Below the pieces are notes generated by a model that was not told where the DNA came from, made no database searches, and worked only from the letters and a program-made list of their open reading frames with translations. Positions 1-64,000 of a stretch of 64,000 bases of DNA are shown in pieces. Within the stretch, counting starts at the first letter, position 1. Every line of letters begins with the position of its first letter. Position numbers and translations under genes: made by a program. The DNA lies in contig JBNMHA010000001.1 in NCBI GenBank assembly GCA_050872545.1, positions 4,047 to 68,046 on the forward strand, read 5' to 3'. This DNA comes from Spirochaetales bacterium (GTDB lineage Bacteria > Spirochaetota > GWE2-31-10).

Positions 1-338
1 GGCTTGCCGGACTGAAAAAACTTTACGTTCCTGTTCGTCACGGCGAGGGAAAATTTATCACAAAGGATGCGGCAGTACTGGAGCGACTGAAAAAAAACGG
101 TCAAGTTGCGTTGCGTTACACTACAGAAGATGGCAGTGAAACTGTTTATCCTTATAATCCTAACGGTTCCGTTTATGATATTGCCGGCATTACAAATGAA
201 AAAGGAAATGTTTTGGGACTTATGCCGCATCCGGAAGCTTATATTTCAAAAGAGTTGCGTCCAAGATGGACAGAAGGAATTGTTGATGAGCATACGGGGC
301 TTGATATTTTCAAAAACGCCGTTTCATATTTCAAATAA
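1..338 (+). CDS. purQ: FGAM synthase glutamine amidotransferase domain (PurQ/PurL C-terminal fragment; 5' end outside the window)
   Basis: The frame is open from the window edge (frame 3) to TAA at 336-338. Translation contains HGEGKF and [10 protein letters not shown], which are characteristic of the class-I GATase of phosphoribosylformylglycinamidine synthase. Confidence 0.7.
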
Positions 339-360
339 CATGTTTTAATCTATTTAATTT

Positions 361-407
361 GGCTGTTCCGGAAGTACGAAAAACTTCACTGGAACAGCCT
401 TTTTTTA
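361..407 (+). terminator. Rho-independent terminator after the purQ fragment
   Basis: Hairpin GGCTGTTCC...GGAACAGCC (9-bp stem) followed by a T7 run, directly after the stop at 338. It also lies at the 3' end of the convergent minus-strand operon. Confidence 0.5.
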
Positions 408-410
408 TTT

Positions 411-575
411 CGTTAAAACTTAACACAAAGAGCGATTGCTGCACCGTTCGGCGTTGCCTGTTGTCTGTGGCTTCTGCCACACGAAAGTTCACCTTTGTTC
501 CCGGAAGTCAGCCCAATGTCTACCGAAAATCGGTTCATTTCACCTTTCAGCCAAGCCCTTGCACCTAATGCCCCG
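411..575 (-). repeat. Conserved 3'-end module, copy 1 of 4 (~165 nt, ~95% nucleotide identity), covering the last ~47 codons, the stop and the intergenic linker
   Basis: Direct comparison with the segments at 1327-1490, 2109-2275 and 3023-3190. Confidence 0.85.
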
Positions 576-1318
576 AACATGAACGATAAGCCAGTACTGC
601 TTACCAAACCGCCAAAAATAGAAAGTGCTCCGCCTAAAACTCGAATAGAATAAGTTGATGAATCTGATTTCCTTAGATTTTCTTCTATCACGCCTAAATG
701 TGTACCTGTAAATAATATTATTCCGCTTATAAACATAGGAACAAAACATCCTCCAACTACACCAAAAGAAATTGCTATTCTCTTGTATAATTTCAGGTGT
801 TTGTTTGAAAGATTGATAAAACGTTCTTTATCTTTAATTTCTCCATTTTGACAAACATCATCTCCTATAATGCTGAATATAATTCCACTCACCAAAAATA
901 CTTGAGAAATAAAAACGGGAAATAGTCCAAAGAAGAAAGTAAAAGGCAGCAAAATTGTACTCATATTCGGGGTTTCAACATCAAAGCATATCTTTTCCCA
1001 CCATTTTGGAATAACGTGATAAGCATATCCTACCGACGCAACTGTATAAGGAACAGACAATGCCAATGAAGTAAATCCTAAAAAACGAGTAGCATGACCT
1101 CTTATTATTTTATATTCTGGAGTTCTTCGCAATGCTCTGCGTTTATTTCGTGCATTACGTCTTTCTTGACGTTCCTGCTTTCTTATTTTTTTATAATCAT
1201 TTTCTATTGAAAAATCTGGTACTGCATTTTCTATTTCCGGCAAATTTTCTGTTTTTTCATTAGCGAAAAAACTTAATGTGCAAAAAAGTAAAACTGTTAT
1301 TAAAATCAATCGCTTCAT
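413..1318 (-). CDS. Polytopic membrane protein, paralog type A (copy 1): signal peptide, Arg/Lys-rich segment, 4-5 TM helices, conserved hydrophilic C-tail
   Basis: ORF of 301 aa. Its N-terminal 40 aa and C-terminal ~50 aa (...AWLKGEMNRFSVDIGLTSGNKGELSCGRSHRQQATPNGAAIALCVKF) are near-identical to the ORF at 2112..3014, while the core diverges. An 11-nt gap separates it from the upstream gene. Confidence 0.6.
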   Translation of the reverse strand: MKRLILITVLLFCTLSFFANEKTENLPEIENAVPDFSIENDYKKIRKQERQERRNARNKRRALRRTPEYKIIRGHATRFLGFTSLALSVPYTVASVGYAYHVIPKWWEKICFDVETPNMSTILLPFTFFFGLFPVFISQVFLVSGIIFSIIGDDVCQNGEIKDKERFINLSNKHLKLYKRIAISFGVVGGCFVPMFISGIILFTGTHLGVIEENLRKSDSSTYSIRVLGGALSIFGGLVSSTGLSFMFGALGARAWLKGEMNRFSVDIGLTSGNKGELSCGRSHRQQATPNGAAIALCVKF

Positions 1319-1326
1319 TTCTGTCT

Positions 1327-1490
1327 CCGTTAGAACTTAACGCAAAGAGCAATCGCTGCACCGTTCGGCGTTATTTGTTGTCTGCGGCTTCTGTCACACG
1401 AAAGTTCGCCTTTATTCCCGGAAGTCAACCCAATGTCTACTGAAAGTCGGTTCGTTTGCCCTTTCAGCCAAGCAGACATTGCGAGACTGG
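1327..1490 (-). repeat. Conserved 3'-end module, copy 2 of 4
   Basis: Nucleotide identity to the modules at 411-575, 2109-2275 and 3023-3190. Confidence 0.85.
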
Positions 1491-2100
1491 TTATCATAAT
1501 CGGAAGAGTAAACAAAGCTGAACTTCCAAATGAAATTAAAATAATTCCAAGAGTAAGCAAATCTTTGTTGTTTTCGTTAAAACAGGCTGCTCCAATTATA
1601 CCGCCGCCAGCTCCTGCAATTGTCAGCCCAACGCCTGTAACAATACCGAATACTAATGCTAATGTTTGCCAAAGTTTTATTCTTGATTTGTAATATTCTG
1701 CCAATTTTTCACTTGAACAATACTGCTGTCTTTTCTGATACAGTTTAACTCCTGTCGACAACATAATTATTCCCGGTATCATAAATCCTAAAGGAATAAC
1801 GCTGAAAAATACCGCATTAAAAAGCCCTAAAGGGAAAACTGTTAATGCAAAATTTATTGATAACGGAACACAGATTAATGACAAAATTCCCGAATGTGCC
1901 AAAAATATGCTTCCTATTGCTGTTCGCCGGATAGCTTTATATGTTTTCACTTCCATTGATTTTTCATCCAAGCGAAATTCCGGCTGTGTTTGCGTATCCT
2001 TTTCTATACAAAACGATGTTTTATCTTCTATTTCATTTGAATATATTTGAATAACCGAAAATATACTTATAAATATTGCTGCAACTAATAACTTGCTCAT
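1330..2100 (-). CDS. Polytopic membrane protein, paralog type B (copy 1)
   Basis: ORF of 256 aa. Its N-terminal ~45 aa (MSKLLVAAIFISIFSVIQIYSNEIEDKTSFCIEKDTQT...) and C-terminal ~60 aa are shared with the ORF at 3026..3799. The hydrophobic core is variable. Confidence 0.6.
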   Translation of the reverse strand: MSKLLVAAIFISIFSVIQIYSNEIEDKTSFCIEKDTQTQPEFRLDEKSMEVKTYKAIRRTAIGSIFLAHSGILSLICVPLSINFALTVFPLGLFNAVFFSVIPLGFMIPGIIMLSTGVKLYQKRQQYCSSEKLAEYYKSRIKLWQTLALVFGIVTGVGLTIAGAGGGIIGAACFNENNKDLLTLGIILISFGSSALFTLPIMITSLAMSAWLKGQTNRLSVDIGLTSGNKGELSCDRSRRQQITPNGAAIALCVKF

Positions 2101-2108
2101 TTCTGCCT

Positions 2109-2275
2109 CCGTTAAAACTTAACACAAAGAGCGATCGCTGCACCGTTCGGCGTTGCATGTTGTCTGCGGCTTCTGTCACACGAAAGTTCGCCTTTGTTCC
2201 CGTAAATCAGCCCAATGTCTACCGAAAGTCGGTTCATTTCACCTTTCAGCCAAGCCCTCGCACCTAATGCCCCGA
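2109..2275 (-). repeat. Conserved 3'-end module, copy 3 of 4
   Basis: Nucleotide identity to the other three copies. Confidence 0.85.
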
Positions 2276-3014
2276 ACATGAATGAGAATCCAAGTCCGGA
2301 AAATATTGTTCCTAAAGTTGTAAGAATTACACCGGATTGTAAGTTAAGAGTGTCTTGATATACTGTTCCACATTTTATTCCGCAAAGTATTCCAATTCCA
2401 CCAGCAAACATTGGGATAAATAATGTTCCAAATACAGCACCAACAATCGTAATGCTGCGAAATATTTTAGATAATTTGATTGAGACTATTTTAAATTGGG
2501 TTTCATCGATTTTTTCTATATTACGTTTTTTATAATATTTGCCGTATGCCAAACTTAAACCTATTCCCACACCGACAGAAGCAATTCCTAACAAAATAGG
2601 AACACTCAAGAAGATAAAAAACAAGGAATATGCAATCCCCCAACTCCAATCGTATGATGATGTGACATCAAATCCGGAATCAAAAAAAAATGCAGCAGCA
2701 GAAGCAAGCGGAATCATTACATGATAGATATAACCTGCTGTCAAAATAGTTGCCGGAACAGAAAAAACTGATGTTGTGACTGCACCAAAAACAATTAAAG
2801 AACTTTTTAACATTTTGTATTCTGCTGTTCTTTTTAAAGCTCTTTTTTCTCGTCGTCTCTCCAATTTTTCTTGCCGCCAAATTTCTCGCTGTTCATTTTC
2901 TATTGAAAAATCTGGTACTGCATTTTCTATTTCCGGCAACGCTTCAGCTTTTTCATTAGCGAAAAAACTTAGTGTGCAAAAAAGTAAAATTGTTATTAAA
3001 ATTAATCGTTTCAT
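2112..3014 (-). CDS. Polytopic membrane protein, paralog type A (copy 2)
   Basis: ORF of 300 aa, mosaic relative to 413..1318 (conserved termini, divergent core). Confidence 0.6.
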   Translation of the reverse strand: MKRLILITILLFCTLSFFANEKAEALPEIENAVPDFSIENEQREIWRQEKLERRREKRALKRTAEYKMLKSSLIVFGAVTTSVFSVPATILTAGYIYHVMIPLASAAAFFFDSGFDVTSSYDWSWGIAYSLFFIFLSVPILLGIASVGVGIGLSLAYGKYYKKRNIEKIDETQFKIVSIKLSKIFRSITIVGAVFGTLFIPMFAGGIGILCGIKCGTVYQDTLNLQSGVILTTLGTIFSGLGFSFMFGALGARAWLKGEMNRLSVDIGLIYGNKGELSCDRSRRQHATPNGAAIALCVKF

Positions 3015-3022
3015 TTCTGCCT

Positions 3023-3190
3023 CCGTTAAAACTTAACGCAAAGAGCGATTGCTGCACCGTTCGGCGTTGCCTGTTGTCTGTGGCTTCTGTCACACGAAAG
3101 TTCGCCTTTATTCCCAGAAGTCAGCCCAATGTCTACAAAAAACCGATTCATTTCACCTTTCAGCCAAGCAGACATTGCGAGACTGGTTAT
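3023..3190 (-). repeat. Conserved 3'-end module, copy 4 of 4
   Basis: Nucleotide identity to the other three copies. Confidence 0.85.
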
Positions 3191-3799
3191 CATAATCGGA
3201 AGAGTTGAAAACACACTTCCACTTCCCACGAATGTAAAAATATTACCTAAGATTCCGTAAGTCGGATTGCTCACTGAAGCAAATAAACTTACGCAAATTA
3301 ATCCTATTCCAGCCAATGCTATCCCTCCACTGCATGAACAAATAATTCCAGATACAATTGCTGATGTCTTTAGTTTCATCAATTTTTTTGTAATAAACGG
3401 CTGCAATTTTTCTAAATGCATATACGAATGCTTGTATTTTTTTATCCCAGAAGACAATAAAACACTGCCCGAGATTAATGTTCCTAATAACCCACCCACA
3501 GATAAACATGTTAATGTTGCACTTAAAACAATTGAACTTATTGAACGCAAATCTGTTAGTAAAAAAACATCAGTCACCGCACAAACATTGAATATTGTTG
3601 TTGCGCTACCTATTAGGATTGCTCCGGCATGAATTTTATTTATTTGGTTTACTAAAATTTTTTCATCCAAGCGAAATTCCGGATGAGTTTGTGTATCCTT
3701 TTCTATACAAAACGATGTTTTATCTTCTATTTCATTTGAATATATTTGAATAACCGAAAATATACTTATAAATATTGCTGCAACTAATAACTTGCTCAT
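3026..3799 (-). CDS. Polytopic membrane protein, paralog type B (copy 2)
   Basis: ORF of 257 aa, mosaic relative to 1330..2100. Confidence 0.6.
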   Translation of the reverse strand: MSKLLVAAIFISIFSVIQIYSNEIEDKTSFCIEKDTQTHPEFRLDEKILVNQINKIHAGAILIGSATTIFNVCAVTDVFLLTDLRSISSIVLSATLTCLSVGGLLGTLISGSVLLSSGIKKYKHSYMHLEKLQPFITKKLMKLKTSAIVSGIICSCSGGIALAGIGLICVSLFASVSNPTYGILGNIFTFVGSGSVFSTLPIMITSLAMSAWLKGEMNRFFVDIGLTSGNKGELSCDRSHRQQATPNGAAIALCVKF

Positions 3800-3811
3800 T
3801 TCTGCCTCCTG

Positions 3812-6800
3812 TTAATCAAAAAGATTAATTAATTTATCATTCATTAAATTAGAATCTATTTCATTCATAGCATCATTAAATACACAATAAATTCTAGTAG
3901 TTTGATGATCATAAAAACCATCCCATCCAAATGTAAAAGAATTTTCCAAAGGAATTGCTTTTTCGATTTGATACCAGTATTTCTCAATATTTTTGTCGTA
4001 ATAACTACGCCCTGCACCAGAAATAAATCCATCAATACTAATATTATTTGAGAAATCAACAAAGTGAGCTTCATCTCTGTAAAGAATATGGATTTCTTGA
4101 GAAATCTTACATGCTGCTAATCGAATTAACTGAACAGTTAAATATGTAAAATCTAAAAAAGTTACAGCTAGCGCAATCTGAAGTGCAATTTCCCAAGAAT
4201 AATTATAAGGCGGAATAATTCCATCATCAAAAGCCGGCGGAACAATTTCATCATCATTACTATAAAAATTGTACATTTTTACCTTTTTGTCGCCGCTGAG
4301 TGAATTAAATGTCTTATTCGGAAACTTAAAGCAATCTCTGTTAGATTTTTCGTTGTCTCCTATATCTGCTGTACTTGTTCCTACGCCGTTCAGTCCTACT
4401 ACAAATGGGATTTCACTCGCAAACTTTTCCATTTTGTCAGTTTGCAGATTGTGCATTGTGATGTTATTCACCGTTACACCGTGCGAATGCCCTATAAGTA
4501 TTATTTGAGACGCTCGGCAGTAAAAAAGGTTTGCCGCTACTCTGTCGTATATAAATTTTTCCAGTGCTTCGGCTGCCGCGTCACGGTATTCATAATTGTT
4601 TTCGCCCGACCAGTTGAAGTAATACGCTTTGTCATTTTGCGAATAATCCAAATTCAAAGCTTTTGCTACAGACGGCTGTTTAAAAAATTTTGCGGTATTT
4701 CCTTCACCGTTTTCGCAAAACATGTAATAGTTTCCATGCTGTTTAGCTTCAGTTACCCACTTATAAAAAAGCGTTCCATGTGTAAATATTACTATTCTGC
4801 TTGTAGGTACATCGTCAAGTTCCGATAAAAACTCCCGGCTGTCATCAGCTTCTTCCGTTACTTCAAACTTTACCACACTGTAATCTTTATACAATTTGTA
4901 CGTATAACTTGTAGTTACGCCTTGGCTGTCTTTTTGTGAACTGACATAAAGAGCCCAATATCCTTCGGTAGCTTTCCTTAAATCTTCCCTAAATGTGTCA
5001 TGCTCATAACCGCTTCCGTTGCTGGATGATGTATGTGATTTCATGTGAATGGAAACAGTTTTCACATATCTAAAATATGACGTACACAATTCATTGCCAT
5101 TTTTATCTAAAAGCGGAACACCTTTTACAAACTTTTTTGTAGGAATATACGGCTGTCCGTTTTTTTGCAGGTAGTATTCGGTATCGCCAATGCGAAAAAG
5201 ATTATTTGAATGAGGTTCACCGCTTTGGTAACAGGCATTCCGCACTGCATTTTCAGTCGCTGCAATTCTGAATTCGCCGACATTGTTTGAAAAAATTGCC
5301 GGAGTCTGCGGTACTTCTATTCTTACTTCCGGTTCATCCGCATCAATAAAATACATATCATTTTCAGGTTCTTTCTGTTCCACTCCGGCAAAGTCCGCCA
5401 GTTTCGCCACAATCTGCATTGCGGTTTCATTTGCCTTTATGTAATCATTATCCCGAAATGTTTTTTGCAGTTTTTTTGTGTCATCAAGCAAATCAATTTG
5501 TTTCCTTGTATCTTCATCCGCCGCCAAACTGACAAGGCGCGAAGTCAATTCCCACAACGTTATGCCCTCTGCACGCCGTACACTGCTTACGTTAGTTGAA
5601 ACTCCTATTAAATCAAAAGTTACTTCCTCATCACGGTCTGCATTTACAAGATACGGAAAACTCAATGTCATATTCGCACCGGCAGCCAATTCTACAGATG
5701 TAGATTTTAAATCCATTTGGACAAACGACGGAATATTTTCAAAACGCAGACATATCACATCAGTTTGCTTTGCATTATTTGTAACTGTTACTTTTATCTG
5801 GCTTTTTACACCTTTAGTGTAATAACCGACATTTGATTGAATCGAAAAATCGGCATCTACAACATTCAGTTTAATGACATGTTCACGTTTTACTTTAGGA
5901 TTGTTTGCCGAACTGCAAATTATCTTTACTTCAGTACTTTTCTTTTCAGTAAGCTTCACTGCAACTTCTATTGTTTCATGAGATTTTCCGTTTAATGCAG
6001 CTGTATTTTTAGATAACTTAACTTGGGCAAAATCAGAATCCGCACTGATAAAATATGAATCCTTAATATCCGTATTATTATGAATTACGATCGATGTTAA
6101 AATTTCTGCATTCAACGGCAATGACAATGAAGAATTTCCAGATATTGTGAAATCCGCATTGCTTGGATTAAACGTAATAGTAAAACTCTGCTTTTGCGCT
6201 GGATTGTTCACTGATGTCAAAGTAATTACTGCTTCTTTTGATGACGTTTCGTTTAGTTTCGCTTCCAATACAAGACTTTTGCTTTCACCGGATTTCACAG
6301 CAAATAAATTTGTCTCGGCTGATATTTCAAGACCAACGGATGGTTCTGTTTCTACTTTGTACGTATCATCAACATCACCATTATTTGTTATATTCAGTGT
6401 CTGCCGAGTACTTTCATTCACTGCTACAAACAACGCATTATTTCCAGATATTGTGAAATCCACGTTACTTGGATTAAACGTAATAATGAAACTTTGTTTC
6501 TGTGCCGGATTGTTCACTGATGTCAAAGTAATTACTGCTTCTTTTGATGATGTTTCGTTTAGTTTCGCTTCCAGCGCAAGACTTTTGCTTTCACCGGATT
6601 TCACGGCAAATAAATTTGTCTCGGCTAATATTTCAAGACCAGCGGATGATTCTGTTTCTACTTTGTACGTATCATCAACATCGCCGTTATTTGTTATGTT
6701 CAGTGTCTGCCGAGTACTTTCGTTCACCGCAACAAACAGCGCATTATTTCCAGATATTGTGAAATCCGCATTGCTCGGGTTAAACGTAATGGTAAAACTC

Positions 6801-8392
6801 TGCTTTTGCGCTGGATTGTTTACTGATGTCAAAGTAATTACTGCTTCTTTTGATGATGTTTCGTTTAGTTTCGCTTCCAGTGCAAGGCTTTTGCTTTCAC
6901 CGGATTTCACTGCAAATAAATTTGTCTCGGCTGATATTTCAAGACCGGCGGATGATTCTGTTTCTACTTTGTACGTATCATCAACATCGCCGTTATTTGT
7001 TATATTTAGCGTCTGCCGAGTACTTTCATTCACCGCAACAAACAACGCATTATTTCCAGATATTGAAAAATCCGCATTGCTTGGGTTAAACGTAATAATG
7101 AAACTCTGCTTTTGTGCCGGATTGTTTACAGATGTCAAAGTAATTACTGCTTCTTTTGATGATGTTTCGTTTAGTTTCGCTTCCAGTGCAAGACTTTTGC
7201 TTTCACCGGATTTCACTGCAAATAAATTTGTCTCGGCTAATATTTCAAGACCAACGGATGGTTCTGTTTCTACTTTGTACGTATCATCAACATCGCCGTT
7301 ATTTGTTATATTTAGCGTCTGCCGAGTGCTTTCATTCACCGCAACAAACAGCACATTATTTCCAGATATTGTGAAATCCACGTTACTTGGATTAAACGTA
7401 ATGGTAAAACTCTGCTTTTGCGCCGGATTGTTCACTGATGTCAAAGTAATTACTGCTTCTTTTGATGACGTTTCGTTTAGTTTCGCTTCCAGTGCAAGGC
7501 TTTTGCTTTCACCGGATTTCACGGCAAATAAATTTGTCTCGGCTGATATTTCAAGACCGACGGATGATTCTGTTTCAACTTTGTATGTATCATCAACATC
7601 GCCATTATTTGTTATGTTCAGTGTCTGCTGAGTACTTTCATTCACTGCTACAAACAGCGCATTATTTCCAGATATTGTGAAATCCGCGTTACTTGGATTA
7701 AACGTAATGGTAAAACTACAGTTTTCATTTGAATCATTTTCCGAAACTGCGGTAATATCGACTTTGCCGATTCTTGATTCCGGCAGCATAACGCTGTAAT
7801 CTACAGTTTCATACTCTCCGGAAGAGATTTTAACTTCAGTTTTTGTCAACGTTAAGCTAACATTTTCACATACCGCCGACAGCGCATATTTATCCGAAAA
7901 TTTTCCGGTATTTCTTACAATGAAATTTCCGGTCAATTGTTTATTCACCGGCAAATACAAAGATGAATCTCCGATTATCTCAACTTTTGCCGGAGTAGAA
8001 ATATCTACAGTCAACAAAATTTCTTTTTTATTCGGACGAAAAGATTCCCCGCCTACGACAAATATAGCTGCCTTGTAACTTCCTTTTTTCAAAGCTTTTA
8101 CGCAAAATATCGCTTCTTTCTTTTCACGTGCATTTACAGAAATTTTTTCTGCAAACTCCAAGTTGAAGCCTTCAGATTTTTCTGCTGACAAATAAAAATC
8201 CTGCGAATAATCCTCTTGATTTTCTATAAATACAGAAAGCAATTGCTCTGTTTCCAACGGCATTTTTTTAAGCAGCTGATTTTCCGACAGTGCAAATTTG
8301 TACTCTCTGTGAGTTTTCACTTCGTTCCATTGTTCCTGCGTACAGCTGAAAATAAACAGCAGCATTATCGACAACAAACTATAGTATTTCAT
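3812..8392 (-). CDS. Giant surface lipoprotein (1526 aa): lipobox, Ig/CARDB-like region, 5.3 near-identical 102-aa tandem repeats, C-terminal alpha/beta-hydrolase (lipase/esterase-like) domain
   Basis: Signal peptide with lipobox IFSC. The unit FTITFNPSN...AQKQS is repeated. The C-terminal region carries HG (FTHGT) and the nucleophile-elbow GHSHG motif typical of lipase/esterase folds. The gene overlaps its neighbours in the operon. Confidence 0.6.
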   Translation of the reverse strand: MKYYSLLSIMLLFIFSCTQEQWNEVKTHREYKFALSENQLLKKMPLETEQLLSVFIENQEDYSQDFYLSAEKSEGFNLEFAEKISVNAREKKEAIFCVKALKKGSYKAAIFVVGGESFRPNKKEILLTVDISTPAKVEIIGDSSLYLPVNKQLTGNFIVRNTGKFSDKYALSAVCENVSLTLTKTEVKISSGEYETVDYSVMLPESRIGKVDITAVSENDSNENCSFTITFNPSNADFTISGNNALFVAVNESTQQTLNITNNGDVDDTYKVETESSVGLEISAETNLFAVKSGESKSLALEAKLNETSSKEAVITLTSVNNPAQKQSFTITFNPSNVDFTISGNNVLFVAVNESTRQTLNITNNGDVDDTYKVETEPSVGLEILAETNLFAVKSGESKSLALEAKLNETSSKEAVITLTSVNNPAQKQSFIITFNPSNADFSISGNNALFVAVNESTRQTLNITNNGDVDDTYKVETESSAGLEISAETNLFAVKSGESKSLALEAKLNETSSKEAVITLTSVNNPAQKQSFTITFNPSNADFTISGNNALFVAVNESTRQTLNITNNGDVDDTYKVETESSAGLEILAETNLFAVKSGESKSLALEAKLNETSSKEAVITLTSVNNPAQKQSFIITFNPSNVDFTISGNNALFVAVNESTRQTLNITNNGDVDDTYKVETEPSVGLEISAETNLFAVKSGESKSLVLEAKLNETSSKEAVITLTSVNNPAQKQSFTITFNPSNADFTISGNSSLSLPLNAEILTSIVIHNNTDIKDSYFISADSDFAQVKLSKNTAALNGKSHETIEVAVKLTEKKSTEVKIICSSANNPKVKREHVIKLNVVDADFSIQSNVGYYTKGVKSQIKVTVTNNAKQTDVICLRFENIPSFVQMDLKSTSVELAAGANMTLSFPYLVNADRDEEVTFDLIGVSTNVSSVRRAEGITLWELTSRLVSLAADEDTRKQIDLLDDTKKLQKTFRDNDYIKANETAMQIVAKLADFAGVEQKEPENDMYFIDADEPEVRIEVPQTPAIFSNNVGEFRIAATENAVRNACYQSGEPHSNNLFRIGDTEYYLQKNGQPYIPTKKFVKGVPLLDKNGNELCTSYFRYVKTVSIHMKSHTSSSNGSGYEHDTFREDLRKATEGYWALYVSSQKDSQGVTTSYTYKLYKDYSVVKFEVTEEADDSREFLSELDDVPTSRIVIFTHGTLFYKWVTEAKQHGNYYMFCENGEGNTAKFFKQPSVAKALNLDYSQNDKAYYFNWSGENNYEYRDAAAEALEKFIYDRVAANLFYCRASQIILIGHSHGVTVNNITMHNLQTDKMEKFASEIPFVVGLNGVGTSTADIGDNEKSNRDCFKFPNKTFNSLSGDKKVKMYNFYSNDDEIVPPAFDDGIIPPYNYSWEIALQIALAVTFLDFTYLTVQLIRLAACKISQEIHILYRDEAHFVDFSNNISIDGFISGAGRSYYDKNIEKYWYQIEKAIPLENSFTFGWDGFYDHQTTRIYCVFNDAMNEIDSNLMNDKLINLFD
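6100..7717 (-). repeat. In-frame tandem repeat array inside the giant lipoprotein gene: 306-bp unit, about 5.3 copies, more than 95% identical
   Basis: Plus-strand shadow ORFs in 6147..7680 recur with a 306-nt period. The protein repeat 'ITFNPSN(A/V)DF(T/S)ISGNN' occurs six times. Confidence 0.9.
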
Positions 8393-8939
8393 TTTCCCTC
8401 CTTATTGTGAAATCAACAACCTTACACTTAATAAAAGGACGATAACTTATTGAACTGACATAACCATTGCCGAAATATGTACTGGCAGATAAACATTGCT
8501 GCACAACAAACGGATAAACAGATAAGGCTTTGTATATTCTGTTATAAAATGAACTTTCCGATTCAGTCACCGGTTCAAATTTTCTGCTAAATGTTATCAA
8601 TTGATTTTCCCGATAGAATATTTCAATTCCGTTGTCTTCACCGTAAACCATACACGGAAGCTTCTTAGGTGTTCTGTTCAATCGATACAAACTGCCGCTT
8701 TCAGAAATAAAAATAAGTTCTTGTTTTGAAAGTCCGTTTACATCGTAAATGTCATTAGCCTGATTTACTAACTTTACAGATGTCAAAGTTTCTTCATCGA
8801 CTTCACTTTCAATTTTTGCCGTATTGTCCACTTGTACTGTAACATTGTCTTCTTCCTGCAAAGTTTTATGGCTTTTCCAAGTACACCCGACATTGATGGC
8901 CACAAAAAGCAGCACAATTATTAACTTAGAAAAAATCAC
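8379..8939 (-). CDS. Hypothetical lipoprotein
   Basis: ORF of 186 aa with signal peptide and Cys (INVGC). Its start and stop overlap the flanking genes, consistent with operon coupling. Confidence 0.5.
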   Translation of the reverse strand: MIFSKLIIVLLFVAINVGCTWKSHKTLQEEDNVTVQVDNTAKIESEVDEETLTSVKLVNQANDIYDVNGLSKQELIFISESGSLYRLNRTPKKLPCMVYGEDNGIEIFYRENQLITFSRKFEPVTESESSFYNRIYKALSVYPFVVQQCLSASTYFGNGYVSSISYRPFIKCKVVDFTIRRENEIL

Positions 8940-10300
8940 ATTTCCTCCCCATAAAAAAAATTAATCTGATAAACAGCAAACTCGTATTTCGTATCGAGAG
9001 TTTTCTTCCTTGCTTCGATTATCCGTTCAATTGCATTTTTTATTTCGTATACTTCGATAAGCCCTTTCTGAAATGCCTCTGTAACTTCCCGATACTCTTC
9101 TTCCGACAATTTTTCATACGCTTCTAACGTTCTTATTTTTTTTCTGTAGTTTTGAATTTGTTTTGTATGCAAGGCATTTTTGTATTCTTTGATTTCTTGA
9201 TGTTCTTGAAGTTCATACTGAAGTTTCTTCTGCTCTTTCCTCAAGTCGCACAATCGCAGCTGTTGTTTGGAGAACGGTAAGGAAAAATTCAAAGGCATTT
9301 TTACAACGAAATTCAAGCTTCCGACTTTGTCATTCCAATATTTGCCGCTATTTTCAAACCAATCTCCTAACCAAGGATTGCGTGTATAACTGGGTGAAAA
9401 CAAGTAATTTACTTGAAGTGACGGAATGAAATGCGCAATTTCTTCCGCAATATTAAGTTTCAGTTCTTTTTGCCGCAACGAAAATTCTTCTTCACGATAT
9501 TCAGAACATGTTTTTTCATCAAAAAAACTCTCATTATGAAAATCTTCTAATTCGCCTGAAAAATAAATATTTTCTTCTCCAAGCAAAAAATTAAGGAACA
9601 TAAGACTTTTCTCATACAAGTTTTCTGTTTCATCAACTTCCTGTTGCAATTCATTTTTTTTCAATTCTGAATAAATAGTTCTGTATTTTTCCAAGCGATC
9701 ATCACATAAAGCCAGCATATTGCAAAATTGTTTTGTCAGTTCTGCATGTTCATTTGTCACTGCATTTTTTGCTTTATGATAAAAAACAGCAGCACAACCG
9801 GATAAAGCTGTTTTCCTAATTTCATTTTCAGCAAGTTCAAATGAAAGTTTGTTCTGCTTTAATAAATTTAACTTACTGCACAGTGACAAAATTGAAGCCA
9901 CGTTAAATTCCCAAACTGAATATGCTGTAAAATTTACACTCCAACGAGGTTTGGTCACATCAAAAGAGTTTGGGATAACTTCATCATATCCATTTGCAGT
10001 CGCACTTAATAAGTTAGGAAGCAATTCTTCGTATGTCGTTGTTCTGTCTTTATCACTCAAATTAGAACGAGAAAAGCTGCCGCATATTCCAAACTGCGGA
10101 ATAAACTCATCAAAACTTTCGATTATTTTCAGTTTTTTCTGCAATATGCTAATATTTTTTTGTTTAAGCGAAAGGCAATGTTTAACTGCCGTATCTGCGG
10201 CTTCTGCCGGAGTGATTAAAACATTTGCTCCGGCAAAAACTACAGAAAACAGAAATACTGAAATTGAAATAAGTTTTTGCATCGACAAAAATTCTTTCAT
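8936..10300 (-). CDS. Secreted coiled-coil protein, possibly a TolC-like outer-membrane channel
   Basis: ORF of 454 aa with a signal peptide. Long helical heptad-like segments alternate with short beta-like stretches, resembling the outer-membrane efflux protein architecture. The family assignment is uncertain. Confidence 0.35.
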   Translation of the reverse strand: MKEFLSMQKLISISVFLFSVVFAGANVLITPAEAADTAVKHCLSLKQKNISILQKKLKIIESFDEFIPQFGICGSFSRSNLSDKDRTTTYEELLPNLLSATANGYDEVIPNSFDVTKPRWSVNFTAYSVWEFNVASILSLCSKLNLLKQNKLSFELAENEIRKTALSGCAAVFYHKAKNAVTNEHAELTKQFCNMLALCDDRLEKYRTIYSELKKNELQQEVDETENLYEKSLMFLNFLLGEENIYFSGELEDFHNESFFDEKTCSEYREEEFSLRQKELKLNIAEEIAHFIPSLQVNYLFSPSYTRNPWLGDWFENSGKYWNDKVGSLNFVVKMPLNFSLPFSKQQLRLCDLRKEQKKLQYELQEHQEIKEYKNALHTKQIQNYRKKIRTLEAYEKLSEEEYREVTEAFQKGLIEVYEIKNAIERIIEARKKTLDTKYEFAVYQINFFYGEEM

Positions 10301-10315
10301 TTCATCACACCCTGT

Positions 10316-10669
10316 TTAGTCGGCACGAACAAAAGTGCCCCAACTCCAAAGTGTCAACTTTCCGCCTGACAATGTGTAAGCGTAAGTTTCATCTTTGTCT
10401 TTAAAGTTGATTATACCGCTTTCGGATTTATCAATTTCCCACTCAAAGCTATTTGAAACCGAACCATTTTTGTAAACATAGTCCACTTTCATTTTGTCAT
10501 TAGATGTGAATTCCAGATTATATTTCTCATACACAGAAAATTCTTTGCTATCAAAATCTTCCGGAACCCATTTCCCAATAAGTCCGCATTCCACTCCAGC
10601 AGGAGTACAGCTCGCCAATGCAAAAATAAATGCAACAGTAATAAAACAAATTTCTAATCCTCTTTTCAT
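10316..10669 (-). CDS. Small 'GKW-motif' lipoprotein (117 aa), first gene of operon 1
   Basis: Lipobox LASC followed by the motif TPAGVECGLIGKW. It is paralogous to 11321..11701 and 63449..63814. Confidence 0.6.
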   Translation of the reverse strand: MKRGLEICFITVAFIFALASCTPAGVECGLIGKWVPEDFDSKEFSVYEKYNLEFTSNDKMKVDYVYKNGSVSNSFEWEIDKSESGIINFKDKDETYAYTLSGGKLTLWSWGTFVRAD

Positions 10670-10706
10670 AGTTAATATCCTTGTAATAAAATTTCACGAA
10701 ACTGTA

Positions 10707-10738
10707 AGATTAGCCGGCTATTGCAATCTCGCTGTCAA
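10707..10738 (-). promoter_or_regulatory. Candidate sigma70-like promoter for operon 1
   Basis: On the minus strand: TTGACA (10738-10733), a 20-nt spacer, then TAATCT (10712-10707), about 40 nt upstream of the RBS AAGGAT and the ATG at 10669. The spacer is longer than optimal. Confidence 0.25.
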
Positions 10739-10770
10739 GTTTTATCGTTCATGAAAAGCGATTTTGCAAG

Positions 10771-10815
10771 AAAAAAAACTTCCCGGAGGTCAAGAAAATT
10801 CTCCGGGAAGTTTTT
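10771..10815. terminator. Bidirectional intrinsic terminator (A8, CTTCCCGGAG, 12-nt loop, CTCCGGGAAG, T5)
   Basis: Perfect 10-bp GC-rich inverted repeat flanked by an A-run and a T-run. It separates operon 2 and the repeat element from the operon-1 promoter. Confidence 0.65.
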
Positions 10816-11027
10816 CTTGGTAAATTTTTTGTTAGTTATATTGATTTTGAAATTAATACAAGTATAATTAAAATTTTTTGTTATAAACAAATCAAGACTT
10901 TATACCAATTTAGTATTATTTACAAAATGTGTGGCAATTTTCTTTGCAGGGGACAGACCTCAATTCTAACTTGGGATACAAGTAAATTCGGGTGGATATG
11001 AAAGTAAACTAAGGGACCGACCTATAT

Positions 11028-11205
11028 GCTATTTTAGAATTAAAGTCTGTCCCTTGTGTTAATGAGATCTCCGGGTCAAGCCCGAAGATGACATAAAATT
11101 TCACAAATTACTTTGTTATTCCCTAACTTGCGTCCTATTGTCATTGCCCGGTGCGACCGGATAATGACATTAGGCTTGTATGGTGTCAGACCTATATGCT
11201 ATTTC
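11028..11205. repeat. 187-bp structured repeat unit (1.1 copies) with internal inverted repeats
   Basis: Contains GGTCTGTCCC pairing with GGGACAGACC upstream, the hairpin ATCTCCGGG-tcaag-CCCGAAGAT, and CCTATTGTCATT-19nt-AATGACATTAGG. Confidence 0.7.
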
Positions 11206-11320
11206 CACATATAAATACAGCGCAAAAAGCATAAAAAAAGCGGCAAGAAATTTTTGTTTCTTACCGCTTATTTCAAAAAGGATTATGTTTATTATTTGCC
11301 GACAAAACAATTTTCCAAAA

Positions 11321-11701
11321 TTAACATGTTCGTTCTAAAACTAAAGATCTGGAGAAAATTAAGTATCCGCCGCTTAAAATACATGAAATTTCTCCGTCCG
11401 GAAGTCCTTTGCCCTCACCGTCAATACACTCAATTTCCAAAATTGTTCCATTAAAAATGCAGCCATCGCCTTCTTTACTTGTACCTGTTATTTTATATAC
11501 CTCAGAAAGTTTTTCACTTCCGTTATCCCAAGAATAAACGAAAGTATCATCTGCATAAAATTCTATAATATACGTAACTCCGCCGGATTCGCCGCTCCAT
11601 TTTCCCAATAAATCGCAACTAACGCCAGCACAAGTACACGATATTATCAAAAAAAACAAAGCAACCGGCAGCAATGCAAAAAATCCAATTTTACTTTTCA
11701 T
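11321..11701 (-). CDS. Small 'GKW-motif' lipoprotein (126 aa), last gene of operon 2
   Basis: Lipobox IISC followed by TCAGVSCDLLGKW. Its signal-peptide coding sequence and RBS are identical to those of 11711..12712. Confidence 0.6.
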   Translation of the reverse strand: MKSKIGFFALLPVALFFLIISCTCAGVSCDLLGKWSGESGGVTYIIEFYADDTFVYSWDNGSEKLSEVYKITGTSKEGDGCIFNGTILEIECIDGEGKGLPDGEISCILSGGYLIFSRSLVLERTC

Positions 11702-11710
11702 TGTCGTCTC

Positions 11711-12712
11711 CTAAATCAAAGAACATGTCAAATTTATCATGTTATATTTGTATACTTTATCTGTCCAAGCTTGAATTATGTAGATATTATCCCCATGCCG
11801 TGCGCTATCCGTATCTTTCGTTTTTATTGAAACTCTATCTTTTTCAACACCGCTTCTATCGAATGTTACAATCGATTTATTTGTTAAAAGAGTAATGAAA
11901 TCATCATTTTGATAGAGTGAATTCACACTAAAAAAGCCTCCTGTAGAAAAAACTTTTTCTACATTTAAAACATTATCAATTACCGAATAACGAAACAGAT
12001 CAACATCACGCCTTTCTCTTTCCCCATTATTTTCAGATACAACAAAAGTTCCGAGCAAATAAGGATCATAAAAATCTAAATACAAATAATCTTTATCAAA
12101 GCACGATAAATCAACAAATTTCTTTTGTGTAAGGTTATAAATATCGCTATACCCTAAACTATAAAGCAGAGAAACATAAACATTATTACCATTATGACCG
12201 GCAAATTTAGTCAAATACATTTCGCCTCCCGGCAGTGTCTCGTAGCGTATCTTTCTTGTTTGTGCATTATACACCGCATAAGTCACTGGAACATCTTTGA
12301 ATCCGGGAACACATGGTGCAATCCAAAGTTCATTATTTACATACGTAAAACATTCTGCAACTCTGGAAAGTTCAAAATGGAGTTCCTGTACTTTCCCGGT
12401 CAACGGATTCAAGCGGGCTATACGACCGTTTACAGTTAAAAAATACACGCTTTCATCAAAACTTTTATCATAAAAGAAATCACAAATTATACTTTCCGGG
12501 AATTTATACGTATATATCGCAGTTTCGGTTTTGGTATCGAAAGCAATTATTTTATGGCAATTGTCATCCCATCGGGATGTTAAGAAAATTGTATTTTCAT
12601 CAACATTTATTGGTTTGAAAGACGGAAACGGTGACAACGGTGCTTCACAAGACGTTATCAAAGAAAACAAAGCAAGCAGCAGCAATGCAAAAAATCCAAT
12701 TTTACTTTTCAT
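11711..12712 (-). CDS. Paralogous lipoprotein family member 1 (333 aa)
   Basis: Lipobox ITSC. The N-terminal ~180 aa and the C-terminal RHGDNIYIIQAWTDKVYKY.MINLTCSLI are shared with 12722..13735. A 9-nt intergenic gap precedes it. Confidence 0.6.
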   Translation of the reverse strand: MKSKIGFFALLLLALFSLITSCEAPLSPFPSFKPINVDENTIFLTSRWDDNCHKIIAFDTKTETAIYTYKFPESIICDFFYDKSFDESVYFLTVNGRIARLNPLTGKVQELHFELSRVAECFTYVNNELWIAPCVPGFKDVPVTYAVYNAQTRKIRYETLPGGEMYLTKFAGHNGNNVYVSLLYSLGYSDIYNLTQKKFVDLSCFDKDYLYLDFYDPYLLGTFVVSENNGERERRDVDLFRYSVIDNVLNVEKVFSTGGFFSVNSLYQNDDFITLLTNKSIVTFDRSGVEKDRVSIKTKDTDSARHGDNIYIIQAWTDKVYKYNMINLTCSLI

Positions 12713-12721
12713 TGTCGTCTC

Positions 12722-13735
12722 CTAAATCAAGGAACATGTCAAATTTATCATGTCATATTTGTATACTTTATCTGTCCAAGCTTGAATTATGTAGATATTA
12801 TCCCCATGCCGTGCGCTATACTCACCTTTTATGTCTATTGGAACTCTAGCTTTCTCTCTATAATTATTTTTTTTATCAAAAGCAATGAATGAATCTGTAG
12901 TCACATAAACTATAACATCATCATTTTGATAAAGTGAATTCATATTATAGAAACCATCAGCAAAAAAAAGTTTTTCTACACTCAACACATTATCAGTTAT
13001 CGAATAATGAAATACATCTGTATTACGCTGATTTTGCTGTTCATTCCAATGTACACAAACCATATAAGGGTCATAAAATTCTATACAAAAATAGCATTTA
13101 TTTTCCTTATCCAAACAGGATATATCCACACCTTTTTTCTGTGTAATATTGTAAATCTCTGCCGGCTGCTGTGAAATATAAAATGAAATATATGTATTTC
13201 CATTTTCATATCCGGCATATTCTTCACAAAAGATTACCCCACTCGGCAACGTTTCGTAGCGTACCTTTCCTGTTTGGGCATTATACACCGCATAAGTTAC
13301 CGGAACATCTTTGAATCCGGGAACACACGGTGCAATCCAAAGTTCATTATTTATATACGTAAAACGTTCTGCAACTCTGGAAAGTTCAAAATGAAGCTCT
13401 TGTACTTTCCCGGTTAACGGATTCAATCGGGCTATACGACCATTGAGAGTCAGAAAATACATGCTTTCATCAAAACTTTTGTCATAAAAGAAATCATAAA
13501 TTATACTTTCCGGGAATTTATACGTATATATCGCAGTTTCGGTTTTGGTATCAAAAGCAATTATTTTATGGCAATTGTCATCCCATCGGGATGTTAAGAA
13601 AATTGTATTTTCATCAACATTTATTGGTTTGAAAGACGGAAACGGTGACAACGGTGCTTCACAAGACGTTATCAAAGAAAATAAAACTAACATCGGCAAT
13701 AACAACAACACAAGAAAATTTATTCCGCTTTTCAT
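12722..13735 (-). CDS. Paralogous lipoprotein family member 2 (337 aa)
   Basis: Mosaic relative to 11711..12712. The RBS AAGGAG lies upstream. Confidence 0.6.
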   Translation of the reverse strand: MKSGINFLVLLLLPMLVLFSLITSCEAPLSPFPSFKPINVDENTIFLTSRWDDNCHKIIAFDTKTETAIYTYKFPESIIYDFFYDKSFDESMYFLTLNGRIARLNPLTGKVQELHFELSRVAERFTYINNELWIAPCVPGFKDVPVTYAVYNAQTGKVRYETLPSGVIFCEEYAGYENGNTYISFYISQQPAEIYNITQKKGVDISCLDKENKCYFCIEFYDPYMVCVHWNEQQNQRNTDVFHYSITDNVLSVEKLFFADGFYNMNSLYQNDDVIVYVTTDSFIAFDKKNNYREKARVPIDIKGEYSARHGDNIYIIQAWTDKVYKYDMINLTCSLI

Positions 13736-13926
13736 CGATTCTCCTTAGTGATAGGGGATGTCTAATAAGTTTAAGTCCTAGAGGTCATTGAGCCCGTCGA
13801 AATGACCAAATGTGGTTTCGATATAACCAAAAACTAAAGTTTTTGGCTTGCTCAAACATCGCATTTTCAACTTTTAGGACATTCCCTTTATTTAGTAACT
13901 GTTTGATACACAATTTGAAAATTACG

Positions 13927-14949
13927 CTATTCAATAACTTTCATTGAAAAATCTTCCAAATTGATTTTATAAATACTGTGAGTATCACCTTTTACGCAGT
14001 AAAAGAATCCGTCACGAACATAATTGGAAAAAGAAGATTGCATATTTAAAGAATTTGATTTTTTAAGTCTATAATTATCTTTAGCATAAACCAGAAAACT
14101 TCTTTTTTCAGGATCTATACCATAAACAAATAGATATTTTTCTGTTTCATATACTCCCTGAACTCTAATTTTTTTAATATTAAGAAGTTTATTTACTTCT
14201 AATTTTGGCACTATTGATTTTATTTTATATATAAATACTTCATCTATACTGTCTGCTACTAAAAACCCATTGTAATAATCGTACCAAGAACATTTAACAG
14301 AATTATCCAATGACGATATGTCAAGTTTTTTCTTATCTGTATAATTATATATTTCAGCTTCATCCATATATAATGGCAAGAAAACTTTATCATCCATTTT
14401 AAAAGGTGTTGCATTTAACAAAATTCCTTCCGGCAATTCTTCATAACGATACGAATCGGTAGCCGGTGTATATACAAAATATTTTACAGGGGTATTTTTA
14501 AAACCCGGATAATTCGGACTTACCCACACTTCGTTATTGAAAATTACCAAATCTTCCGGTTCTCTGATTAATTCTATATTTTTAATTTCACTCATTTTCC
14601 CGGAAGTTACATCCAGTTTTGCTGTTCGCCCATCCCCAAATATTACATATATATTGTTTTTATCTGTTTCATAATCATAGGCTACTTCATAAAGACTTAA
14701 ATTTTTATCGAATACATATCTGTAAAGAAGCTTTTGTTTATCTGAATCAAATACAATTATTTCATTTAATTCACTGCCATCTTTTGCGGTAGAGCCATCA
14801 CAATTATCAAAAACAAAAATATTTTCATGCATTTCTATAGATACATCAAACGTCGGCAAAGGAACATCTTTTTGGTTTTCCTCCATATTGCAGCCTACAC
14901 AACTTGTAAATAGACAGAATAAAGCTATGATTTTATATATAAATTTCAC
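13927..14949 (-). CDS. Paralogous lipoprotein family member 3 (about 341 aa from a GTG start)
   Basis: The ORF track starts at 14979, but AAGGAG followed by 6 nt and GTG at 14949 gives the typical signal peptide MKFIYKIIALFCLFTSC. The C-terminus ...KINLEDFSMKVIE is shared with the two upstream paralogs. Confidence 0.5.
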   Translation of the reverse strand: MKFIYKIIALFCLFTSCVGCNMEENQKDVPLPTFDVSIEMHENIFVFDNCDGSTAKDGSELNEIIVFDSDKQKLLYRYVFDKNLSLYEVAYDYETDKNNIYVIFGDGRTAKLDVTSGKMSEIKNIELIREPEDLVIFNNEVWVSPNYPGFKNTPVKYFVYTPATDSYRYEELPEGILLNATPFKMDDKVFLPLYMDEAEIYNYTDKKKLDISSLDNSVKCSWYDYYNGFLVADSIDEVFIYKIKSIVPKLEVNKLLNIKKIRVQGVYETEKYLFVYGIDPEKRSFLVYAKDNYRLKKSNSLNMQSSFSNYVRDGFFYCVKGDTHSIYKINLEDFSMKVIE

Positions 14950-14970
14950 TGTTTGTCTCCTTAGTGATAA

Positions 14971-14995
14971 CTCCCCCATAAAACAAGGGGGGGAG
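14971..14995. other. Intergenic GC hairpin with a homopolymer (C5, 9-nt loop, G7) immediately upstream of the RBS of the 13927 gene
   Basis: CTCCCCC-ATAAAACAA-GGGGGGGAG followed by TTTTATTT. A paralogous copy at 16148-16170 has G6. Confidence 0.7.
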
Positions 14996-15036
14996 TTTTA
15001 TTTAATGACTGCTTGATACACAATTTGAAAATTACA

Positions 15037-16128
15037 CTATTCAATAACTTTCATTGAAAAATCTTCCAAATTGATTTTTAAAACTGCCGGATTTTCTTCA
15101 CCTACAGAGTTTATTGTATAAACATATTTTCCAACTTGGTAAAATTGCTCCAAACTTATAGTCGGATTATATTTTTTCACATCTGGATAATGCTCCCTAA
15201 AAGAATCCAATATTTCGTTTGTTTCAGGATCATACTTTAGAATATCTTTATAAGCTTCGCCTGTATCTAAATACAAATAATCACCATACTCAAGATCTGC
15301 ATAACATACGACATCGAGTGTTTGCAGCGGCTTAGAAACTTTAAACTTTGATTCTCCAAATTCTTCAAGTTTGTACAACGTAGTTTTTGTTTCGTACATC
15401 ATTTTCTCTTCATTTCTTATTTTTTTTCTTTTTCCTACAATGCCTTTTTTGAAAAAAGAAACAAAATGAAAAGCCGTAACTGAATCATCGATTAAATCAG
15501 GAAAATAATCATTCAAATCGATATTCATATCTTTTTGCTTTGTCCAGTTATAAATATCTCTTTGTGTATATGCATTATAAACTGAATCCGCAGCTACAAC
15601 ATATATATCACCGTCATACTTAAAGGGAGAACCTAGAAATTTATACGGTTCTGAAGTAAGCTCTTCGGTTTGGTAATAATAACGATATATTTTATCATTA
15701 TGATTATCCATAAAAAGCAAGTTGTCACTTTCGAATTCAAACATAGAAACCGTTCCGCCCAATGTTGGTTCTCCAAAATATTTTATTTTAGCAGTAGCCG
15801 GATCAAACTCAGACAAACGTGCTAATTTTCTTGAATCCCTATGTCCATGATATACAAAATAGCATTTCTTCTGCTCCTTCACGTATTTAAAATCATGGGT
15901 AATGTTTTTATCTGGATCTAAATGATACCGCTTTACGATTCTATCTGTAGATAAATCAACTGCTAAAAATTGTCTGTTTTTTCCGCAATCAAAAAAGAAA
16001 TATATTGAATCAGTAACTTCTATAGGCTTAAATTCAGGAAATGAACCATCTATTTCTTCTGTACAGCAAGAAAATAAAACTAACATCGGCAATAGCAGCA
16101 ACACAGGAAATTTTATTCCGCCTTTCAT
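15037..16128 (-). CDS. Paralogous lipoprotein family member 4 (363 aa)
   Basis: Signal peptide ending LFSCC. It is about 75% identical to 16212..17309 and shares the C-terminus NPAVLKINLEDFSMKVIE. Confidence 0.6.
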   Translation of the reverse strand: MKGGIKFPVLLLLPMLVLFSCCTEEIDGSFPEFKPIEVTDSIYFFFDCGKNRQFLAVDLSTDRIVKRYHLDPDKNITHDFKYVKEQKKCYFVYHGHRDSRKLARLSEFDPATAKIKYFGEPTLGGTVSMFEFESDNLLFMDNHNDKIYRYYYQTEELTSEPYKFLGSPFKYDGDIYVVAADSVYNAYTQRDIYNWTKQKDMNIDLNDYFPDLIDDSVTAFHFVSFFKKGIVGKRKKIRNEEKMMYETKTTLYKLEEFGESKFKVSKPLQTLDVVCYADLEYGDYLYLDTGEAYKDILKYDPETNEILDSFREHYPDVKKYNPTISLEQFYQVGKYVYTINSVGEENPAVLKINLEDFSMKVIE

Positions 16129-16147
16129 CGATTCTCCTTAGTAATAA

Positions 16148-16170
16148 CTCCCCCATAAAACAGGGGGGAG
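16148..16170. other. Intergenic GC hairpin with a homopolymer (C5, 8-nt loop, G6) upstream of the RBS of the 15037 gene
   Basis: CTCCCCC-ATAAAACA-GGGGGGAG followed by TTTTATTT. Confidence 0.7.
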
Positions 16171-16211
16171 TTTTATTTAATGACTGTTTGATACACAATT
16201 TGAAAATTACG

Positions 16212-17309
16212 CTATTCAATAACTTTCATTGAAAAATCTTCCAAATTGATTTTTAAAACTGCCGGATTTTCTTCACCTACAGAGTTTATTGTATAAACAT
16301 ATTTTCCAACTTGGTGAAATTGCTCCCAACTTATAGGAGGGTTATATTTTTTCACATCTGGATAATGCTCCCTAAAAGAATCCAATATTTCGTTTGTTTC
16401 AGGATCATACTTTAGAATATCTTCATAAGCTTCACCGGTATTTAAATACAAGTAATTCCCATATTCAAAATTTTTATAACATCCTACATCAAGCACCTTC
16501 AACGGCTCGGAAACTTTAAACTTTGATTCTCCAAATTCTTCAAGTCTGTATAACGTAGTTTCAACGTCATAACGCATACTCTCATTATTTCTTGTTTTTT
16601 TCCTTTTCCCAACAATGCCTTTTTTGAAAAAAGAAATAAAATGAAAAGTTTCATTTGGAATATAATCATCAAGTAAATCAGGAAAATAATCATTTAAATC
16701 GATATTCATATCTTTTTGCTTTGTCCAGTTATAAATATCTCTTTGTGTATCTGAATCATAAACTGAATCTGCACCAACAACATATATATCACCGTCATAC
16801 TTGAAAGGAGACCCTAAATATTTATATGTTTCTGTAGTAAATTCACCTGTTTCATAATAATAACGATATATTTTATTCATATAATTATCCATAAAAAGCA
16901 AATAATCATCTTCAAGATTTAATGGAAAAACAAAACCTCCTAAAATCGGAACTTCAAAATATTTTATCTTTGCTGTAATTGGATCAAACTCTGCCAGCTT
17001 ATTCTTCCCCATTGCATCTCTATGTCCTAAATATGTGAAATAACATTTCTTTTGCTCCTTTATATAAATGAAATTATCAACAAGATTTTTATCCGGACTC
17101 AACTTGTATCTTTTAACAACTTTATCTGTAGATAAATCAACTGCTAAGAACTGTTTGTTTTTTTCACAATCAAAAAAGAAATACATTGAATCAGTAACTT
17201 CTATAGGCTTAAATTCAGGAAATGAGCCATCTATTTCTTCTGTACAGCAAGAAAATAAAACTAACATCGGCAATAGCAGCAACACATGAAAATTTATTCC
17301 GCTTTTCAT
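16212..17309 (-). CDS. Paralogous lipoprotein family member 5 (365 aa from the second ATG)
   Basis: The RBS GGAGAC lies inside the first ATG codons, which favours the start MKSGINFHVLLLL at 17309. It overlaps the upstream gene's stop. Confidence 0.55.
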   Translation of the reverse strand: MKSGINFHVLLLLPMLVLFSCCTEEIDGSFPEFKPIEVTDSMYFFFDCEKNKQFLAVDLSTDKVVKRYKLSPDKNLVDNFIYIKEQKKCYFTYLGHRDAMGKNKLAEFDPITAKIKYFEVPILGGFVFPLNLEDDYLLFMDNYMNKIYRYYYETGEFTTETYKYLGSPFKYDGDIYVVGADSVYDSDTQRDIYNWTKQKDMNIDLNDYFPDLLDDYIPNETFHFISFFKKGIVGKRKKTRNNESMRYDVETTLYRLEEFGESKFKVSEPLKVLDVGCYKNFEYGNYLYLNTGEAYEDILKYDPETNEILDSFREHYPDVKKYNPPISWEQFHQVGKYVYTINSVGEENPAVLKINLEDFSMKVIE

Positions 17310-18940
17310 TGTCGTCTCCATATCACAACATTAGTTTTTTTATTGTATATTTTTGTTCGACCATAATTCCACATGTAAAATCCTCCGGTAGATGTCCATT
17401 CCCATTTTCCTTTCCACCATTCCCACCATTTACCAGTCTTTTCCCATCTCCAATACCCAGTCGGAACCCATACACGGAACCAAGCATAACCATACTGGTC
17501 TGATGAAGAATCATAAATATCATCAGGAGTAATAATCCTTCCCACACAACCTCGAATAATTGCATGAGCAGGAAACAAAAGTAGAGCATCTAACCATACA
17601 AAAGATTGAAGAGCCGGATATTGATTTTTTACATCGGAATTCAAATCTATTCCTATACTTTTATATCCTGCATAAGGCATATAACTACAGTAAATATTTT
17701 TGGTTAAATCATATTTAAAATTATCATCATCTTCTTTGTCATTATATTTATTTACTGTATATGCTACAGCCCTTTCCATTTCTGTTTCAGAAGTACGTAT
17801 AGGTTCCAAAATTGCAATTCTTTCTCCATTAGTAAAATTTTTCAACGGTTCAAATGACGGATACCCTAAATGTTCAGGCATTCTGTCTCCCTGCAAATCA
17901 CCTTTTGATGTTTTAGGATACGCCGAGAAAACAAAACTTGTAGAATTCGTGGCATTTATCTTACCGTCTGCCATTTTCTTACCTCTTAAATCAATCAATC
18001 CAGCATGGTCGTATGTTCCATATATGCAGCCTTTACTTTTTAGTTTAGAAACCCTGCAAATAATTTGCCCTGTTTTCAATTTACCGTCTTTTATTTCTTC
18101 ATCCGTTATCAAGTTATTGCTATAATAACTGCCGCTGGAGCTGCTGCTTCGAGTTGCCATTGAATTTAGTTTTTTGTGATAGTTTTGAATCTTTTTAATG
18201 TCTATATTTTTATCCAATAAATCAGAGATTTCCATAACTTCATCTTGGTAATTCAAAAGTGCTAAAAAATGAACAAATGACGCTGCATTAACTTTCACTT
18301 CATTGTTTGCCAAAGTTGCTCTACTGTTTCTCGATTTTCTGTATGATAAATATTTTTTTATATTTAATTTTGTACTTCTGGAATTTGAATCATTATATAA
18401 TTCCATCATTGATAAATCTGCTTTAGCATCAACACTCTCATTAGCTGTTAAAATCAACTCTTCTTCAAAGAATTTTTTTTCAATCTCTTTCAACATCTCA
18501 CCTTCGGCAATTTTTGCCTGAATATAATCAGATGTTAAATCATCCTGATTTTTCAATTCCAGTGTTGTTAAATAGTGATATTCCACTTTTACATCATCAT
18601 TTGCACACGCTTCCTCAAACCCTATTTTTAATTCATCAGGCATACTCATATAGAAATCCAATAACTCTTCTTCTGCCTGAACTGTAACAAAATCTGAAGT
18701 TTCGTCTTCTTGTATTCCCCTACTTCTCCTACTTTGCGCAGACTTTATTTTTGTTAATAAATCATTTTCTAAAACTCGTTTATAATCTCTAGTTACGACT
18801 TCATTTTCTGAAATAATTTCTCTAACATCATTTTTTTCCGACACATTTTCTTTCTTCTCCGTGTTTGCCGCATCACAACCTGCGAATAATACAACTGCCG
18901 CCGATAAAACAGACAGACATAAAGCTTTACATCTTTTCAT
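17306..18940 (-). CDS. Lipoprotein (544 aa) with a possible papain-fold (NlpC/P60-like) region and a tryptophan-rich C-terminal tail, first gene of operon 2
   Basis: Lipobox FAGC. Candidate catalytic residues lie in the order Cys (YCSYM) then His (FPAHAI). The last ~45 aa contain 12 Trp (WFRVWVPTGYWRWEKTGKWWEWWKGKWEW...). The enzymatic assignment is speculative. Confidence 0.4.
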   Translation of the reverse strand: MKRCKALCLSVLSAAVVLFAGCDAANTEKKENVSEKNDVREIISENEVVTRDYKRVLENDLLTKIKSAQSRRSRGIQEDETSDFVTVQAEEELLDFYMSMPDELKIGFEEACANDDVKVEYHYLTTLELKNQDDLTSDYIQAKIAEGEMLKEIEKKFFEEELILTANESVDAKADLSMMELYNDSNSRSTKLNIKKYLSYRKSRNSRATLANNEVKVNAASFVHFLALLNYQDEVMEISDLLDKNIDIKKIQNYHKKLNSMATRSSSSSGSYYSNNLITDEEIKDGKLKTGQIICRVSKLKSKGCIYGTYDHAGLIDLRGKKMADGKINATNSTSFVFSAYPKTSKGDLQGDRMPEHLGYPSFEPLKNFTNGERIAILEPIRTSETEMERAVAYTVNKYNDKEDDDNFKYDLTKNIYCSYMPYAGYKSIGIDLNSDVKNQYPALQSFVWLDALLLFPAHAIIRGCVGRIITPDDIYDSSSDQYGYAWFRVWVPTGYWRWEKTGKWWEWWKGKWEWTSTGGFYMWNYGRTKIYNKKTNVVIWRRQ

Positions 18941-18977
18941 AATTAATATCCTTGTAATAAGATTTCACGAAATTGTA

Positions 18978-19009
18978 AGATTAGCCAGCTATTGCAATCT
19001 TATTGTCAA
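18978..19009 (-). promoter_or_regulatory. Candidate sigma70-like promoter for operon 2 (copy of the 10707-10738 element)
   Basis: TTGACA (19009-19004), 20-nt spacer, TAATCT (18983-18978), inside the duplicated module. Confidence 0.25.
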
Positions 19010-19041
19010 GTTTTATCGTTCATGAAAAGCGATTTTGCAAG

Positions 19042-19086
19042 AAAAAAAACTTCCCGGAGGTCAAGAAAATTCTCCGGGAAGTTTTT
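19042..19086. terminator. Bidirectional intrinsic terminator (copy of 10771-10815)
   Basis: A8, CTTCCCGGAG, loop, CTCCGGGAAG, T5. It would terminate the mrp-plus-repeat transcript. Confidence 0.65.
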
Positions 19087-19288
19087 CTTGGTAAATTTTT
19101 TGTTAGTTCTATTGATTTTGAAATTAGTATAATTATAATAAAAAGTTTTTAATTATCAAATAATTAAGATTTTATGCCTATTTAGTATTATTTACAAAAT
19201 GTGTAACAATTTTTTTGCAGGGGACAGACCTCAATTCTATTTTAAGATACAAGCAAATTCGGGTGAATATAAAATATACTAAGGGACA

Positions 19289-19671
19289 GATTAGTATCCC
19301 ATCTTGGGATTAAGGTCTGTCCCTTGTGTTAATGAGATCTCCGGGGCAAGCCCGAAGATGACACGGATTTTCACAAATCACTTTGTTATTCCCGAACTTG
19401 CTTCCTATTGTCATTGCCCGGCGTGATCAGATAATGACAATAGACTTGTATGGTGTCAGACCTATATGCTATTTCGGAATTAAGGTCTACCCCCTTGTGC
19501 TAATGAGATCTCCGGGTCTAGCACGAAGATGACGCGAAATTTCACAAATCATCTTGTTATTCCCGAACTTGCTTCCTATTGTCATTACCCGACGTAACCG
19601 GACAATGACAATAGACTTGCATAGTGTCAGATCTATATTCTATTCCGGAATCATGGTCTGTCCCTTATAAT
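19289..19671. repeat. Tandem array of the 187-bp structured repeat (units 19289-19475 and 19476-19660, plus a partial unit)
   Basis: Units are about 88% identical. Each carries the hairpin ATCT(C/T)CGGG-5nt-CCCGAAGAT and CTATTGTCATT-19nt-AATGACAATAG. Confidence 0.85.
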
Positions 19672-20892
19672 TTAATGACAACAGCCACCACTGCAACTGC
19701 CACCTTCATGACCGGAGCAAGTTCCTTCTCGGTCTGTCAATTTATTTTCTATATAAAGTTGAATAATCGACGAACATTTCCCGACACCTACGCCGCGAAA
19801 AAGTTTTATTCCGAAAGAACGGCAAATATTTGCAGCTTCATCACCCATTCCGCCTGCAATTATCACTTCTACTTTCTTTTCATTTTTCAGCCAAGCAATT
19901 ACATCAGCATGACTTCCTTTGATTACCGAAATCTCTTCTTCTGCCGCTACTGATTTTTGTTTTGTCGTATACAAAGTAAAATATTTTGTATGACCAAAAT
20001 GCGGATTCAGCAGACCATCTTCCGACGGAATTGCCACAACAATTTCTCTATTTGCAATTTCTTCAACTTTAGTCATAACATTCTTGCCAATTTGTGCCAT
20101 AGCTTTTCCTGCAGCGGTTTCTGCATAAAGCGTAACATAAGGTTTGCCTGCGTCCGTTGCATTTACAACCTGCGGTTCCAATGGAATTTTTCCCAATACT
20201 TCGGTACCAAAATCCTCTGCTGTTTGCAAAGTTCCATCAGTTTTAAAAATATCAACAGTTTCACCACAATGCGGACAAACAAAACCGGACATATTTTCAA
20301 CAATTCCTATTACAGGAAGATTCAGCATTCCGGCAAATTTCAATGACTTGCGAACATCCAGCAACGCAACCTGCTGCGGAGTAGAAACAATAACTGTTCC
20401 GGATACATCACCGATTGTCTGAATTACGGACAACGGCTCATCACCTGTTCCCGGCGGGCAATCTACAATTAAGAAATCAAGCTCCGGCCAAAAAATTTCA
20501 TCCAAAAACTGACGTATCACGCCATTTTTTGCCGGTCCGCGCCAAATAATCGGGTCATCGGGTGATTCTAAAATCGATGCAACTGTTACAACATACAAAT
20601 TTTCCTGAGTCGGAACTTGTATCGGAACAGGCAGCCCCTGTTCATTAGTTTTCAAGCGCATTCCCTCGATTCCTGTCATCTTAGCTACTGACGGTCCATG
20701 TACATCTACATCCAGTAATCCAACTTTTTTTCCCTGTGACGCAAGATAATACGCAAGATTTACACTAACCGTACTCTTGCCTACACCACCTTTTCCACTC
20801 ATTACTACAATTTTATGCTTCATCTTATTAAGATTTTCCTGCAAAAAAGACTGCTGCATATCTCCCATTTTTATCTCCTTCTTTAATATCAA
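19672..20892 (-). CDS. mrp: Mrp/NBP35-family Fe-S cluster carrier ATPase fused to a NifB/NifX-like (dinitrogenase FeMo-cofactor-binding) domain with a Cys/His-rich tail
   Basis: Walker A GKGGVGKST, the ParA/Mrp fold, a C-terminal DUF with AGGMGDEAANICRSFGIKL, and the terminal CSGHEGGSCSGGCCH. Confidence 0.7.
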   Translation of the reverse strand: MILKKEIKMGDMQQSFLQENLNKMKHKIVVMSGKGGVGKSTVSVNLAYYLASQGKKVGLLDVDVHGPSVAKMTGIEGMRLKTNEQGLPVPIQVPTQENLYVVTVASILESPDDPIIWRGPAKNGVIRQFLDEIFWPELDFLIVDCPPGTGDEPLSVIQTIGDVSGTVIVSTPQQVALLDVRKSLKFAGMLNLPVIGIVENMSGFVCPHCGETVDIFKTDGTLQTAEDFGTEVLGKIPLEPQVVNATDAGKPYVTLYAETAAGKAMAQIGKNVMTKVEEIANREIVVAIPSEDGLLNPHFGHTKYFTLYTTKQKSVAAEEEISVIKGSHADVIAWLKNEKKVEVIIAGGMGDEAANICRSFGIKLFRGVGVGKCSSIIQLYIENKLTDREGTCSGHEGGSCSGGCCH

Positions 20893-21030
20893 TGATATAA
20901 CCTGTTTTATTCATGCGTACTTTTTTCAATCTTTTATTACGCTTAACTTGTTTTTTAAAGTTCTGCCTCGATAAATAAAAAAGAACCTCCAAATTAATGG
21001 AGGCTCTGTTCAAATATTAACAGACTAAAT

Positions 21031-22113
21031 TTATTTTATTTCCAAAGTCCAGCCAAATTCATCTTTGATTTCACCAAGCTGAATTCCGGTGATAGTATCA
21101 TAAATTTTCTTACTTAATTCCCCGATTCCGCCGTCTTTTACTTGAAGTACCTGATCTTCAAAGCGCAAATGACCTACCGGAGAAATAACAGCGGCTGTTC
21201 CTGTGCCGAAAACTTCTTCCAATGTTCCGCTCTTTGCAGCTTCAAACAATTCATCTACAGAAATTCTGCGTTCTTCTACCGGAACGCCCCAATGCTTGCA
21301 CAAATTGATAACAGAATCTCTTGTTACGCCCGGCAGAATACTTCCGTTAAGCACCGGCGTTACAACAGTTCCGTTAATTTTGAAGAAAATGTTCATTGCA
21401 CCGACTTCTTCAATATATTTACGCTCTACTCCATCCAGCCATAAAACTTGCGAATAACCTTCATCATGCGCTTTTACCTGCGCCTTCAAGCTTGCACAAT
21501 AATTTGCTCCGGTTTTAGCTTCTCCTAAACCGCCGCGTATTGCACGAACATAATCATCTTCTATCCAAATTTTTACAGGATTCAAACCTTCAGGATAATA
21601 TGCGCCTACCGGTGAAAGAATTATCATAAATAAATAAGTATTTGACGGACGAACACCTAAAAACGGATCTGTCGCAATAATAAACGGTCTTATATACAAA
21701 GATGTTCCCGGTTTTGTCGGAATCCAAGCCTTATCGGTTTTTACAACTGCTTCAATAGCCTGTATAAAATCTTCTTGTGGAATTTCGGGAATGCAAATTC
21801 TTTTGTTTGTATTATTTGCACGTTCTGCATTTTTATCTGGGCGAAACAACAAAATTCTGCCGTCTTTTGTTTTATATGCTTTTAAACCTTCAAACATTTC
21901 CTGTCCGTAATGAAATACCATCGATGAAGGTGCCAGTTCCAACGGCTGATACGGAACAATACGAGGATCAAACCAACCTTTGCCTGTTTCATAATTCATA
22001 ATAAACATGTGGTCTGTAAAAATTGTTCCGAATTTTAAAGGATTATCTTCCCCCGGAATCTCTTTCGGATTAGTAGTTTTCTCATAACGAATATTCAACA
22101 TAATGTCCTCCAT
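21031..22113 (-). CDS. ilvE: Branched-chain amino acid aminotransferase (fold type IV PLP enzyme)
   Basis: Length of 360 aa and sequence resemblance to IlvE (…FGTIFTDHMF…, EGLKAYK…, …GTGTAAVISPV…). Confidence 0.75.
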   Translation of the reverse strand: MEDIMLNIRYEKTTNPKEIPGEDNPLKFGTIFTDHMFIMNYETGKGWFDPRIVPYQPLELAPSSMVFHYGQEMFEGLKAYKTKDGRILLFRPDKNAERANNTNKRICIPEIPQEDFIQAIEAVVKTDKAWIPTKPGTSLYIRPFIIATDPFLGVRPSNTYLFMIILSPVGAYYPEGLNPVKIWIEDDYVRAIRGGLGEAKTGANYCASLKAQVKAHDEGYSQVLWLDGVERKYIEEVGAMNIFFKINGTVVTPVLNGSILPGVTRDSVINLCKHWGVPVEERRISVDELFEAAKSGTLEEVFGTGTAAVISPVGHLRFEDQVLQVKDGGIGELSKKIYDTITGIQLGEIKDEFGWTLEIK

Positions 22114-22186
22114 CTAAATACAATTTACAATAAAGTAAAAACGACGGCATTCTATGATTATTTCATATAATTGTAAATGAGAAAAA

Positions 22187-23686
22187 TTATAACCTTCCGT
22201 ATAATGCTGTTATTTCAGCAAGAAATTCTTCATGTTCCGATGTCAAATCATCCCACTTGAATCGCCACTGCCAATTTCCGGAAGCACTTCCCGGCAAGTT
22301 CATTCGAGCTTCACTGCCTTTTCCAAGCAAATCCTGCATAGGCGCAACGGCAATATTTGCAGTACTTGCCCAAGCCGCACGAATAAAATCATAATGCAGC
22401 ATGTCTTTATTTTTTATTCCCAAGTATTTATCTGCCATTTTCTTGTCAATATCTTTTGCCGCATTATACCAACCGTGAACAGTATCGTTATCATGCGTTC
22501 CTGTATAAACAGCACAGTTTTTATCATAAACATGAGGGAAAAACGTTTTGCTGCTAGCTTCTTCGGAATCAAATGCAAATTGCAAAATTTTCATTCCGGG
22601 AAGATTATATTTTTCACGCAGTGCAACAACATCTTCTGTTATCACTCCCAAATCTTCCGCCAGAATAGGAATATTACCGAAAGTTTTTTGCAGAGCTTCA
22701 AAAAGTTCGTTACCCGGAGCCTGCTTCCATTCTCCGTTTATTGCTGTTTCTTCACCGTAAGGAACTTGCCAAAATGCACACAACCCACGGAAGTGATCCA
22801 AACGCAAAATATCAGCCCAATGCAGATTTGCCTCGATTCTCTTAATCCACCATTTAAAACCGTTCGATTTCATATAATCCCAGCGGTAAATAGGATTGCC
22901 CCACAGCTGTCCGGTCGCCGAAAAATAATCAGGCGGAACACCGGCTACTTTCTGCGACAGACCGGTTTTATCATCCAGTAAAAACAATTCGGGAGAAGCC
23001 CAAGCATCACTGGAATCAGCAGCGATATATAAAGGAATATCACCAATAATCTGGATAAAATTGCGGTTTGCATACGCTTTTAGTTCCAGCCATTGTTCTG
23101 AAAATATATACTGCAAAAACTGATAAAACATAATTTCATCGGCAAGTTCTTTTTTATAATGTTCCAATGCATCATGTTTACGCAGTCGAATATCCTCATC
23201 CCAAGTAAACCAAGCTTTTCCGCCGAATTTATCCTTTAAACTCATAAACAGCGCATAGTCATCAAGCCAATCTTTATTCTTGAAAATAAAGTTCTGAAAC
23301 TTCGCATTCTCACGAACTTTTTTTTCACACTTAAATCTTTCAAATGCCTTCTTGAGAATAGGAAACTTCCATTTAATTACTTTGCCGTAATCAACTTTTT
23401 CAGAAGTAAAAGAATGTTCTTCAATATCATTCATTGTTAAAAAACCGCGCAGTACAAGGCATTCCAAATCTATCAGCAGCGGATTACCGGCAAAAGCGGA
23501 AAAACATTGATAAGGCGAATCACCGTATCCGGTATGACCAAGCGGACATACCTGCCACAAAGACTGCCTAGACACAATCAAAAAATCTACAAATCTGTAC
23601 GCTTCACGTCCTAAAGTTCCGATACCGTATTTACCCGGCAGTGATGTAGGATGGAGTAAAATTCCGCTTTTGCGTTTTTCATTCAT
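22187..23686 (-). CDS. malQ: 4-alpha-glucanotransferase (amylomaltase, GH77)
   Basis: The motif SGILLHPTSLPGKYGIGTLG lies at the N-terminus. I chose the start at the ATG preceded by GGAGG; the ORF track extends to 23734. Confidence 0.75.
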   Translation of the reverse strand: MNEKRKSGILLHPTSLPGKYGIGTLGREAYRFVDFLIVSRQSLWQVCPLGHTGYGDSPYQCFSAFAGNPLLIDLECLVLRGFLTMNDIEEHSFTSEKVDYGKVIKWKFPILKKAFERFKCEKKVRENAKFQNFIFKNKDWLDDYALFMSLKDKFGGKAWFTWDEDIRLRKHDALEHYKKELADEIMFYQFLQYIFSEQWLELKAYANRNFIQIIGDIPLYIAADSSDAWASPELFLLDDKTGLSQKVAGVPPDYFSATGQLWGNPIYRWDYMKSNGFKWWIKRIEANLHWADILRLDHFRGLCAFWQVPYGEETAINGEWKQAPGNELFEALQKTFGNIPILAEDLGVITEDVVALREKYNLPGMKILQFAFDSEEASSKTFFPHVYDKNCAVYTGTHDNDTVHGWYNAAKDIDKKMADKYLGIKNKDMLHYDFIRAAWASTANIAVAPMQDLLGKGSEARMNLPGSASGNWQWRFKWDDLTSEHEEFLAEITALYGRL

Positions 23687-23708
23687 CGGTAAGCCTCCGC
23701 ACTTCGTA

Positions 23709-24620
23709 TTATAAATATGATTTTCTGTACTCATCAGCCGCAGTATGAAGCTGTTTTATTCTATTCATAACTTCATCAACCTGACATTGACGACTTTCCT
23801 CTTTTCCTTCTACATTAGGATTTGCGGCTGCAACTTCGGCAATAAATGATTTTGTATCAGTTACTTCTCCAAAGTTGAAAACCATAACATCCTGAAGGAA
23901 AGATTCACGCGTCATATCTTCATGTTCCTTAGGCGGCATATTGTTTCCGTTAATCGAACAGCAGCAAATATAATCAAAAATATTCAGATATGCCATAGTT
24001 TCTTTCATTCCCTTGCCGCTTGACGGATCCCACTCTCTGTAGCGTGTTCCTGCCGGATAAAGAACAAAAATATTGCCTTTGTTTTTTAACTCCATAATTT
24101 TTCGAGTTGCACGCATGTTTATTTTTTTTGCCAGTTCATATTCTTCTTTTTTACTGTCATCATGTGCAATTTTATTCATTCCGCGAATCGGGTAAATAAC
24201 AATTCTTGTAAACATTTCAGTATAAAGCTTAACCAGCGGAGTCTGATTCAATTTCACTCCGGCAACAAAAACAAGCTTGTCGAACAACTTCGCAACTTCT
24301 TCATCACCGCAGTCTTCAAAGCGTGTAAACATACTCGGAACATCCATATTGGAAAGGTGCTCCGACAATATCAAGCAGGATTTGCCTGATTCTGCAAGCT
24401 GTCCGAGTTTTCTTATATTCTCCATTCCTAAAATAGTACTGCCCGGCAAATGACCTAAGCGCATAATTTCAAGCAGCATAGGACGATTCTTTGTATATGC
24501 CTGTTGATAAATATTTTCCGGTGTAATTACCGTATCTTCATTCATTTTTGAGTTCTGCATCATTTTCTTTGCATAATCAAAAAATTCTTTTGTCTTTTCC
24601 CTGCTTTCACTCATTTTCAT
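23709..24620 (-). CDS. Lysophospholipid acyltransferase-like protein (PlsC/GPAT superfamily)
   Basis: An HX4D motif (EHLSNMD), a length of 303 aa and a soluble acyltransferase-like profile. Confidence 0.45.
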   Translation of the reverse strand: MKMSESREKTKEFFDYAKKMMQNSKMNEDTVITPENIYQQAYTKNRPMLLEIMRLGHLPGSTILGMENIRKLGQLAESGKSCLILSEHLSNMDVPSMFTRFEDCGDEEVAKLFDKLVFVAGVKLNQTPLVKLYTEMFTRIVIYPIRGMNKIAHDDSKKEEYELAKKINMRATRKIMELKNKGNIFVLYPAGTRYREWDPSSGKGMKETMAYLNIFDYICCCSINGNNMPPKEHEDMTRESFLQDVMVFNFGEVTDTKSFIAEVAAANPNVEGKEESRQCQVDEVMNRIKQLHTAADEYRKSYL

Positions 24621-25242
24621 TTCCTCCCATATTATCTTCTATATTATTTTCCCATTGATAAAAAACCAATACATTAATTCCGTAACGGCGATAATCAGTC
24701 TGAACCAATTTTCCTATTTGGCTATCAAATGAATCCGTGTACTTTGCATGAATTACAATTATTCCGTTGTCTTTTAGCAGCTCTTTCTGCTCCAACAGTT
24801 CCAAAAGCGACTGCTTATCTTCCATTTTGAACGGAGGATCAAGCATTATGAAATCGTACTTTTTCACACAGCGACGAATATAAGCAAATGCATCCGAAAT
24901 TATCGGGTTAATTTTTCCGGTAAGCCCCAATCTGTCAATATTACCGTTCAAGACAACCTTTTTACCATAGTCGCCTTCTACTACATCTGCGGATTTCACC
25001 ATTCCTCGTGAATATCCTTCAATAGAAATTGATGCCGAACCTGAAAAAAGATCAAGCATTTCCATATCTTTGCGCCCAAACATGATATTGAACAACGCCT
25101 GTTTGCACATCGAAGTCATCGGGCGAATTTCTCCCGGTGGGCAGTCCAGCTTTCTTCCTTTTAATGTTCCTGAGGCAACACGAATGGATAACTTTTTTAT
25201 ATTGTTGTTTCGAGGATTCCTTTTTGTTCCGCCTTTCTGCAT
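24607..25242 (-). CDS. rsmD: 16S rRNA (guanine966-N2)-methyltransferase RsmD-like
   Basis: The DPPF/DPPY-type motif IMLDPPFKM together with an N-terminal RsmD-like region. Confidence 0.6.
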   Translation of the reverse strand: MQKGGTKRNPRNNNIKKLSIRVASGTLKGRKLDCPPGEIRPMTSMCKQALFNIMFGRKDMEMLDLFSGSASISIEGYSRGMVKSADVVEGDYGKKVVLNGNIDRLGLTGKINPIISDAFAYIRRCVKKYDFIMLDPPFKMEDKQSLLELLEQKELLKDNGIIVIHAKYTDSFDSQIGKLVQTDYRRYGINVLVFYQWENNIEDNMGGNENE

Positions 25243-25245
25243 AAC

Positions 25246-26568
25246 TTATCCTAATATCGGAATAATTTTTGGGTCAACTTTGAGGATTTTTGCATCCTGC
25301 TGCCTAATCTTTTCAATTGCACGCTGAATTTGAACAAAAGTACAAGGCATTGTAGCAACGGAGAAAATTGCTGTCTCGCCGGAAGTTCTTACATTGTGGC
25401 TTACAGTTTCAATGTTAATATTTTCACTGCCGATTGCCGTCGTGATTATTCCGGTAATTCCCGGAATATCTTCCGTATCAAATGTAATGTTGTAAGCAAT
25501 TTTCATTTCATCAAATGAAAGGAACTTCAAATTTTGTGTCGGATAACTGCGTAGACTTGCAGTTCCGTAACGAGCAATAAACACAATATCGGAAACGATC
25601 GCACTTCCTGTTTCCGTAGAACCGGCACCTTGTCCAATCAAAATATTTTCATAAGAATATTTTCCGGTAACTTTTACCGCGTTTGTCGCATTGTTAATTT
25701 CCGACAAGAAATTTTCATCACGCACCATCATCGGGCGCACAGTCGCATAAACGCCGTCATTCTCTTTCTTTGCAAAACAAATTAGTTTTATCACCGCTCC
25801 GATTTCTTTCGCAAATGCAGTATCTTCCGCTGTAATCGTGTCAATTCCTAAAATCGGCAGTTCATCCACGCCGACATCCAGCCCATAAATAATTTTAAGC
25901 AACAAAATCAACTTGTGACCGGCATCATGACCGTTAATATCAAGAGTCGGATCTGCTTCCGCATAACCTTTTTCCTGCGCACTTTTTAACGCATCTGCAA
26001 AACTTTTGCCCTCATTTGCCATTTTTGAAAGAATGTAATTACTTGTTCCATTCATAATTCCCTGAACACATGTAATTTCATCTCCGGTAAAGCATTCATT
26101 CACGCCTTTTATTATAGGAATTGCGCCACAAACAGCCGCTTCAAAACCTATAGTTCTGTTGTTTTGAAACGCAGTATCGATAATGGTTTTACTGTATTTT
26201 GCGAGCAAAGCTTTATTTGCTGTAACAAGATGTTTTCCTGAGTTCAAAACGCCTTTTACCGTATTAAGCAGATTTTCTGATGAACCGCCAATAGTTTCCA
26301 CTACTAAATCAATCGAATCATCATCAAGAATTGCCTGCGTAAACTTAGGCATATCGTCTTTAGTCAATTCTTTTCCTTCTCCGCAGAATAATTCGATAGG
26401 AATTCCATGACGTTCAGATGATTTTTTAGGAAATAAATCGAGGATTTTAGCTATCTCAATTTGTTTTCCGCTTTTTATTGCTAATGACTGTGCTTGTTCT
26501 AATATGATTTTGGCAACTCCGCCACCGACTGTTCCACAGCCGAGAATTGCTACTCTGAATTTCTCCAT
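25246..26568 (-). CDS. hom: Homoserine dehydrogenase with C-terminal ACT domain
   Basis: The NAD-binding site ILGCGTVGGGV, a central catalytic domain and a length of 440 aa. Confidence 0.75.
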   Translation of the reverse strand: MEKFRVAILGCGTVGGGVAKIILEQAQSLAIKSGKQIEIAKILDLFPKKSSERHGIPIELFCGEGKELTKDDMPKFTQAILDDDSIDLVVETIGGSSENLLNTVKGVLNSGKHLVTANKALLAKYSKTIIDTAFQNNRTIGFEAAVCGAIPIIKGVNECFTGDEITCVQGIMNGTSNYILSKMANEGKSFADALKSAQEKGYAEADPTLDINGHDAGHKLILLLKIIYGLDVGVDELPILGIDTITAEDTAFAKEIGAVIKLICFAKKENDGVYATVRPMMVRDENFLSEINNATNAVKVTGKYSYENILIGQGAGSTETGSAIVSDIVFIARYGTASLRSYPTQNLKFLSFDEMKIAYNITFDTEDIPGITGIITTAIGSENINIETVSHNVRTSGETAIFSVATMPCTFVQIQRAIEKIRQQDAKILKVDPKIIPILG

Positions 26569-26702
26569 TTATATCTCCCAAATGTTAATTATTAGGTTCA
26601 ATTTCGAGTTTTGGTAAAAACTGTCATTCCTATGCAGCGGCACGACAGTGACATAAAAAATACTCCCCGACATTCGACCTATTAGCTTATTAAAATTTCC
26701 AC

Positions 26703-26732
26703 AGTTATAATTGATGAGTGTAAAATTGTCAA
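26703..26732 (-). promoter_or_regulatory. Candidate sigma70 promoter for hom
   Basis: On the minus strand: TTGACA (26732-26727), 18-nt spacer, TATAAC (26708-26703), about 135 nt upstream of the hom ATG. Confidence 0.35.
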
Positions 26733-26889
26733 ATCTTGCCATTTTGTCGGTTTTTCACTGGATTAATCGGTAAAAATCCGATACAATCACCCGGCTTAAA
26801 AAAATGTTACAAAAAAACAATTGTTTCAATCAGCAAATTTTGCCGATTCGCACAATCAATACTTTTAACAGTTGTTTAATGGAGGAAAA

Positions 26890-28161
26890 ATGGGTGTCAC
26901 TGCAATTTGCGGAATAAACTGGGGAGATGAAGGAAAAGGCAGAATGGTCGACTATTTTGCCGAGACTGCGGATTATATTGTTCGCTTTCAAGGTGGAAAT
27001 AACGCCGGTCATACCGTTATGAATCAATTCGGAAAATTTGCGCTGCACTTGCTTCCATCCGGAATTTTCAATAAAAAAGCAATGAACATTATCGGCAACG
27101 GTGCCGTTGTAAATCCGCAGGCTTTATATGAAGAAATACAAACTATTGAGAAATCAGTAGGTAAAATTTCAAATCTGCTTGTTTCAGAACGCGCTCATGT
27201 TATTTTTCCGTATCATATACTTTTTGATGAACTGGAAGAAGAACGCTTAAAAGATAAAAAATTCGGCTCAACAAAACGTGGAATCGCACCTGTCTACAGT
27301 GATAAATATCTTAAAACCGGTATTTTAATGTCTGATTTATTAAACCGTGATTACTTGGCGCAGCGAGTAAGAAATAATCTGGAATACAAAAATATTATAG
27401 TACAAAGTGTCTACAACAGACCGGCAATCAATGCTGATGAAATGATTGAATGGGGCTGGAATTACGGTCAGAAATTGAAAGAATATATTGCAAATACCGT
27501 AACACCGATTCACAAAGCAATCAAAGAAGATAAAAAAATACTTTTAGAAGGTCAGTTAGGCGCTCTGCGTGATATTGAATTCGGGATTTATCCTTACACT
27601 ACATCGTCATCACCTATTCCCGGATATGCCGGAGCCGGTGCCGCAGTGCCACCGTACGAAATCAAACGTGTTACCGGAGTAATGAAAGCGTATTCCACAT
27701 GTGTCGGAGAAGGTCCGTTTGTTACCGAACTTTTTGATGAAACAGCAGATGAAATCAGAACAAAAGGTCATGAATTCGGAGCTTCTACAGGTCGTGCAAG
27801 AAGAATCGGCTGGTTCGACGGTGTTGCTTCCCGTTATGGATGCGACATTACAGGAGCAACCGAGTTGGCACTTACGCTACTTGACGTCTTGACCGGTCAA
27901 AAAGAATTAAAAATATGCGATGGATACGAAGTTGACGGAAAAACAATAACTGATTTTCCTACAACCGAAAAATTATACAATGCAAAACCACATTACATTA
28001 CATTGCCCGGCTGGGAAGAAGACATTACAGCAATCCGAGAGTACGATAAACTTCCGCTTAATGCACAAAAATACATAAAGAAAATAGAAGAAATTGTTAA
28101 TGTAAGAATTAAATACATTTCAGTCGGTCCGGAAAGGGAGCAGCTGATTAAAAAAGATTAA
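26890..28161 (+). CDS. purA: Adenylosuccinate synthetase
   Basis: The GTP-binding P-loop motif GDEGKGR, the motif GGNNAGHTV and the TKRGIGP-like motif TKRGIAP. The ATG at 26890 is preceded by GGAGG. Confidence 0.85.
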   Translation: MGVTAICGINWGDEGKGRMVDYFAETADYIVRFQGGNNAGHTVMNQFGKFALHLLPSGIFNKKAMNIIGNGAVVNPQALYEEIQTIEKSVGKISNLLVSERAHVIFPYHILFDELEEERLKDKKFGSTKRGIAPVYSDKYLKTGILMSDLLNRDYLAQRVRNNLEYKNIIVQSVYNRPAINADEMIEWGWNYGQKLKEYIANTVTPIHKAIKEDKKILLEGQLGALRDIEFGIYPYTTSSSPIPGYAGAGAAVPPYEIKRVTGVMKAYSTCVGEGPFVTELFDETADEIRTKGHEFGASTGRARRIGWFDGVASRYGCDITGATELALTLLDVLTGQKELKICDGYEVDGKTITDFPTTEKLYNAKPHYITLPGWEEDITAIREYDKLPLNAQKYIKKIEEIVNVRIKYISVGPEREQLIKKD

Positions 28162-29302
28162 ATCCGTAAAACGTGATTTCATAAAAAGGGGAAGTCGAAA
28201 CATATTTGATTTCCCTTTTTTCATTGGAACTGTCAGCATTTCGGTACGTCAGTCTTATTCTGTATAAATACTTTTTGTTGAATTTGATTTTGTCCGACCG
28301 CAGTTTTTCTCTCTGCAAATTTTGAAACAAAGTTTTCTTTGCACAACTTCTTACCGGTTCCGAAAATACATAATCGGCAACAAGTTCTTCTTTATTATTT
28401 CTTTCATACAGCAGAATTTCCATTTCTGTTAAATATGACAAATCCTGTAATTCCCATTCAATCGTATTCAAATCCTCCGACAAAACCGTTACTGTCGGTG
28501 CACCGTAATTCGGTCCATTTTCATTGCCATAAATATCTTTTAGGAAATAAATATCTTGAATAATGCCACTCTTCCCAAAAAAGAATTGGATATGATATTC
28601 GCCGCATTCGATATAATCACTGTGTGTTGAGTCTTTAATATTTGAAATTGCTTTATATACATTATCATCAAACACATCAGGCTTTATATCCCAATAGAAA
28701 TCTTTTGAAGGCGGAATTATACGCACTTTTTCAAGAACAACATCATCAGTCGTTTCTGCATAACAAGAAAACATAAGCGAAACATTTCGTGCATTGTTGG
28801 TAAAATCCGAATTAATTGACTGAATATCAAAAGCCAAATCTTTAGGATAATATATATTTCTGCATTCACCTTCAAAAGTTTCCAGCACTTCGTTATCTTT
28901 GTTCTTACATGCAATCTTAAATTTTATGCAGTCATAGTTAAAATAGCTTGTAACCGAAATGCTTTCTGAAAAAGTTGATTGAAGTTTATTTTCGCCGATT
29001 TTACCGTCAGCAAGAAGAATATCATCCATATCGAACAACTGATATTCAAGAAATACCTTTTCTTTATGAAAAGAAACAATAAAAGAAAAGGTATATTCTA
29101 CAGAATAAAATTCTGAATTATTTTTTTTTTCTGCATTTGTTACAGAAAGAGACGACTTGAATTCTGTAAGCTTTTCTTTCGGCAGCTCTACATCCGAAAG
29201 GTTCTGCTCTTTTTTAATCTTTTCTTCTCTCACTTCCGCTTTATTCAGACAGGAAAAAAGCAGAAGTGGAAAAATTAAGAGTAAAAAGTTGCAATATTTC
29301 AT
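28148..29302 (-). CDS. Hypothetical lipoprotein co-transcribed with the che operon
   Basis: ORF of 384 aa with signal peptide LFSC. Its start overlaps the cheY stop by 4 nt. It contains an A10 tract at about 29120-29130. Confidence 0.5.
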   Translation of the reverse strand: MKYCNFLLLIFPLLLFSCLNKAEVREEKIKKEQNLSDVELPKEKLTEFKSSLSVTNAEKKNNSEFYSVEYTFSFIVSFHKEKVFLEYQLFDMDDILLADGKIGENKLQSTFSESISVTSYFNYDCIKFKIACKNKDNEVLETFEGECRNIYYPKDLAFDIQSINSDFTNNARNVSLMFSCYAETTDDVVLEKVRIIPPSKDFYWDIKPDVFDDNVYKAISNIKDSTHSDYIECGEYHIQFFFGKSGIIQDIYFLKDIYGNENGPNYGAPTVTVLSEDLNTIEWELQDLSYLTEMEILLYERNNKEELVADYVFSEPVRSCAKKTLFQNLQREKLRSDKIKFNKKYLYRIRLTYRNADSSNEKREIKYVSTSPFYEITFYGFNLF

Positions 29303-29736
29303 TTTCTTACAACACTTGCAAGACGTTCCAAAACTTTTACTCGATCTAAAGGTTTGATAATGAAATTTTTTGCGCCCAAAAGAAGTGCCTTTTTTACTAA
29401 TTCTTCTTTACCCAATGCACTGATCATAACTACTCTTGCATTTTTATCAAATTTCATAATTTGTTCCAATGCGGTAATTCCATCCATTTTAGGCATTGTT
29501 ATATCCATTGTTACAAGGTCAATATTCGGATAATGTTCCTTATATTTCGCTATAGCCTCTTCTCCGTCGCCGGCAGAATCTACAACCTCATAATCTTGAG
29601 ACAAAAGAATTTGCTGCAGCTGTTTTTTTACAAATATAGAATCATCAACCAATAATACTCGATATTTAGAGCCATCATCTTTCAACCCATCCGGGACTTT
29701 TGCATTAATCGTAGGAAAATCTGATGTGGATTTCAT
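29299..29736 (-). CDS. cheY: Chemotaxis response regulator CheY
   Basis: Receiver-domain motifs LLVDDS, MDITMP (phospho-acceptor Asp) and the conserved Lys. Confidence 0.85.
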   Translation of the reverse strand: MKSTSDFPTINAKVPDGLKDDGSKYRVLLVDDSIFVKKQLQQILLSQDYEVVDSAGDGEEAIAKYKEHYPNIDLVTMDITMPKMDGITALEQIMKFDKNARVVMISALGKEELVKKALLLGAKNFIIKPLDRVKVLERLASVVRK

Positions 29737-29752
29737 AATACTTCATTCCTTT

Positions 29753-30223
29753 TTATTTATAAATATTTTCTTTGATTGCTACATTTATACAAAGATTGCC
29801 TTCTTCCAATTCCAATGGAACAACCAACGCTTCTATTTTATTATCTGTCAAACGTAAATTATCACCAACAAACAAAGCCGGTGGAGTTAAATCAAATTTA
29901 AATCCAAGTTCATGGAGTTTTGTAACTGCATTTCCAGTAATCATATTTCCAAGCTCTGTCAATGTTGCAGATACTAATTCATCCAAACTGTCTAAACGTT
30001 CTCCATTCATTGATGATGCTACATTCAACGCAGTTTCTTCTGACATATCCAAAACTACACGACCTGAAACCTGACCTGCAAGACCTACAATAATAGCAAC
30101 ACCTTGAATATTGTTAATACTTGTAGATAGCTTTGGAGTTCCTCTTTTTACATTTTCTGAAACTGTCGATTTTAACACCGACATAGCAGATTCTACGAAT
30201 GGATTGATATACTCAACTCTCAT
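29753..30223 (-). CDS. cheX: CheY-P phosphatase CheX (CheC/CheX/FliY family)
   Basis: Length of 156 aa with the E-x2-N motif (LTELGNMITGNAV), positioned between cheW and cheY. Confidence 0.75.
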   Translation of the reverse strand: MRVEYINPFVESAMSVLKSTVSENVKRGTPKLSTSINNIQGVAIIVGLAGQVSGRVVLDMSEETALNVASSMNGERLDSLDELVSATLTELGNMITGNAVTKLHELGFKFDLTPPALFVGDNLRLTDNKIEALVVPLELEEGNLCINVAIKENIYK

Positions 30224-30244
30224 TTTGTTTTCTCCCCATAAAAT

Positions 30245-31570
30245 TTATTTTTTTATAAGAACAGAAAAATCCTGTCCTTCCATTCTGATAAAAGCATCAG
30301 AAGCAACTACTTCTGAATCTCCAACAATTAGAATTCCATTAGGAACCAGATGTTCCGCCACATCTTTTATGAACTGAGCATATTCAGCTTCTTTCATAAA
30401 CAGAGACAAATCACGTGCAACAATAATCTGGAACTTTCTGTCATCAGTAGACAAATTTTTTGCATCATGGAATTCAAAATAGATCTGATCATTTATTTCT
30501 TTTTTTACTTTGTATTGATTTCCGCCGGCATCGATAAAGTTCTTATTGATTTCCATCCAGCTAGGAATTTCACTGCTGTCAACTTCTATTCCTGATGCAT
30601 TACTGATTGCCGCTAAATTGCTGTCCGTTGCAACCAACTGAACATTAGAAAAAGTATTCTGCAAAATAAAATACAGCGAAAATGTTTCATATCCGTTTCC
30701 GCAGCCAATATCCATTCCCTTTATTTCAGATGAAGCAATTTTTTTCAACAAAGGACAAATTTCATTTTTAAAAGAATTATATTGCTTTTCATTCCAGAAA
30801 CTTTCCGTATTTGCAGAATAGAATTCTTTAACTATTTTATCCGCATCATCTTTTGTCAGTTTAGGCATGTCTTTTACATTATTTTCTTTCACATAAACAG
30901 AGTAAAGTTCTCTGAATTTATTTTTATTTGCAGAATGAATATGTACACCGCCGAGTTCTTCGACTTGATTGGAAAAATATACAAAAACTTCTTCTGCCAA
31001 ATCAGATTCCTGCGCCAATATTTCCTTTTTAGCTTTTTCTTTATCTCCAAAAATAGCTTCTGTATCCAAAATAACGTACAATCTTTTTTCTATATCAATA
31101 ATTCCGGAAATATATTCTTCGTTAATACTGCCTAACAATGAACTTGGCGGCTGTATATTGCTCTTTTGAATAGGAAAAACTTGCATAATTTCTTCAACAA
31201 TTACACCAATCAGTAAATTTCCTACTTTTAAAATAATAACAGATTCGCCTTCTTCGGGAACATCGTGCTCAACATTAAGATGAAATAATTTAGAAAGTTC
31301 TATAATCGGGATAATCTCTCCACGCAGGTTAAACACTCCACGTACAAAATCCAAAGCGTTCGGAATCGGAGTAAACTTCTTTTCACATAAAATTTCTTTA
31401 ACCATCATAATGTCAATTCCGTAAAACTGATTGCCTATTCGGAAAGACACTATTTTGGAATCATACTCAATCATTTGTTTGTTATCTCGTTCCTGAATAG
31501 AAAGTGAACTATTAATTTTCTGCTGATTTTGCATTAAATACTTAAAATCCATACCTTTAATTTCGCTCAT
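30245..31570 (-). CDS. cheW: CheW-like coupling domain fused to a CheR-type SAM-dependent methyltransferase
   Basis: An N-terminal CheW fold (…FRIGNQFYGIDIMMVKEI…) and a C-terminal SAM-binding motif (GMDIGCGNGYETFSLYF). Confidence 0.7.
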   Translation of the reverse strand: MSEIKGMDFKYLMQNQQKINSSLSIQERDNKQMIEYDSKIVSFRIGNQFYGIDIMMVKEILCEKKFTPIPNALDFVRGVFNLRGEIIPIIELSKLFHLNVEHDVPEEGESVIILKVGNLLIGVIVEEIMQVFPIQKSNIQPPSSLLGSINEEYISGIIDIEKRLYVILDTEAIFGDKEKAKKEILAQESDLAEEVFVYFSNQVEELGGVHIHSANKNKFRELYSVYVKENNVKDMPKLTKDDADKIVKEFYSANTESFWNEKQYNSFKNEICPLLKKIASSEIKGMDIGCGNGYETFSLYFILQNTFSNVQLVATDSNLAAISNASGIEVDSSEIPSWMEINKNFIDAGGNQYKVKKEINDQIYFEFHDAKNLSTDDRKFQIIVARDLSLFMKEAEYAQFIKDVAEHLVPNGILIVGDSEVVASDAFIRMEGQDFSVLIKK

Positions 31571-31573
31571 AGT

Positions 31574-33958
31574 TTAATCCTTTCTGTTATTCTTTCGATT
31601 TTGTTGATTTTCCTGTTCTTGTTTCATTCCTAACTCAATAATCTGAGACACATCAAGAATCAAACTAACGGTTCCGTCACCAAGAACAGTTGCACCTGCA
31701 ATTCCCGGAGTTGTAGTATATTTGTCTTTCAGCGGTTTGATTACAATATCTTCTTCCCCAATTAAAGAATCAACAAGCAGTCCCATTTTCTTATCATTTA
31801 TTCCGACAATTACAACAAAATAAGATTCCAGTTCTTCAGATTTCTTCAAGTTGAACAAACGGCTCAACCTTAGCAATGAAAGAACTTCATTTCTTACATT
31901 AATAACTTCATAATTGTCGATTGACTTAATATCTTTCGGACTGATTCTGATACTTTCAATTACGGAAGATATTGGCAGTACATATATTTCAGATTGAACT
32001 CTTACCATCAAACCTTGAATAATCGCTAAAGTAAGTGGCAGTTTAATGATAAAAGTTGTTCCTTTGCCATGCACTGATGTAATACGAACAGTTCCGCTCA
32101 TCTTTTCAATATTTTTCTTTACAACATCAAGCCCAACTCCACGACCGGAAACAGACGTTATTTTTTCAGCCGTAGAAAATCCCGGTTCAAAAAGCAACGC
32201 AAACATGTCCTGTTCGCTCAACTGCTTATCAGGTGAAATAATTTTCTTTTCAATTGCTTTTTTTCTGACTCCCTCAGCGTCAATTCCACGTCCATCATCT
32301 GAAATATAGATTGAAATTAAGTTTCCTTCATTAGCAGCTTTTAATTTTACTGTTCCCGGAACACTTTTTCCTGCGGCAATACGTTCTTCCGGTGTTTCCA
32401 TACCGTGATCTACCGCATTTCTTATCATGTGAATTAACGGATCTGATAAATCATCAAGCATAGCTTTATCAACTTCTGTTTCTTCACCTTCCATTACCAG
32501 ATTTATTTCTTTATGCAAATCTCTCGACAAGTCTCTTACTAAACGAGGGAAACGGCTGAAAACCTGCTTAATTTGAATCATTCTTACGCGCATAACACCT
32601 TCACGCAAATCAGAAGATATTCTATCTAAGTTCTGAGATGTCGAACGGAATTTTTCTACTACATCTTTATAATCATTTAAAAATGAATCAAATTGTCCTG
32701 CAAATCCAGCAATATCTTTCTGATACTCGTTTTTCAGTCCATCTGCATTGTTGCCCGCAGAATTATGAGCCAGCAATCCAGCAAAATGTTTATTTTTATC
32801 CTTAAAAGAATTCATTAATGTAGAAAAGTTATCAATGCTTTCATAATACTTAATAGCCAGCTGATTAAATGTCGCTTTATTAATAACTATTTCTGATACC
32901 AAATTAAGAAGTTCGTCGATTCGGGATGAATCTACACGAAGTACAGAAGATGTAAGATTTTTAGCGTCTTTTACAGCCGGAGTCGGAGCTTTCTTTTTTA
33001 TTTCCTCTTGACTCTTCTTTACTTCTTTAGCTGCTTCCGCAACTTGAGGCGGCGGAGCTTTTTCGATATAAGCACTTAACGTTTCTTTTACGTCATTTTT
33101 CTTAGGTAAAGCAGTCGGTTTTGCTGCCGGTTCTTCTGATTCGGAATCAGAAGGCGTAAAAGGCACAACCGTAATTTTTTTAGTCATATCCGGCAAATCA
33201 ATAACTTCTTGCAATTTTTCCTTAGATTCAGAAGAAGCAACAATATAAACTACTGTCTGGTAGAAATCATCAGAATATAAAGAATCAAAATCCGGCACTG
33301 TCTTCAAAACTGTACCAACATCACGCAACGATGTAAAAACCTGAATTCCCCCAACAGTTCGCATTGGGTTATCTTCATTAAAGTCTACCGTTACCTGCCA
33401 CATCGGTAAATGTTCTGTATTTGCCTGCTTGATTTCTATCAAATCATATTCGCCAAACTCGTAAATGCCGTCATTTTGAGCAGGCTCTTCTTTTTTTTCA
33501 GCAACCGGCTCTTTCTTTTTTTCCGGTTCAGCTTTTTTTGCCGGTTTTGAAGCAGAATCACCGCCGACAGAATGTTCAGCAATCTTTTTCAATTCATTCA
33601 ATGTATCATCAATATTTTCAGAATAAACGTTTCCTTGAGCTCTTGCTGCAACCATCTCTTTTATTATATCAAGTGCACGCAGCAGAATATCTACAATCTC
33701 GGATGAAACTTTTACCGCTCCGTTTCTGATTTCATCCATTGCATCTTCCATTGTATGCGTAAAATGGCTTATTTCCAAAAACTGAACTGTCGCCGATCCA
33801 CCTTTTAAAGTATGTGCCGCTCGGAACAAAGCATCAATCGCTTCTGTATCCGATGTATTGCTTTCGAGAACAAGCAAACTTTGTTCTATTCCGTCAATTA
33901 AATCATACGCTTCTTCAAACCATTCTTTTAAAAGCTCTTCATCAATAAAATCACTCAT
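31574..33958 (-). CDS. cheA: Chemotaxis histidine kinase CheA
   Basis: HPt with AHTLKGG, a dimerisation domain, an HATPase_c region (G-boxes) and a C-terminal CheW-like domain. Confidence 0.9.
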   Translation of the reverse strand: MSDFIDEELLKEWFEEAYDLIDGIEQSLLVLESNTSDTEAIDALFRAAHTLKGGSATVQFLEISHFTHTMEDAMDEIRNGAVKVSSEIVDILLRALDIIKEMVAARAQGNVYSENIDDTLNELKKIAEHSVGGDSASKPAKKAEPEKKKEPVAEKKEEPAQNDGIYEFGEYDLIEIKQANTEHLPMWQVTVDFNEDNPMRTVGGIQVFTSLRDVGTVLKTVPDFDSLYSDDFYQTVVYIVASSESKEKLQEVIDLPDMTKKITVVPFTPSDSESEEPAAKPTALPKKNDVKETLSAYIEKAPPPQVAEAAKEVKKSQEEIKKKAPTPAVKDAKNLTSSVLRVDSSRIDELLNLVSEIVINKATFNQLAIKYYESIDNFSTLMNSFKDKNKHFAGLLAHNSAGNNADGLKNEYQKDIAGFAGQFDSFLNDYKDVVEKFRSTSQNLDRISSDLREGVMRVRMIQIKQVFSRFPRLVRDLSRDLHKEINLVMEGEETEVDKAMLDDLSDPLIHMIRNAVDHGMETPEERIAAGKSVPGTVKLKAANEGNLISIYISDDGRGIDAEGVRKKAIEKKIISPDKQLSEQDMFALLFEPGFSTAEKITSVSGRGVGLDVVKKNIEKMSGTVRITSVHGKGTTFIIKLPLTLAIIQGLMVRVQSEIYVLPISSVIESIRISPKDIKSIDNYEVINVRNEVLSLLRLSRLFNLKKSEELESYFVVIVGINDKKMGLLVDSLIGEEDIVIKPLKDKYTTTPGIAGATVLGDGTVSLILDVSQIIELGMKQEQENQQNRKNNRKD

Positions 33959-34243
33959 AAAAACCCCTTACGAACACCGATGATACGAATAAATTAATAT
34001 AATGTACTACATTTTTTTAGGAATGTAGCAAAATAATTGGTTTTCACAATAAAGATTGCATTTTACTCTTTCCTTTTTAAAAAGTAAAGTTTTACTTAAA
34101 ATCAAGTTTACTTGTAAAACATTCGGAAAACAGATATAATTACGAGTTATATATTATAAATTACGCTAATCAGCACAACTCAAACAGTTGTCAATTCATA
34201 ATTCCAGAGGAGGCGTATTATAAATCCGTCTAACCCATTAATT

Positions 34244-35896
34244 GTGCAAAGCGATAACTCACTGCTTCTTGAAGTTTATAACCCAAATTTTGAAATAGTA
34301 CGAAACGAACTTTCAAAATTTGCTGAATTAGTAAAATCTCCGGAACATATTCATACATATTTAATAAGTTCTATAAGTATTTGGAACGCATCTGCCAGCG
34401 GTGTCGCATTGGAAGAAATCATTTCTACAATAGAAAACTACTCAAAGTTCGATGTTCCGCAAAACGTTATCGAAAACATAAAAACAATCTACCAGCGTTT
34501 TGGGAAAATAGAATTAATCAAAGGTCAAAGCGACGACGAACTGCTTCTTAACGTGAAAGAAAAAAATATTGAATTGGAAATTTTAGCCAATCCCAAATTA
34601 AAAAAATATTTGCAAATGAAAGATGAGTCGGGCAAATATAAAATCAGTCTTGAAGTGCGCGGTGATTTAAAAGTCGATTTCTTCAATTATAATCTTCCAA
34701 TAAATGATATTGCCGGTTATACACCGGGCAAATTTCTTGATATAAATCTGCGAGAAACTACATTAGAAAACAAACCTTTTGCGCCAAGGGAATACCAAAA
34801 ATTGGCTTCCGAATCTTTTTATCAAGCTGGAACAAATTTAGGAGGACACGGAACTATCGTTCTGCCGTGCGGCTCGGGTAAAACAATAATCGGAATCGAT
34901 ATATTAGCCAAAGTAAAAATGTGTACTCTTATTTTAGCCACAAGCGTTGCGTCTGTTCACCAGTGGATCAGAGAAATTCTCGATAAAACAACAATTACAC
35001 CGGATCAAATAGGCGAATACACCGGAGATAAAAAAGAAATTAAGCCAATTACGGTAACTACCTATCAAATGCTGATTTACAGGAAAAAACAGACAGATGA
35101 GTTTCCGCATTTCGGTATTTTCCAAGCGCAAGACTGGGGATTAATTATTTATGATGAAGTTCATCTGCTGCCGGCTCCGGTATTTAAAGTTACATCCGGA
35201 ATTCAAAGCAAACGCCGTTTAGGACTTACCGCAACTTTAGTTCGTGAAGACGGTCATGAAAAAGATGTATTCTGCTTAATAGGTCCAAAGCGTTTTGATA
35301 CACCTTGGAAAGTTCTTGAAAAACAAGGGTGGATTTCCGAAGCATTGTGTCACGAAATAAAACTTCCTCTGCCTGAGGATGAAATGATTGACTATCTTAC
35401 TGCCGACCAAAAGTCAAAATTTGCACAATCATCCCAAAATCCGTACAAAATTGACGCTGTAAAAGATATTTTGCTGAAACATCAAAATCAGCAGGTTTTG
35501 ATAATCGGTCAGTATATAGACCAATTAAAAACCATTGCAGAAGCACTAAATGTTCCGCTGATAACAGGGAAAACTCCAAATGCAGAACGTGAAGATTTAT
35601 ATGCAAAATTTCGTACAAAAGAAATTCGAATTTTGGTTGTAAGCAAAATTGCTAATTTTTCAATAGATCTGCCGGATGCAAGCGTTTTGCTGCAAATCAG
35701 CGGAACATACGGCTCACGTCAAGAAGAAGCACAGCGGCTAGGCAGAATACTTCGCCCAAAAGAAGAAAACATATCGTACTTTTACACATTTACAACAAAA
35801 GATTCACTGGAAGAAGACTACGCGCACAAACGCCAGAGATTTCTTACAGAGCAGGGATATTCTTACCAAATTGATTATTGGGAACCAAGGAAGTAA
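34244..35896 (+). CDS. XPB/ERCC3-like SF2 DNA helicase
   Basis: Walker A (GSGKT), the DEVH box and the XPB-specific RED motif (TATLVREDGHE), followed by a C-terminal helicase domain. Confidence 0.8.
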   Translation: MQSDNSLLLEVYNPNFEIVRNELSKFAELVKSPEHIHTYLISSISIWNASASGVALEEIISTIENYSKFDVPQNVIENIKTIYQRFGKIELIKGQSDDELLLNVKEKNIELEILANPKLKKYLQMKDESGKYKISLEVRGDLKVDFFNYNLPINDIAGYTPGKFLDINLRETTLENKPFAPREYQKLASESFYQAGTNLGGHGTIVLPCGSGKTIIGIDILAKVKMCTLILATSVASVHQWIREILDKTTITPDQIGEYTGDKKEIKPITVTTYQMLIYRKKQTDEFPHFGIFQAQDWGLIIYDEVHLLPAPVFKVTSGIQSKRRLGLTATLVREDGHEKDVFCLIGPKRFDTPWKVLEKQGWISEALCHEIKLPLPEDEMIDYLTADQKSKFAQSSQNPYKIDAVKDILLKHQNQQVLIIGQYIDQLKTIAEALNVPLITGKTPNAEREDLYAKFRTKEIRILVVSKIANFSIDLPDASVLLQISGTYGSRQEEAQRLGRILRPKEENISYFYTFTTKDSLEEDYAHKRQRFLTEQGYSYQIDYWEPRK

Positions 35897-35900
35897 AAAC

Positions 35901-37376
35901 ATGCCTAACGAATACAAGCTAAATTCTTTGAAAGACGATGAAATTTTAAAATTATACGAGCTTTTTTTCGGTCCGATTCTTAAACATCAGGAAACGGAAT
36001 TTTATCTGGAAAGTTTAAAATCATTTTTGAACAAAGATTCTTCGATTGAAAAAATTGTTAATAAACTGAACGCACTGGAAATAGAAATAATCAAATTGTT
36101 ATCACAGTTGGAGCAAGTACCCTCTGCATTTCTGAACGAAAAATTAAGCATTATCTTCGGAGAACATCCATCGCTTATCGGGAAAATGCTGCAAAACCTT
36201 GTTTCAAAAAATTATATCTTTACGCATGATGAAAAATATTTCTTTGTTCCGGAACTGCTTTCCAAACATTACAAAAGAGAAGGAATAACAGCTGTAAAAG
36301 TTGATACAGCAGAACAAATTTACAACAGTGAAAAATTCAGCGACGTAATTAATGTCATTATTTATTTTCTTTCCAAAGGGTTAAAATTTTCAAAAAGCGG
36401 AGGATTATACAAAAAAGATTTTGAAATTCTTTCTACAATCTTTTGTACGTCTTCCGGCTATTTGCGAGACGAATACGATATTATCGGATATTTTTTTTCC
36501 ACTTCATTTATATATGAAGATGAGCTTCAAACTGAAAAAATTCAAGACTTCTTCAAGTTGTCTCAATTGGAACGAATGCTTACATTGACAGAAAAAGTTT
36601 TCCCATACCTAAAACCTGTAATATCACAAGTTTATGCGGACAAAACAAGTTATAGAATAAACAAAAACGATTTAAAACTTCTGTTCAAAATATTGCTGCT
36701 TGCGTCAGTACTGAATCATGAACCTTACAGAGCCGATTTTGACAGCATTATTGACTTTCTTACAAAAATCGGACTTTGCCGCACTGAAAACGACGACATT
36801 ATTTTCGTATATTACGAATCATCAAATGTTCTTCCTATGGAACTCAAAATTACAAGCAATTTTGCCATATATACAAATTCCTGCAATACAGACAGTGATT
36901 ATTACTTGTGCGCATTGTTCAGCGAATTTATTAAATACGACAAAATTACAGAACTGGAAATCAATGACCGCTCTATCTGCCGGGCAATACAAAACGGCTA
37001 TACATTTGAACAATTTGAAGATTTCATTCTGCAGCACAGCATTAATTTGGGCTCAAATGTAAGTACAACGATAAAAGAATGGTTCTCGCGTCATAATTCA
37101 TTCTTTTACGTAGAAGGCACAGTTTTCTTTGCCGAATCGCTTGAAAAAGGCAAAACTATAACACGCTTGATAGAAAGCGGAACAATAAAAGCATTTCCGG
37201 TAAAAAAAGATTCAGTGTTTTTGATTCCGGATGAAGAAAAAGAGCTGTTTTTCTCGTTTATGTCACGCTCCAATTTTACATTCTTTGAAAAAAAACCGCA
37301 TAAAACTCCGGATAAGGAAATACAAACCGAAGAACCGATCGAATATAAGACTTTTCTTACTTTTAACAACAACTGA
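35901..37376 (+). CDS. XPB-associated protein of unknown function (candidate Bax1-like partner)
   Basis: The ATG lies 4 nt after the XPB stop, with the RBS AAGGAAG, which suggests translational coupling. It is about 490 aa long and I recognised no catalytic motif. Confidence 0.4.
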   Translation: MPNEYKLNSLKDDEILKLYELFFGPILKHQETEFYLESLKSFLNKDSSIEKIVNKLNALEIEIIKLLSQLEQVPSAFLNEKLSIIFGEHPSLIGKMLQNLVSKNYIFTHDEKYFFVPELLSKHYKREGITAVKVDTAEQIYNSEKFSDVINVIIYFLSKGLKFSKSGGLYKKDFEILSTIFCTSSGYLRDEYDIIGYFFSTSFIYEDELQTEKIQDFFKLSQLERMLTLTEKVFPYLKPVISQVYADKTSYRINKNDLKLLFKILLLASVLNHEPYRADFDSIIDFLTKIGLCRTENDDIIFVYYESSNVLPMELKITSNFAIYTNSCNTDSDYYLCALFSEFIKYDKITELEINDRSICRAIQNGYTFEQFEDFILQHSINLGSNVSTTIKEWFSRHNSFFYVEGTVFFAESLEKGKTITRLIESGTIKAFPVKKDSVFLIPDEEKELFFSFMSRSNFTFFEKKPHKTPDKEIQTEEPIEYKTFLTFNNN

Positions 37377-37427
37377 AAGAAAAAAATAATATAATTTCGT
37401 AATCATAATTTTATTTAGGAGGAATCT

Positions 37428-38753
37428 ATGGCTATAAAAAATTTCGTTTTAGATACAAACGTTATTCTCCATGATGCAAACTGCATAATGAATTTTGCAG
37501 AAAACAACATCATCATTCCTATGGCGGTACTTGAAGAAGTCGATAAATTCAAAAAAGGCGATGAACAAAAAAACTTTCAAGCACGCTATTTCATCAGAAA
37601 ACTGGATTCAATTTATACCGATTCAATTGATTTCAAAACCGGAGCAAAACTCGGTGAAGGCAAAGGAACACTGCGTATAATTGCAGGTGACGACAATTCT
37701 CCGGAAGTAAAAAAATTATTTATGGCTGATTTTGCCGACCACAGGATTTTAACGGTTGCCTACAATATGAAGTACCGTGATAATCTTGAAAATGTAGTCC
37801 TTGTCACAAAAGACATAAATCTGCGAATGAAAGCCAAAGCTCTTAATATAAAAGCAGAAGACTACACAAGCGGCACTGTAAGAGATGTCGACACGCTTTA
37901 TACTGGAAAATGTGAAATTGAAGATAATTCCGGAGAAATCAGCAACAAAATTTTTGACAGCGGCATAAATATAAAAGAATTTGAGAAAATAACCGGCAAA
38001 AATCTTACCTTTAACCAATATGTCATTATTAAAAGTAACAACAATTCGATTCTTGCACGATATGACGCAGCTTCCGGCAAAGTTCGCCCTGTAGAAACAA
38101 AAAGTGCCTACGGAATTCGTCCGCGAAATGCAGAACAAACATTTGCAATGGATGCGCTGCTTGATGACAATATCCCGATTGTAACAATTTCCGGCAAAGC
38201 AGGAACAGGAAAAACTCTTCTTGCGCTGGCGTGCGGACTGGAACGACGTTCCGGCTACAAGCAAATATTTGTTTCGCGTCCTATTATTCCGTTAAGCAAT
38301 AAGGAAATCGGATTTTTGCCGGGCGATATAAAATCTAAGCTCAATCCATACATGCAGCCACTGTGGGATAACCTTAAAGTTATAAAAAATCAGTATTCCG
38401 AAAAAGCAAAGGAATCACAAAAAATAGAAGATTTAACCGAAACAGGAAAACTTCTTATTGAACCGCTTGCATACATTCGCGGTCGTTCATTAAACAAAAT
38501 TTACTTCATTGTAGATGAAGCGCAAAACCTTACACCGCATGAAGTAAAAACTATAATCACACGTGTTGGCGAGGGAACTAAAATTATATTTACCGGCGAC
38601 CCACACCAGATTGACACGCCGTATTTAGATATTCACTCCAACGGGCTTACATATTTAATTTCACGTTTTACCGGACAAAAATTATTTGCTCATTTAACAC
38701 TTGAAAAAGGCGAACGTTCGGCACTTGCGGAACTGGCAAGCGACCTTCTGTAA
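37428..38753 (+). CDS. PIN-domain / PhoH-like ATPase (YlaK-type)
   Basis: An N-terminal PIN (VLDTNVILHD) and the PhoH Walker A motif GKAGTGKT. Confidence 0.8.
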   Translation: MAIKNFVLDTNVILHDANCIMNFAENNIIIPMAVLEEVDKFKKGDEQKNFQARYFIRKLDSIYTDSIDFKTGAKLGEGKGTLRIIAGDDNSPEVKKLFMADFADHRILTVAYNMKYRDNLENVVLVTKDINLRMKAKALNIKAEDYTSGTVRDVDTLYTGKCEIEDNSGEISNKIFDSGINIKEFEKITGKNLTFNQYVIIKSNNNSILARYDAASGKVRPVETKSAYGIRPRNAEQTFAMDALLDDNIPIVTISGKAGTGKTLLALACGLERRSGYKQIFVSRPIIPLSNKEIGFLPGDIKSKLNPYMQPLWDNLKVIKNQYSEKAKESQKIEDLTETGKLLIEPLAYIRGRSLNKIYFIVDEAQNLTPHEVKTIITRVGEGTKIIFTGDPHQIDTPYLDIHSNGLTYLISRFTGQKLFAHLTLEKGERSALAELASDLL

Positions 38754-40280
38754 ATGCAGCCCGAAAACAAAAGAATTGCCCGAAATACTTTAATGCTTTA
38801 TTTCCGGCAAATACTCATTCTGCTCACAAGCTTGTATACAGTGCGCATTGTACTACAGGCTCTGGGAGCAGAAGATTACGGAATTTACAATGTTGTTGCC
38901 GGAACTGTTACCATGTTCGGCTTTTTAAGCAGCAGCATGGCTACAGCGTCGCAGCGTTTTTTCAGTTTTGAAATGGGACAAGGAAATGCGGAAAAGTTGC
39001 AAAGAATCTTCAGTCTGATGTTTATAATATACGTCATTCTGGCAATCTTTATATTTGCAGCTGCCGAGACTGTCGGACTGTGGTTCCTGAAAAACAAGCT
39101 TGTGATTCCCGAAGAACGCTTAAAAGCCGCATTTTGGATTTACCAATTTACAATCCTTTCATTCATAATCACGATATTAACAACGCCTTATATGGCTGCA
39201 ATAATCGCTCATGAGAACATGAAAATTTATGCTTATGCCGGTATCGCAGAAGCAGCTCTGAAATTTGCAGTCGCTCTATCTTTAAAATTTCTGCCTTTTG
39301 ATAAATTAACAATTTACGGTTTTCTGCTAATGCTTGTAACTTCAATAAACACCGCAGTCTACAGATTTTACTGTGCCGCACACTATCCGGAATGCCGACT
39401 AATTTTTGTTTGGGATAAAGAAAAGGTTAAAGAAATTATTTCATACAGCAGCTGGAATCTTTTCGGCTCAAGCGTCGGCATTATCAAAAATCAAGTTCTC
39501 AATATTTTACTAAACGTATTTTTCAACCCGATTGTAAACGCGGCACGCAGCATATCAATACAAGTAAATAATGCAGTAAACAGTTTTGCCAACAACTTCA
39601 CCACGGCAATGCGTCCGCAAATTATAAAACAATACGCCGCCGGAAATTACGAAAATGCTGCCGGATTGGTTTTCAGCGGCTGCAAATACACTTTTTTTCT
39701 GATGTTCATTTTTTCAATGCCGCTTATCTTGGAAATGGACTACGTGCTGAAAATCTGGCTTTCAAATCCGCCGAAATTAGCCGCAATTTTCACTCGACTG
39801 GCATTAATCGACGCAGTAATAACATCAATCAGCTACCAAATAATGACGCTAGCTCAAGCTACCGGAAAAATAAAATTGTATCAAAGTTTAGTCGGCGGCA
39901 TTCTTCTGCTGAACCTGCCGATAAGCTACGTCGTTTTAAAACAGGGTGCTCCGGCGTATTCCGTAATGATTGTCACTATTATTATTTCATGTCTCGCAAC
40001 AATCGCTCGACTGCTGATTCTCAAGCGTTTAGTGCCTTTTTCATTAACAAAATTTTTCACTAAATCTATGCTGCCGATGTTCAGTGCAGCTTCGGCAGCC
40101 TGCATATTCCCGACAATCATACATTTCACAATGGCTGAAAATTTTGTGCGCTTCTGCACTGTTGTACTTATCGCTGTTTTTACGACCGTTTTCTGCATTT
40201 TTGCGGTCGGACTTTCCCACAGTGAACGAATCGGCATTTTAGAGTTTATAAAAAAGAAAATTTCACACGGCAGCAAATAA
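38754..40280 (+). CDS. Polysaccharide flippase (Wzx/MOP superfamily)
   Basis: ORF of 508 aa with about 12-14 predicted TM helices, sitting in a polysaccharide-modification context. Confidence 0.6.
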   Translation: MQPENKRIARNTLMLYFRQILILLTSLYTVRIVLQALGAEDYGIYNVVAGTVTMFGFLSSSMATASQRFFSFEMGQGNAEKLQRIFSLMFIIYVILAIFIFAAAETVGLWFLKNKLVIPEERLKAAFWIYQFTILSFIITILTTPYMAAIIAHENMKIYAYAGIAEAALKFAVALSLKFLPFDKLTIYGFLLMLVTSINTAVYRFYCAAHYPECRLIFVWDKEKVKEIISYSSWNLFGSSVGIIKNQVLNILLNVFFNPIVNAARSISIQVNNAVNSFANNFTTAMRPQIIKQYAAGNYENAAGLVFSGCKYTFFLMFIFSMPLILEMDYVLKIWLSNPPKLAAIFTRLALIDAVITSISYQIMTLAQATGKIKLYQSLVGGILLLNLPISYVVLKQGAPAYSVMIVTIIISCLATIARLLILKRLVPFSLTKFFTKSMLPMFSAASAACIFPTIIHFTMAENFVRFCTVVLIAVFTTVFCIFAVGLSHSERIGILEFIKKKISHGSK

Positions 40281-40337
40281 GCGTATCTGGAAAAAAATAC
40301 GGCCTTGTGATACAACACCGGGAAAAGAGGTTTACAG

Positions 40338-41243
40338 ATGGAATTCATACTGGACTGCTGCACTTGCATAGTAAAGCAAGCGGCTCAAGTAGCTGATATA
40401 AAAAATTTTGAAAAAGACAAAGCGAATAAAATAATGCGGAACATTCTGCAGAACTTGGCAAATGCCGATTATACAAAATCAACTCCGCAGCTTATGGGTG
40501 AAGTCTGGGATATTCTGGAAGAAGAACTCGGCACGCGCGATGTTTACCGAGAAATAAAATATTACTACGACAACGCAGTTCTGGAACAAAAAAACCGCAT
40601 TACCGAAAATATTGCGTCACATAACAGCGACTACGACAGATTTACCAAAGCACTGATTTTTTCAATCTGCGGAAATCTTATTGATCTGGCAGCAACGGCT
40701 TCTTTTGACACACAAACTTTTTTTAATACAGCGGTTAATCTCGCCGCAACTCCGTTTGCGGTAAATGACACGCAGCTTTTGTATAATGCTCTTAAATCCT
40801 GCAAGGAATTACTTTATTTGGGAGACAATTGCGGCGAAATTGTGACCGATAAAATCTTTATTCAGGAAATAAAACGTCAATTTCCGCAAATTCATTTTAC
40901 TTACGCTGTGCGCGGCTTTGCGGTACTGAATGATGTGACAATGTACGATGCCGATACAATAAATATGCACGAGGCAGCAACAGTGATTTCAAACGGAAGC
41001 AAAGCCGCCGGTACCGTTTTGGAAGAAGTTGATGATAAATTTAAAACAGCTTTTAATAATGCAGATATAATAATTTCAAAAGGGCAGGGGAATTACGAAA
41101 GTTTACACCCAATCGAAAGAGAAAACCTCTTTTTCCTGCTGATGGCAAAATGTCCGGTAATTGCAAAACTTTTCAATGTTCCGCCGATGTCTGCTATCTG
41201 CATGAAAAACACATGTGGCAAAAAAGGTTCGCATGAAAATTAA
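40338..41243 (+). CDS. DUF89 (ARMT1-like) metal-dependent phosphatase family protein
   Basis: The motifs LGDNCGE and KGQGNYE are characteristic of the family. Confidence 0.55.
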   Translation: MEFILDCCTCIVKQAAQVADIKNFEKDKANKIMRNILQNLANADYTKSTPQLMGEVWDILEEELGTRDVYREIKYYYDNAVLEQKNRITENIASHNSDYDRFTKALIFSICGNLIDLAATASFDTQTFFNTAVNLAATPFAVNDTQLLYNALKSCKELLYLGDNCGEIVTDKIFIQEIKRQFPQIHFTYAVRGFAVLNDVTMYDADTINMHEAATVISNGSKAAGTVLEEVDDKFKTAFNNADIIISKGQGNYESLHPIERENLFFLLMAKCPVIAKLFNVPPMSAICMKNTCGKKGSHEN

Positions 41244-42402
41244 TGAATTAAGAAACTGCACCGGATGTCACGCATGTTATTCTGCATGTCCGCAAGAATC
41301 AATTACAATGCACCGCGATAATGAAGGCTTTCTTTATCCTGTCGTAAATAAAATTTCCTGTACAAAATGCGGACTTTGCGAGAAAGTTTGTCCAATTATC
41401 ACGCCGCTTCAGCGTATCGCAACGTCCGACTCCGCAGCATTTGCAGCTATCAACAAAAACGACAAAATCAGAGCCGAAAGTTCAAGCGGCGGAATTTTCA
41501 CCGCAATTGCAGAAAAAATAACAACTATGGGTGGCGTTGTATTCGGCGCAAAGTTCGCATCCGACTTTTCCGTAATTCACAGCCACACAAGCAACACCGA
41601 CAACATTGCTGACTTCAGAGGCTCAAAATATGTGCAAAGTATAATAGGAAATTCTTATAAGGAATGCAAAGATTTGCTTGATTCCGGCAAAACAGTCTTA
41701 TTTTCCGGTACACCTTGTCAAATCGGTGGTCTGAAAGCCTTTTTGAAAAAAGATTACTGCAATCTTATTACTATAGATTTTATTTGCCACGGTGTACCGT
41801 CGCCTTTGCTTTGGAAAAAATATATCAGCTTCAAATCAGCGGACGATCAAAGAATTACAAAAATCACTTTCCGAGACAAAAGCAACGGTTGGGAAAATTA
41901 CTCATTCACTGTTAATTATGCTGACGGCAATGTTTGCAGGCAAATTTTCCGAAGTAATGAATATATGCGGTTATTCCTGAAAGATGTCAGCCTGCGTCCG
42001 TCATGTTACAATTGCAATTTCAAAGGAATTTCCCGGTATTCGGATATTACACTTGGCGATTTTTGGGGAATCCATCAGGAGCTTCCGAGTTTTAATGATA
42101 ATCGCGGAACGTCTTTTATTATCGTTCACACCGATAATGGTAAAGAAATAATTGCGAAACTCGACAACTGCATAATACAAGAAATTTCAACAGAACAAGG
42201 CGCAAAACATAATCCGTCACTGACAAAATCTGCGAACAGCCCGGCTTCACGAAACGCTTTCTTTGCAGATTTGCACGCTGGAAATTTCAACATAAAAAAA
42301 CTTGCCGCTAAGTATGCTGCCGAATCATTTTCAGTACGGCTTAAAAAAGCATTAAACTGCGCTTTAAGAAAATTATCGAAAATATTAAGGAAGAAAAAAT
42401 GA
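41233..42402 (+). CDS. FrhB-like (coenzyme F420 hydrogenase beta-subunit family) 4Fe-4S protein
   Basis: The ferredoxin motifs CTGCHACYSACP and CTKCGLCEKVCP, plus an FrhB-like C-terminal domain. This family commonly pairs with pyruvyl transferases. Confidence 0.55.
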   Translation: MKINELRNCTGCHACYSACPQESITMHRDNEGFLYPVVNKISCTKCGLCEKVCPIITPLQRIATSDSAAFAAINKNDKIRAESSSGGIFTAIAEKITTMGGVVFGAKFASDFSVIHSHTSNTDNIADFRGSKYVQSIIGNSYKECKDLLDSGKTVLFSGTPCQIGGLKAFLKKDYCNLITIDFICHGVPSPLLWKKYISFKSADDQRITKITFRDKSNGWENYSFTVNYADGNVCRQIFRSNEYMRLFLKDVSLRPSCYNCNFKGISRYSDITLGDFWGIHQELPSFNDNRGTSFIIVHTDNGKEIIAKLDNCIIQEISTEQGAKHNPSLTKSANSPASRNAFFADLHAGNFNIKKLAAKYAAESFSVRLKKALNCALRKLSKILRKKK

Positions 42403-43511
42403 AAATCGGAATTATGACATTCTGGTGGTCTGATGATAACTATGGACAGCTGCTACAGTGTTACGCTCTGCAAAAATATTTACGTGATTTGGGTCATGCT
42501 CCGTATCTTATAAGATACAAATGGTATTCTGATGTAATCAAAAATCCGTTGCCTATGCGCATTTTGAAAGCTTTGAATCCGGTATTTATGTACAATTTTT
42601 TAATAAATAAAAAAAATAAGGCACTGCTGAAAAAAGAAGCAGCCATAAATTCACGCGGTTTTGATGACTTTAGAAAACGTTACATTGCACAATCGGAAAC
42701 ACAATTTTTTTCACTGCGGCAACTTAGGGAAAATCCGCCGACAGCTGATGTTTACATTGTCGGGTCAGATCAAGTTTGGAACTTCTGGAACAATCCAGTT
42801 CGGCGTTTCCGTAATGTTATTCATGCATATTTTCTTGACTTCGGGGCGCAAGAAACAAAGCGCGCTTCTTATGCTGCAAGCTGGGGAGTAAAAAATATAA
42901 GCTCGGAATATATAAAAGAAATTTCCCCATTGCTTGCAAAATTCGATTATATAAGCGTGCGTGAATCAAGCGGAATCGATTTATGCAGGAAATGCGGCGC
43001 AAAATCCGCAGAATGGGTTCCTGACCCGACGCAGCTTTTATCTGCTGATAATTATCGTAATTTGTACAATGAAAACAATTTGCGAAAGCCGCAGAATAAA
43101 TATCTTCTTCTTTATATTTTAAACAACAAATGCAGTATCGATATTCAAGCTGTTTACGATTTTGCCGCAGCCCGAAAGTTAGAAGTAATTTATGTAACCG
43201 GCAACGGAACAATTGATAAATATCCGAAATTTTTTGCAACTATTCCCGAATGGCTTTACCTTATTGACAATGCCGAATATGTGATAACCAATTCATTTCA
43301 TTGCAGCGTATTTTCAATTTTGTTTGGCAAACAATTTGCCGCACTGCCACTGACAGGCAAACATGTGGGAATGAACGACAGATTGGAATCACTTTTTAAG
43401 CGTTATGAAATAGAACCTCGCTTTATTCATGCGAATGATTTTTCTGTACTGGATAAGCCCTACGCCGCAAAGTCGGCAACAAATACAACTGTTAATAAGG
43501 AGCTGATTTAA
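42399..43511 (+). CDS. Polysaccharide pyruvyl transferase
   Basis: ORF of 370 aa resembling the pyruvyl-transferase fold. It is coupled to the FrhB-like gene by an ATGA overlap. Confidence 0.6.
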   Translation: MKIGIMTFWWSDDNYGQLLQCYALQKYLRDLGHAPYLIRYKWYSDVIKNPLPMRILKALNPVFMYNFLINKKNKALLKKEAAINSRGFDDFRKRYIAQSETQFFSLRQLRENPPTADVYIVGSDQVWNFWNNPVRRFRNVIHAYFLDFGAQETKRASYAASWGVKNISSEYIKEISPLLAKFDYISVRESSGIDLCRKCGAKSAEWVPDPTQLLSADNYRNLYNENNLRKPQNKYLLLYILNNKCSIDIQAVYDFAAARKLEVIYVTGNGTIDKYPKFFATIPEWLYLIDNAEYVITNSFHCSVFSILFGKQFAALPLTGKHVGMNDRLESLFKRYEIEPRFIHANDFSVLDKPYAAKSATNTTVNKELI

Positions 43512-44833
43512 TGAACTGGGAACTTTTAATTACATGCAGCGACAATAATGATAACAACGGACGAGATTTATTCCAACGAGATCATGACAGATTAATTTTT
43601 TCATCAGCATTCCGCAGCTTGAACCAAAAGACACAGGTTTTTCCGATGCCCGAAAGTTATTTTATCCACAACCGAATGACGCACAGCATAGAAACATCAT
43701 GCGTAGGGCGGTCACTCGGAGAAAATACCGCCGCAAGGATTGCCGAAATTAATAAAATAAAAAACGCGTATGAGTTCCAAGTAAAAATCGGACGAATTAC
43801 AGAAACAGCCTGCCTTGCTCATGACATAGGCAATCCGCCGTTCGGTCATTCCGGCGAATCTGCAATTTCAAGCTTTTTTGAAACAAATTCGGCAGTTTTA
43901 TCCGAACTGAACGAGAAGCAAAAAAATGACTTACTAAATTTTGAAGGCAATGCGCAAGGCTTTCGGCTTTTGTCACGTAAAGAAAGCGAACTAGATGTTA
44001 CTTACAATGTTTTAGCTGCATTTACCAAATATCCGCGTGAAAGTCATGTCACCGATTACAAAGATTGTAAAGCACACGAAAGAAAAGACCAAAAGAAGTA
44101 CGGTTTTTTCCAAAGTGAGAAAAACATTTTTGTAAATATTGCCGCTGAATTCAATTTTCATTCACTTACAAATAGAAATGACATTGCATTTGCCCGTTCG
44201 CCTTTGGCTTTTCTCGTAGAAGCTGCAGATGACATTTGTTACACAATAATGGATATAGAAGATGGAGTACGGTTGAAAATTTTACCGTTTGCAAAAGCGA
44301 AAGAACTTCTTATGCCGATACTAAAAGTTTCCGAGCACAACAGTATTACTCAACGCTGCAGCAGACTTTCCGATGACATTCAAAAAATTGGTTATCTGCG
44401 TGCAAAAGTTATAAACGAACTGACACGGCAATGCTGCGATTGTTTTATTGAAAACTTAACTGAAATCGAAAATGGAACATATCCCAAATCTTTGATTACC
44501 GAAATTCCGAGTGCAAAATCTGTTAATGCTCTGAAAAAACTGGCGGAAAATAATTTGTACAATTATCAGCCGGTAGCGGAAATCGAAACTGCCGGTTTTG
44601 AGATTATTCACGGACTGCTTGAAATTATTTTGGAACTGCAAACTTCTCCCGACACAAAGCGCAATAAACAGCGTGCTTTGTTATTCCCGGAGCATATTGT
44701 AAAACCGGCGGAAAATCTTTCGCATTATGAAAAGTTATTGACTGCAACAGATTTTGTTTCCGGACTGACTGACGGCGCAGCAATTAATTTGTTCAATAAA
44801 ATACGCGGAGTTTCATTTCCGCGCATTTATTAG
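43511..44833 (+). CDS. dgt: dGTP triphosphohydrolase-like HD-domain protein
   Basis: The HD motif (AHDIGNPPFGH) and a length of 440 aa. Its start overlaps the upstream stop (TAATG). Confidence 0.75.
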   Translation: MNWELLITCSDNNDNNGRDLFQRDHDRLIFSSAFRSLNQKTQVFPMPESYFIHNRMTHSIETSCVGRSLGENTAARIAEINKIKNAYEFQVKIGRITETACLAHDIGNPPFGHSGESAISSFFETNSAVLSELNEKQKNDLLNFEGNAQGFRLLSRKESELDVTYNVLAAFTKYPRESHVTDYKDCKAHERKDQKKYGFFQSEKNIFVNIAAEFNFHSLTNRNDIAFARSPLAFLVEAADDICYTIMDIEDGVRLKILPFAKAKELLMPILKVSEHNSITQRCSRLSDDIQKIGYLRAKVINELTRQCCDCFIENLTEIENGTYPKSLITEIPSAKSVNALKKLAENNLYNYQPVAEIETAGFEIIHGLLEIILELQTSPDTKRNKQRALLFPEHIVKPAENLSHYEKLLTATDFVSGLTDGAAINLFNKIRGVSFPRIY

Positions 44834-44852
44834 ACTGCTTCATTAAAAAACG

Positions 44853-45896
44853 CTATTTGGGTACAAATTCCAGTTTATATTTTTGTTCGATTCGCCGATT
44901 TTCCGCATCAACAGCATTTCTTTTTGCTTCATATTCGAGCAGTCTCTTAATATTTTCCGTCATTTCCTCAAAAGCAATTTCGCCCTCATCGTTAATTTCT
45001 TCAACTTTCAGAAGTTCATAACCTACGGCAGTTTCTATAATTTCCGAAACTTCACCTTTATTTAAATTAAAAGCCGCACGCTCCAACTTTTCATCCTGCA
45101 AGCTTCCTCTTGTAATAAAATCAGGAAGAAAGCCGCCGTTTTCTGTGCTGATTTTATCTTCTGAATATTTTTTTGCAGCCGCCGCAAAATCTTTTCCGGC
45201 AGAAATTTCATTTTTTGCACGGTTGATTTTGGCAAATGATTTCTGTTTATTAAAGTCCGGTGAAAAACTGACAAATATATGACGCACCTGCAGTGACGGG
45301 TTAATTTTGGAAATACTTGGGTTGGTTTTGTAGTAAGCTAAAATATCTTCATCATCGGCTTCATCGTAAGAGATTTTCTCATTTCGATATTTTTCGATAA
45401 TCACATTTTTCTTTAAATCTTCCGCAATAAACGAGTAACTTAACGGAGAATCTTTTAAATACATTTTAAACTGCTCTACATCCCCAATATAAGCTTCCAC
45501 TTGTTTATTAATTTCATCTTCATTATAAACAAAGCCCGATGCGGCAATTTCACGGTAATAAAGTTCTTTCTGAGCAAGAGAATACGCCATAAAATAGAAC
45601 AGTTCGTTAATTCGGTCTTTTGACACCGCAGAAAAATCAAGACTGTCCGCCGAAACCTGATAATACAAAAACGGCAGAACGTATTTATTGGTTACAGAAA
45701 ATTCTGTTGTATTTACTAAAGGCACTTCATTTTCCAAAGAAAACAACTTGGATTTCTTTTCCATATTCTTCGCAAAAATAAAAATATTGCCAGTGTAGTT
45801 AAATGCATCGGTAGATAAAAAAGGGCTGCATTCTTTTCCGGCAGAGCATGACATTAAAACAATAGAAGCTATCAATAAAAAATATTTAACTTTCAC
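44853..45896 (-). CDS. Periplasmic peptidyl-prolyl isomerase (SurA/PrsA-like, parvulin domain)
   Basis: A signal peptide, an N-terminal chaperone-like region and a parvulin region (…LQVRHIFVSF…). Confidence 0.55.
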   Translation of the reverse strand: MKVKYFLLIASIVLMSCSAGKECSPFLSTDAFNYTGNIFIFAKNMEKKSKLFSLENEVPLVNTTEFSVTNKYVLPFLYYQVSADSLDFSAVSKDRINELFYFMAYSLAQKELYYREIAASGFVYNEDEINKQVEAYIGDVEQFKMYLKDSPLSYSFIAEDLKKNVIIEKYRNEKISYDEADDEDILAYYKTNPSISKINPSLQVRHIFVSFSPDFNKQKSFAKINRAKNEISAGKDFAAAAKKYSEDKISTENGGFLPDFITRGSLQDEKLERAAFNLNKGEVSEIIETAVGYELLKVEEINDEGEIAFEEMTENIKRLLEYEAKRNAVDAENRRIEQKYKLEFVPK

Positions 45897-45925
45897 TTAA
45901 CAAATCTCCGTATAACAAAAAGAAA

Positions 45926-45950
45926 AAAGACCTCACTTGCCTGAGGTCTC
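45926..45950 (-). terminator. Intrinsic terminator downstream of the STAS gene
   Basis: On the minus strand: GAGACCTCAGG-loop-GAGGTCT followed by TTTTTTCTTTTT. Confidence 0.45.
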
Positions 45951-45969
45951 TGCTGATAAATACAATAAT

Positions 45970-46356
45970 TTACTGAATTTGAATTTCAATCAAGCCGGGA
46001 GCTAACATAGACAACATTTTCAATGAAGTTTCCTGCCAAGTTATCTGAGAATTTGCGATAACTTTGAAATTATATTTCTTATCTGCCGGCAACGGAGTAA
46101 CTTTAGTTATCCATTTAATGAGGGTTTTTATTCCGCTGGAATTTAAAAATGTTAATTTTGAAAAATCCAGTTCTACATATTTAATACCATTCTCAATTAT
46201 TTTGTTGTGTATTTGTTCAAAAAAAGGAACAAATATCGGTTCAGGATTCTGAACATCAATATCACCTGAGAAACTTACTTTCACACCGTTATCAAGATCT
46301 GTAAGCTCTACATTTGCCTTTTCTGTAACAACATTATCCAATCCAAATTTATTCAT
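45970..46356 (-). CDS. STAS-domain anti-sigma-factor antagonist
   Basis: ORF of 128 aa with a SpoIIAA-like fold, including the conserved Ser/Gly region (…NSSGIKTLIK…). Confidence 0.6.
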   Translation of the reverse strand: MNKFGLDNVVTEKANVELTDLDNGVKVSFSGDIDVQNPEPIFVPFFEQIHNKIIENGIKYVELDFSKLTFLNSSGIKTLIKWITKVTPLPADKKYNFKVIANSQITWQETSLKMLSMLAPGLIEIQIQ

Positions 46357-46372
46357 ACAATACTACCCCATT

Positions 46373-46855
46373 CTATTTTAAGTCAAAAATTACTGAAACT
46401 TTCAATAAATTGTTTTCTGTTGAAAATTTTATATCTGCATTACTCTCATAACGTATTCTGGCAAGTCCAAGCTGAGAACCGCCGTCTGTTCTCAATGCAG
46501 CTTCCGCCATCTTCTTCAAGTAAACTTCTTCAGGATTACCGCTGTTGATTCTTTCAATTTCATTTCGCAGAACTTCACAGTTCACCGGATTTGAAAAGTT
46601 TTCAACTGAAAGATAAAGCTTGTTTTCTTCCGGCTTATGCTCCACAGTAACTTTAGTTCCTTCTTCAGATGCATACTTTACCGCATTTTCCAGAAGCTCG
46701 CTTGCAGCCATTGATATTACATCGGCTTTCTTGCAGTCTGTCAACGCTATAGCAAGAAAACTTTGGAGAAATGAACGCACCGCAGCAATGTAAGTCCATC
46801 TCGGTCCGAAAACGAGTTCTATAAAACCATCTTTTATATTTTTTGAGAGTTCCAT
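46373..46855 (-). CDS. Anti-sigma regulatory factor (RsbW/SpoIIAB-like Ser kinase, HATPase_c)
   Basis: ORF of 160 aa with an N-box-like ELLENAVKYA, adjacent to the STAS gene. Confidence 0.55.
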   Translation of the reverse strand: MELSKNIKDGFIELVFGPRWTYIAAVRSFLQSFLAIALTDCKKADVISMAASELLENAVKYASEEGTKVTVEHKPEENKLYLSVENFSNPVNCEVLRNEIERINSGNPEEVYLKKMAEAALRTDGGSQLGLARIRYESNADIKFSTENNLLKVSVIFDLK

Positions 46856-47052
46856 AAAATATTTCTCTATTTATTAATTTTTAATGGAGTCACGATACAA
46901 TATTGTTTGGTGTATTGCAACAATTTTCTAACCTTTAACTTTTTTCACATTTTTTTAAACAGAAGTGCATTCTTTTCTTAATGTTCTTTGTTAAAGTAAA
47001 ATTATAAAATTGTCGACCTTGTTATATATTTAAACAAAAAAGGTCTGAACAA

Positions 47053-48507
47053 ATGAAGAACATATCTTTGCATACAAGAACAATTATAACAGCCGCCTCA
47101 TTAATATTTTTCATTTTCGCTTTAATGTTCATTGGAAGTATTTCTCTATCCAAAAAGCAGATAAAGAAACGATTCAATGCCGAAATAGAACAATTCAAAT
47201 CTACAGCTGCCGGCTGCTTATATTTGCCTATAAAGGAAAAACAAACTGAAAACGTATCTGAAATTCTTTCCGGATTACTGCAAAAAAAAGATGTCTTGTG
47301 CATTGAAATATATCTTGCAAATTCACCTAAAGAAATATTTTTTGCCAAACAAAAAATTGACGGCGATATAAAAGAAACTACGCTCCCTTTTACCGAAACT
47401 CCGAAACAAATTGCAACTCAGATGACGTTGCGTCCAATAGATAACACAGGAATAAGTGCAGGATATATAAGATTTTTCTTCGATACCGCATCAATGCACG
47501 CCGATTACAATGAAGCAAGAAGAAGAAGCTTAATTCTGTTTATTTGCGGCTGGCTTGTATTATCTGCGCTTATATATCTTTTTGTTCAAAGAACTTATCT
47601 TTCTCCATTAAAAAAATTAACGGTTAATATTGAAAACCTAAGTGTAACTTCTTTCGACAGCCAAATTTACATGAAAACATTCCAGAATTCTCAAAGAGAA
47701 TTTGCTGTAATTGAGAACTTTCTGAATCAGTACATAAGAAAAACTGCCAATATTACAGAACGGCTTCAAAATTTTTTCCGACAACTCAAAGATGTTTCCA
47801 AAGAGAACTTGAAGTTATCTTTGGATTTTGAAGATTCTGTTAATTCCGAAGCAAGTGCAATTGAGGAAATTTCGGCTACGTTGGTAGAATCAAGTGCATC
47901 TATTTTAAATATTTCAAACAGCACGCATTCAAGTGCAGAAAAACTTTCTACAAGTGCGGAAAAAGCTAAGGCAAGCTTTACATTAATAGATCAAATCACT
48001 TCGTCAATAACCGATATTTCCGAACAATCTAAAAAAATTCAGAATGCGCTGTCACTGATTTACGATGTTACAAATGAAACGGAAATGCTAGCAATGAATG
48101 CGTCCATTGAAGCTGCAAAAGCCGGAGAATTCGGAAAGGGTTTTTCTGTTGTAGCAAACGAAATCCGAGAACTGGCAGAAAAATCGCAGGAATCTGTTTC
48201 CGACATAGATGAGAAAATCAAACAGAACAACGAAATTGTAGAAAACACACAAACCGTCATTGCCGACAGTCAAAAGACATTGAAAGAAATTCTGGAAATG
48301 ACAGTTGTTTCCGACCAATTTTTGTCACAAATCGCCGTAGCAATTAACGAAACTTCTACCGGACAAGATGAGTTGTTGAAAGCTGTTGATAATATAAATG
48401 CTGCAATGACAAAAATTGTTGGTCTTGTAAGTGAAATGAAGACAAGAGCAAAAAGAATTGATGAAATCTCTTCTGTAATGGAAAGTGTTCTAAAACAACA
48501 GAAGTAA
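47053..48507 (+). CDS. Methyl-accepting chemotaxis protein
   Basis: An N-terminal TM, a periplasmic region, a second TM, and the signalling domain with [33 protein letters not shown]. Confidence 0.85.
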   Translation: MKNISLHTRTIITAASLIFFIFALMFIGSISLSKKQIKKRFNAEIEQFKSTAAGCLYLPIKEKQTENVSEILSGLLQKKDVLCIEIYLANSPKEIFFAKQKIDGDIKETTLPFTETPKQIATQMTLRPIDNTGISAGYIRFFFDTASMHADYNEARRRSLILFICGWLVLSALIYLFVQRTYLSPLKKLTVNIENLSVTSFDSQIYMKTFQNSQREFAVIENFLNQYIRKTANITERLQNFFRQLKDVSKENLKLSLDFEDSVNSEASAIEEISATLVESSASILNISNSTHSSAEKLSTSAEKAKASFTLIDQITSSITDISEQSKKIQNALSLIYDVTNETEMLAMNASIEAAKAGEFGKGFSVVANEIRELAEKSQESVSDIDEKIKQNNEIVENTQTVIADSQKTLKEILEMTVVSDQFLSQIAVAINETSTGQDELLKAVDNINAAMTKIVGLVSEMKTRAKRIDEISSVMESVLKQQK

Positions 48508-48513
48508 AAAAAA

Positions 48514-48568
48514 TGAAGTGTATTCCAAATCTTTCGTGTTAGGAAATACACTTCATTTTTTCATAAGC
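48514..48568. terminator. Bidirectional terminator between the MCP gene and the convergent small gene
   Basis: The 10-bp inverted repeat GAAGTGTATT...AATACACTTC followed by a T-run. Confidence 0.5.
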
Positions 48569-48588
48569 GACTTATTTTATTTAAGCAA

Positions 48589-49011
48589 TTAATTCAAATC
48601 AATTTCTATTTCATCAATATTAAATTTTTCGGCAACTTCAGAGCTTACAAGTTCCGCATATCGGTAAACAGAATCACTGTGATTATCGGAAAGATAAAGT
48701 TTAACAGTATCGGCTTTTTTATTTTTCAAAATGATATTCATTTGAGGTGCAATAGTTTCATCATTTTCAGTAAATCGGAAAGCTTTCTTTTCTCTAAAAA
48801 ATTTATTAGGAACATACAAAACCTTAACTGAATGATCTCGGTCAAAATAATTGATTATAAGACCTTCTCTGCACTGAAAAACTTTTTTAATCATATAATT
48901 ATTTACAGTGTATTTATCTTCTTTTCCTTCTTCAGATGTTTCCTGAGCAAACGCACCCACAGCACAAACGGCAAACGCCAAAATAAAAACCAACATTTTT
49001 CTATACATCAA
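48589..49011 (-). CDS. Hypothetical secreted protein
   Basis: ORF of 140 aa with a signal peptide ending AFA-QE. Confidence 0.4.
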   Translation of the reverse strand: MMYRKMLVFILAFAVCAVGAFAQETSEEGKEDKYTVNNYMIKKVFQCREGLIINYFDRDHSVKVLYVPNKFFREKKAFRFTENDETIAPQMNIILKNKKADTVKLYLSDNHSDSVYRYAELVSSEVAEKFNIDEIEIDLN

Positions 49012-49231
49012 AATTCCTCCTTAAATCCTTTTATAGAAACTTCCCATATATTACCGAAAAGCAGTATAAAATCAAGAAAAAAAAGAGAAAATAATTTACT
49101 TTGCCGGAACATTAAGATATACTCCGGCAACAAAAAAACAGATAATCTTAAAGAAAAACTCTGATTCTTATTGAAGACAAGCTTTAATTTTAATCAAACA
49201 TTGTGATTTTATAAGGTTAGAAGAGGAGTAA

Positions 49232-49735
49232 ATGTTGGACTTACAAGAATTGCATCTTGCAGTAAACGACACATTCAAAGTACTTCCCGCTCCGGGACTG
49301 CTCTTATTGTCAAATGACGGAACCCAAAAAAATCTTATTACCATAGGTTGGCTGCAATTCGGAAATCTTTGGAACAAATGGACAGTAAACGTTTTCATCC
49401 GTCTATCACGTCACTCATTTAAAATATTAAACAACAGCGAATATTTTTCACTGAATGTTTTAGCCCCACAGAAATATATAAACCAAATAAATCTGTGTGC
49501 ACAGACATCCGGCAGAAACTGCGACAAAATAAAAGAAAGCGGATTGACAATTGCTGAAAACAGTGAAACAAAAATAATCTCAATAGCCGAAGCTCAAACC
49601 GTATTTGAATGCAAAATTCTCAATAAAGTAATGTTGGACAAAGCAAATCTTTCCGACGATTTACACAAAAAATTTTATTCAAACGATGACTTTCACCAAC
49701 TTATTACCGCAGAAATACTAAATATTAAAAGATAA
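49232..49735 (+). CDS. Flavin reductase-like FMN-binding domain protein
   Basis: Length of 167 aa with an N-terminal …LLLSNDGTQKNLITIGW… segment that resembles the split-barrel flavin-reductase-like fold. Confidence 0.5.
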   Translation: MLDLQELHLAVNDTFKVLPAPGLLLLSNDGTQKNLITIGWLQFGNLWNKWTVNVFIRLSRHSFKILNNSEYFSLNVLAPQKYINQINLCAQTSGRNCDKIKESGLTIAENSETKIISIAEAQTVFECKILNKVMLDKANLSDDLHKKFYSNDDFHQLITAEILNIKR

Positions 49736-49745
49736 GGACTGTACT

Positions 49746-51107
49746 ATGAAAAAAGAAGCAGAAGAAATCAACAGTATATTAAAAAATTCATCACCTACCT
49801 TTTACTCTGTATTAAGCGAATTGGGAAAACGTCTTTACATGCCGAAAGGGATTATTTTCCAAAGCAATCAATCAAAAAATCATGCAAATCATTATAATGC
49901 GTCTATCGGGATTGCCAAAGAAAACATCGGTTTTGACGAAAGCAAAGGCATTACCGTAGAGAATCTTGCGCCGATGACGCTTAATTCCATAGGCAAGTAT
50001 TTTACCGGATTGGGACAAAACGAAATTTTCAATTATGCACCGCAACCCGGACTTCCGGCATTGCGCGACTACTGGCATGAAAAAATTGTACGCCAAAATC
50101 CGTGCCTGAAAAGTAAAGAACAAATAAGCCGTCCTATTTTAACAGGCGGACTGACTCATGCAATAAGTTTGGCAGCAGAGCTGTTTACCGATCCGGGCGA
50201 TGAACTTTACCTTGCCGATAAATTTTGGGAAAACTATTCATTGATTTTCGATGTGAGATACCAAGTAAATCTGATTCATTATAAATTGTACAAAGATGAT
50301 TACTCCGGTTTTAACCTCGAATCATTGGAAAATACTTTGCGAAAATCCAAGAAAGACAAGCTGATTATGCTGTTTAATTTTCCGAATAACCCAACAGGCT
50401 ACACTGCAACTGAAAAAGAAATGGACGCAATCCGAGATATTTTAGTTCGTATTGCGGAAACTGGAAAAAAACTTGTCGTTCTGTGCGATGATGCTTATTA
50501 CGGTTTATTCTACGATAAAGACATTTATCCCGGCTCAATTTTTTCAAAGCTTGCAGGCGTACATGACAACATTGTTGCTGTAAAAATCGACGGCGTATCG
50601 AAAGAATGTTACGCTTGGGGATTTCGAGTTGGTTTCATAACTTTTGCTGATAATTTCCAATCGGAAGACGGTTACGGTGTAATGGAAGAAAAAGCAGTCG
50701 CCGGCATACGAAGTTCTGTTTCTTCATGTTCCAGCATTGCGCAGTCCGTTTTAAGCCACGCAATAAAAGATGAAGATTACCCTAAAGAAAAGGCTGAAAA
50801 ATTTGCAATATTGGAATCACGCGTCGCAAAGGTAAAAGAAATCGTTTACCGTGAAGAATACAAATCTTACTGGGACGTTTATCCGTTTAATTCCGGTTAT
50901 TTTATGTGCCTAAAGATAAAAAATATACCGGCAGAAACAGTCCGCAAACATGCTCTTTTCCGCTATGGATTGGGTACAATCGCATTTGACCAAGATTTGC
51001 GTGTAGCATTCTCGTGCATTTCAGAAGAAAATCTTGAAACTGTTTTCCATATCATAGCTAAATCAATAGAAGATATTAAAAAAGGCGACATTGAAACAGG
51101 GAACTAA
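49746..51107 (+). CDS. PLP-dependent aminotransferase (class I/II)
   Basis: A candidate Schiff-base lysine in VSKE, an NPTG motif and a length of 453 aa. The substrate is unassigned. Confidence 0.6.
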   Translation: MKKEAEEINSILKNSSPTFYSVLSELGKRLYMPKGIIFQSNQSKNHANHYNASIGIAKENIGFDESKGITVENLAPMTLNSIGKYFTGLGQNEIFNYAPQPGLPALRDYWHEKIVRQNPCLKSKEQISRPILTGGLTHAISLAAELFTDPGDELYLADKFWENYSLIFDVRYQVNLIHYKLYKDDYSGFNLESLENTLRKSKKDKLIMLFNFPNNPTGYTATEKEMDAIRDILVRIAETGKKLVVLCDDAYYGLFYDKDIYPGSIFSKLAGVHDNIVAVKIDGVSKECYAWGFRVGFITFADNFQSEDGYGVMEEKAVAGIRSSVSSCSSIAQSVLSHAIKDEDYPKEKAEKFAILESRVAKVKEIVYREEYKSYWDVYPFNSGYFMCLKIKNIPAETVRKHALFRYGLGTIAFDQDLRVAFSCISEENLETVFHIIAKSIEDIKKGDIETGN

Positions 51108-51113
51108 TTAATA

Positions 51114-51686
51114 ATGAAAGTAAGCATAAGAATTAAAAATGAAGATTGGAAACGCGACCTTCAAGAAGCAGCGATGAATACTATCAATAAAAAATGGAAT
51201 GAAGGAAAAGAGCTGACCGAAGAACTGCTGCGAAAATACATAATAAGTGAACATTCGCCTATTCGTGCAGTGGAACTGAGAATTACCCTTTATGAAATTC
51301 CAAGCCCGAACAGCGTTCACTTTGCTCGTCATGTTCATTCAGTTCCTTATGTTACCACACACCGCCCGGACAGAACAGGTCAAGAACGCAGCGTAAATGA
51401 CACATGCACACATATAATGGATGTAAATATTCAAGCACTGATTGACATGGCACGAAAACGCCTTTGCATCGGGAAAGTAGACAAAGTAACTTATGCTTAT
51501 ATGCTGGAAATAAAAAAAGAGCTTATTGCAATGGGAAGTTACTACAAAGTAATCGGTGAATGTTTAGTACCAAACTGCGTGTACAGAGGCGGCTGCCCGG
51601 AATTCAAATCATGTGGGTTCTGCAGCAAATATACCGAAACAGGAATTGCTGAACGTTACAAAAAATACAACGACGAGTTATCATAA
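51114..51686 (+). CDS. Hypothetical protein with a C-terminal Cys cluster
   Basis: ORF of 190 aa ending CLVPNCVYRGGCPEFKSCGFC. Confidence 0.4.
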   Translation: MKVSIRIKNEDWKRDLQEAAMNTINKKWNEGKELTEELLRKYIISEHSPIRAVELRITLYEIPSPNSVHFARHVHSVPYVTTHRPDRTGQERSVNDTCTHIMDVNIQALIDMARKRLCIGKVDKVTYAYMLEIKKELIAMGSYYKVIGECLVPNCVYRGGCPEFKSCGFCSKYTETGIAERYKKYNDELS

Positions 51687-51943
51687 TCTTTCATCACCAC
51701 GCAGCCTTGCAAAATTCTCTTTGACTGCATACTTTTTCCCTTAATACAAATTCACTTTTTTTTCTTAAAAAGTTATAAAGCATACAAAATTTTTTAGGCA
51801 TTCGAGCTTTGTCTCATTTTTGTTTTTATGAAAATGTAAAAAATGAGAAATTGAAATAATTTTGTTTATAAACTCTCGTTCTGCTTTAAACCACTTTTTA
51901 TAACAAAGAAACATGTGAAAACTAATGCAAAAAGAGGCTTTTT

Positions 51944-54856
51944 ATGAAACTTGGACTTGACATTGGCTCTACTACAATAAAATGTACAGTTTTGGATGAT
52001 GACAATAAAATTGTTCATCAATCATACGACCGACACTATTCACGAATAATAGAACAGGCAAAAATACTTTTTAATGACCTGTCAAAGAAGTTCCCCGATG
52101 CCGAAATGAAAGTTGCAGTTTCGGGTTCCGCCGGAATGGGAATTGCCGACAGTCTGAATCTTCCTTTTATACAAGAAGTTTATGCTACAAAAGTTGCGGC
52201 TGAACATTTTGCCCCAGAAACGGACGCAATCATTGAACTCGGCGGCGAAGACGCAGAAATTCTTTTTCTGACCGGGAATTTGGAAGTCAGAATGAACGGC
52301 TCTTGCGCCGGCGGAACAGGTGCATTTATAGACCAAATGTCTACACTGCTGAATCTGACTGTAGCACAAATGAATGAAGAGGCTGCAAAAGCGCAAAAAG
52401 TTTATACAATAGCTTCCCGGTGCGGAGTTTTTGCGAAGTCCGATATTCAGCCGTTATTAAATCAAGGTGCATTAAAAAGTGATATTTCGGCAAGTATATT
52501 TGCCGCCGTTGTTAATCAAACTATTGCTGGACTGGCTCAAGGACGTCCGATTGAAGGCAACATTTTATATCTGGGCGGTCCGCTTACATTTATTTCCGAA
52601 CTACGCAAAGCATTTGATGAGGCTCTCGGCAAAAAAGGTTTATGCCCGGAAAACTCCCTTTACTTTGTAGCTTTAGGAAGTGCAATGCAAGCTTCTACAT
52701 CAATAAAGTTATCTGATGTCGCAGAAAGAATCAGCCATTACAAAGGCAATTGTGCCTCATCTACAACATTGCCGGCACTTTTCAAAAATGAAGCGGAATA
52801 CCACGAATTTGCTACTCGCCATGAAAAGGACAAAGTTCCGTGCAGAGACCCAAATTCTTATACCGGAGACGTTTTTTTAGGAATTGACGCCGGTTCTACT
52901 ACTATCAAAATGACCGTAATAAATACGGAGCGTGAAATCCTGCTGACAAGTTATCAGTCCAACAGCGGAAATCCGATTCCTTTGGTGTTAAAATTTTTGG
53001 AAGATTTCTACAAGAATCATCCGAATTTGCATTTGGCAGGAGCTGCGGTTACAGGTTACGGAGAGGAAATTATTAAAAATGCCTTTCTGATTGATGAAAA
53101 TATTGTTGAGACAGTAGCTCATTTTACTGCCGCAAAAGCATTTTTGCCCGATGTAGAATTCATTATAGATATAGGCGGTCAAGATATTAAATGTTTTAAA
53201 ATTGCCAACGGAACAATAGACAATATTTTCCTTAATGAAGCATGTTCCTCCGGCTGCGGTTCATTTTTGCAAACATTTGCAAGTGCGCTCGGATACTCAA
53301 TTGCAGATTTTGCGAAATTCGGACTGAAAGCCGACCACCCTGTAGATTTAGGCTCACGCTGTACGGTTTTTATGAATTCATCTGTAAAACAAGCCCAAAA
53401 AGACGGCGCAACAATCGAAAATATTTCAGCCGGGTTGTCTATAAGCGTAGTAAAAAATGCACTTTACAAAGTAATACGAGTAGGTTCGGCAAATGAACTC
53501 GGAACAAAAATAGTAGTTCAGGGCGGAACATTTTTAAATGATGCCGTACTTAGAGCTTTTGAGCAAGAACTAGGCGTAAATGTTGTTCGTCCGTCATTAT
53601 CCGGGTTGATGGGTGCATACGGTGCGGCTCTTTACGCTGCCGAACATGTAAAAAACGGCACAACCGTACTTTCTGCAGAACAATTAAAAACATTTAAACA
53701 TGAAGTAAAAGCTACGACCTGCGGGCTTTGCAGCAACCACTGTCAACTTACCATAAACACATTCGGAAACGGCAGAAAATTCATCGGCGGCAACAGATGT
53801 GAACGCCCGGTAACAAAGCGCGATTCAATCAACAATTTGGACATGTACCAATATAAACTTGAATTACTGCAAAATTACTGCAAGCCACAGACAAATCCGG
53901 GCAAGCGTGGAAAAATCGGAATTCCTATGGGGTTGAATTTTTATGAATTGCTTCCGTTCTGGTATGCATTTTTTACATCATTGGGTTTTGAAATTGTAAC
54001 ATCTCCTGTATCAAACAGAACTTTGTTTTTGGATGGGCAGCACACGATTCCGTCCGATACAGTTTGTTTCCCGGCAAAACTACTGCATGGTCATATCAAA
54101 GCATTAGCAGATAAAGGAATAAAAAGAATTTTTTATCCTTGTTTGTCGTACAATTTAAATGAAAAACTTGGAGACAATCATTACAACTGCCCTGTTGTAG
54201 CGTATTATCCGGAAGTTATTCACGCAAATATGCCGGAAATCAAACAAATAGATTTCAAATACGATTACTTAGGAATTCACCGAAAAAAAGATTTTCCTAA
54301 GAAAGTTCTGCCAATTCTGCAAGATTGGGCAAAAGACATTAAACTTAAAGAAGTTCAAAAAGCTGCGGACAAAGCATACGAAGCGCATGAAAATTATTTA
54401 GCTAAAATTCGTGCAAAAGGTTGGGAAATGATTAACGAAGCCAGAAGCAAAAAAATGCCTATCATCATCCTTGCCGGCAGACCGTACCACATTGACCCGG
54501 AAATTAACCATGGAATTAACAGATTGCTTGCAGCCTGCGGTGTCGCGGTAATATCGGAAGATGTCGTAAGCGACAAAGTAGAGCGTTTCCCGACTGCGGT
54601 ACTGAACCAATGGACTTATCATTCAAGATTGTACGCTGCAGCTAAGTACATCGGAGATGTAAAAGACATGAATTTAATTCAGCTGGTTTCATTCGGCTGC
54701 GGAGTTGACGCAATCACTACAGATGAAGTACGAAGTATCCTTGAAGAAAAAGGAAAAATCTATACACAATTAAAAATCGATGAAATTACAAATCTGGGTG
54801 CGGTAAAAATCAGACTGCGAAGCCTTTTTGCTGCAATCGGTCACAAGGAGAGTTAA
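51944..54856 (+). CDS. CoA-substrate-specific enzyme activase (tandem BadF/BadG/BcrA/BcrD-type ATPase domains; 2-hydroxyglutaryl-CoA dehydratase activator-like)
   Basis: Two acetate/sugar-kinase-like ATPase modules (DIGSTTIKCTV and IDAGSTTIKMTV) and a length of 970 aa. Confidence 0.65.
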   Translation: MKLGLDIGSTTIKCTVLDDDNKIVHQSYDRHYSRIIEQAKILFNDLSKKFPDAEMKVAVSGSAGMGIADSLNLPFIQEVYATKVAAEHFAPETDAIIELGGEDAEILFLTGNLEVRMNGSCAGGTGAFIDQMSTLLNLTVAQMNEEAAKAQKVYTIASRCGVFAKSDIQPLLNQGALKSDISASIFAAVVNQTIAGLAQGRPIEGNILYLGGPLTFISELRKAFDEALGKKGLCPENSLYFVALGSAMQASTSIKLSDVAERISHYKGNCASSTTLPALFKNEAEYHEFATRHEKDKVPCRDPNSYTGDVFLGIDAGSTTIKMTVINTEREILLTSYQSNSGNPIPLVLKFLEDFYKNHPNLHLAGAAVTGYGEEIIKNAFLIDENIVETVAHFTAAKAFLPDVEFIIDIGGQDIKCFKIANGTIDNIFLNEACSSGCGSFLQTFASALGYSIADFAKFGLKADHPVDLGSRCTVFMNSSVKQAQKDGATIENISAGLSISVVKNALYKVIRVGSANELGTKIVVQGGTFLNDAVLRAFEQELGVNVVRPSLSGLMGAYGAALYAAEHVKNGTTVLSAEQLKTFKHEVKATTCGLCSNHCQLTINTFGNGRKFIGGNRCERPVTKRDSINNLDMYQYKLELLQNYCKPQTNPGKRGKIGIPMGLNFYELLPFWYAFFTSLGFEIVTSPVSNRTLFLDGQHTIPSDTVCFPAKLLHGHIKALADKGIKRIFYPCLSYNLNEKLGDNHYNCPVVAYYPEVIHANMPEIKQIDFKYDYLGIHRKKDFPKKVLPILQDWAKDIKLKEVQKAADKAYEAHENYLAKIRAKGWEMINEARSKKMPIIILAGRPYHIDPEINHGINRLLAACGVAVISEDVVSDKVERFPTAVLNQWTYHSRLYAAAKYIGDVKDMNLIQLVSFGCGVDAITTDEVRSILEEKGKIYTQLKIDEITNLGAVKIRLRSLFAAIGHKES

Positions 54857-54861
54857 TTCTT

Positions 54862-56169
54862 ATGAAAGAAAATATAACAGATGATGTAAACAATAGACTG
54901 CGTGACAGTCAGGGAAGAGTTCTTTTCACAAAAGATATGAAAGATTTCACCATTTTGATTCCGATGATGCTTCCTATTCATTTTACACTGATAAAAAATG
55001 TTTTTAATCACGCCGGTTACAATATGGAGCTGCTGACAAACACCGGACCTGCCGTAGTACAGGAAGGGCTGAAATATGTTCACAACGACACATGCTATCC
55101 GGCATTGCTGGTTATCGGGCAGTTAATAGATGCACTAAAAAGCGGAAAATACGATGTAAACAAAACAGCGTTAATCATTACACAAACCGGCGGAGGCTGC
55201 CGTGCATCCAACTACATCCACCTGCTGCGTAAAGCATTAAATAAAGCCGGATTCGGTTTTGTTCCGGTAATTTCGCTTAACATCGGCGGCTTGGAAAAAA
55301 ATGCCGGCTTCAAATTGACAATTCCGATTCTACGCCGAGCAATTGCCGCATTAGCTTACGGTGATGTGCTTATGACATTGAATAATCAAGTAAAAGCATA
55401 CGAGGACAATCCCGGTGAAACCAAAAAGCTTACAGATGAATGGGTAGCAAAACTTGCCGATGAAGTAAGCTGCGACAGAGGTTTAACAACAAAAGAAATG
55501 GAGAAAAATCTTCATGCAATAATAAAATCATTCAGTGATATTCCGCGCCATGTTGTTCCTAAAGTGAAAGTCGGAATTGTCGGTGAAATTTTTGTTAAAT
55601 ATTCCGGTCTGGGAAATAACGAACTGGAAGCTTTCCTTGCGTCACAAGACTGTGAAGTTATGGTGCCGGGTTTAATGGGATTTATGCTGTTCAAAATTGA
55701 CAACCGACTGGAAGATATTCGACTTTACGGCGGAAGCCGCATGAAAAAAATCGTAGTTTCCATATTAATGCAATTCTTTACAAAGATGGAAACTCTTATG
55801 ATTGATATTTTCAAAGATTATCCAGAATTTATTCCGCCTTCATCATATAAGCACACAAAATCATTAGTAAAAGGAATGATCGGCTACGGAAATAAAATGG
55901 GCGAAGGCTGGCTTCTTACCGCCGAAATTCTCGAACTTATTGAACTAGGTTATGCAAATGTTGTTTGTACGCAACCTTTCGGATGTCTGCCAAATCATAT
56001 TTGCGCAAAAGGTATGATTCATAAAATCAGAGAAAGATACAATGACGCAAATATTGTCGCTGTAGACTACGACCCGGGCGCAACAAAAGTTAATCAGGAA
56101 AACAGAATAAAGCTCATGCTTTCTATTGCACGGGAAAATCTCGCAGGAAAAAATAAAACTCATGAGTAA
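54862..56169 (+). CDS. 2-hydroxyacyl-CoA dehydratase family protein (HgdB/D-component-like partner of the activase)
   Basis: A length of 435 aa and a position immediately downstream of the activase. I assign the family by its typical pairing. Confidence 0.45.
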   Translation: MKENITDDVNNRLRDSQGRVLFTKDMKDFTILIPMMLPIHFTLIKNVFNHAGYNMELLTNTGPAVVQEGLKYVHNDTCYPALLVIGQLIDALKSGKYDVNKTALIITQTGGGCRASNYIHLLRKALNKAGFGFVPVISLNIGGLEKNAGFKLTIPILRRAIAALAYGDVLMTLNNQVKAYEDNPGETKKLTDEWVAKLADEVSCDRGLTTKEMEKNLHAIIKSFSDIPRHVVPKVKVGIVGEIFVKYSGLGNNELEAFLASQDCEVMVPGLMGFMLFKIDNRLEDIRLYGGSRMKKIVVSILMQFFTKMETLMIDIFKDYPEFIPPSSYKHTKSLVKGMIGYGNKMGEGWLLTAEILELIELGYANVVCTQPFGCLPNHICAKGMIHKIRERYNDANIVAVDYDPGATKVNQENRIKLMLSIARENLAGKNKTHE

Positions 56170-57427
56170 ATTATATTTAGTAAAAGCCGGAACAAACGAA
56201 TCTTTTGAAGTTCAAGACAACTGCACTGTAGGAAGGGAAGCATCAAATGAAATTGTGCTTTCTTCTTCCTACATCAGCAAGTACCACTGCAAACTGACAA
56301 AGAAAGAAAATGTTTGGCTGCTAAGCGATTTAAATTCCACAAACGGAACATTTTTAAACGGTGAAAAAGTCACTCACACTACTGTACTGCGCGACAAAGA
56401 TACGATAATGCTCGGTTGCAGCGATTTCACTTACAATGTGAAAGTTGACAATGACATTGAAATCCCGGAAATAAAAACGACTGTTCTGAATAATGAAAAT
56501 ATTGAGATTCTGCAGCATAATGAAAAGCCGCAGACTTTTTCAGAACACTTCAAACTGACCAATAATGCAAATCATGACAAACTTTTATACATTTTAGTTC
56601 CGTCTGTTGCCGGGATATTTCTGCTTTTCCTAATTATCGCAAGCATTATCGGGTATTTTAAACAACCGAAAGCTGATGAAAAAAATACTGCGGCTGCCAA
56701 TGTAATTGTCCGCAATGAACACACCGCTTTGGGAACCGGCATTACTCAAAATCAGCAAGTAACGCTTCCTGAAAAAGAAAAAATGCATTACATCGAGGAT
56801 TTTATCGTAGAACGATTGATGAAACTCGGTGAAAAGCGTGAAAACATCACAACCGATATGATTACCAGAACAATTTATTACATGGAATATTACAGACAAG
56901 GACAAACTTTTTATGACAGAATGGAAAAGCGCAAAAAGTACGTGCAGATTATCGAAGATGAACTGAAAAAAGTTAATTTGCCTGCAAGTTATTCTTTTAT
57001 TCCTTTTGTTGAATCCGGATACGAACCTGAAGCATACAATAAAAAATCTGGAGCAAGAGGGATGTGGCAGTTTGTCCCTGCAACAGCCAAAGAGTACGGC
57101 TTAGCAGTCACAAAAAACCGAGACGACCGTACAGATGTCCGCAAATCCGCCAAAGCCGCCGCAAGATACCTTTCCGATATGTGTGCGGTTTTCGGTAATG
57201 ACGCATTTCTACTTGTGACTGCTTCATTTAATTGCGGCGATGGACGGTTGAGAATTGCACTGAAAGAAGCCAATGCACATGACGGAGATTCCAAAAGAAA
57301 ACGCTCCTTTTTTTACTTATACGATAAAAAACTGATTCCACCTGAAACAAGAGATTATGTTTTCAAAGTCGTTGCGGCGGCTTTGCTTTCTGAATATCTT
57401 GCCCAACAGGAAATTACGGAGAAATAA
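56162..57427 (+). CDS. FHA-domain protein with C-terminal lytic transglycosylase (SLT) domain
   Basis: An FHA region (…TVGREASNEIVL…SKYHC…NSTNGTFLNGEKV), one TM and the SLT motif …GARGMWQF…. Confidence 0.65.
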   Translation: MSKLYLVKAGTNESFEVQDNCTVGREASNEIVLSSSYISKYHCKLTKKENVWLLSDLNSTNGTFLNGEKVTHTTVLRDKDTIMLGCSDFTYNVKVDNDIEIPEIKTTVLNNENIEILQHNEKPQTFSEHFKLTNNANHDKLLYILVPSVAGIFLLFLIIASIIGYFKQPKADEKNTAAANVIVRNEHTALGTGITQNQQVTLPEKEKMHYIEDFIVERLMKLGEKRENITTDMITRTIYYMEYYRQGQTFYDRMEKRKKYVQIIEDELKKVNLPASYSFIPFVESGYEPEAYNKKSGARGMWQFVPATAKEYGLAVTKNRDDRTDVRKSAKAAARYLSDMCAVFGNDAFLLVTASFNCGDGRLRIALKEANAHDGDSKRKRSFFYLYDKKLIPPETRDYVFKVVAAALLSEYLAQQEITEK

Positions 57428-58138
57428 ATGGCTTCTTGGGAAAACTTTCTTGATGAAAACAAAGAACTTGTTGATTCTATATTTACACACTTAAAGGAAG
57501 AAACTCGAAACGGAATTGAAATTACACCGCCGAAAGAACTTAGGCTGCGCTTTACATCACGTCAGCTTTCATCGGTAAAAATATTAATTTTAGGACAAGA
57601 CCCGTATCCGCAATCCGGCGTAGCTACAGGACGAGCGTTTGAAGTAGGAACGCTGCATTCTTGGTTCGACAGCTTCAGAAATACATCGCTGAAAAACATT
57701 GTCCGTGCAATTTACGCTGCTGGAAATGACAGAATTTTGAAATTCAATGAAATTTTGCAGGAAATAAAAGCCGGCAATTTTAAAATTCTTGCGCCAAACG
57801 AACTATTTGCAGCACTTGAAGCGCAGGGCGTTCTGTTTTTAAACACCGCATTCAGCTGCCGAGTCGGTGAACCGGGTTCACACATAAAACTTTGGGAACC
57901 ATTTACCGCTAAATTGCTTTCATTTATATCAAAAGAAAACCCGGAAATTCTCTGGTTCATCTGGGGAAGCATTGCCGAAAAGCAAACGCAAAATCTTTCC
58001 ATTAAGAAACTGGTGTCATCACATCCTATGATATGCTGCAATAAACCGAAAGATTTTCTGTTTGACGTAAATATGTTTAAGCAAACAAAAGACTTAATCT
58101 GCTGGACAGGAATACACGATCAGTGCATTAATGATTAA
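57428..58138 (+). CDS. Uracil-DNA glycosylase superfamily protein
   Basis: The GQDPY motif (ILILGQDPYPQ) and a length of 236 aa. Confidence 0.5.
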   Translation: MASWENFLDENKELVDSIFTHLKEETRNGIEITPPKELRLRFTSRQLSSVKILILGQDPYPQSGVATGRAFEVGTLHSWFDSFRNTSLKNIVRAIYAAGNDRILKFNEILQEIKAGNFKILAPNELFAALEAQGVLFLNTAFSCRVGEPGSHIKLWEPFTAKLLSFISKENPEILWFIWGSIAEKQTQNLSIKKLVSSHPMICCNKPKDFLFDVNMFKQTKDLICWTGIHDQCIND

Positions 58139-58186
58139 TCATTAGGTCTAATAATCAATATATGATTTCACAAAAGGGGGAGGAAA

Positions 58187-58777
58187 ATGAATCATATTAA
58201 CAAGAAATTTTTATCTATTATAATTCTTCTAACGGCTTTTTGTGCCAACGCAATCGAGATTGTAAATCCGGAATCACCGAAAGAACCGGAAGCAGAAAAG
58301 AAAAACATCACAAAAAAACAATACAACATCGAGTTTAAAAAACAAGACGGGCTTTTTTACCGCGGCTATACAGAAAGCATGACAGGTTTTTATCTTGACA
58401 AACTGACTTGGGACGGCAACAGCGAGGGAAATCAGGCGAAACTCATAGATTTTGTGAAATCAATCAATATTAAAGGCTACAAAATGAGTAAACGAACAGC
58501 CGAAAATTTGTCACTCGTATATTATATTCCGTATATTTTTGATATTGAACTGAAAAACGGCACAATAATCAAAGACGCTAAAGGCAGAATTCCGCAAATT
58601 GATTCATTTTATGTCTTTGATGAAACCGGGAAAGAAAAGTGCTTTACATATTTTATGCGCTACTGGCTTGAAGACAAGCGGATTTTTTCCGACAACAATT
58701 CCGATGATTACGATGAAACGCCGCCTTTGCCTAAAGAACTTGTCACATTCATCGAATTCGGTACGACAAAGAAATAA
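58187..58777 (+). CDS. Hypothetical secreted protein
   Basis: A signal peptide (…FCANA) and a length of 196 aa. Confidence 0.4.
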   Translation: MNHINKKFLSIIILLTAFCANAIEIVNPESPKEPEAEKKNITKKQYNIEFKKQDGLFYRGYTESMTGFYLDKLTWDGNSEGNQAKLIDFVKSINIKGYKMSKRTAENLSLVYYIPYIFDIELKNGTIIKDAKGRIPQIDSFYVFDETGKEKCFTYFMRYWLEDKRIFSDNNSDDYDETPPLPKELVTFIEFGTTKK

Positions 58778-58789
58778 AGGAAACAAAAA

Positions 58790-59056
58790 ATGCGACTTGA
58801 TAAATATTTAAAAACCGCACTTATTTTCAAAACCAGAAGCGGCGGTGAGAAAAATATAGAAAACGGCGGCGTTTTGCTTAACGGCAAACCAGCTAAACCG
58901 GCCTCCAATGTAAAAGAAGGCGACTTAATCACAATCCGCACTTTGGAAAAAGAAACAACTTACAAAATTGTACAACTTCTGGAAAAAAATGTATCGCGTC
59001 AAATGGCAAAAGAAATGTACGAAATCGTAAGCGAGACAAAGTTAGATATTATCTGA
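58790..59056 (+). CDS. S4-domain RNA-binding protein (Hsp15/YlmH-like)
   Basis: MRLDKYLK…GKPAKPASNVKEGDLITI, matching the S4 fold. Confidence 0.6.
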   Translation: MRLDKYLKTALIFKTRSGGEKNIENGGVLLNGKPAKPASNVKEGDLITIRTLEKETTYKIVQLLEKNVSRQMAKEMYEIVSETKLDII

Positions 59057-59075
59057 CACAAAGTCTGGAAAGTTT

Positions 59076-59369
59076 TTGGTAATGTACGGCATAAGCGATA
59101 AAGTTCTGAATTCCATTATAGAATCAGCCATTTCTTATGAATTGGAATACGTCATTTTATTCGGATCACGTGCAAGAGGTGATTATAAAGAACGAAGCGA
59201 TATAGATTTGGCAGTACTCGGCAAGAACGCAGATATATTCGGCATTGAGGCAGAAGAAAAAATTCCTACGTTATTAAAATTTGATGTTGTAAATATGGGC
59301 AAACCAATTCAAAAAGATTTGCTTGATTCAATAAAAAAGGACGGAGTAATTATTTATGAAAAAATATGA
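59076..59369 (+). CDS. Nucleotidyltransferase (MNT-type antitoxin)
   Basis: A GSRARGD motif with DIDLAV, matching the minimal nucleotidyltransferase signature. Confidence 0.65.
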   Translation: MVMYGISDKVLNSIIESAISYELEYVILFGSRARGDYKERSDIDLAVLGKNADIFGIEAEEKIPTLLKFDVVNMGKPIQKDLLDSIKKDGVIIYEKI

Positions 59370-59760
59370 AAACTTTTGCCGGGCATATAAAAACCTTTCA
59401 GATGCAATTACACTTGAACCTCCTTACAGCACTGTAGTTCTTACCGGACTTGTAGGATTATTTGAAATCACATTTGAACAAGCTTGGAAAATGATGAAAG
59501 AATTGCTGGAATACAGCGGTTACTCCGAGAACTGCACGGACTCACCGCGAATGGTAATAAAAACCGCATACCAAGCCGGAATGATAAATGATGAAACCGC
59601 CTGGCTTAACGCTCTGGCAGCACGCAACAATGTAACGCACTCTTATAACGAAGATATTGCATTGTCCATTATTGATGATACAAAACGGCTTTTTATGAAA
59701 ATGTTTGCGCAGCTGAAAGACGAAACAGAACATAAATGGCTGCCAATGAATGAATTATGA
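59356..59760 (+). CDS. HepT-like nucleotidyltransferase substrate-binding protein (HI0074 family toxin)
   Basis: Length of 134 aa, overlapping the MNT gene by 14 nt, and helical. Confidence 0.55.
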   Translation: MKKYENFCRAYKNLSDAITLEPPYSTVVLTGLVGLFEITFEQAWKMMKELLEYSGYSENCTDSPRMVIKTAYQAGMINDETAWLNALAARNNVTHSYNEDIALSIIDDTKRLFMKMFAQLKDETEHKWLPMNEL

Positions 59761-59864
59761 TAACTTTTATGTGAAATGTAGCTGATATTTCTCATAATTA
59801 TGAGATAAACTACAACTTTTATTCCGCTTAAAATCCTCACTTTGTAACTTTTACAAGAATTCTA

Positions 59865-59886
59865 CCCCCCCCCCCACGTTTTTTTT
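59865..59886. promoter_or_regulatory. Homopolymeric C11 tract followed by T8 upstream of the MCP gene
   Basis: CCCCCCCCCCC ACG TTTTTTTT at 59865-59886, about 145 nt upstream of the ATG at 60019. Confidence 0.6.
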
Positions 59887-60018
59887 ACATTTTCGCCAAC
59901 TTTTAATACTTAATTTCTTTTTCATTGAATTTTGAATTTAATTCTTCTATTTTTATCCTAAATATTCATTATATTGTTCAATCAATCGCAACATACGCAA
60001 ATCCAAAGGAGGTTTTCC

Positions 60019-62121
60019 ATGAAATCGGCAGCAAAAAAACAAGGAAAACTTGTTCATAATTTCATTTTATCAATCGGTTTATGTATTTTTGTATTCATTA
60101 CTTTTCAAATATTTTACTTATCTAATGAAGTAAAAAGCAAAATCTCACAGTTATACCAAGCATCATGCAGTGAAATCGTTGTTGCAAGAGCGGCTCAAAT
60201 TTCAGAATGGAATGAAATCTTTATTAATGACTTGCGCTACTTGACAGAACAAAAAGTTGTGAAAAACGGAAATATTGACGAGATTCACACTTGGATAGAA
60301 GAACACGGCGACTTTCCTAATCCCGAATTCGGAATGACATTATTTGCAGACATCAACGGCAATACAACTGTTTTCAATAGTTCTGCAAGTGCGAATATTT
60401 CAGACAGAAACTACTTTAAAAACTTTATCAGTAAAAAACCTGCCGAGTTTACAACAGCACCGGTAAAAGAACGGGCTTACGAACGCTACATGTATTTCTG
60501 TGCAAAAACCGCCTACAATTCACAAAATATTCCGATTGGATTCTTTGCAAACGGCGTTTACCTAGATAACCTGATAGAAATATGCAACAACATTAAATTG
60601 GGTAACAATGCGCATTCCGTTATTCTCGACGGTGACGGAAGAGTTATTTCCCATTACAACAAAGACTACATAATGAAAGTAAATTACCTTACAGATCCGG
60701 AAGGTGCCGACAACAAAGGATTGCAAAATCTTGCAAGAAAAATGGTTGCCGGAGAAACATCAAGCTCTTGGATAAGGAAAGATAAAGTAGATTACTTTGC
60801 AGCGTTTGCGCCGGTGCCGGGAACCGACTGGTCAATTGCTTTGGAAATTCCGAAACTGCAAATTAACAAAATTGCCAATGTGCTTTCACTTACTATTTTT
60901 GTATTCGGCATTATAATGGCACTGGCAATTACCGTTGTCGTAGTGTTTCTTTTCTCAAAAATTACAAAGCCTCTTAATGAGTTTGAACATGCGATGCTTG
61001 AAATTGCTTCCGGAGAAGCCGATTTGACCAAAAGAATTAACATTGACCGCAATGACGAAATAGGTCGACTTGCTGCAAGTTTCAACATGTTTATGGAAAG
61101 AAACCAAAATATTATACTGACAATCAAACAATCGGAACAACGGCTTTCCGAAATTGAAAGTGAAACGGCGCAGAAACTTGTTGATACAAAAGACGCAATC
61201 AAACAATTGTCATACAACATTGATAATATTGAAACGCAAGAAAAAAATCAGTCGGGTGCAGTGGATGAAACAGCCGGCGCAGTAGAAGAAATTACGCAGA
61301 ATATTGACTCGCTGGAACGAATGATTCAAACAACAGCCGCCGGAATGACGCAAGCTTCCGCTGCAATCGAACAGATGATAAGTAATATTAATTCAATCAA
61401 TACTTCTGTGGAAAAAATGTCTGCTGACTTTAATGAACTGCAAAAAGATGCACACGTCGGAATCGAAAAGCAGCACGCTGTAAATGAAACTGTTATTTCA
61501 ATTTCAGAACAATCTGCAATGCTTATGAATGCAAACAACGCTATTGCCAATATTGCCAACCAGACAAATATGCTGGCAATGAATGCCGCTATAGAAGCCG
61601 CTCATGCCGGAGATGCCGGAAAAGGTTTCTCGGTAGTTGCCGATGAAATCCGCAAATTATCAGAAACTTCTGCGGAACAATCACGCACAATAGGAGATGA
61701 ACTGAAAAAAATTACCGGCTCAATTTCATCTGTTGTAAAAATGTCTGATGATTCTGCAAAAACTTTCAGTTCCGTATCGAAAAGAATCGAACAAACAGAC
61801 AACGTCATAAATCAAATTCACAACGCTATGGAAGAACAAAAAGACGGCTCCACTCAAATCCTTGAAGCACTTCGTACAGTAAACGACAATACTTCGGAAC
61901 TGAAAGTTGCCGCTACGGAAATGGCAGCCGGAAACAAAACAATTCTTGAAAGTATGAAACTTCTGCGTGATGTAACGCTTACAATCAATAATTCAATAGA
62001 AAAAATGGCTGTTGAAACAGAACATCTTCAGGAGGTAGAAAAACGATTGTCCGAAATGACAGAAGATATGTCTGCATCGGTTAAACAAATCGGTGAAGAA
62101 ATAGATCAATTCCAAGTATAA
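60019..62121 (+). CDS. Methyl-accepting chemotaxis protein with a periplasmic Cache-like sensor
   Basis: RBS AAGGAGG, TM, a roughly 250-aa periplasmic domain, TM, HAMP, and the MA domain [33 protein letters not shown]. Confidence 0.85.
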
Positions 62122-62149
62122 TTAAAAAAGTAACCAAGGCTAAATCTAA

Positions 62150-62185
62150 TCTCAAGGCAGCTTTCCGTTGGTAGCTGCCTTCCTT
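62150..62185. terminator. Bidirectional terminator between the MCP gene and capA
   Basis: AAGGCAGCT-ttccgttggt-AGCTGCCTT followed by CCTTTATTT. Confidence 0.55.
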
Positions 62186-63327
62186 TATTTATCAGGCGTG
62201 TCAATTTTTTCCCAAGGCAGAATTTCTCCGAGTTGCTCTTTCATCAGATTGAAGCGCGTTATGTAATAATCTTTCAGTTCGTCCGATTCCAAACTATCGA
62301 TAAATGCTTCGTTAAACTCATAAAGCTTTATCTGTGCTGACGAATAATCAACTTTTGTCGTTATCTGAATCGGCGTAAGTCGGTACTCAAATTTTTTGTT
62401 CTGCCAATGTCTAAGCACATCAACTTTAAGGATATACGAATCCCCGGTATACTCGCGAAAAGCTCCGGGATTTTTATAATTCATTTTGTAACGTTGCCCG
62501 GAAATAAAATTTCCCATTGAGTACATTATCAACGTTTCACGATTATCCGAAGCTGCGTATTTTTCCCAAGCTTGTACGACATGCGGATGATGTGCCCAAA
62601 TAATATCCGCACCGCTTTCTGCCAATTTTCTGAAATATTCTCGGCGCAAATCGGTAATACTGCGCACATATTCAGGTTCCGCCGTATGAACAGAAAGAAC
62701 AAGCAAATCGCACATCGTTCTTTCTCTGATTTCAGCAACTTTCTCGGCAAACTCCCGGCGATATTCCTTGTTGTAATAGTAAAGCTGCACTTTATGCCTG
62801 CTTTCGTCATAAAGATTAAGAATTTCCGTCACTGCCACAAACGCAATTCGCAAATTATTCTTGCATATAATCTGCACATCAAGCCCGTCAAACGCAGTTT
62901 TCCGTATTCCCGAAAAATAGATTTTTCTATGTCCTTTCTTATCGTATTTTTTTTGCAGAAATTTTGCCGAATCAAGCGTTGCCAAAACTCCGCTGATTCC
63001 TTGGTCATTGGAATGATTATTTGCAAGAGAAAAAATATCCACACCTGCGTTAATAACAGCTTCCACATATTCACTGTGGACATTAAAATTAGGGTAGGTA
63101 GAATATGGAAGCGAATTATCTATTGGGAATTCAAGATTGCCGAAAGTTAAATCGTCCGCTAGAAGATATTCGGCTACATTCTCATACATTACGGAAAAAT
63201 CTTTCATATTAAAATTAACATCATGCGCCATAACATCGCCGATAAAACTAAGCTTCAAAACTTGGGAAGAACAGCCGCACAAAAATACTGCGGCAACAAA
63301 AGATAAAAAATAATTCCTCACTTTCAC
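62185..63327 (-). CDS. capA: CapA/PgsA-family metallophosphatase (poly-gamma-glutamate/capsule biosynthesis-like)
   Basis: A signal peptide, the metallophosphatase motifs and the YSMGNFIS motif. Confidence 0.65.
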   Translation of the reverse strand: MKVRNYFLSFVAAVFLCGCSSQVLKLSFIGDVMAHDVNFNMKDFSVMYENVAEYLLADDLTFGNLEFPIDNSLPYSTYPNFNVHSEYVEAVINAGVDIFSLANNHSNDQGISGVLATLDSAKFLQKKYDKKGHRKIYFSGIRKTAFDGLDVQIICKNNLRIAFVAVTEILNLYDESRHKVQLYYYNKEYRREFAEKVAEIRERTMCDLLVLSVHTAEPEYVRSITDLRREYFRKLAESGADIIWAHHPHVVQAWEKYAASDNRETLIMYSMGNFISGQRYKMNYKNPGAFREYTGDSYILKVDVLRHWQNKKFEYRLTPIQITTKVDYSSAQIKLYEFNEAFIDSLESDELKDYYITRFNLMKEQLGEILPWEKIDTPDK

Positions 63328-63448
63328 TCCAAAAGCGATACTTTATTTATCTTATATCGCAATGTCAACAGTTATTTTTTATTACTTTACAGAAAACTTT
63401 TATTAATGTAAAAATAACGATAAATCAAAATTCAAAGGAGGTCATTTT

Positions 63449-63814
63449 ATGACTAAAAAATTTCTATCTTTATTTGCAGTATTAAGTATTGCTGCTATGG
63501 CTATTTTGAGTAGCTGTACTTCTGCCGGTGTAGAATGCGGTTTAATCGGAAAATGGGAATACTCTGAAAGTGGATTAAAAATCACTGCAGAATTTACATC
63601 CGATGACTTGTTCAAAGTTACTACAGAAGCAACTGTTTTCTCAGTAACAACCACAAATACTACCGAATCTAATGTTAAATCCGTAAAAGATCATACTGTA
63701 ACAACTGAAAAAAGTGGTGTAGAAGCAGACGTTGAATACAAAGATTTGGGATGTGATTCTGTTAAATTCAAATTTGTCGGTGAAGATTGGCGAACTTATA
63801 AAAAAGTATTCTAA
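63449..63814 (+). CDS. Small 'GKW-motif' lipoprotein, third family member
   Basis: Lipobox LSSC followed by TSAGVECGLIGKW. The RBS AAGGAGG lies upstream. Confidence 0.6.
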   Translation: MTKKFLSLFAVLSIAAMAILSSCTSAGVECGLIGKWEYSESGLKITAEFTSDDLFKVTTEATVFSVTTTNTTESNVKSVKDHTVTTEKSGVEADVEYKDLGCDSVKFKFVGEDWRTYKKVF

Positions 63815-63844
63815 TAGCTAAACACTGAAATTTAACCGTACAAA

Positions 63845-63895
63845 CAAAATGCCTCCGGGAACTGTAAAACGCTCAATTCCCGAAGGCATTTTTTT
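63845..63895 (+). terminator. Intrinsic terminator after the small lipoprotein gene
   Basis: GCCTCCGGGAA...TTCCCGAAGGC hairpin followed by T7. Confidence 0.6.
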
Positions 63896-64000
63896 GTTTT
63901 CATACGTAGGTTTATGCTTATGTCATTGCGTCTATTTGTAAAATCTATAAGTATAACTGCTCGCTATTTTCTTTACCAAAACCGTATCTGGCGTGTAATC

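Follow-up and report, generated by a model that had tools for sequence, protein, structure and literature searches.

Tandem membrane-protein genes with conserved ends and discrete cores adjoin the gene of a probable polymorphic lipoprotein in gut Spirochaetota

Four tandem genes in the window, by which we mean the whole 64-kb stretch of DNA analysed here, combine near-identical heads and a shared 47-aa tail with cores that are ~30% identical, a pattern confirmed as real. The mosaic is very probably made by gene conversion or homologous recombination through the shared ends. That the genes form a recombining cassette array and also play an immunity-like role toward the adjoining lipoprotein is, as a combined statement, a nearly balanced proposition on which we lean slightly to the side of doubt. 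The design appears to be of a familiar kind, best known, by analogy, from toxin-immunity gene arrays.

Organization of the array

The four open reading frames (ORFs), separated by spacers of 11 nt each with GGAG inside, are the final four genes within a same-strand 8-gene cluster, in agreement with the original prediction that they close an 8-gene operon. A long hairpin read from the sequence between the last gene and a convergent purQ-like ORF probably marks the operon end. The features are as follows.

413..1318, minus strand: A1, 301 aa, with a c3 core (alpha subtype) and an h1 head; it closes the operon (ORF and typing)
1330..2100, minus strand: B1, 256 aa, core type c1, head type h2 (ORF and typing)
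2112..3014, minus strand: A2, 300 aa, core type c2a, head type h1 (ORF and typing)
3026..3799, minus strand: B2, 257 aa, chimera of a c1-type head (h2) and a c5 core (three-way DNA alignment)
413..553, minus strand: A1 tail module, 46 codons and stop, WLKG...SVDIGLTSGNKGELSC...PNGAAIALCVKF
1330..1470, minus strand: B1 tail module
2112..2252, minus strand: A2 tail module
3026..3166, minus strand: B2 tail module
1172..1471, minus strand: junction homology block (B1 tail, 11-nt SD spacer and A1 head), repeat family D3
1954..2253, minus strand: junction block (A2 tail, spacer and B1 head), repeat families D3 and D14
2868..3167, minus strand: junction block (B2 tail, spacer and A2 head), repeat family D3
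361..399, minus strand: long hairpin (GGCTGTTCC ... GGAACAGCC)

Coordinates and alignments agree with the predicted near-identical heads and common tail of ~47 aa, and the protein and DNA alignments of A1/A2 and B1/B2 display conserved ends and diverged cores rather than uniform divergence. Nucleotides 1-122 and the final ~175 nt are near-identical in A1/A2; B1/B2 differ by 3 mismatches in nt 1-141 and are near-identical over the final ~180 nt. Between these ends the core DNA of both pairs is near-random. Identity over head (head40), core and tail (tail47) amounts to 92, 34 and 87% for A1/A2 and to 98, 38 and 87% for B1/B2, the high value of the latter head arising because B2 is a chimera; A-versus-B pairs have only the tail (87%) in common. 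Windowed identity spans 80-100% (amino acids), 82-100% (nucleotides) and 73-100% (third codon positions) in the ends, against 7-53% of amino acids and ~20-50% of third codon positions in the cores. The proposed A-B-A-B succession of two type-A and two type-B paralogs holds for the head types only, the four cores being of four different types (c3, c1, c2 and c5).

Tail DNA occurs in exactly four copies in the window (repeat family D4), and the tail-spacer-head junctions constitute a 300-nt repeat family (D3), of which the blocks at 1172-1471 and 2868-3167 are 87% identical; this repetition of tails and junction blocks is far above chance. It is extremely improbable that the repeated block acts as nucleic acid, as a structured RNA, a terminator or an antisense gene would, and is read through by the ORFs incidentally. 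The window tails are indeed overlapped by antisense ORFs of 63-78 aa, and their GC3 is oddly high (0.47 vs 0.27), but the reading is contradicted by the absence of any Rfam match, by fold z-scores of +0.1 to +1.9 denoting no excess structure, and by stops in the antisense frame of one window copy and of many copies of other lineages; moreover, the tail is kept at the protein level across lineages that differ in DNA.

Recombination through the shared ends

The comparison loci, mostly short-read metagenome contigs and including loci replicated across samples (L010/L011, L013/L014, L018/L019), reveal an incongruence between tails and cores. All 41 tails have their nearest tail within their own lineage, while 35 of the 41 cores have their nearest gene in another lineage, and the median nucleotide identity of tails is 0.87 within a locus versus 0.65 between lineages. 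Four lineage-specific tail variants exist, each common to all core types of its lineage, and a distant array (L021) has the same design with an unrelated-looking tail. Among orthologs, dS of the ends is 4-8 times that of the cores; between strains, the ends change faster than the cores.

Could purifying selection on signal peptide and tail have preserved the ends since an old duplication, with no recombination at all? Functional constraint on the tail throughout the wider family fits such a view, but synonymous sites are 87-100% identical in the ends while saturated in the cores (third-codon identity of 20-40%), tails group by lineage and not by core type, and the ends of orthologs exceed their cores in dS. 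These three observations contradict a selection-only origin, which the demonstrable chimera and the rearranged blocks described below also oppose, and we consider it highly improbable.

The chimeric gene B2 carries its junction at the following position.

3659..3667, minus strand: B2 chimera junction, a 9-nt microhomology (GATGAAAAA) common to c1 and c5 genes

The blastn block boundaries in B2 fall at 3667 and 3659, and its identity to L009_10885 is 29% in the head and 97% in the core. Elsewhere, c5 genes encode 234-238 aa with a head of their own, the 257-aa form being found on the window's contig only.

Comparison of the locus across relatives uncovered differences in both copy number and order: syntenic loci with 96-97% identical flanks hold 4, 5 or 7 cassettes, and copy number ranges from 1 to 9 across related loci. 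From the lipoprotein gene to purQ, the cassettes run c5-c2a-c1-c3b in the window, c3b-c1a-c2b-c3a-c5a-c2a-c4a in L009 and c2a-c3a-c1a-c2b-c4a in L010/L011 (two samples), with yet another order in L023. Blocks 95-97% identical by blastn are rearranged between loci, with breakpoints within the tail-spacer-head junction blocks. Windowed identity, the chimera, the tail/core incongruence and the shuffled blocks all uphold the predicted segmental gene conversion or cassette exchange, with the conserved termini as its route. In the mechanism that these data support well, the head and tail coding segments and the short SD spacer form a ~300-nt homology block at each gene junction and act as recombination substrate. 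Homologous recombination and gene conversion there homogenise heads and tails inside one genome (concerted evolution), give strains different numbers and orders of core cassettes by duplicating, deleting or moving them whole, and now and then yield chimeras such as B2.

Core types and protein family

There are at least seven discrete core types, four of them in the window. Cores of the window and L009 are 97-100% identical, compared with 54-76% between lineages; the B1 core equals that of L009_8305 (100% identity), the A2 core is 98% identical to that of L009_11613, and A1 as a whole shares 97.1% nucleotide identity with the first array gene of L009. Across 66 pairs, median dN/dS is 0.15: the cores belong to ancient, separate paralog types maintained by purifying selection, and are not hypervariable as originally described.

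Each family member begins with a Sec-type signal-like head, continues with a helical core of 4 TMs (2 in certain forms that are short or split) and closes with a C-terminal module of ~45 aa comprising the TM4 end (SLAMSAWLKG) and two short strand-like segments, ending ...V-K/R-F/I. The cores form hydrophobic bundles of TM helices connected by very short loops that are not basic, and all copies are complete ORFs with ATG, SD spacer and signal sequence.

These properties make it very unlikely that the genes form a variable surface or antigenic-variation system, with the conserved ends as recombination sites presenting hypervariable cores. The layout of conserved ends and variable middle, together with the evidence of recombination, resembles Tpr, Bab and Vsp-like families, and in Helicobacter bab/sab/hop and Treponema pallidum tpr genes, gene conversion homogenises paralog ends while central regions stay distinct. 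Those are dispersed genes for beta-barrel surface proteins under host immune pressure, however, whereas the array is a tandem operon of helical membrane proteins with conserved cores. The TprK, pilE/pilS and Vsp systems have rapidly diversifying regions and feed one expression site from silent donor cassettes; here, the near-identity of cores between strains and their low dN/dS argue otherwise, and each copy is a full ORF with start codon and SD, which leaves no silent donor cassettes. TM bundles with such short loops offer little surface to vary, and the ORFs listed over the first 12 kb include no recombinase or invertible element. The original suggestion of variable surface proteins finds no support here.

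The array represents a small family, uncharacterised and confined to gut Spirochaetota. This family amounts to 34 clusters in 5.8 billion proteins and gives 28 hits in 1.84 billion representatives. All its known members come from metagenome-assembled genomes (MAGs) of gut Spirochaetota, relatives being labelled as Spirochaetales or Spirochaetota MAGs only, and it was not found in viral contigs. No Pfam, NCBIfam or PADLOC model matched it above noise, which speaks against a known transporter or housekeeping family. The tail is conserved as a protein module over this wider family, across lineages with differing DNA; this shows the tail itself to have a function at the protein level, one for which the immunity model discussed below does not account.

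Glycine-zipper motifs are 3.5-fold enriched in the family (173 observed vs 48.7 +/- 6.7 in shuffles), chiefly in TM3, and topology signals clash: the cleavable-looking signal peptide would place K/R-rich segments outside, so that the positive-inside signal is at odds with ordinary inner-membrane topology. In addition, the alternating hydrophobic C-terminal strand ending K/R-F resembles strand-addition or OMP-type C-termini, a likeness that we take only as a lead. All three features would suit membrane-active agents (channel-forming, holin-like or bacteriocin-like) oligomerising through the zippers and a C-terminal hairpin, with the lipoprotein unrelated or regulatory. We nonetheless hold this to be quite improbable: ordinary TM helices often contain glycine zippers, cognate immunity genes are not in evidence, 4-9 constitutively co-transcribed membrane toxins per operon would be unusual, and the family's absence from viral contigs speaks against holins or superinfection exclusion.

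The upstream lipoprotein

The gene preceding the array encodes a 1526-aa product that is, judging by its sequence, a probable lipoprotein.

3812..8392, minus strand: Ig-repeat lipoprotein, 1526 aa, with a lipobox-type signal, six 102-aa Ig-like repeats and a conserved C-terminal body with GHSHG
3812..4203, minus strand: polymorphic C-terminus of the lipoprotein (~130 aa, type I; protein alignment and blastn map)
4478..4492, minus strand: GHSHG, a nucleophile-elbow-like pentapeptide

GHSHG has the form of the GxSxG nucleophile elbow of alpha/beta-hydrolase lipases (for example family I.1/I.2 or Tle-like ones); across 17 homologs its Ser never varies and the His before it hardly does. IVIFTHG stands upstream of the motif, and conserved Asp (DxxVPP) and His (HQxTR) residues are candidates for catalysis. 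The label "lipase-like" is a motif-level one, taken from GHSHG only. The C-domain had no Pfam, NCBIfam or PDB match, even in profile searches at E<=10, hhalign against the verified lipases 1EX9 and 1I6W aligned only the 9-aa elbow (probability 35%; reversed control 11%), and the AF2 model of this domain was unusable (mean pLDDT 36.9, pTM 0.21).

The C-terminus occurs in six discrete types set off by a sharp conservation breakpoint in the protein alignment. For its type-I DNA, blastn gave no counterpart in close relatives, which share 96-97% identity upstream of it and once more across the array and the downstream flank. This variable end is hydrophobic; neither a glycine zipper nor any other membrane-toxin motif could be recognised in it, and the only secretion or delivery apparatus found was a TolC-like gene, confined to lineage 1.

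The lipoprotein adjoins the array upstream at every locus of the window's clade with enough flank (the array lying directly downstream of it in L001, L005, L007 and L009-L019); no such lipoprotein lies near the distant array L021 or the singleton P0072. The minimal locus, L017, consists of a type-I lipoprotein and a single c5 gene, and in the window, likewise type I, c5 is the first cassette after the lipoprotein. Types II, IV and VI each come with a consistent first cassette; that of type III varies (c3alpha, c2a or T7/T8). Co-occurrence of C-terminal type and first cassette is only suggestive, in a small, non-independent sample.

It is possible, if unlikely, that the array proteins serve the lipoprotein as accessory partners rather than as immunity proteins, be it as membrane anchors, as factors for its assembly or export, or as membrane-complex subunits, their conserved tail docking a shared component with which it co-evolves in each lineage. 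The strict adjacency and probable co-transcription with the lipoprotein, the hydrophobicity of its variable end, and a tail conserved across the wider family yet lineage-specific, as co-evolution with one partner predicts, all fit. An essential partner, however, should not vary between 1 and 9 copies or differ in order and content between strains whose flanks are 96-97% identical, and arrays or singletons without the lipoprotein occur.

Comparison with known systems

Tandem esaG and tipC immunity genes have homology blocks at their 5' and 3' ends and recombine (Garrett et al. 2022, PMC9484751). Like the array, they form strings of non-identical paralogs beside a polymorphic gene (that of the effector there, of the lipoprotein here), differ in copy number between close strains, and owe gene gain, loss and chimeras to paralog recombination, tipC also sharing the arrangement of high-similarity blocks at both ends around a variable middle. 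The array differs in its host, Spirochaetota being diderm and without a T7SS, in belonging to an unrelated protein family, and in cores that are far more diverged (~30% aa) and of discrete ancient types. Its proteins are 4-TM polytopic, whereas EsaG is cytoplasmic and TipC is membrane-bound, faces the extracellular space and has a probable lipoprotein signal peptide (PMC9484751). Whereas esaG and tipC are immunity genes, such a role is inferred for the spirochaete array.

In S. aureus, til1/lpl (DUF576) genes are tandem lipoprotein paralogs (PMC10730906; Tsuru & Kobayashi 2008, cited there), and the til1 copies beside the TslA lipase toxin differ in number and are reshuffled across a block that is conserved (PMC10730906). 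Here again, tandem paralogs of highly variable copy number, recombining across a conserved stretch, adjoin a polymorphic gene, which in til1/lpl encodes a (phospho)lipase-type effector. The til1 products are lipoproteins with the conserved block mid-gene, in contrast to polytopic proteins with blocks at both ends, and the lipase activity of TslA is proven, while the array's neighbour has the GHSHG motif only.

Immunity to channel-forming effectors is conferred "in almost all cases" by polytopic membrane proteins (PMC12744356). As in the TsaI/TspA and ExiCD/EsxX systems (PMC12744356), multi-TM proteins are encoded downstream of the effector (a candidate one here) and are sometimes orphans in genomes without it. 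There is no sequence relationship, the array's candidate effector has no recognisable glycine-zipper toxin domain, and tsaI genes have a single homology block and little recombination (PMC9484751).

Polymorphic toxin systems also include effectors that are anchored through a lipobox and combine a conserved N-terminus with a polymorphic C-terminus (Zhang et al. 2012, PMC3482391). The lipoprotein locus is similar in its signal peptide and lipobox, its conserved N-terminal/repeat region, its sharply polymorphic, strain-swapped C-terminus and the small genes immediately downstream. Unlike those toxins, it has no known toxin domain, orphan toxin cassettes or known trafficking domain, and the downstream genes are of one family with homogenised ends rather than of diverse Imm families.

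Functional interpretation

By analogy with these systems, the cassettes may tentatively be regarded as immunity-like or protective membrane proteins, a reading about which we are more doubtful than convinced. Several of the results above weigh against it: the searches of the lipoprotein C-domain that gave no match, the variable end free of membrane-toxin motifs, the changing first cassette of type III, the array and the singleton that stand apart from such a lipoprotein, the scarcity of delivery apparatus, the clashing topology signals and the tail function that it leaves unexplained. Of the "diversified immunity-like proteins" of the original prediction, the immunity-like part would still be the best functional guess; the cores are not diversifying rapidly. 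As their target, the cassettes would have the C-terminal region of the Ig-repeat lipoprotein, which is polymorphic and probably associated with the membrane. Several core types would be carried so as to cover several of the C-terminus variants circulating in the population, while export or insertion, and possibly docking as well, would be common functions supplied by the shared head and tail.

More speculatively, and rather unlikely on present evidence, the locus may represent an unrecognised effector-immunity system of gut Spirochaetota, in which the swappable C-terminus of a surface lipoprotein is matched by plug-and-play 4-TM immunity cassettes. If so, gene conversion would keep the export head and the beta-hairpin-like docking tail identical within each genome, and any acquired or reshuffled core would be immediately compatible with the machinery of its host.

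Organization of the array and its flanks

Protein and DNA alignments scored in windows confirmed the predicted arrangement of conserved ends around a diverged middle in the four tandem membrane-protein genes A1, B1, A2 and B2, for which we use the terms head (the signal-like N-terminal part), core (the TM-rich middle) and tail (a C-terminal module of ~47 aa).

Genes of the array, with the position of the tail in each
413-1318, minus strand, A1, 301 aa; tail 413-553
1330-2100, minus strand, B1, 256 aa; tail 1330-1470
2112-3014, minus strand, A2, 300 aa; tail 2112-2252
3026-3799, minus strand, B2, 257 aa; tail 3026-3166

Over 15-codon windows, the ends of the four genes agree at 80-100% of amino acids and 73-100% of third codon positions, and the cores at 7-53% and ~20-50%, respectively. 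Taken as fixed parts, head, core and tail are 92, 34 and 87% identical between A1 and A2, and 98, 38 and 87% identical between B1 and B2, the tail being the sole part common to A-versus-B pairs. The genes are parted by 11-nt spacers containing GGAG, and tail, spacer and head together constitute a 300-nt repeat family in the window, whose 64 kb hold exactly four copies of the tail DNA.

As originally predicted, these genes are the last four of an apparent cluster of eight on the same strand, whose members are tightly spaced or overlap; a strong terminator precedes the cluster and a long hairpin follows it.

Members of the apparent 8-gene cluster, in order
Gene 1, 117-aa lipocalin-like lipoprotein
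Gene 2, 454-aa TolC/OEP-like protein
Gene 3, 186-aa lipoprotein
Gene 4, 3812-8392, minus strand, 1526-aa lipoprotein (the large lipoprotein)
Genes 5 to 8, B2, A2, B1 and A1

Every locus of the clade whose flank is long enough has a homolog of the large lipoprotein immediately ahead of the array; outside lineage 1, conservation does not extend to the TolC-like gene. A ~555-aa lipoprotein, Trp-rich at its C-terminus (...WKWKQTGKWWEWWKGKWEW...) and unmatched in Pfam, comes after the array in two lineages (L018 17241-18908; L017 3739-5410, where it is split into two ORFs). We note that ~550 nt of the operon upstream region and 5' end are duplicated in the window (10661-11205 versus 18932-19646, 83-94% identity). 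The copies lie 8.27 kb apart, and between them (about 11.3-17.3 kb) are several tandem paralogous lipoprotein genes with DNA repeat families of their own (D7-D10, D12, D13, D15 and D16).

Stable cores and moving ends

Clustering of the cores yielded at least seven types (c1-c7, with subtypes), and the window genes represent four different ones (c5, c2a, c1 and c3alpha); core types recur in other lineages at 54-76% core identity. The cores had been described as hypervariable and the proteins as possible variable surface proteins. Neither view was borne out: cores of the window are 97-100% identical to those of the closely related locus L009, and the median core dN/dS is 0.15 over 66 orthologous pairs. 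Antigenic variation is accordingly held to be very improbable.

Heads and tails track the genome rather than the core type. All of the 41 tails are nearest to a tail of their own lineage, and for 35 of the 41 cores some gene of another lineage is nearer than every paralog of the same locus. In orthologs from close strains, synonymous divergence is 4-8 times as high in the ends as in the cores: A2 and the L009 gene L009_11613 have a dS of 0.042 (core), 0.245 (tail) and 0.316 (head). That the ends are conserved by purifying selection alone is barely credible, since ends of orthologs exceed cores in dS and tails follow lineage. From these patterns of divergence, we infer that the ends undergo concerted evolution by gene conversion.

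Comparison of the locus across relatives revealed that syntenic arrays, which in close relatives lie between the lipoprotein gene and purQ/purL, differ in both content and order of cassettes. The order is c5-c2a-c1-c3b in the window, c3b-c1a-c2b-c3a-c5a-c2a-c4a in L009, c2a-c3a-c1a-c2b-c4a in L010 and L011, which are independent samples, and ...c2a-c1-c3alpha-c2b-c3beta-c5... in L023. A blastn map resolved these arrays into differently ordered blocks of 95-97% identity, among them c5a-c2a (one block of 1571 nt) and c2a-tail-c1-c3alpha (1910 nt), with boundaries in the junction blocks (tail, spacer and head between neighboring genes). The homology block spans the gene junction, and the exchangeable unit is therefore the core cassette.

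Judged by its sequence, B2 is a chimera. Its nt 1-141 match B1 with the exception of 3 mismatches. Its sequence then coincides, starting at a common 9-nt GATGAAAAA, with that of the c5 gene of L009, which natively has a shorter head; no contig but this one is known to carry the 257-aa form. The loci compared are mostly short-read contigs; misassembly is unlikely because exact runs shared by the window genes do not exceed 107 nt and several arrays are replicated across samples. The gene conversion or cassette exchange put forward in the original prediction thus stands, with tails grouping by lineage, blocks reordered and B2 chimeric, and we are highly confident of this evolutionary mechanism.

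The tail as a protein module

The tail is a protein module. The same architecture is found in distant family members (P0068, P0072-P0078, P0084 and the array of locus L021), whose tails are shorter but related, and comprise the end of TM4 (LP..I.SL..AWLKG), a segment [ST]xD[IG][GA][LI] followed by a loop of 0-20 residues, and an alternating hydrophobic segment closing in [VI][KR][FI]-COOH. Four lineage-specific tail variants (...PNGAAIALCVKF, ...PSGV(K/A)LA(M/L)SVKF, ...GELSGDKRRNVLEKPNGVALALSVKF and ...CDRKRNTLEKPTGVTLALSVKF) are each common to all core types of their lineage. The Cys of the GELSC motif is not essential, since one lineage has GELSGD throughout.

The repeated block might instead be a nucleic-acid element, a reading to which we attach almost no credence: it has no Rfam match, and RNA structure is not in excess (z from +0.1 to +1.9). 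An antisense gene was likewise rejected, as stops break the antisense frame in many copies.

In the four window genes and all 60 family genes collected, GC3 is 0.47 in tails and 0.27 in both cores and heads, the latter being also homogenized without a rise in GC3. GC-biased gene conversion, foreign origin or mRNA-level constraint may account for the high tail GC3. In a distant organism, four paralogs whose cores are divergent form an array at L021 4819-8679. All four have one tail in common (...PDIAITHDDKxGYTEGYGVSVGMRVRI), and two of them also one head; the array is flanked by dxr and a QRPTase gene, and no lipase-like lipoprotein lies close to it.

Family, distribution and topology

None of the four proteins matched Pfam, NCBIfam or PADLOC models, and sequence and profile searches of Pfam, NCBIfam, PADLOC and PDB were empty for the array proteins and for the tail alone. 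A word-indexed search of 5.8 billion proteins returned 34 clusters of the family, and 28 matches came from 1.84 billion representatives searched exhaustively with a profile. In the scan of species-representative genomes, relatives were confined to a few gut Spirochaetota MAGs (water-deer cecum, faecal), and the viral contigs scanned contained none. A Desulfobacterales "tail" match from the GTDB scan (L008) was dismissed as chance, lying in GC-rich DNA with no corresponding ORF.

By hydropathy, the N-terminal segment is signal-like, with ...A/S/C|NE as a conserved site; it is followed by an acidic stretch, a very basic stretch and four TM helices (two in short forms); the central loop is K/R-rich and the tail basic. 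Glycine-zipper motifs are enriched 3.5-fold, mainly in TM3. The AF2 model of A1 (23-sequence alignment) is all-helical with a disordered tail, at low confidence (pLDDT 57). By charge distribution, the pre-TM1 stretch, central loop and tail fall on one side of the membrane. If the cleavable-looking signal peptide is cleaved, all of these K/R-rich segments are periplasmic, against the positive-inside rule, which would place that side in the cytoplasm; these two topology signals conflict.

A 145-aa gene with the family head, 2 TM and no tail (L001 10868-11787; also L002, L013, L015, L016 and L018) is always followed by an overlapping 161-aa gene with its own signal, 2 TM and the family tail, and the two together resemble the 4-TM protein divided into 2+2 TM. 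T7, a tail-less gene of ~294-315 aa, always precedes the c6-type member T8 (head MRKFIILV...), as seen at L003 3554, L007 about 5900-6780 and L013; in L007 the pair directly follows the lipoprotein gene.

The large lipoprotein

The large lipoprotein combines a lipobox-type signal with 102-aa Ig-like repeats, which vary in number, and a conserved C-domain. In the window, six 306-nt tandem repeats at 6109-7717 (89-91% identical) encode the Ig-like domains; homologs range from about 820 to 1526 aa, and repeat number therefore appears to vary between strains. The label "lipase-like" comes solely from the motifs IVIFTHG...LIGHSHG...DxxVPP...HQxTR. Searches of Pfam, NCBIfam, PADLOC and PDB with the C-domain, at profile level too, were empty, its AF2 model is unusable (pLDDT 37), and hhalign comparison with two verified lipases, from P. 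aeruginosa and B. subtilis, aligned the 9-residue elbow alone.

The last ~130 aa (3812-4203, minus strand) are polymorphic, with six discrete types (I-VI) across homologs. Identity between the window and L010 is 96-97% as far as about position 4203; from there to the stop codon their DNA does not match, the same pattern as the C-terminal displacement of polymorphic effectors (PMC3482391). Beyond this unmatched end, 96-97% identity to relatives resumes in the array and downstream flank. A glycine-zipper toxin sought in the variable end was not found. Some homologs have an optional 32-aa hydrophobic insertion after GTSTAD.

Possible function of the array

Immunity-like proteins were among the options of the original prediction, and this option survives, with tandem paralogs beside a polymorphic lipoprotein. 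It is the best-supported reading, if a tentative one, because non-identical tandem paralogs directly follow a polymorphic secreted or anchored protein, array copy number and content differ between strains, and homology blocks drive recombination, as they do in esaG and tipC (PMC9484751) and in til1, which adjoins the TslA lipase toxin (PMC10730906). Moreover, immunity factors against membrane-acting effectors are usually polytopic membrane proteins (PMC12744356); TilA is a DUF576 lipoprotein, not polytopic (PMC10730906). Against an immunity role are the lack of a known toxin fold or activity and of an identified delivery system, the occurrence of the distant L021 array and the singleton P0072 without the large lipoprotein, and the function of the tail itself, which immunity would not explain. 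That the array proteins are accessory partner subunits is unlikely, and that they are self-acting and membrane-active is more doubtful still.

The first cassette after type I is c5 both in the window and in L017, a minimal locus with no other cassette. Types II, IV and VI have a consistent first gene and type III does not, so that a one-to-one rule holds for I, II, IV and VI and fails for III; a pairing of C-terminal type with first cassette may exist, the correspondence being suggestive but weak.

The array belongs to a known kind of system, tandem paralogs that recombine through conserved blocks, and may be immunity-like. Neither the protein family, which is without family models, nor its association with a polymorphic lipoprotein of spirochaetes seems to have been described before, our literature search having yielded nothing on them; our searches also yielded no interbacterial antagonism system in gut spirochaetes.

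Whatever its function, the locus illustrates with great clarity how modular concerted evolution proceeds in nature, with cores kept for long periods and ends continually overwritten. For annotation, this cautions that the ends of array genes do not reveal orthology, and for MAG assembly, that array order is strain-specific. Should the immunity reading be true, the locus would provide a new effector family, a new immunity family and an initial way into the study of interbacterial antagonism among gut spirochaetes.

Follow-up and report, generated by a model that had tools for sequence, protein, structure and literature searches.

In Helicobacter pylori, the 3′ segments of the same-strain paralogues babA/babB and homA/homB cluster together while the rest of each gene diverges, a pattern attributed to intragenomic gene conversion (PMC2795765, citing Pride & Blaser 2002 and Santoyo & Romero 2005). 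The homogenised segment of these outer membrane protein (OMP) genes is thought, in the same article, to encode a structurally constrained part of the protein. Homogenising conversion is also described for bacterial multigene families such as the tuf genes and rRNA operons (Santoyo & Romero 2005 via PMC2795765; PMC3924843). The tpr genes of Treponema pallidum have conserved amino and carboxyl termini, unique central regions, and the chimeric members tprGI and tprGJ (PMC3656149).

Here we analyse a tandem array of four genes in a 64-kb stretch of DNA from a Spirochaetales bacterium (64,000 nucleotides, referred to below as the window). The genes end in a common segment, the module, which remains alike at the nucleotide level among otherwise divergent paralogues. 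From sequence comparison we consider it probable that gene conversion and unequal crossing-over between the tandem paralogues maintain this identity, as concerted evolution with purifying selection added.

Organization of the array

The four genes are all encoded on the minus strand, in tandem and co-oriented (Table 1). They are neighboured by purQ/purL and by genes for a methyltransferase, AdoHcyase, an Ig-repeat protein, a TolC-like protein and a lipocalin-like protein. The gene for the Ig/fn3-like repeat protein probably forms one operon with B2, and this neighbour recurs at three related loci (L002, L004 and L005). Orthologues of A1 (L002 5388-6293, 97% identical), B1 (L002 and L004, 97-98%) and A2 (L004 7388-8290, 97%; L002 9613-10515, 96%) were found in related assemblies.

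Table 1. Features of the array and its surroundings in the window
Feature	Position	Strand	Basis and remarks
Hairpin, stem GGCTGTTCC/GGAACAGCC, then T-run	361..410	.	Between convergent purQ-like gene and A1; read from sequence
Gene A1 (core type 1a)	413..1318	-	301 aa; ORF list; last gene of the array
Module copy 1 (A1)	413..556	-	Last 47 codons + stop, AWLKGEMNRFSVDIGLTSGNKGELSCGRSHRQQATPNGAAIALCVKF*
A1 conserved N-terminal block (signal peptide + acidic stretch)	1199..1318	-	Repeat family D3
11-nt linker B1/A1, CGGAGACAGAA, weakened Shine-Dalgarno	1319..1329	-	Sequence
Gene B1 (core type 2)	1330..2100	-	256 aa; ORF list
Module copy 2 (B1)	1330..1473	-	Alignment, repeat family D4
B1 conserved N-terminal block + linker	1960..2110	-	Repeat family D14; 98% identical to 3659-3809
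11-nt linker A2/B1, CGGAGGCAGAA, with Shine-Dalgarno	2101..2111	-	Sequence
Gene A2 (core type 0a)	2112..3014	-	300 aa; ORF list
Module copy 3 (A2)	2112..2255	-	Alignment, repeat family D4
A2 conserved N-terminal block	2895..3014	-	Repeats and pS
11-nt linker B2/A2, CGGAGGCAGAA, with Shine-Dalgarno	3015..3025	-	Sequence
Gene B2 (type-4 core, type 2 N-terminal ~45 codons)	3026..3799	-	257 aa
Module copy 4 (B2)	3026..3169	-	Alignment, repeat family D4
B2 N-terminal block + upstream linker, copy of B1 block	3659..3809	-	Repeat family D14
Ig/fn3-like repeat protein gene	3812..8392	-	1526 aa; upstream, 12 nt from B2

A preliminary description of this DNA had reported a module of about 165 nt at the 3′ end of each gene, with about 95% nucleotide identity and some 8 substitutions. 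Alignment, repeat family D4 and a 28-mer count (exactly 4 occurrences in the 64-kb window at up to 3 mismatches; 0 expected by chance) bear out the four places, and the conserved part does comprise the last 47 codons and the stop. The outer 19 nt, which had been included as far as 575, 1490, 2275 and 3190, are alike among the type-A genes and among the type-B genes but not across the two types. Over the 141 coding nucleotides, the four copies are less alike than first stated, with a pairwise identity of 87.9-94.3% (mean ~91%), or 8-17 substitutions. The 11-nt linker of the next gene, also assigned to the module, is found with the following ATG only behind the internal copies, of which there are three, whereas an A-run and the hairpin come after the copy at 413. 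This hairpin, which a simple scan did not flag, is probably a terminator common to the purQ-like gene and A1, and such a shared terminator would explain why the last module copy lacks a linker.

Similarity continues across the gene junctions. The preceding module, the linker and the A1 N-terminal block together make a homology tract of ~300 nt (repeat family D3; 1172-1471 versus 2868-3167, 87% identical), and an exact 117-nt repeat (1994-2110 = 3693-3809) lies within D14. In the A genes, synonymous divergence (pS) is 0.12-0.23 in the N-terminal block versus 0.4-0.9 in the core.

A family of four-helix membrane proteins

The array proteins belong to a family of uncharacterised four-helix membrane proteins of uncultured gut Spirochaetota, for which a profile search of 1.84 billion representative proteins returned only 27 members. 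A1 has a signal peptide, a basic stretch, four long hydrophobic helices and then the common C-terminal tail. The upstream coding sequences of types A and B had been called otherwise unrelated; they are better regarded as divergent branches of one family, with ~24% core identity and the same architecture, both retrieved by a single profile. The four proteins had no significant match in Pfam, NCBIfam or PADLOC, where only weak SLATT/DUF4231-like matches appeared (E >= 0.08), and a PDB sequence profile search gave no match below E = 0.026. The AlphaFold2 model of A1 was poor (pLDDT 57.7). Distant relatives were included for B1, whose model is good enough to use (pLDDT 77): its four helices in residues 46-219 reach a pLDDT of ~90, while the tail stays below 50; a Foldseek search of the PDB with this model gave no significant fold match, only generic helical bundles (E >= 0.6).

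The tail combines the final part of the last membrane helix (AWLKG) with a predicted beta segment of two or three strands, which closes with VKF. We considered whether it might be an OMP-type C-terminal beta-signal (L-x-M-x-V-x-F ending) and rejected this as a classification, the body of the protein being helical in the predicted structure. Distant relatives retain a beta tail at the C terminus, behind the same final helix, and the tail is thus an old feature of the protein. The loci recovered for such relatives are L014, where the gene is present once, and L013, a contig of 1 kb.

A single-protein scan of genome contigs gave no matches; an alignment-based scan of the same kind of data found 6 loci, all in Spirochaetota MAGs. 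A metagenome scan added only 5 more short contigs with the same module flavour, a search of viral contigs with the module gave no match, and exact look-ups of the window proteins A1 and B2 returned no contig. The comparisons below use 35 homologues from related spirochaete assemblies, all of them metagenome assemblies, which fall into two species groups.

Modules are homogenised within genomes and diverge between species

Module nucleotide identity is 0.87 between genes of different types in the same genome versus 0.62-0.65 between the species groups (0.65 for genes of the same type), a contrast that represents one deep split, only two module flavours (two species groups) having been found. 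At the amino acid level, modules are 88-92% identical within a species versus 61-64% between species, and module pS is 0.27 within a genome versus 0.70, which is saturated, between species. The cores behave in the opposite way, with 59% amino acid identity for the same type across species versus 24% for different types within a species. Five core types are common to both species groups (43-81% amino acid identity between orthologues), so that the core types predate the split. Between same-type genes of the two species, the module is at least as divergent as the core in both pS (0.605 in the core, 0.70 in the module) and pN (0.231 and 0.238), and it therefore has no extra nucleotide or protein conservation across species. 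Among the window paralogues, by comparison, pS is 0.07-0.30 in the module versus 0.4-0.9 in the cores, where sites are saturated. The sense frame of the module is under purifying selection, with pN/pS of 0.18-0.27.

The preliminary description had proposed ongoing gene conversion, and that proposal is strongly supported by this combination of a module pS below that of the core between paralogues and at least as high between species, together with mosaic variants across gene types (see below). Had synonymous divergence been equal in the module and its flanks, or the module absent from orthologous loci, the proposal would have been in difficulty; synonymous divergence between paralogues is lower in the module, which is present in every orthologous locus.

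A different explanation would be that the four genes are recent duplicates whose cores diverge quickly under diversifying selection, with ends that are young or selected as protein, and without any gene conversion. Conserved ends with divergent middles, taken alone, fit this account, as does a between-strain core pN/pS of ~0.48, which exceeds that of the module. However, the core types have orthologues in the second species group and so predate the split, and synonymous sites in the cores of paralogues are saturated. Orthologous cores are 97-100% identical between strains, with the ends diverging more, and the term "hypervariable" first applied to the cores does not describe them. Protein-level selection alone cannot give low pS within a genome plus saturated pS between species. 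The recent-duplicate account is already contradicted by these data, and we regard it as very improbable.

The effect is also visible between strains. In strains with 98.2% identity in the purQ flank, core divergence between orthologous cassettes is 1.6%, whereas the module reaches 6.9% and the N-terminal block 7.7% (module versus core, Fisher test, p = 1e-22). For 82 of the 97 module differences, both alleles also occur at the same site in other core types. Site pairs that fail the four-gamete test are frequent, at 243 of 595 for species 1 and 162 of 406 for species 2. The module variants form mosaics that recur across gene types, and at L001 the modules of two genes that differ in type match perfectly over 158 nt.

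Cassettes are rearranged at the junction blocks

The order of core types is 4,0,2,1 in the window; 1,2,0,1,4,0,3 in L002; 0,1,2,0,3 in L004/L005; 3,4,0,1,2 in L001; 2,0,4,1,1,3,5,2 in L003; and ?,2,1,0,1,4 in L020. When the window is compared with L002, the overlaps of the synteny blocks fall exactly on the junction blocks (2292-2097, 1328-1197 and 528-411). Codons 1-20 of B2 are 100% identical to those of B1, and other type-4 genes encode 238 aa starting with MNKLL; by sequence, B2 is apparently a chimera of a type-4 core with a type 2 N-terminal end, although the 117-nt exact repeat at its base could also be an assembly join. Repeat-rich arrays in metagenome assemblies can be mis-joined, and this repeat carries such a risk. 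Against mis-joining, exact repeats inside modules are at most 51 nt, L004, L005 and L006 agree across three samples, and the 2->1a adjacency is seen again in L020.

Varying cassette order and number, with breakpoints in the junction blocks, could also be produced by cassette shuffling through a dedicated site-specific recombination system of the integron or shufflon kind, with the module as its target. However, no gene for a recombinase or integrase was found around the array in the window, L002, L004 or L001, and all cassettes point the same way. A palindromic or structured core is absent from the module, as is a stable hairpin on either strand, and the block overlaps of 118-196 nt with patchy short tracts fit general homologous recombination. 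We therefore think a dedicated system very unlikely. The suggestion that the module is a recombination site holds in the sense that it acts as a recombination substrate through ordinary homology; neither a recombinase gene nor an inverted-repeat site was found to go with it. Antigenic variation from silent donors, of the vls, tprK or pilS type, was considered and rejected, all 35 copies being full-length ORFs with their own start codon; most have the Shine-Dalgarno linker within one operon.

RNA-level and antisense readings

The module could have an added function in the mRNA, with CUUCC acting as an anti-Shine-Dalgarno that couples translation, or with the segment serving as a GC-rich stabilising or processing element. 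Structure prediction pairs CUUCC (Thr-Ser codons, module nt 50-54) with GGAGG of the next cistron at P > 0.9 in 8 of 14 species-1 junctions; for species 2 it pairs the Shine-Dalgarno with CUUUC or CUUCC despite a different linker (30 nt). The mean P(unpaired) of the Shine-Dalgarno is 0.17 versus 0.32 in synonymous-codon shuffles, and 18 of 20 modules, drawn from both species groups, share the same wobble bases in ACTTCCGG. Local codon usage would predict a module GC3 of 0.28; the values are 0.43-0.47, which rank among the top 4-7% for 47-codon segments of the window.

However, the CUUCC pairing occurs in none of the three window junctions: the Shine-Dalgarno after B1 is mutated to GGAGA, and A2 and B2 have AUUUAC and CUUCU, respectively, as the partner segment. 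Paralogues are not independent observations, the partner segment varies between the species groups, and a five-base match within 144 nt arises easily by chance. For structured RNA, an Rfam cmscan of 1-4200 on both strands gave no match at E <= 1, and folding of the four copies on both strands shows no excess over composition-matched shuffles (z from -0.69 to +1.12). RNAalifold on 20 modules of both species groups gave -4.4 kcal/mol with a double change in 2 of 20 predicted pairs, essentially no covariation, and a between-species pS of 0.70 indicates no general constraint on synonymous sites. These results go against the nucleotide-level function offered earlier as an alternative to conversion, and we consider an added mRNA function improbable; the predicted Shine-Dalgarno pairing is inconsistent among junctions and unexplained.

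An antisense frame had been noted as open in each copy. This applies to three of them (359-568, 2076-2267 and 2972-3208); the copy at 1330 has a stop at 1443, where a sense-synonymous TCA codon breaks the frame. Conservation could in principle be explained by an antisense protein-coding gene or a cis-antisense RNA over each module, but the pN/pS of this in-register frame is 1.8, and the frame stays open in 12 of 14 copies of one species group and in 4 of 10 of species 2, the other 6 being closed. Another antisense frame (495-653, 1433-1693, 2215-2358 and 3129-3260) is uninterrupted in 13 of 14 copies of the one group and all 10 of the other, and its pN/pS is 0.21. However, it shares its wobble position with the selected sense frame, which makes the low ratio uninformative. 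It stays open because Tyr codons and CA codons preceded by T are almost absent, its start positions and lengths (43-127 aa) vary from copy to copy, and promoter-like sites are not enriched (13 versus 13.4 expected). An antisense origin of the conservation is extremely unlikely.

A model for segmental concerted evolution

The module is the coding sequence of the common C-terminal tail, to which the internal copies add the Shine-Dalgarno linker of the next gene. Recurrent short-patch gene conversion and unequal crossing-over probably keep the copies within a genome alike at the nucleotide level, with purifying selection on the peptide superimposed. The divergent cores are old paralogue types that no longer recombine with one another. 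Module, linker and the signal-peptide block of the next gene make up a homology tract of ~150-300 nt at every gene junction, and the deletion, duplication and re-ordering of whole cassettes have their breakpoints in these tracts. The recombination is presumably general (RecA-type) homologous recombination, and a structural or partner-binding role of the tail may keep the copies alike enough for recombination to continue.

Homogenisation alone leaves the raised GC3 of the module unexplained. GC3 is 0.45 in the module versus 0.25 in the cores, and it is 0.23 in the N-terminal block though that block recombines too. GC-biased gene conversion as the cause of this GC3 spike is unsupported, given the low value in the N-terminal block.

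It is possible, but in our view unlikely, that the junction block is a selected "cassette connector" that combines alike tails, Shine-Dalgarno sequestration and mobile cassettes. If so, alike tails would let co-expressed paralogues form hetero-oligomers or dock on one partner, and sequestration of the Shine-Dalgarno of the next cistron by CUUCC-GGAGG pairing would give stoichiometric translational coupling. Cassettes that are excised, lost, duplicated and re-inserted would yield strain-specific repertoires of surface or membrane proteins, and the raised GC3 would reflect an RNA role or GC-biased gene conversion in a bacterium.

Concerted evolution by conversion and crossing-over would make the locus a clean natural case of a segmental process, in which the tail and junctions are homogenised, the gene bodies stay old and distinct types, and the junction blocks double as rearrangement sites between closely related strains. 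The array also marks an undescribed family, with neither a Pfam/NCBIfam model nor a PDB fold match, beside TolC-like and giant Ig-repeat proteins. For annotation and metagenome assembly it is a warning: contigs break up at such arrays, and alike gene ends must not be taken as a sign of recent duplication.

Comparison with described systems

The OMP paralogues of H. pylori show the same contrast of within- versus between-genome similarity as the spirochaete module. Those genes are dispersed and encode beta-barrel outer-membrane adhesins, whereas the array is tight, tandem and co-oriented in one operon and encodes helical four-helix membrane proteins, its homogenised block comprising only 47 codons and the intercistronic linker; there is no sequence homology between the two. 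The array resembles the tpr family in its conserved termini, type-specific cores and apparent chimera, B2. The Tpr proteins, however, are porin-like outer-membrane proteins of ~600-800 aa whose genes are mostly dispersed; the array family has no sequence or fold similarity to them and is without silent donor cassettes of the tprK type. With the tuf genes and rRNA operons it has in common the mechanism and the signature, paralogues being more similar than orthologues, synonymous sites included. In those families whole genes are homogenised, whereas here only the junction blocks are, which produces a cassette-like array. The array is a new example of a known phenomenon, not a new type of genetic element.

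Organization of the array and its shared 3' module

Four co-oriented genes, named A1, B1, A2, and B2 after their two classes, occupy positions 413-3799 and are separated by 11-nt linkers carrying GGAGG or GGAGA. The array starts 12 nt downstream of the gene for an Ig/fn3-like repeat protein, and 3' of A1 an A-run with a hairpin faces a convergent purQ-like gene. None of the four proteins matched a model in Pfam, NCBIfam, or PADLOC. The preliminary description held that all four paralogs end in one repeated module, and this was confirmed: the C-terminal 47 residues common to the proteins read AWLKG(E/Q)(M/T)NR(F/L)SVDIGLTSGNKGELSCDRS(R/H)RQQATPNGAAIALCVKF, and DNA alignment, repeat family D4, and a 28-mer search (4 matches versus 0 expected) gave four copies in the 64-kb window and none besides. 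Pairwise identity is 88 to 94% over 141 coding nt, slightly lower than the roughly 95% first estimated. Within each type, the first ~40 codons are conserved too (repeat family D3, 87%; D14, 98%). Module, linker, and conserved N-terminal block together thus make every gene junction a homology tract of ~150 to 300 nt.

Features of the array and its surroundings in the window
Feature	Positions	Strand	Details
A1	413-1318	-	301 aa; ORF list
B1	1330-2100	-	256 aa; ORF list
A2	2112-3014	-	300 aa; ORF list
B2	3026-3799	-	257 aa; ORF list
Module common to all four copies	413-556, 1330-1473, 2112-2255, 3026-3169	-	linker added in three internal copies
Hairpin	361-399		3' of A1
Junction blocks interrupting synteny with L002	2292-2097, 1328-1197, 528-411		BLASTN
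Exact repeat	1994-2110, 3693-3809		117 nt
Ig/fn3-like repeat protein	3812-8392	-	1526 aa
Tandem Ig/fn3-like repeats	6109-7717	-	5-6 repeats of 306 nt, 80-91% identity
TolC-like outer-membrane efflux protein	8936-10300	-	PF02321, E = 4e-8; upstream operon gene
Lipocalin-like protein	10316-10669	-	upstream operon gene
Second tandem paralogue set	11321-18940	-	333, 337, 350, 363, 369 aa
Repeats D5, D11, D17, D18	10661-11205, 18932-19646		83-94% identity, ~8.27 kb apart

The TolC-like and lipocalin-like neighbors hint that the array proteins, predicted to be four-helix proteins, are part of an envelope or secretion-related system. The same pair precedes the array in L004 to L006, three of the related loci from other spirochaete assemblies. 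The tandem repeats within the gene adjoining the array encode the Ig/fn3-like domains, and their number appears to vary among strains, since the homologue is 1373 aa in L004 and L005 and 1037 aa in L002. Farther along lies a second tandem paralogue set without a Pfam match and with internal repeat families D7 to D16; similar lipoprotein-like genes of 335 to 350 aa flank the array in L001 (2370-3401, 7787-8794, 9213-10265). The apparently upstream or intergenic repeats D5, D11, D17, and D18 suggest duplicated regulatory or 5' regions bracketing this cluster.

Concerted evolution of the gene ends

A word-indexed protein search returned 34 clusters, and a full profile search, run over 1.84 billion representatives, yielded 27; the named genomes with the family are uncultured Spirochaetota or Spirochaetales MAGs from deer caecum and from faeces. 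Two species groups were compared, all data being assemblies: the window's own, with syntenic loci L002, L004, L005, L006, and L020 (purQ flank 98.2% identical), and a second, with L001, L003, and L007 to L012 (housekeeping methyltransferase 84% identical in amino acids). The cores, or type-specific gene bodies, of 35 family genes extracted from the window and L001 to L006 form six types, and both groups contain five of them.

Genes of the same type from different species share 59% amino acid identity in the core and 64% in the module, whereas genes of different type within a species share 24% and 88%. At the nucleotide level, modules of different types in one genome are 87% identical (pS 0.27) versus 62 to 65% between species (pS 0.70). 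A contrast of this kind marks concerted evolution: the species split is younger than the paralogue types, whose tails each lineage has homogenised on its own. When genes of one type are compared between species, core and module have pS values of 0.605 and 0.70 and pN values of 0.231 and 0.238, respectively; cross-species conservation of the module, as DNA or as protein, therefore does not exceed that of the core. Inside the window, sliding-window pS is 0.07 to 0.30 in the module and N-terminal blocks versus 0.4 to 0.9 in the cores.

The exchange is recent and patchy. Orthologous cassettes (single array genes) from strains of one species diverge by 1.6% in the core, 6.9% in the module, and 7.7% in the N-terminal block (module versus core, Fisher test, p = 1e-22). 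The cores had been called hypervariable; it is instead the gene ends that are unstable. At 82 of the 97 sites where modules of orthologues differ, both alleles also occur in other core types, and variant patches (GEMNRF/GQTNRL and RQQA/RQQI/RQHA; in the other species group, ALEKPSGVKLAM/GFERPSGVALAL) combine differently across types and genomes. All four gametes are present at 243/595 and 162/406 informative site pairs, and two L001 genes of different type share modules identical over 158 nt. GC3 in the module, 0.43 to 0.47, exceeds that of the cores (0.25) and the value predicted from local codon usage (0.28), and lies within the top 4 to 7% of 47-codon windows in the 64-kb window. It is raised in both species groups, though synonymous sites are saturated between them; the N-terminal blocks recombine too, yet their GC3 is only 0.23.

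Rearrangement at the junctions

Cassette order, known in every case from assemblies, differs among loci.

Cassette order by core type (0-5)
Locus	Order
Window	4,0,2,1
L002	1,2,0,1,4,0,3
L004, L005 (L006 consistent)	0,1,2,0,3
L020	?,2,1,0,1,4
L001	3,4,0,1,2
L003	2,0,4,1,1,3,5,2

Blocks of synteny shared by the window and L002 stop inside the junction blocks and overlap there; the junction blocks are the breakpoints of array rearrangement. Window gene B2 is an apparent chimera in which a type-4 core is fused to a type-2 N terminus 98 to 100% identical to that of B1, as follows from the exact repeat spanning the linker and first ~35 codons of both genes. The B2 junction sits in this repeat, and the chimera reflects a very recent conversion event or else a join made in assembly. 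Against a general assembly artefact, exact repeats within modules are at most 51 nt, the L004-type order is the same in three samples, and the window's 2->1a adjacency (1a being the core type of A1) recurs in L020.

RNA, antisense, and recombination-site alternatives

A module acting as an RNA processing or stability element found no support: Rfam gave no match at E <= 1, on both strands the four copies folded with energies no different from those of dinucleotide shuffles (z = -0.7 to +1.1), and RNAalifold, run on 20 modules drawn from both species groups, gave -4.4 kcal/mol with covariation essentially absent. The antisense frame described as open in each copy lies in the codon-complement register; its pN/pS is 1.8, a TCA codon that is synonymous in the sense direction breaks it in B1, and in the other species group 6/10 copies have it closed. 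Another antisense frame is open, with pN/pS 0.21; because its wobble position coincides with that of the sense frame, selection on the sense frame is enough to account for this value. A dedicated recombination site is likewise disfavored, with no recombinase gene near any array examined.

At many junctions of other strains, base pairing is predicted between the next gene's GGAGG and CUUCC or CUUUC in the module, at a higher frequency than in synonymous-codon shuffles. Such pairing (P > 0.9, ~90 nt upstream) is predicted at 15/24 junctions of L002, L004, L001, and L003 (e.g., L002 6150-6333), the junction copies being nonindependent observations, and at 0/3 window junctions, each with a change in one partner. 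We treat this prediction as a lead only.

Overall, the preliminary description was essentially right in its observation and, given the within- versus between-species contrast and the mosaic variants, in naming gene conversion; its RNA, antisense, and dedicated-site alternatives are unsupported.

The tail as a protein feature

In the sense frame, module pN/pS is 0.18 to 0.27. In the AlphaFold2 model of B1 (pLDDT 77), residues 46-219 form four long helices at pLDDT about 90, and the tail after them contains two short, low-confidence strands (222-226, 249-253); the model had no significant match in the PDB. The tail probably folds only with a partner or as an oligomer. Distant relatives have the same last-helix motif, LPxMIxSLxxxAWLKG; their tails are shorter and differ in sequence, but keep a similar pattern and terminate in F or I, so the tail is an ancient trait of these proteins. 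In L003 (9302-9787; also L007 2340-2690), a two-helix protein of 161 aa has an unrelated body and the same C-terminal tail from LGVTSGN on; inside the array the tail has thus either been transferred to a different scaffold or been kept by one.

Comparison with known systems

Segmental concerted evolution has been described for the 3' segments of babA/babB and homA/homB in H. pylori (PMC2795765), and the module fits that pattern. The array also resembles the tpr family of Treponema pallidum, which has conserved termini, a unique center, and a tendency to form chimeras (PMC3656149). The array family is homologous to neither. The locus is a new case of this known kind of phenomenon, set in an undescribed protein family and of modest interest.

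Follow-up and report, generated by a model that had tools for sequence, protein, structure and literature searches.

Eight ORFs lie in a row on the minus strand of the window (the whole 64,000-nucleotide stretch of DNA from Spirochaetales bacterium that was analysed), running from position 10669 down to 413. They encode, in gene order, a 117-aa lipoprotein with a lipocalin-like domain (g1, 10316-10669), a 454-aa protein of the TolC/OEP family, outer-membrane-factor-like and bearing a signal peptide (g2, 8936-10300), a 186-aa lipoprotein with a GTG start (g3, 8379-8939), a 1526-aa lipoprotein (g4, 3812-8392) and four membrane-protein paralogs of 257, 300, 256 and 301 aa (g5, 3026-3799; g6, 2112-3014; g7, 1330-2100; g8, 413-1318). 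Going from g1 to g8, neighbors are separated by 15 nt, overlap by 4 nt and then by 14 nt, and are separated by 12, 11, 11 and 11 nt thereafter; each of the four paralogs carries GGAGG 5-6 nt ahead of its ATG. An earlier note on this DNA had described eight tightly coupled genes, four of them membrane paralogs, in a single transcription unit. Both the ORFs and their coordinates are borne out, with no gap above 15 nt, and a single unit fits the sequence: strong hairpins flank the block on both sides, while within it no convincing terminator was found (10 matches versus 8.8 expected, all of them weak).

Upstream, the putative control region (10670-10822, minus strand) consists of a hairpin followed by T8, a TTGACA, a leader sequence and a ribosome-binding site (AAGGA). 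The hairpin (CTTCCCGGAG..CTCCGGGAAG plus T8, 10770-10810, minus strand, dG -25.9, z -6.0) matches the upstream terminator that had been reported, and it probably terminates the preceding unit. The TTGACA at 10733-10738, on the other hand, is not accompanied by a well-spaced -10 box, and sigma-70-like matches occur over the sequence at chance frequency (47 seen versus 46.8 expected). Hence, the claim that the only promoter-like element lies at about 10707-10815 cannot be upheld. The last ~170 nt 5' of g1 recur as a 100% identical copy upstream of another operon, 5' of a gene for a 544-aa lipoprotein (19031-19081), and this region is conserved in the related locus L004. Judged from sequence, the repeated region is better evidence for a putative promoter than the TTGACA. 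Downstream, the hairpin at 361-407 (dG -21.8, z -6.6) lies between the operon and a convergent purQ-like gene. It is real, as the earlier note held; however, its U-run is on the plus strand, where it ends the purQ-like gene, with an A-run on the opposite side. For the operon it is therefore a bidirectional terminator at best.

Related loci, 12 when redundancy is removed, come without exception from uncultured gut spirochetes. The one linkage found in all of them is that of the hydrolase-like lipoprotein g4 with the paralog array. In every related locus with readable downstream sequence, the hydrolase gene is followed by a family paralog within -4 to +17 nt. The minimal locus, L015, holds a hydrolase with a class-I lid (see below) and a single beta paralog, whereas L002 has an array without a hydrolase and L003 a split hydrolase. 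Elsewhere, the module directly follows ParA or AdoHcyase/methyltransferase genes, without the TolC-like and lipocalin-like genes. Synteny, which the earlier note had named as a test that could refute its reading, thus splits the block; the conserved unit is g4 plus g5-g8, and not the eight genes together.

The first three genes are co-transcribed add-ons of the window's lineage. g1 has a lipobox (ALASC) and passes Pfam Lipocalin_4 (26.3 bits, cut-off 22.4); paralogs of 120-126 aa exist nearby and in L002/L022, and g1 accompanies the module only in L001, L004 and L005. The TolC-like call for g2 stands, with a match to Pfam OEP (PF02321) of 33.7 bits against a cut-off of 22 (E 4e-8, residues 281-448). 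The OEP repeat is reported as a single stretch, the N-terminal half having no Pfam match, and weak similarity to CusC/SilC (E 0.002-0.005) covers the same C-terminal half. g2 thus resembles CusC/SilC in its OEP repeat, its usual length of 454 aa and its signal peptide, but it differs in that only the C-terminal repeat is seen, no adaptor or pump is nearby, and the gene does not share the conservation of the module. Like the lipocalin-like gene, it is linked to the module in L001, L004 and L005 alone, and is absent from the module loci L003, L006-L011 and L015-L023. g3 is confined to the window strain among the related loci. Its first ~55 aa are almost identical to the N-terminus of the L004 hydrolase (2 substitutions in 54 aa); the latter (P0037) starts MIFSKLIIVLLFVTINVGCTWK...TLTSV and continues into an Ig repeat, and L004 lacks any equivalent of window positions 8772-7718. 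The lipobox of g4, FSCTQ, fits the family consensus, which makes it more likely that a deletion-fusion took place in L004.

These data bear on the proposal that the eight genes form a dedicated secretion or surface machine: the small lipoproteins would help the TolC-like channel to export or display the hydrolase, and the four membrane proteins would be the inner-membrane part. The tight coupling of all eight genes without an internal terminator, the above-threshold OEP match, and the overlap of the TolC-like stop with the hydrolase start in L004 are in its favor. Nevertheless, 10 of the 12 non-redundant module loci have neither the TolC-like nor the lipocalin-like gene, which implies that secretion or display of the hydrolase is independent of the TolC-like gene; g3 is strain-specific, and the number of paralogs ranges from 1 to 9. 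Furthermore, HlyD/MFP, RND and ABC domains were found neither in the operon nor in the 30 other window ORFs scanned, so that the putative channel has no adaptor or inner-membrane partner among these ORFs of the 64 kb. The scan compared 38 window ORFs with Pfam, and among ORFs of at least 110 aa it left out, for example, 24607-25242, 56126-57427, 57428-58138 and 62185-63327. We consider a secretion module built around the TolC-like protein highly improbable; the earlier note had suggested a dedicated secretion or surface module as one of two options.

Behind its lipobox (FIFSC), g4 combines an Ig-like stalk with a helical linker, a core that resembles alpha/beta-hydrolases and a lid that varies. 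The Ig-like domains match Pfam fn3_6 and FixG_C. Within them, TRF detects a 306-nt tandem unit (6134-7717, minus strand; 5.2 copies, 92% matches) that encodes a 102-aa Ig-like module. Its copy number differs among strains, L004 having one copy, and most homologues are just 820-910 aa long. The protein is lipid-anchored and probably surface-exposed, the latter as judged from its architecture.

The putative catalytic core (aa 1186-1390; 4223-4837, minus strand) contains an oxyanion-like THG, a GHSHG with Ser1303 (4478-4492) and an acid motif, NFYSNDDEIVPPAFDD. Hence, a GxSxG, an upstream HG and the order Ser-Asp-His are all present, and strands and helices alternate in the secondary structure predicted around the motifs. 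IVIFTHGT, ILIGHSHG, YSNDDEIVPP and DHQ are invariant or near-invariant across 19 sequences, and the motif residues are retained in a remote homologue, P0053 (SQSHG). The C-terminal family has 18 members, and a search of 1.84 billion representatives yielded a single remote relative. Against Pfam, the core gave nothing but sub-threshold matches (Cutinase, E 0.067; Lipase_2, E 0.14; Abhydrolase_2, E 0.16). Tle3, a T6SS family, was likewise sub-threshold (E 0.023) and was obtained only with the core segment of P0053; it should be noted that all of these matches are to esterase/lipase families. Searches of the PDB with the enzyme (phmmer, hmmsearch) returned nothing, and no toxin, lipase, immunity or defense family was matched significantly in Pfam, NCBIfam, PADLOC or the PDB. 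An hhalign comparison with Bacillus LipA likewise gave no significant match (E 0.29). Owing to a shallow alignment, the AlphaFold2 model of the enzyme has a mean pLDDT of 36.5 and cannot be used. The hydrolase named in the earlier note is thus present as a set of motifs and not as a significant family match; the assignment is purely motif-based, and both the hydrolase fold and a lipid substrate are putative.

The lid comprises the last ~136-220 aa of the enzyme, between the Asp and the His, and contains 1-3 membrane-grade hydrophobic helices; in every class, these are the only TM-grade segments of the enzyme beyond the signal peptide. In the window, the lid is a class-I cassette (aa 1391-1526; 3815-4222, minus strand) with one such helix (aa 1402-1420), and it ends in DHQTTRI, which carries the putative catalytic His. 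At least six discrete lid classes exist, and they do not follow the phylogeny of the core (lid versus core identity, Spearman 0.15). Up to about aa 1326, the window and L004 enzymes share 93-100% identity, which then collapses: the lids are 36% identical, while the cores are 93% identical. In contrast, the window lid is 72% identical to class-I lids of distant strains. The enzyme therefore has a conserved N-terminal part and a C-terminal part swapped by recombination into discrete types, as in polymorphic toxins.

The paralogs are predicted to be exported four-helix membrane proteins; in the structure model, a helical membrane bundle is followed by a conserved tail that is disordered. They fall into classes, with g5 being beta, g6 delta, g7 alpha and g8 gamma. 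Classes compared between lineages are 54-72% identical and evolve at a rate about equal to that of the enzyme core. g5 is chimeric, with its signal-peptide head of the g7 type and its body of class beta. In the A-type (g8/g6) and B-type (g7/g5) pairs, the tails share 83-94% nucleotide identity and the variable cores only 40-60%, a contrast that fits concerted evolution through junction recombination. Arrays hold 1-9 paralogs and are mosaic, shuffled at conserved junctions, where the breakpoints in the DNA fall.

The tail itself suggests another explanation. Its motif (…NRLSVDIGxTSGxxGELSxD…PxGxxxAxxVKF) is conserved between lineages and the tail as a whole is invariant within a genome, and an enzyme gene beside tandem target genes is a known genomic signature. 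The paralogs could accordingly be substrates with a C-terminal recognition tag that the serine hydrolase cleaves or transfers in a sortase-like manner; such a role would suit a tail for which disorder is predicted in isolation, as for a peptide ligand, and whose end shows a pattern of alternating hydrophobic residues and a final Phe. However, the tails of the window and L004 are identical while their lids are 36% identical, so the variable part of the enzyme does not track the tail. The high identity of tails relative to cores is what junction recombination would produce, and sorting leaves unexplained why the lid covaries with the TM body of the first paralog alone. We regard this explanation as improbable.

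The class of the first paralog tracks the class of the lid in 12/12 loci: beta stands first after class-I lids (2 loci), gamma after II (3 lineages), alpha after III/IV (3), a split pair after V (2) and a 281-aa class after VI (1). Lid and first-paralog distances are strongly correlated over the 12 loci (Mantel r=0.89, p=5e-5), although part of this could be simple linkage, given that the two are physically adjacent. In contrast, there is no such correlation between the lid and the second paralog (r=-0.22, p=0.81) or between the core and the first paralog (r=-0.01). The extra paralogs of an array include classes that stand first in other strains; in the window, the predicted cognate of the class-I lid, beta g5, is followed by g7 and g8, whose classes stand first after class III/IV and class II lids elsewhere, respectively. 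Thus, a co-varying gene directly downstream is combined with an array of apparent orphans. The effector-plus-immunity idea of the earlier note gains comparative support from this pairing and from synteny, for the hydrolase and the paralogs and not for the whole block.

We tentatively propose, at somewhat less than even chance, that the module encodes a polymorphic lipoprotein effector of lipase-like type together with its cognate immunity protein (4-TM) and a set of orphan immunities. Binding, toxicity and immunity are roles that we infer. The effector would be directed at the membrane lipids of neighboring bacteria as a lipase or phospholipase, and the first membrane protein downstream would bind the lid helices in or at the membrane and so neutralize the enzyme. 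The later paralogs (in the window, those of classes delta, alpha and gamma, which follow the cognate beta) would protect against the lid classes of other strains. Cassettes would be shuffled, added and deleted by recombination at the 5' heads, the 3' tails and the spacers, all of which are nearly identical among the paralogs.

The same pairing would arise equally well if the lid docked on a matching four-helix partner that anchors, activates or gates the enzyme, whose substrates would be lipids of the host or the diet, or else the cell's own envelope, without any antagonism. Polymorphism would then stem from phage or host-immune pressure on the surface-exposed parts, and the extra paralogs would be alternative docks or a hetero-oligomeric platform. 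The variable-length Ig stalk, with the surface exposure it suggests, is consistent with this. Delta is found in all six non-redundant arrays with at least 3 family genes, as expected of a shared subunit, and is first in none; a near-universal class that never stands in the cognate position looks more like a shared housekeeping partner than like an orphan immunity. The paralog classes are moreover stable orthologous groups, old and evolving at about the pace of the enzyme core, with no sign of an ongoing arms race. Nevertheless, up to nine paralogs per enzyme are hard to explain as required subunits, as are the enzyme-free array of L002 and the cognate-only locus L015, and extra copies match the lid classes of other strains. 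We judge docking to be unlikely. The effector reading has difficulties of its own: immunity alone does not explain the conserved tail and signal-peptide head of the paralogs, and a hydrophobic lid on a Sec-exported lipoprotein poses an export problem.

An enzyme with a swappable end, one matching membrane-protein gene behind it and then spare copies of other types make up a layout that toxin–antidote loci of bacteria typically have; in gut spirochetes it has no prior description. T6SS Tle1-5 lipases are GxSxG enzymes that presumably act on membrane lipids and are encoded beside Tli immunity genes, often in tandem. The putative serine hydrolase described here, with membrane lipids as its putative target, likewise sits beside tandem partner genes; unlike Tle/Tli, however, it is a lipoprotein on an Ig stalk, without a significant Tle match and without T6SS genes (no T6SS domain occurs among the 38 window ORFs scanned against Pfam). 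Tli proteins, such as Tli3, are periplasmic or lipoproteins and not polytopic membrane proteins (PMC9860674). Known precedents include immunity arrays of polymorphic toxins, toxins of the alpha/beta-hydrolase type and TM immunities against toxins that act at the surface (PMC3482391). With CDI/Rhs/MafB-type systems (Zhang et al. 2012, PMC3482391), the module shares a conserved N-terminal part, a recombining C-terminal cassette, a co-varying next gene, an orphan array and discrete classes across strains; lipoprotein-anchored variants and alpha/beta-hydrolase toxin domains are known there as well. In contrast to those systems, the variable part here is an Asp-His insertion inside the catalytic domain rather than an entire toxin domain; domains for T5/T6/T7 or other trafficking (PrsW, MafB-N etc.) and recognized toxin or immunity families are not found; and the partners are four-helix membrane proteins with homogenized heads and tails, toxicity being putative.

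Membrane-acting CDI toxins also have polymorphic cognate immunities (Halvorsen et al. 2024, PMC11630599). As with pore-forming colicins and CDI ionophores, specificity would reside in hydrophobic helices recognized by the cognate immunity, and many discrete cognate pairs occur in one species group; unlike g4, those toxins are pore or ionophore bundles without a catalytic triad, delivered by receptors and CdiB/Tol/Ton. In Proteus mirabilis IdsD-IdsE, variable subdomains set the allele-restricted binding of a transferred protein to a membrane protein (PMC4471559). The two adjacent genes with variable subdomains are similar here, where binding is proposed, whereas Ids is T6SS-dependent, non-enzymatic and free of orphan arrays.

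No delivery machinery of a known type is present, g4 having just a lipoprotein signal peptide and Ig-like domains. A further step would be to view the module as an interbacterial weapon free of any secretion system, in which a surface lipoprotein lipase on an Ig stalk has its strain specificity encoded in the lid and is matched by a membrane immunity; we find this doubtful at present. If it is true, the lipase would strike the LPS-free, phospholipid-rich outer membrane of neighboring spirochetes on contact. Specificity would then lie in an exchangeable intramembrane lid instead of a toxin domain, read helix to helix by the immunity protein, and the paralog arrays would constitute an immunity repertoire at the level of the population.

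The eight minus-strand ORFs of the earlier note lie exactly where it placed them and together span 413-10669. The first three encode g1, a 117-aa lipoprotein (10316-10669), g2, a 454-aa TolC-like protein (8936-10300), and g3, a 186-aa lipoprotein (8379-8939). They are followed by g4, a 1526-aa hydrolase-like lipoprotein (3812-8392; hereafter the enzyme), and by g5-g8, four membrane-protein paralogs of classes beta, delta, alpha and gamma, respectively. From g1 to g8, successive ORFs lie 15 nt apart, overlap by 4 nt and by 14 nt, and are then spaced by 12, 11, 11 and 11 nt; every paralog is preceded by its own GGAGG, 5-6 nt from the ATG.

As an assembly, the operon is specific to its lineage: three accessory genes stand ahead of a conserved, two-family polymorphic module that has not previously been described. 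At all 12 non-redundant loci where the DNA downstream is readable, family paralogs come directly after the enzyme gene, at a spacing of -4 to +17 nt, and the number of paralogs per locus ranges from one (L015) to nine (L003 and L018). The TolC-like and lipocalin-like genes are linked to the module only in the window lineage (L001, L004 and L005). In other lineages, the module occupies two chromosomal sites, after aminotransferase-ParA or after AdoHcyase-methyltransferase, and neither site carries a TolC-like or lipocalin-like gene. Synteny thus splits the eight-gene block. The single TolC-centred machine that the earlier note envisaged is very improbable: g2 does belong to the OEP/TolC family (33.7 bits versus a cut-off of 22; CusC/SilC matches are weak), but it accompanies the module only in the window lineage. 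The other part of that interpretation, an effector with its immunity, fares better, as the polymorphic layout of enzyme and paralogs resembles that of toxin-immunity loci. Two loci depart from the usual arrangement. At the chromosomal site that carries a hydrolase gene in L018, L020 and L022, L002 has an array of five paralogs (6370-11668) and no such gene. In L003 (2925-5578), two overlapping ORFs, 265 and 619 aa long, make up a split hydrolase gene; a frameshift or an assembly error might account for this.

Among the accessory genes, g1 matches Pfam Lipocalin_4 above the cut-off, and no family was found for g3, which occurs only in the window strain among the loci compared. In the close relative L004, the first ~55 codons of g3 are joined directly to an Ig repeat of the enzyme (2 of 54 residues differ), and the window segment 8772-7718 has no counterpart. 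Our first reading, that g3 arose by insertion in the window, was dropped; since the FSCTQ lipobox of g4 agrees with the family consensus, a deletion-fusion in L004 is more likely. Upstream of the operon lies a lipoprotein island without Pfam matches (11321-18940, minus strand), comprising a 126-aa lipocalin-like family and paralog families of 333/337, 350, 363/369 and 544 aa. Because these families also flank paralog arrays in L002, L022/23 and L006/8, the neighbourhood is a rearranging lipoprotein region. Elsewhere, the window has the ordinary chromosomal content of a motile bacterium, with purine and amino-acid genes, a CheW-CheR fusion (441 aa) adjoining CheA (794 aa) at 30245-33958 on the minus strand, and two MCP genes (47053-48507 and 59974-62121).

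Within the module, variation is concentrated at the enzyme's C-terminus. Between the window and L004, DNA is 96-97% identical over the flanking genes and the enzymes are 93-100% identical to ~aa 1326, after which identity collapses. The variable segment, or lid (aa 1391-1526 in g4), runs from just past the acid motif to the C-terminus, spans 136-220 aa across the family and has one to three hydrophobic stretches of TM grade, the enzyme's only ones besides the signal peptide. Lids fall into at least six classes, independent of core phylogeny: the window enzyme is 72% identical to the homologue P0035 in the lid and 75% in the core, but only 36% identical to P0037 from L004 in the lid and 93% in the core. 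Sorted by their variable bodies, the paralogs in turn form old orthologous classes common to several lineages.

Throughout the 12 non-redundant loci, the lid class is matched by the class of the gene directly downstream of the enzyme. Class I lids are followed by beta (window, L015), class II by gamma (L004, L006-8, L022/23), classes III/IV by alpha (L016, L003, L010), class V by a split 146+161 pair (L017, L020, L021), and class VI by a 281-aa class (L018, L019). In Mantel tests, which correlate pairwise identities between loci, the lid correlates with the first paralog (r = 0.89, p = 5e-5, 12 loci); the corresponding value for the core is r = -0.01 (p = 0.51, 12 loci). Over 7 loci, lid and first paralog give r = 0.87 (p = 0.0006, exact permutations), and lid and second paralog give r = -0.22 (p = 0.81). 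Hence, the linkage is perfect for the adjacent paralog and fully decayed one gene on. Proximity must contribute to the pairing; nevertheless, a linkage that is lost within one gene yet perfect for the adjacent pair argues for functional coupling over mere proximity. At L009 (5896-6780), the first gene after a hydrolase of lid class II' is a 294-aa ORF whose signal peptide head is of paralog type (MKRLFLMLVLVFLS…) but whose beta-rich body is unrelated and lacks the VKF tail; two normal paralogs come after it.

Their sequences mark the arrays as recombining cassettes. At the nucleotide level, tails, spacers and same-type heads are 83-100% identical, and the variable cores are 40-60% identical within the A-type pair (g8/g6) and within the B-type pair (g7/g5). 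Compared with the array of L004, that of the window is mosaic, with breakpoints at the conserved head/tail/spacer junctions, and g5 is itself chimeric, combining a g7-type head with a beta-class body. Behind the cognate beta in the window stand delta, alpha and gamma, of which alpha is cognate to lids III/IV and gamma to lid II in other strains. Tails are near-uniform inside one genome and differ by lineage (…DRSRRQQATPNGAAIALCVKF in the window and L004, …DKKRNALEKPSGVKLAMSVKF in L002/L003, …GDKRRNVLEKPNGVALALSVKF in L006). Co-evolution of tail and lid was rejected, as L004 has the same tails as the window but a different lid. One paralog class is known solely in split form, as a conserved pair of 145/146 and 161 aa (L003 10868-11787, L006 16079-16998, L018, L020 and L022), with a stop/start overlap and a separate signal peptide on each half, which suggests that the four-helix protein consists of two two-helix halves exported independently.

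The enzyme itself is a lipoprotein with Ig-like domains, whose Ig-like region includes 5.2 tandem copies of a 306-nt unit. A 494-aa ORF antisense to this region (6147-7631, plus strand) and ORFs of 72-79 aa recurring every 306 nt are most simply by-products of tandem repeats without stop codons in those frames. The last ~340 aa carry IVIFTHGT, ILIGHSHG (4478-4492), YSNDDEIVPPAFDD and DHQTTRI, all invariant or near-invariant across the family. A second variable site lies at ~aa 1340 (window ~4371), where some lid classes (homologues P0037, P0049 and P0050) have an extra ~32-aa Gly-rich hydrophobic insertion directly after GLNG(I/V)GTST; the window enzyme is without it, and it is exactly there that the DNA of the window and that of L004 cease to be homologous. 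Against Pfam (E≤10), the C-terminal domain gave only sub-threshold esterase/lipase matches (Cutinase, Abhydrolase_2, Lipase_2 and Tle3). Nothing significant was found for this domain in the PDB (phmmer and profiles), nor for the enzyme in NCBIfam or against B. subtilis LipA (hhalign, using an approximate LipA sequence). An AlphaFold2 model from a 19-sequence alignment was unusable (pLDDT 36.5), and PADLOC defence models had zero matches.

Both families are rare and without any annotation. Among 5.8 billion cluster representatives of ~15 billion proteins, 51 match the paralog family and 18 match the enzyme family. A complete HMM search of 1.84 billion representatives returned the enzyme family itself and one remote relative, which lies outside the spirochetes, the 707-aa P0053 of Candidatus Contendobacter (E = 8e-12, motif SQSHG, L012 1330-4149); its neighbours encode a PEP-CTERM-tagged protein and one unknown protein, and no paralog array lies near it in L012. 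The enzyme occurs in 3 of 185,579 GTDB species representatives, all Spirochaetales/Spirochaetota MAGs from animal gut or faeces. Scans of metagenome and genome contigs yielded 1 and 3 loci, respectively; most loci came from exact-protein look-ups.

For transcription, the promoter consensus scan is uninformative because its matches are at chance level (47 found versus 46.8 expected). Terminator-like matches number 10 versus 8.8 expected, and none of those within the eight-gene block is convincing. The best evidence for a putative start near 10700 is conservation of the upstream region. A non-coding, minus-strand cassette of ~560 nt is duplicated in the window, upstream of g1 (10670-11230) and of the 544-aa lipoprotein gene (18941-19500), and both copies recur in L004 (3380-4030 and 7620-8285). 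Overall identity of the window copies is ~90%; it reaches 100% in the final ~170 nt, which hold a hairpin with T8 (10770-10810, minus strand; dG -25.9 kcal/mol, z -6.0), TTGACA, a leader, a ribosome-binding site and the first three codons, ATG AAA AGA. The interior contains 2-3 copies of a ~175-nt unit beginning AATAGCATATAGGTCTGACACC, each with its own hairpins. The cassette has no match in Rfam; it may be a regulatory region that the two operons share, or a small mobile repeat. Rfam gave a spurious miRNA match on the terminator hairpin and nothing else. Downstream, the stable hairpin at 361-407 (z -6.6) has its U-run on the plus strand, on which it terminates a convergent purQ-like gene; with respect to the operon, this hairpin is thus bidirectional at most.

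We infer the module's function from these comparisons. Tentatively, we favour a lipase-like lipoprotein effector, because the layout is the signature of polymorphic toxin-immunity loci (PMC3482391): one part is conserved, the C-terminal cassette can be swapped, the adjacent gene co-varies with it, and a variable array of non-cognate relatives follows. The hydrophobic, membrane-seeking lid of g4 would be bound inside the membrane by the cognate four-helix paralog, which would neutralise the enzyme, and the further paralogs would be orphan immunities. Close functional analogies are CDI, with membrane-acting toxins and polymorphic cognate immunities (PMC11630599), and IdsD/IdsE, with allele-restricted binding via variable subdomains (PMC4471559). 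Several points count against this: we found neither homology of the module to known toxin or immunity families nor a delivery system, delta is nearly universal and is never the cognate class, and the paralog classes are old and slow-evolving. The strongly conserved paralog tail, which has no role in the effector/immunity model, also weighs against it; tail-directed processing of the paralogs is an alternative that we rate as improbable. A further explanation, which we consider somewhat unlikely, would be an enzyme that is not antagonistic and has a partner for docking or regulation.

To our knowledge, interbacterial antagonism in spirochetes is hardly explored, and we know of none of the usual delivery systems in them. 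The locus offers a concrete effector/immunity candidate for these bacteria that is open to testing. If the effector/immunity reading is true, the module would represent a different polymorphic-toxin design, in which a membrane-inserting lid is swapped within an enzyme and immunity recognition is intramembrane, and it would provide markers for strain-level competition of gut treponemes. Even if the enzyme is non-antagonistic, the perfect pairing of lid and partner marks a specific protein-protein interface.
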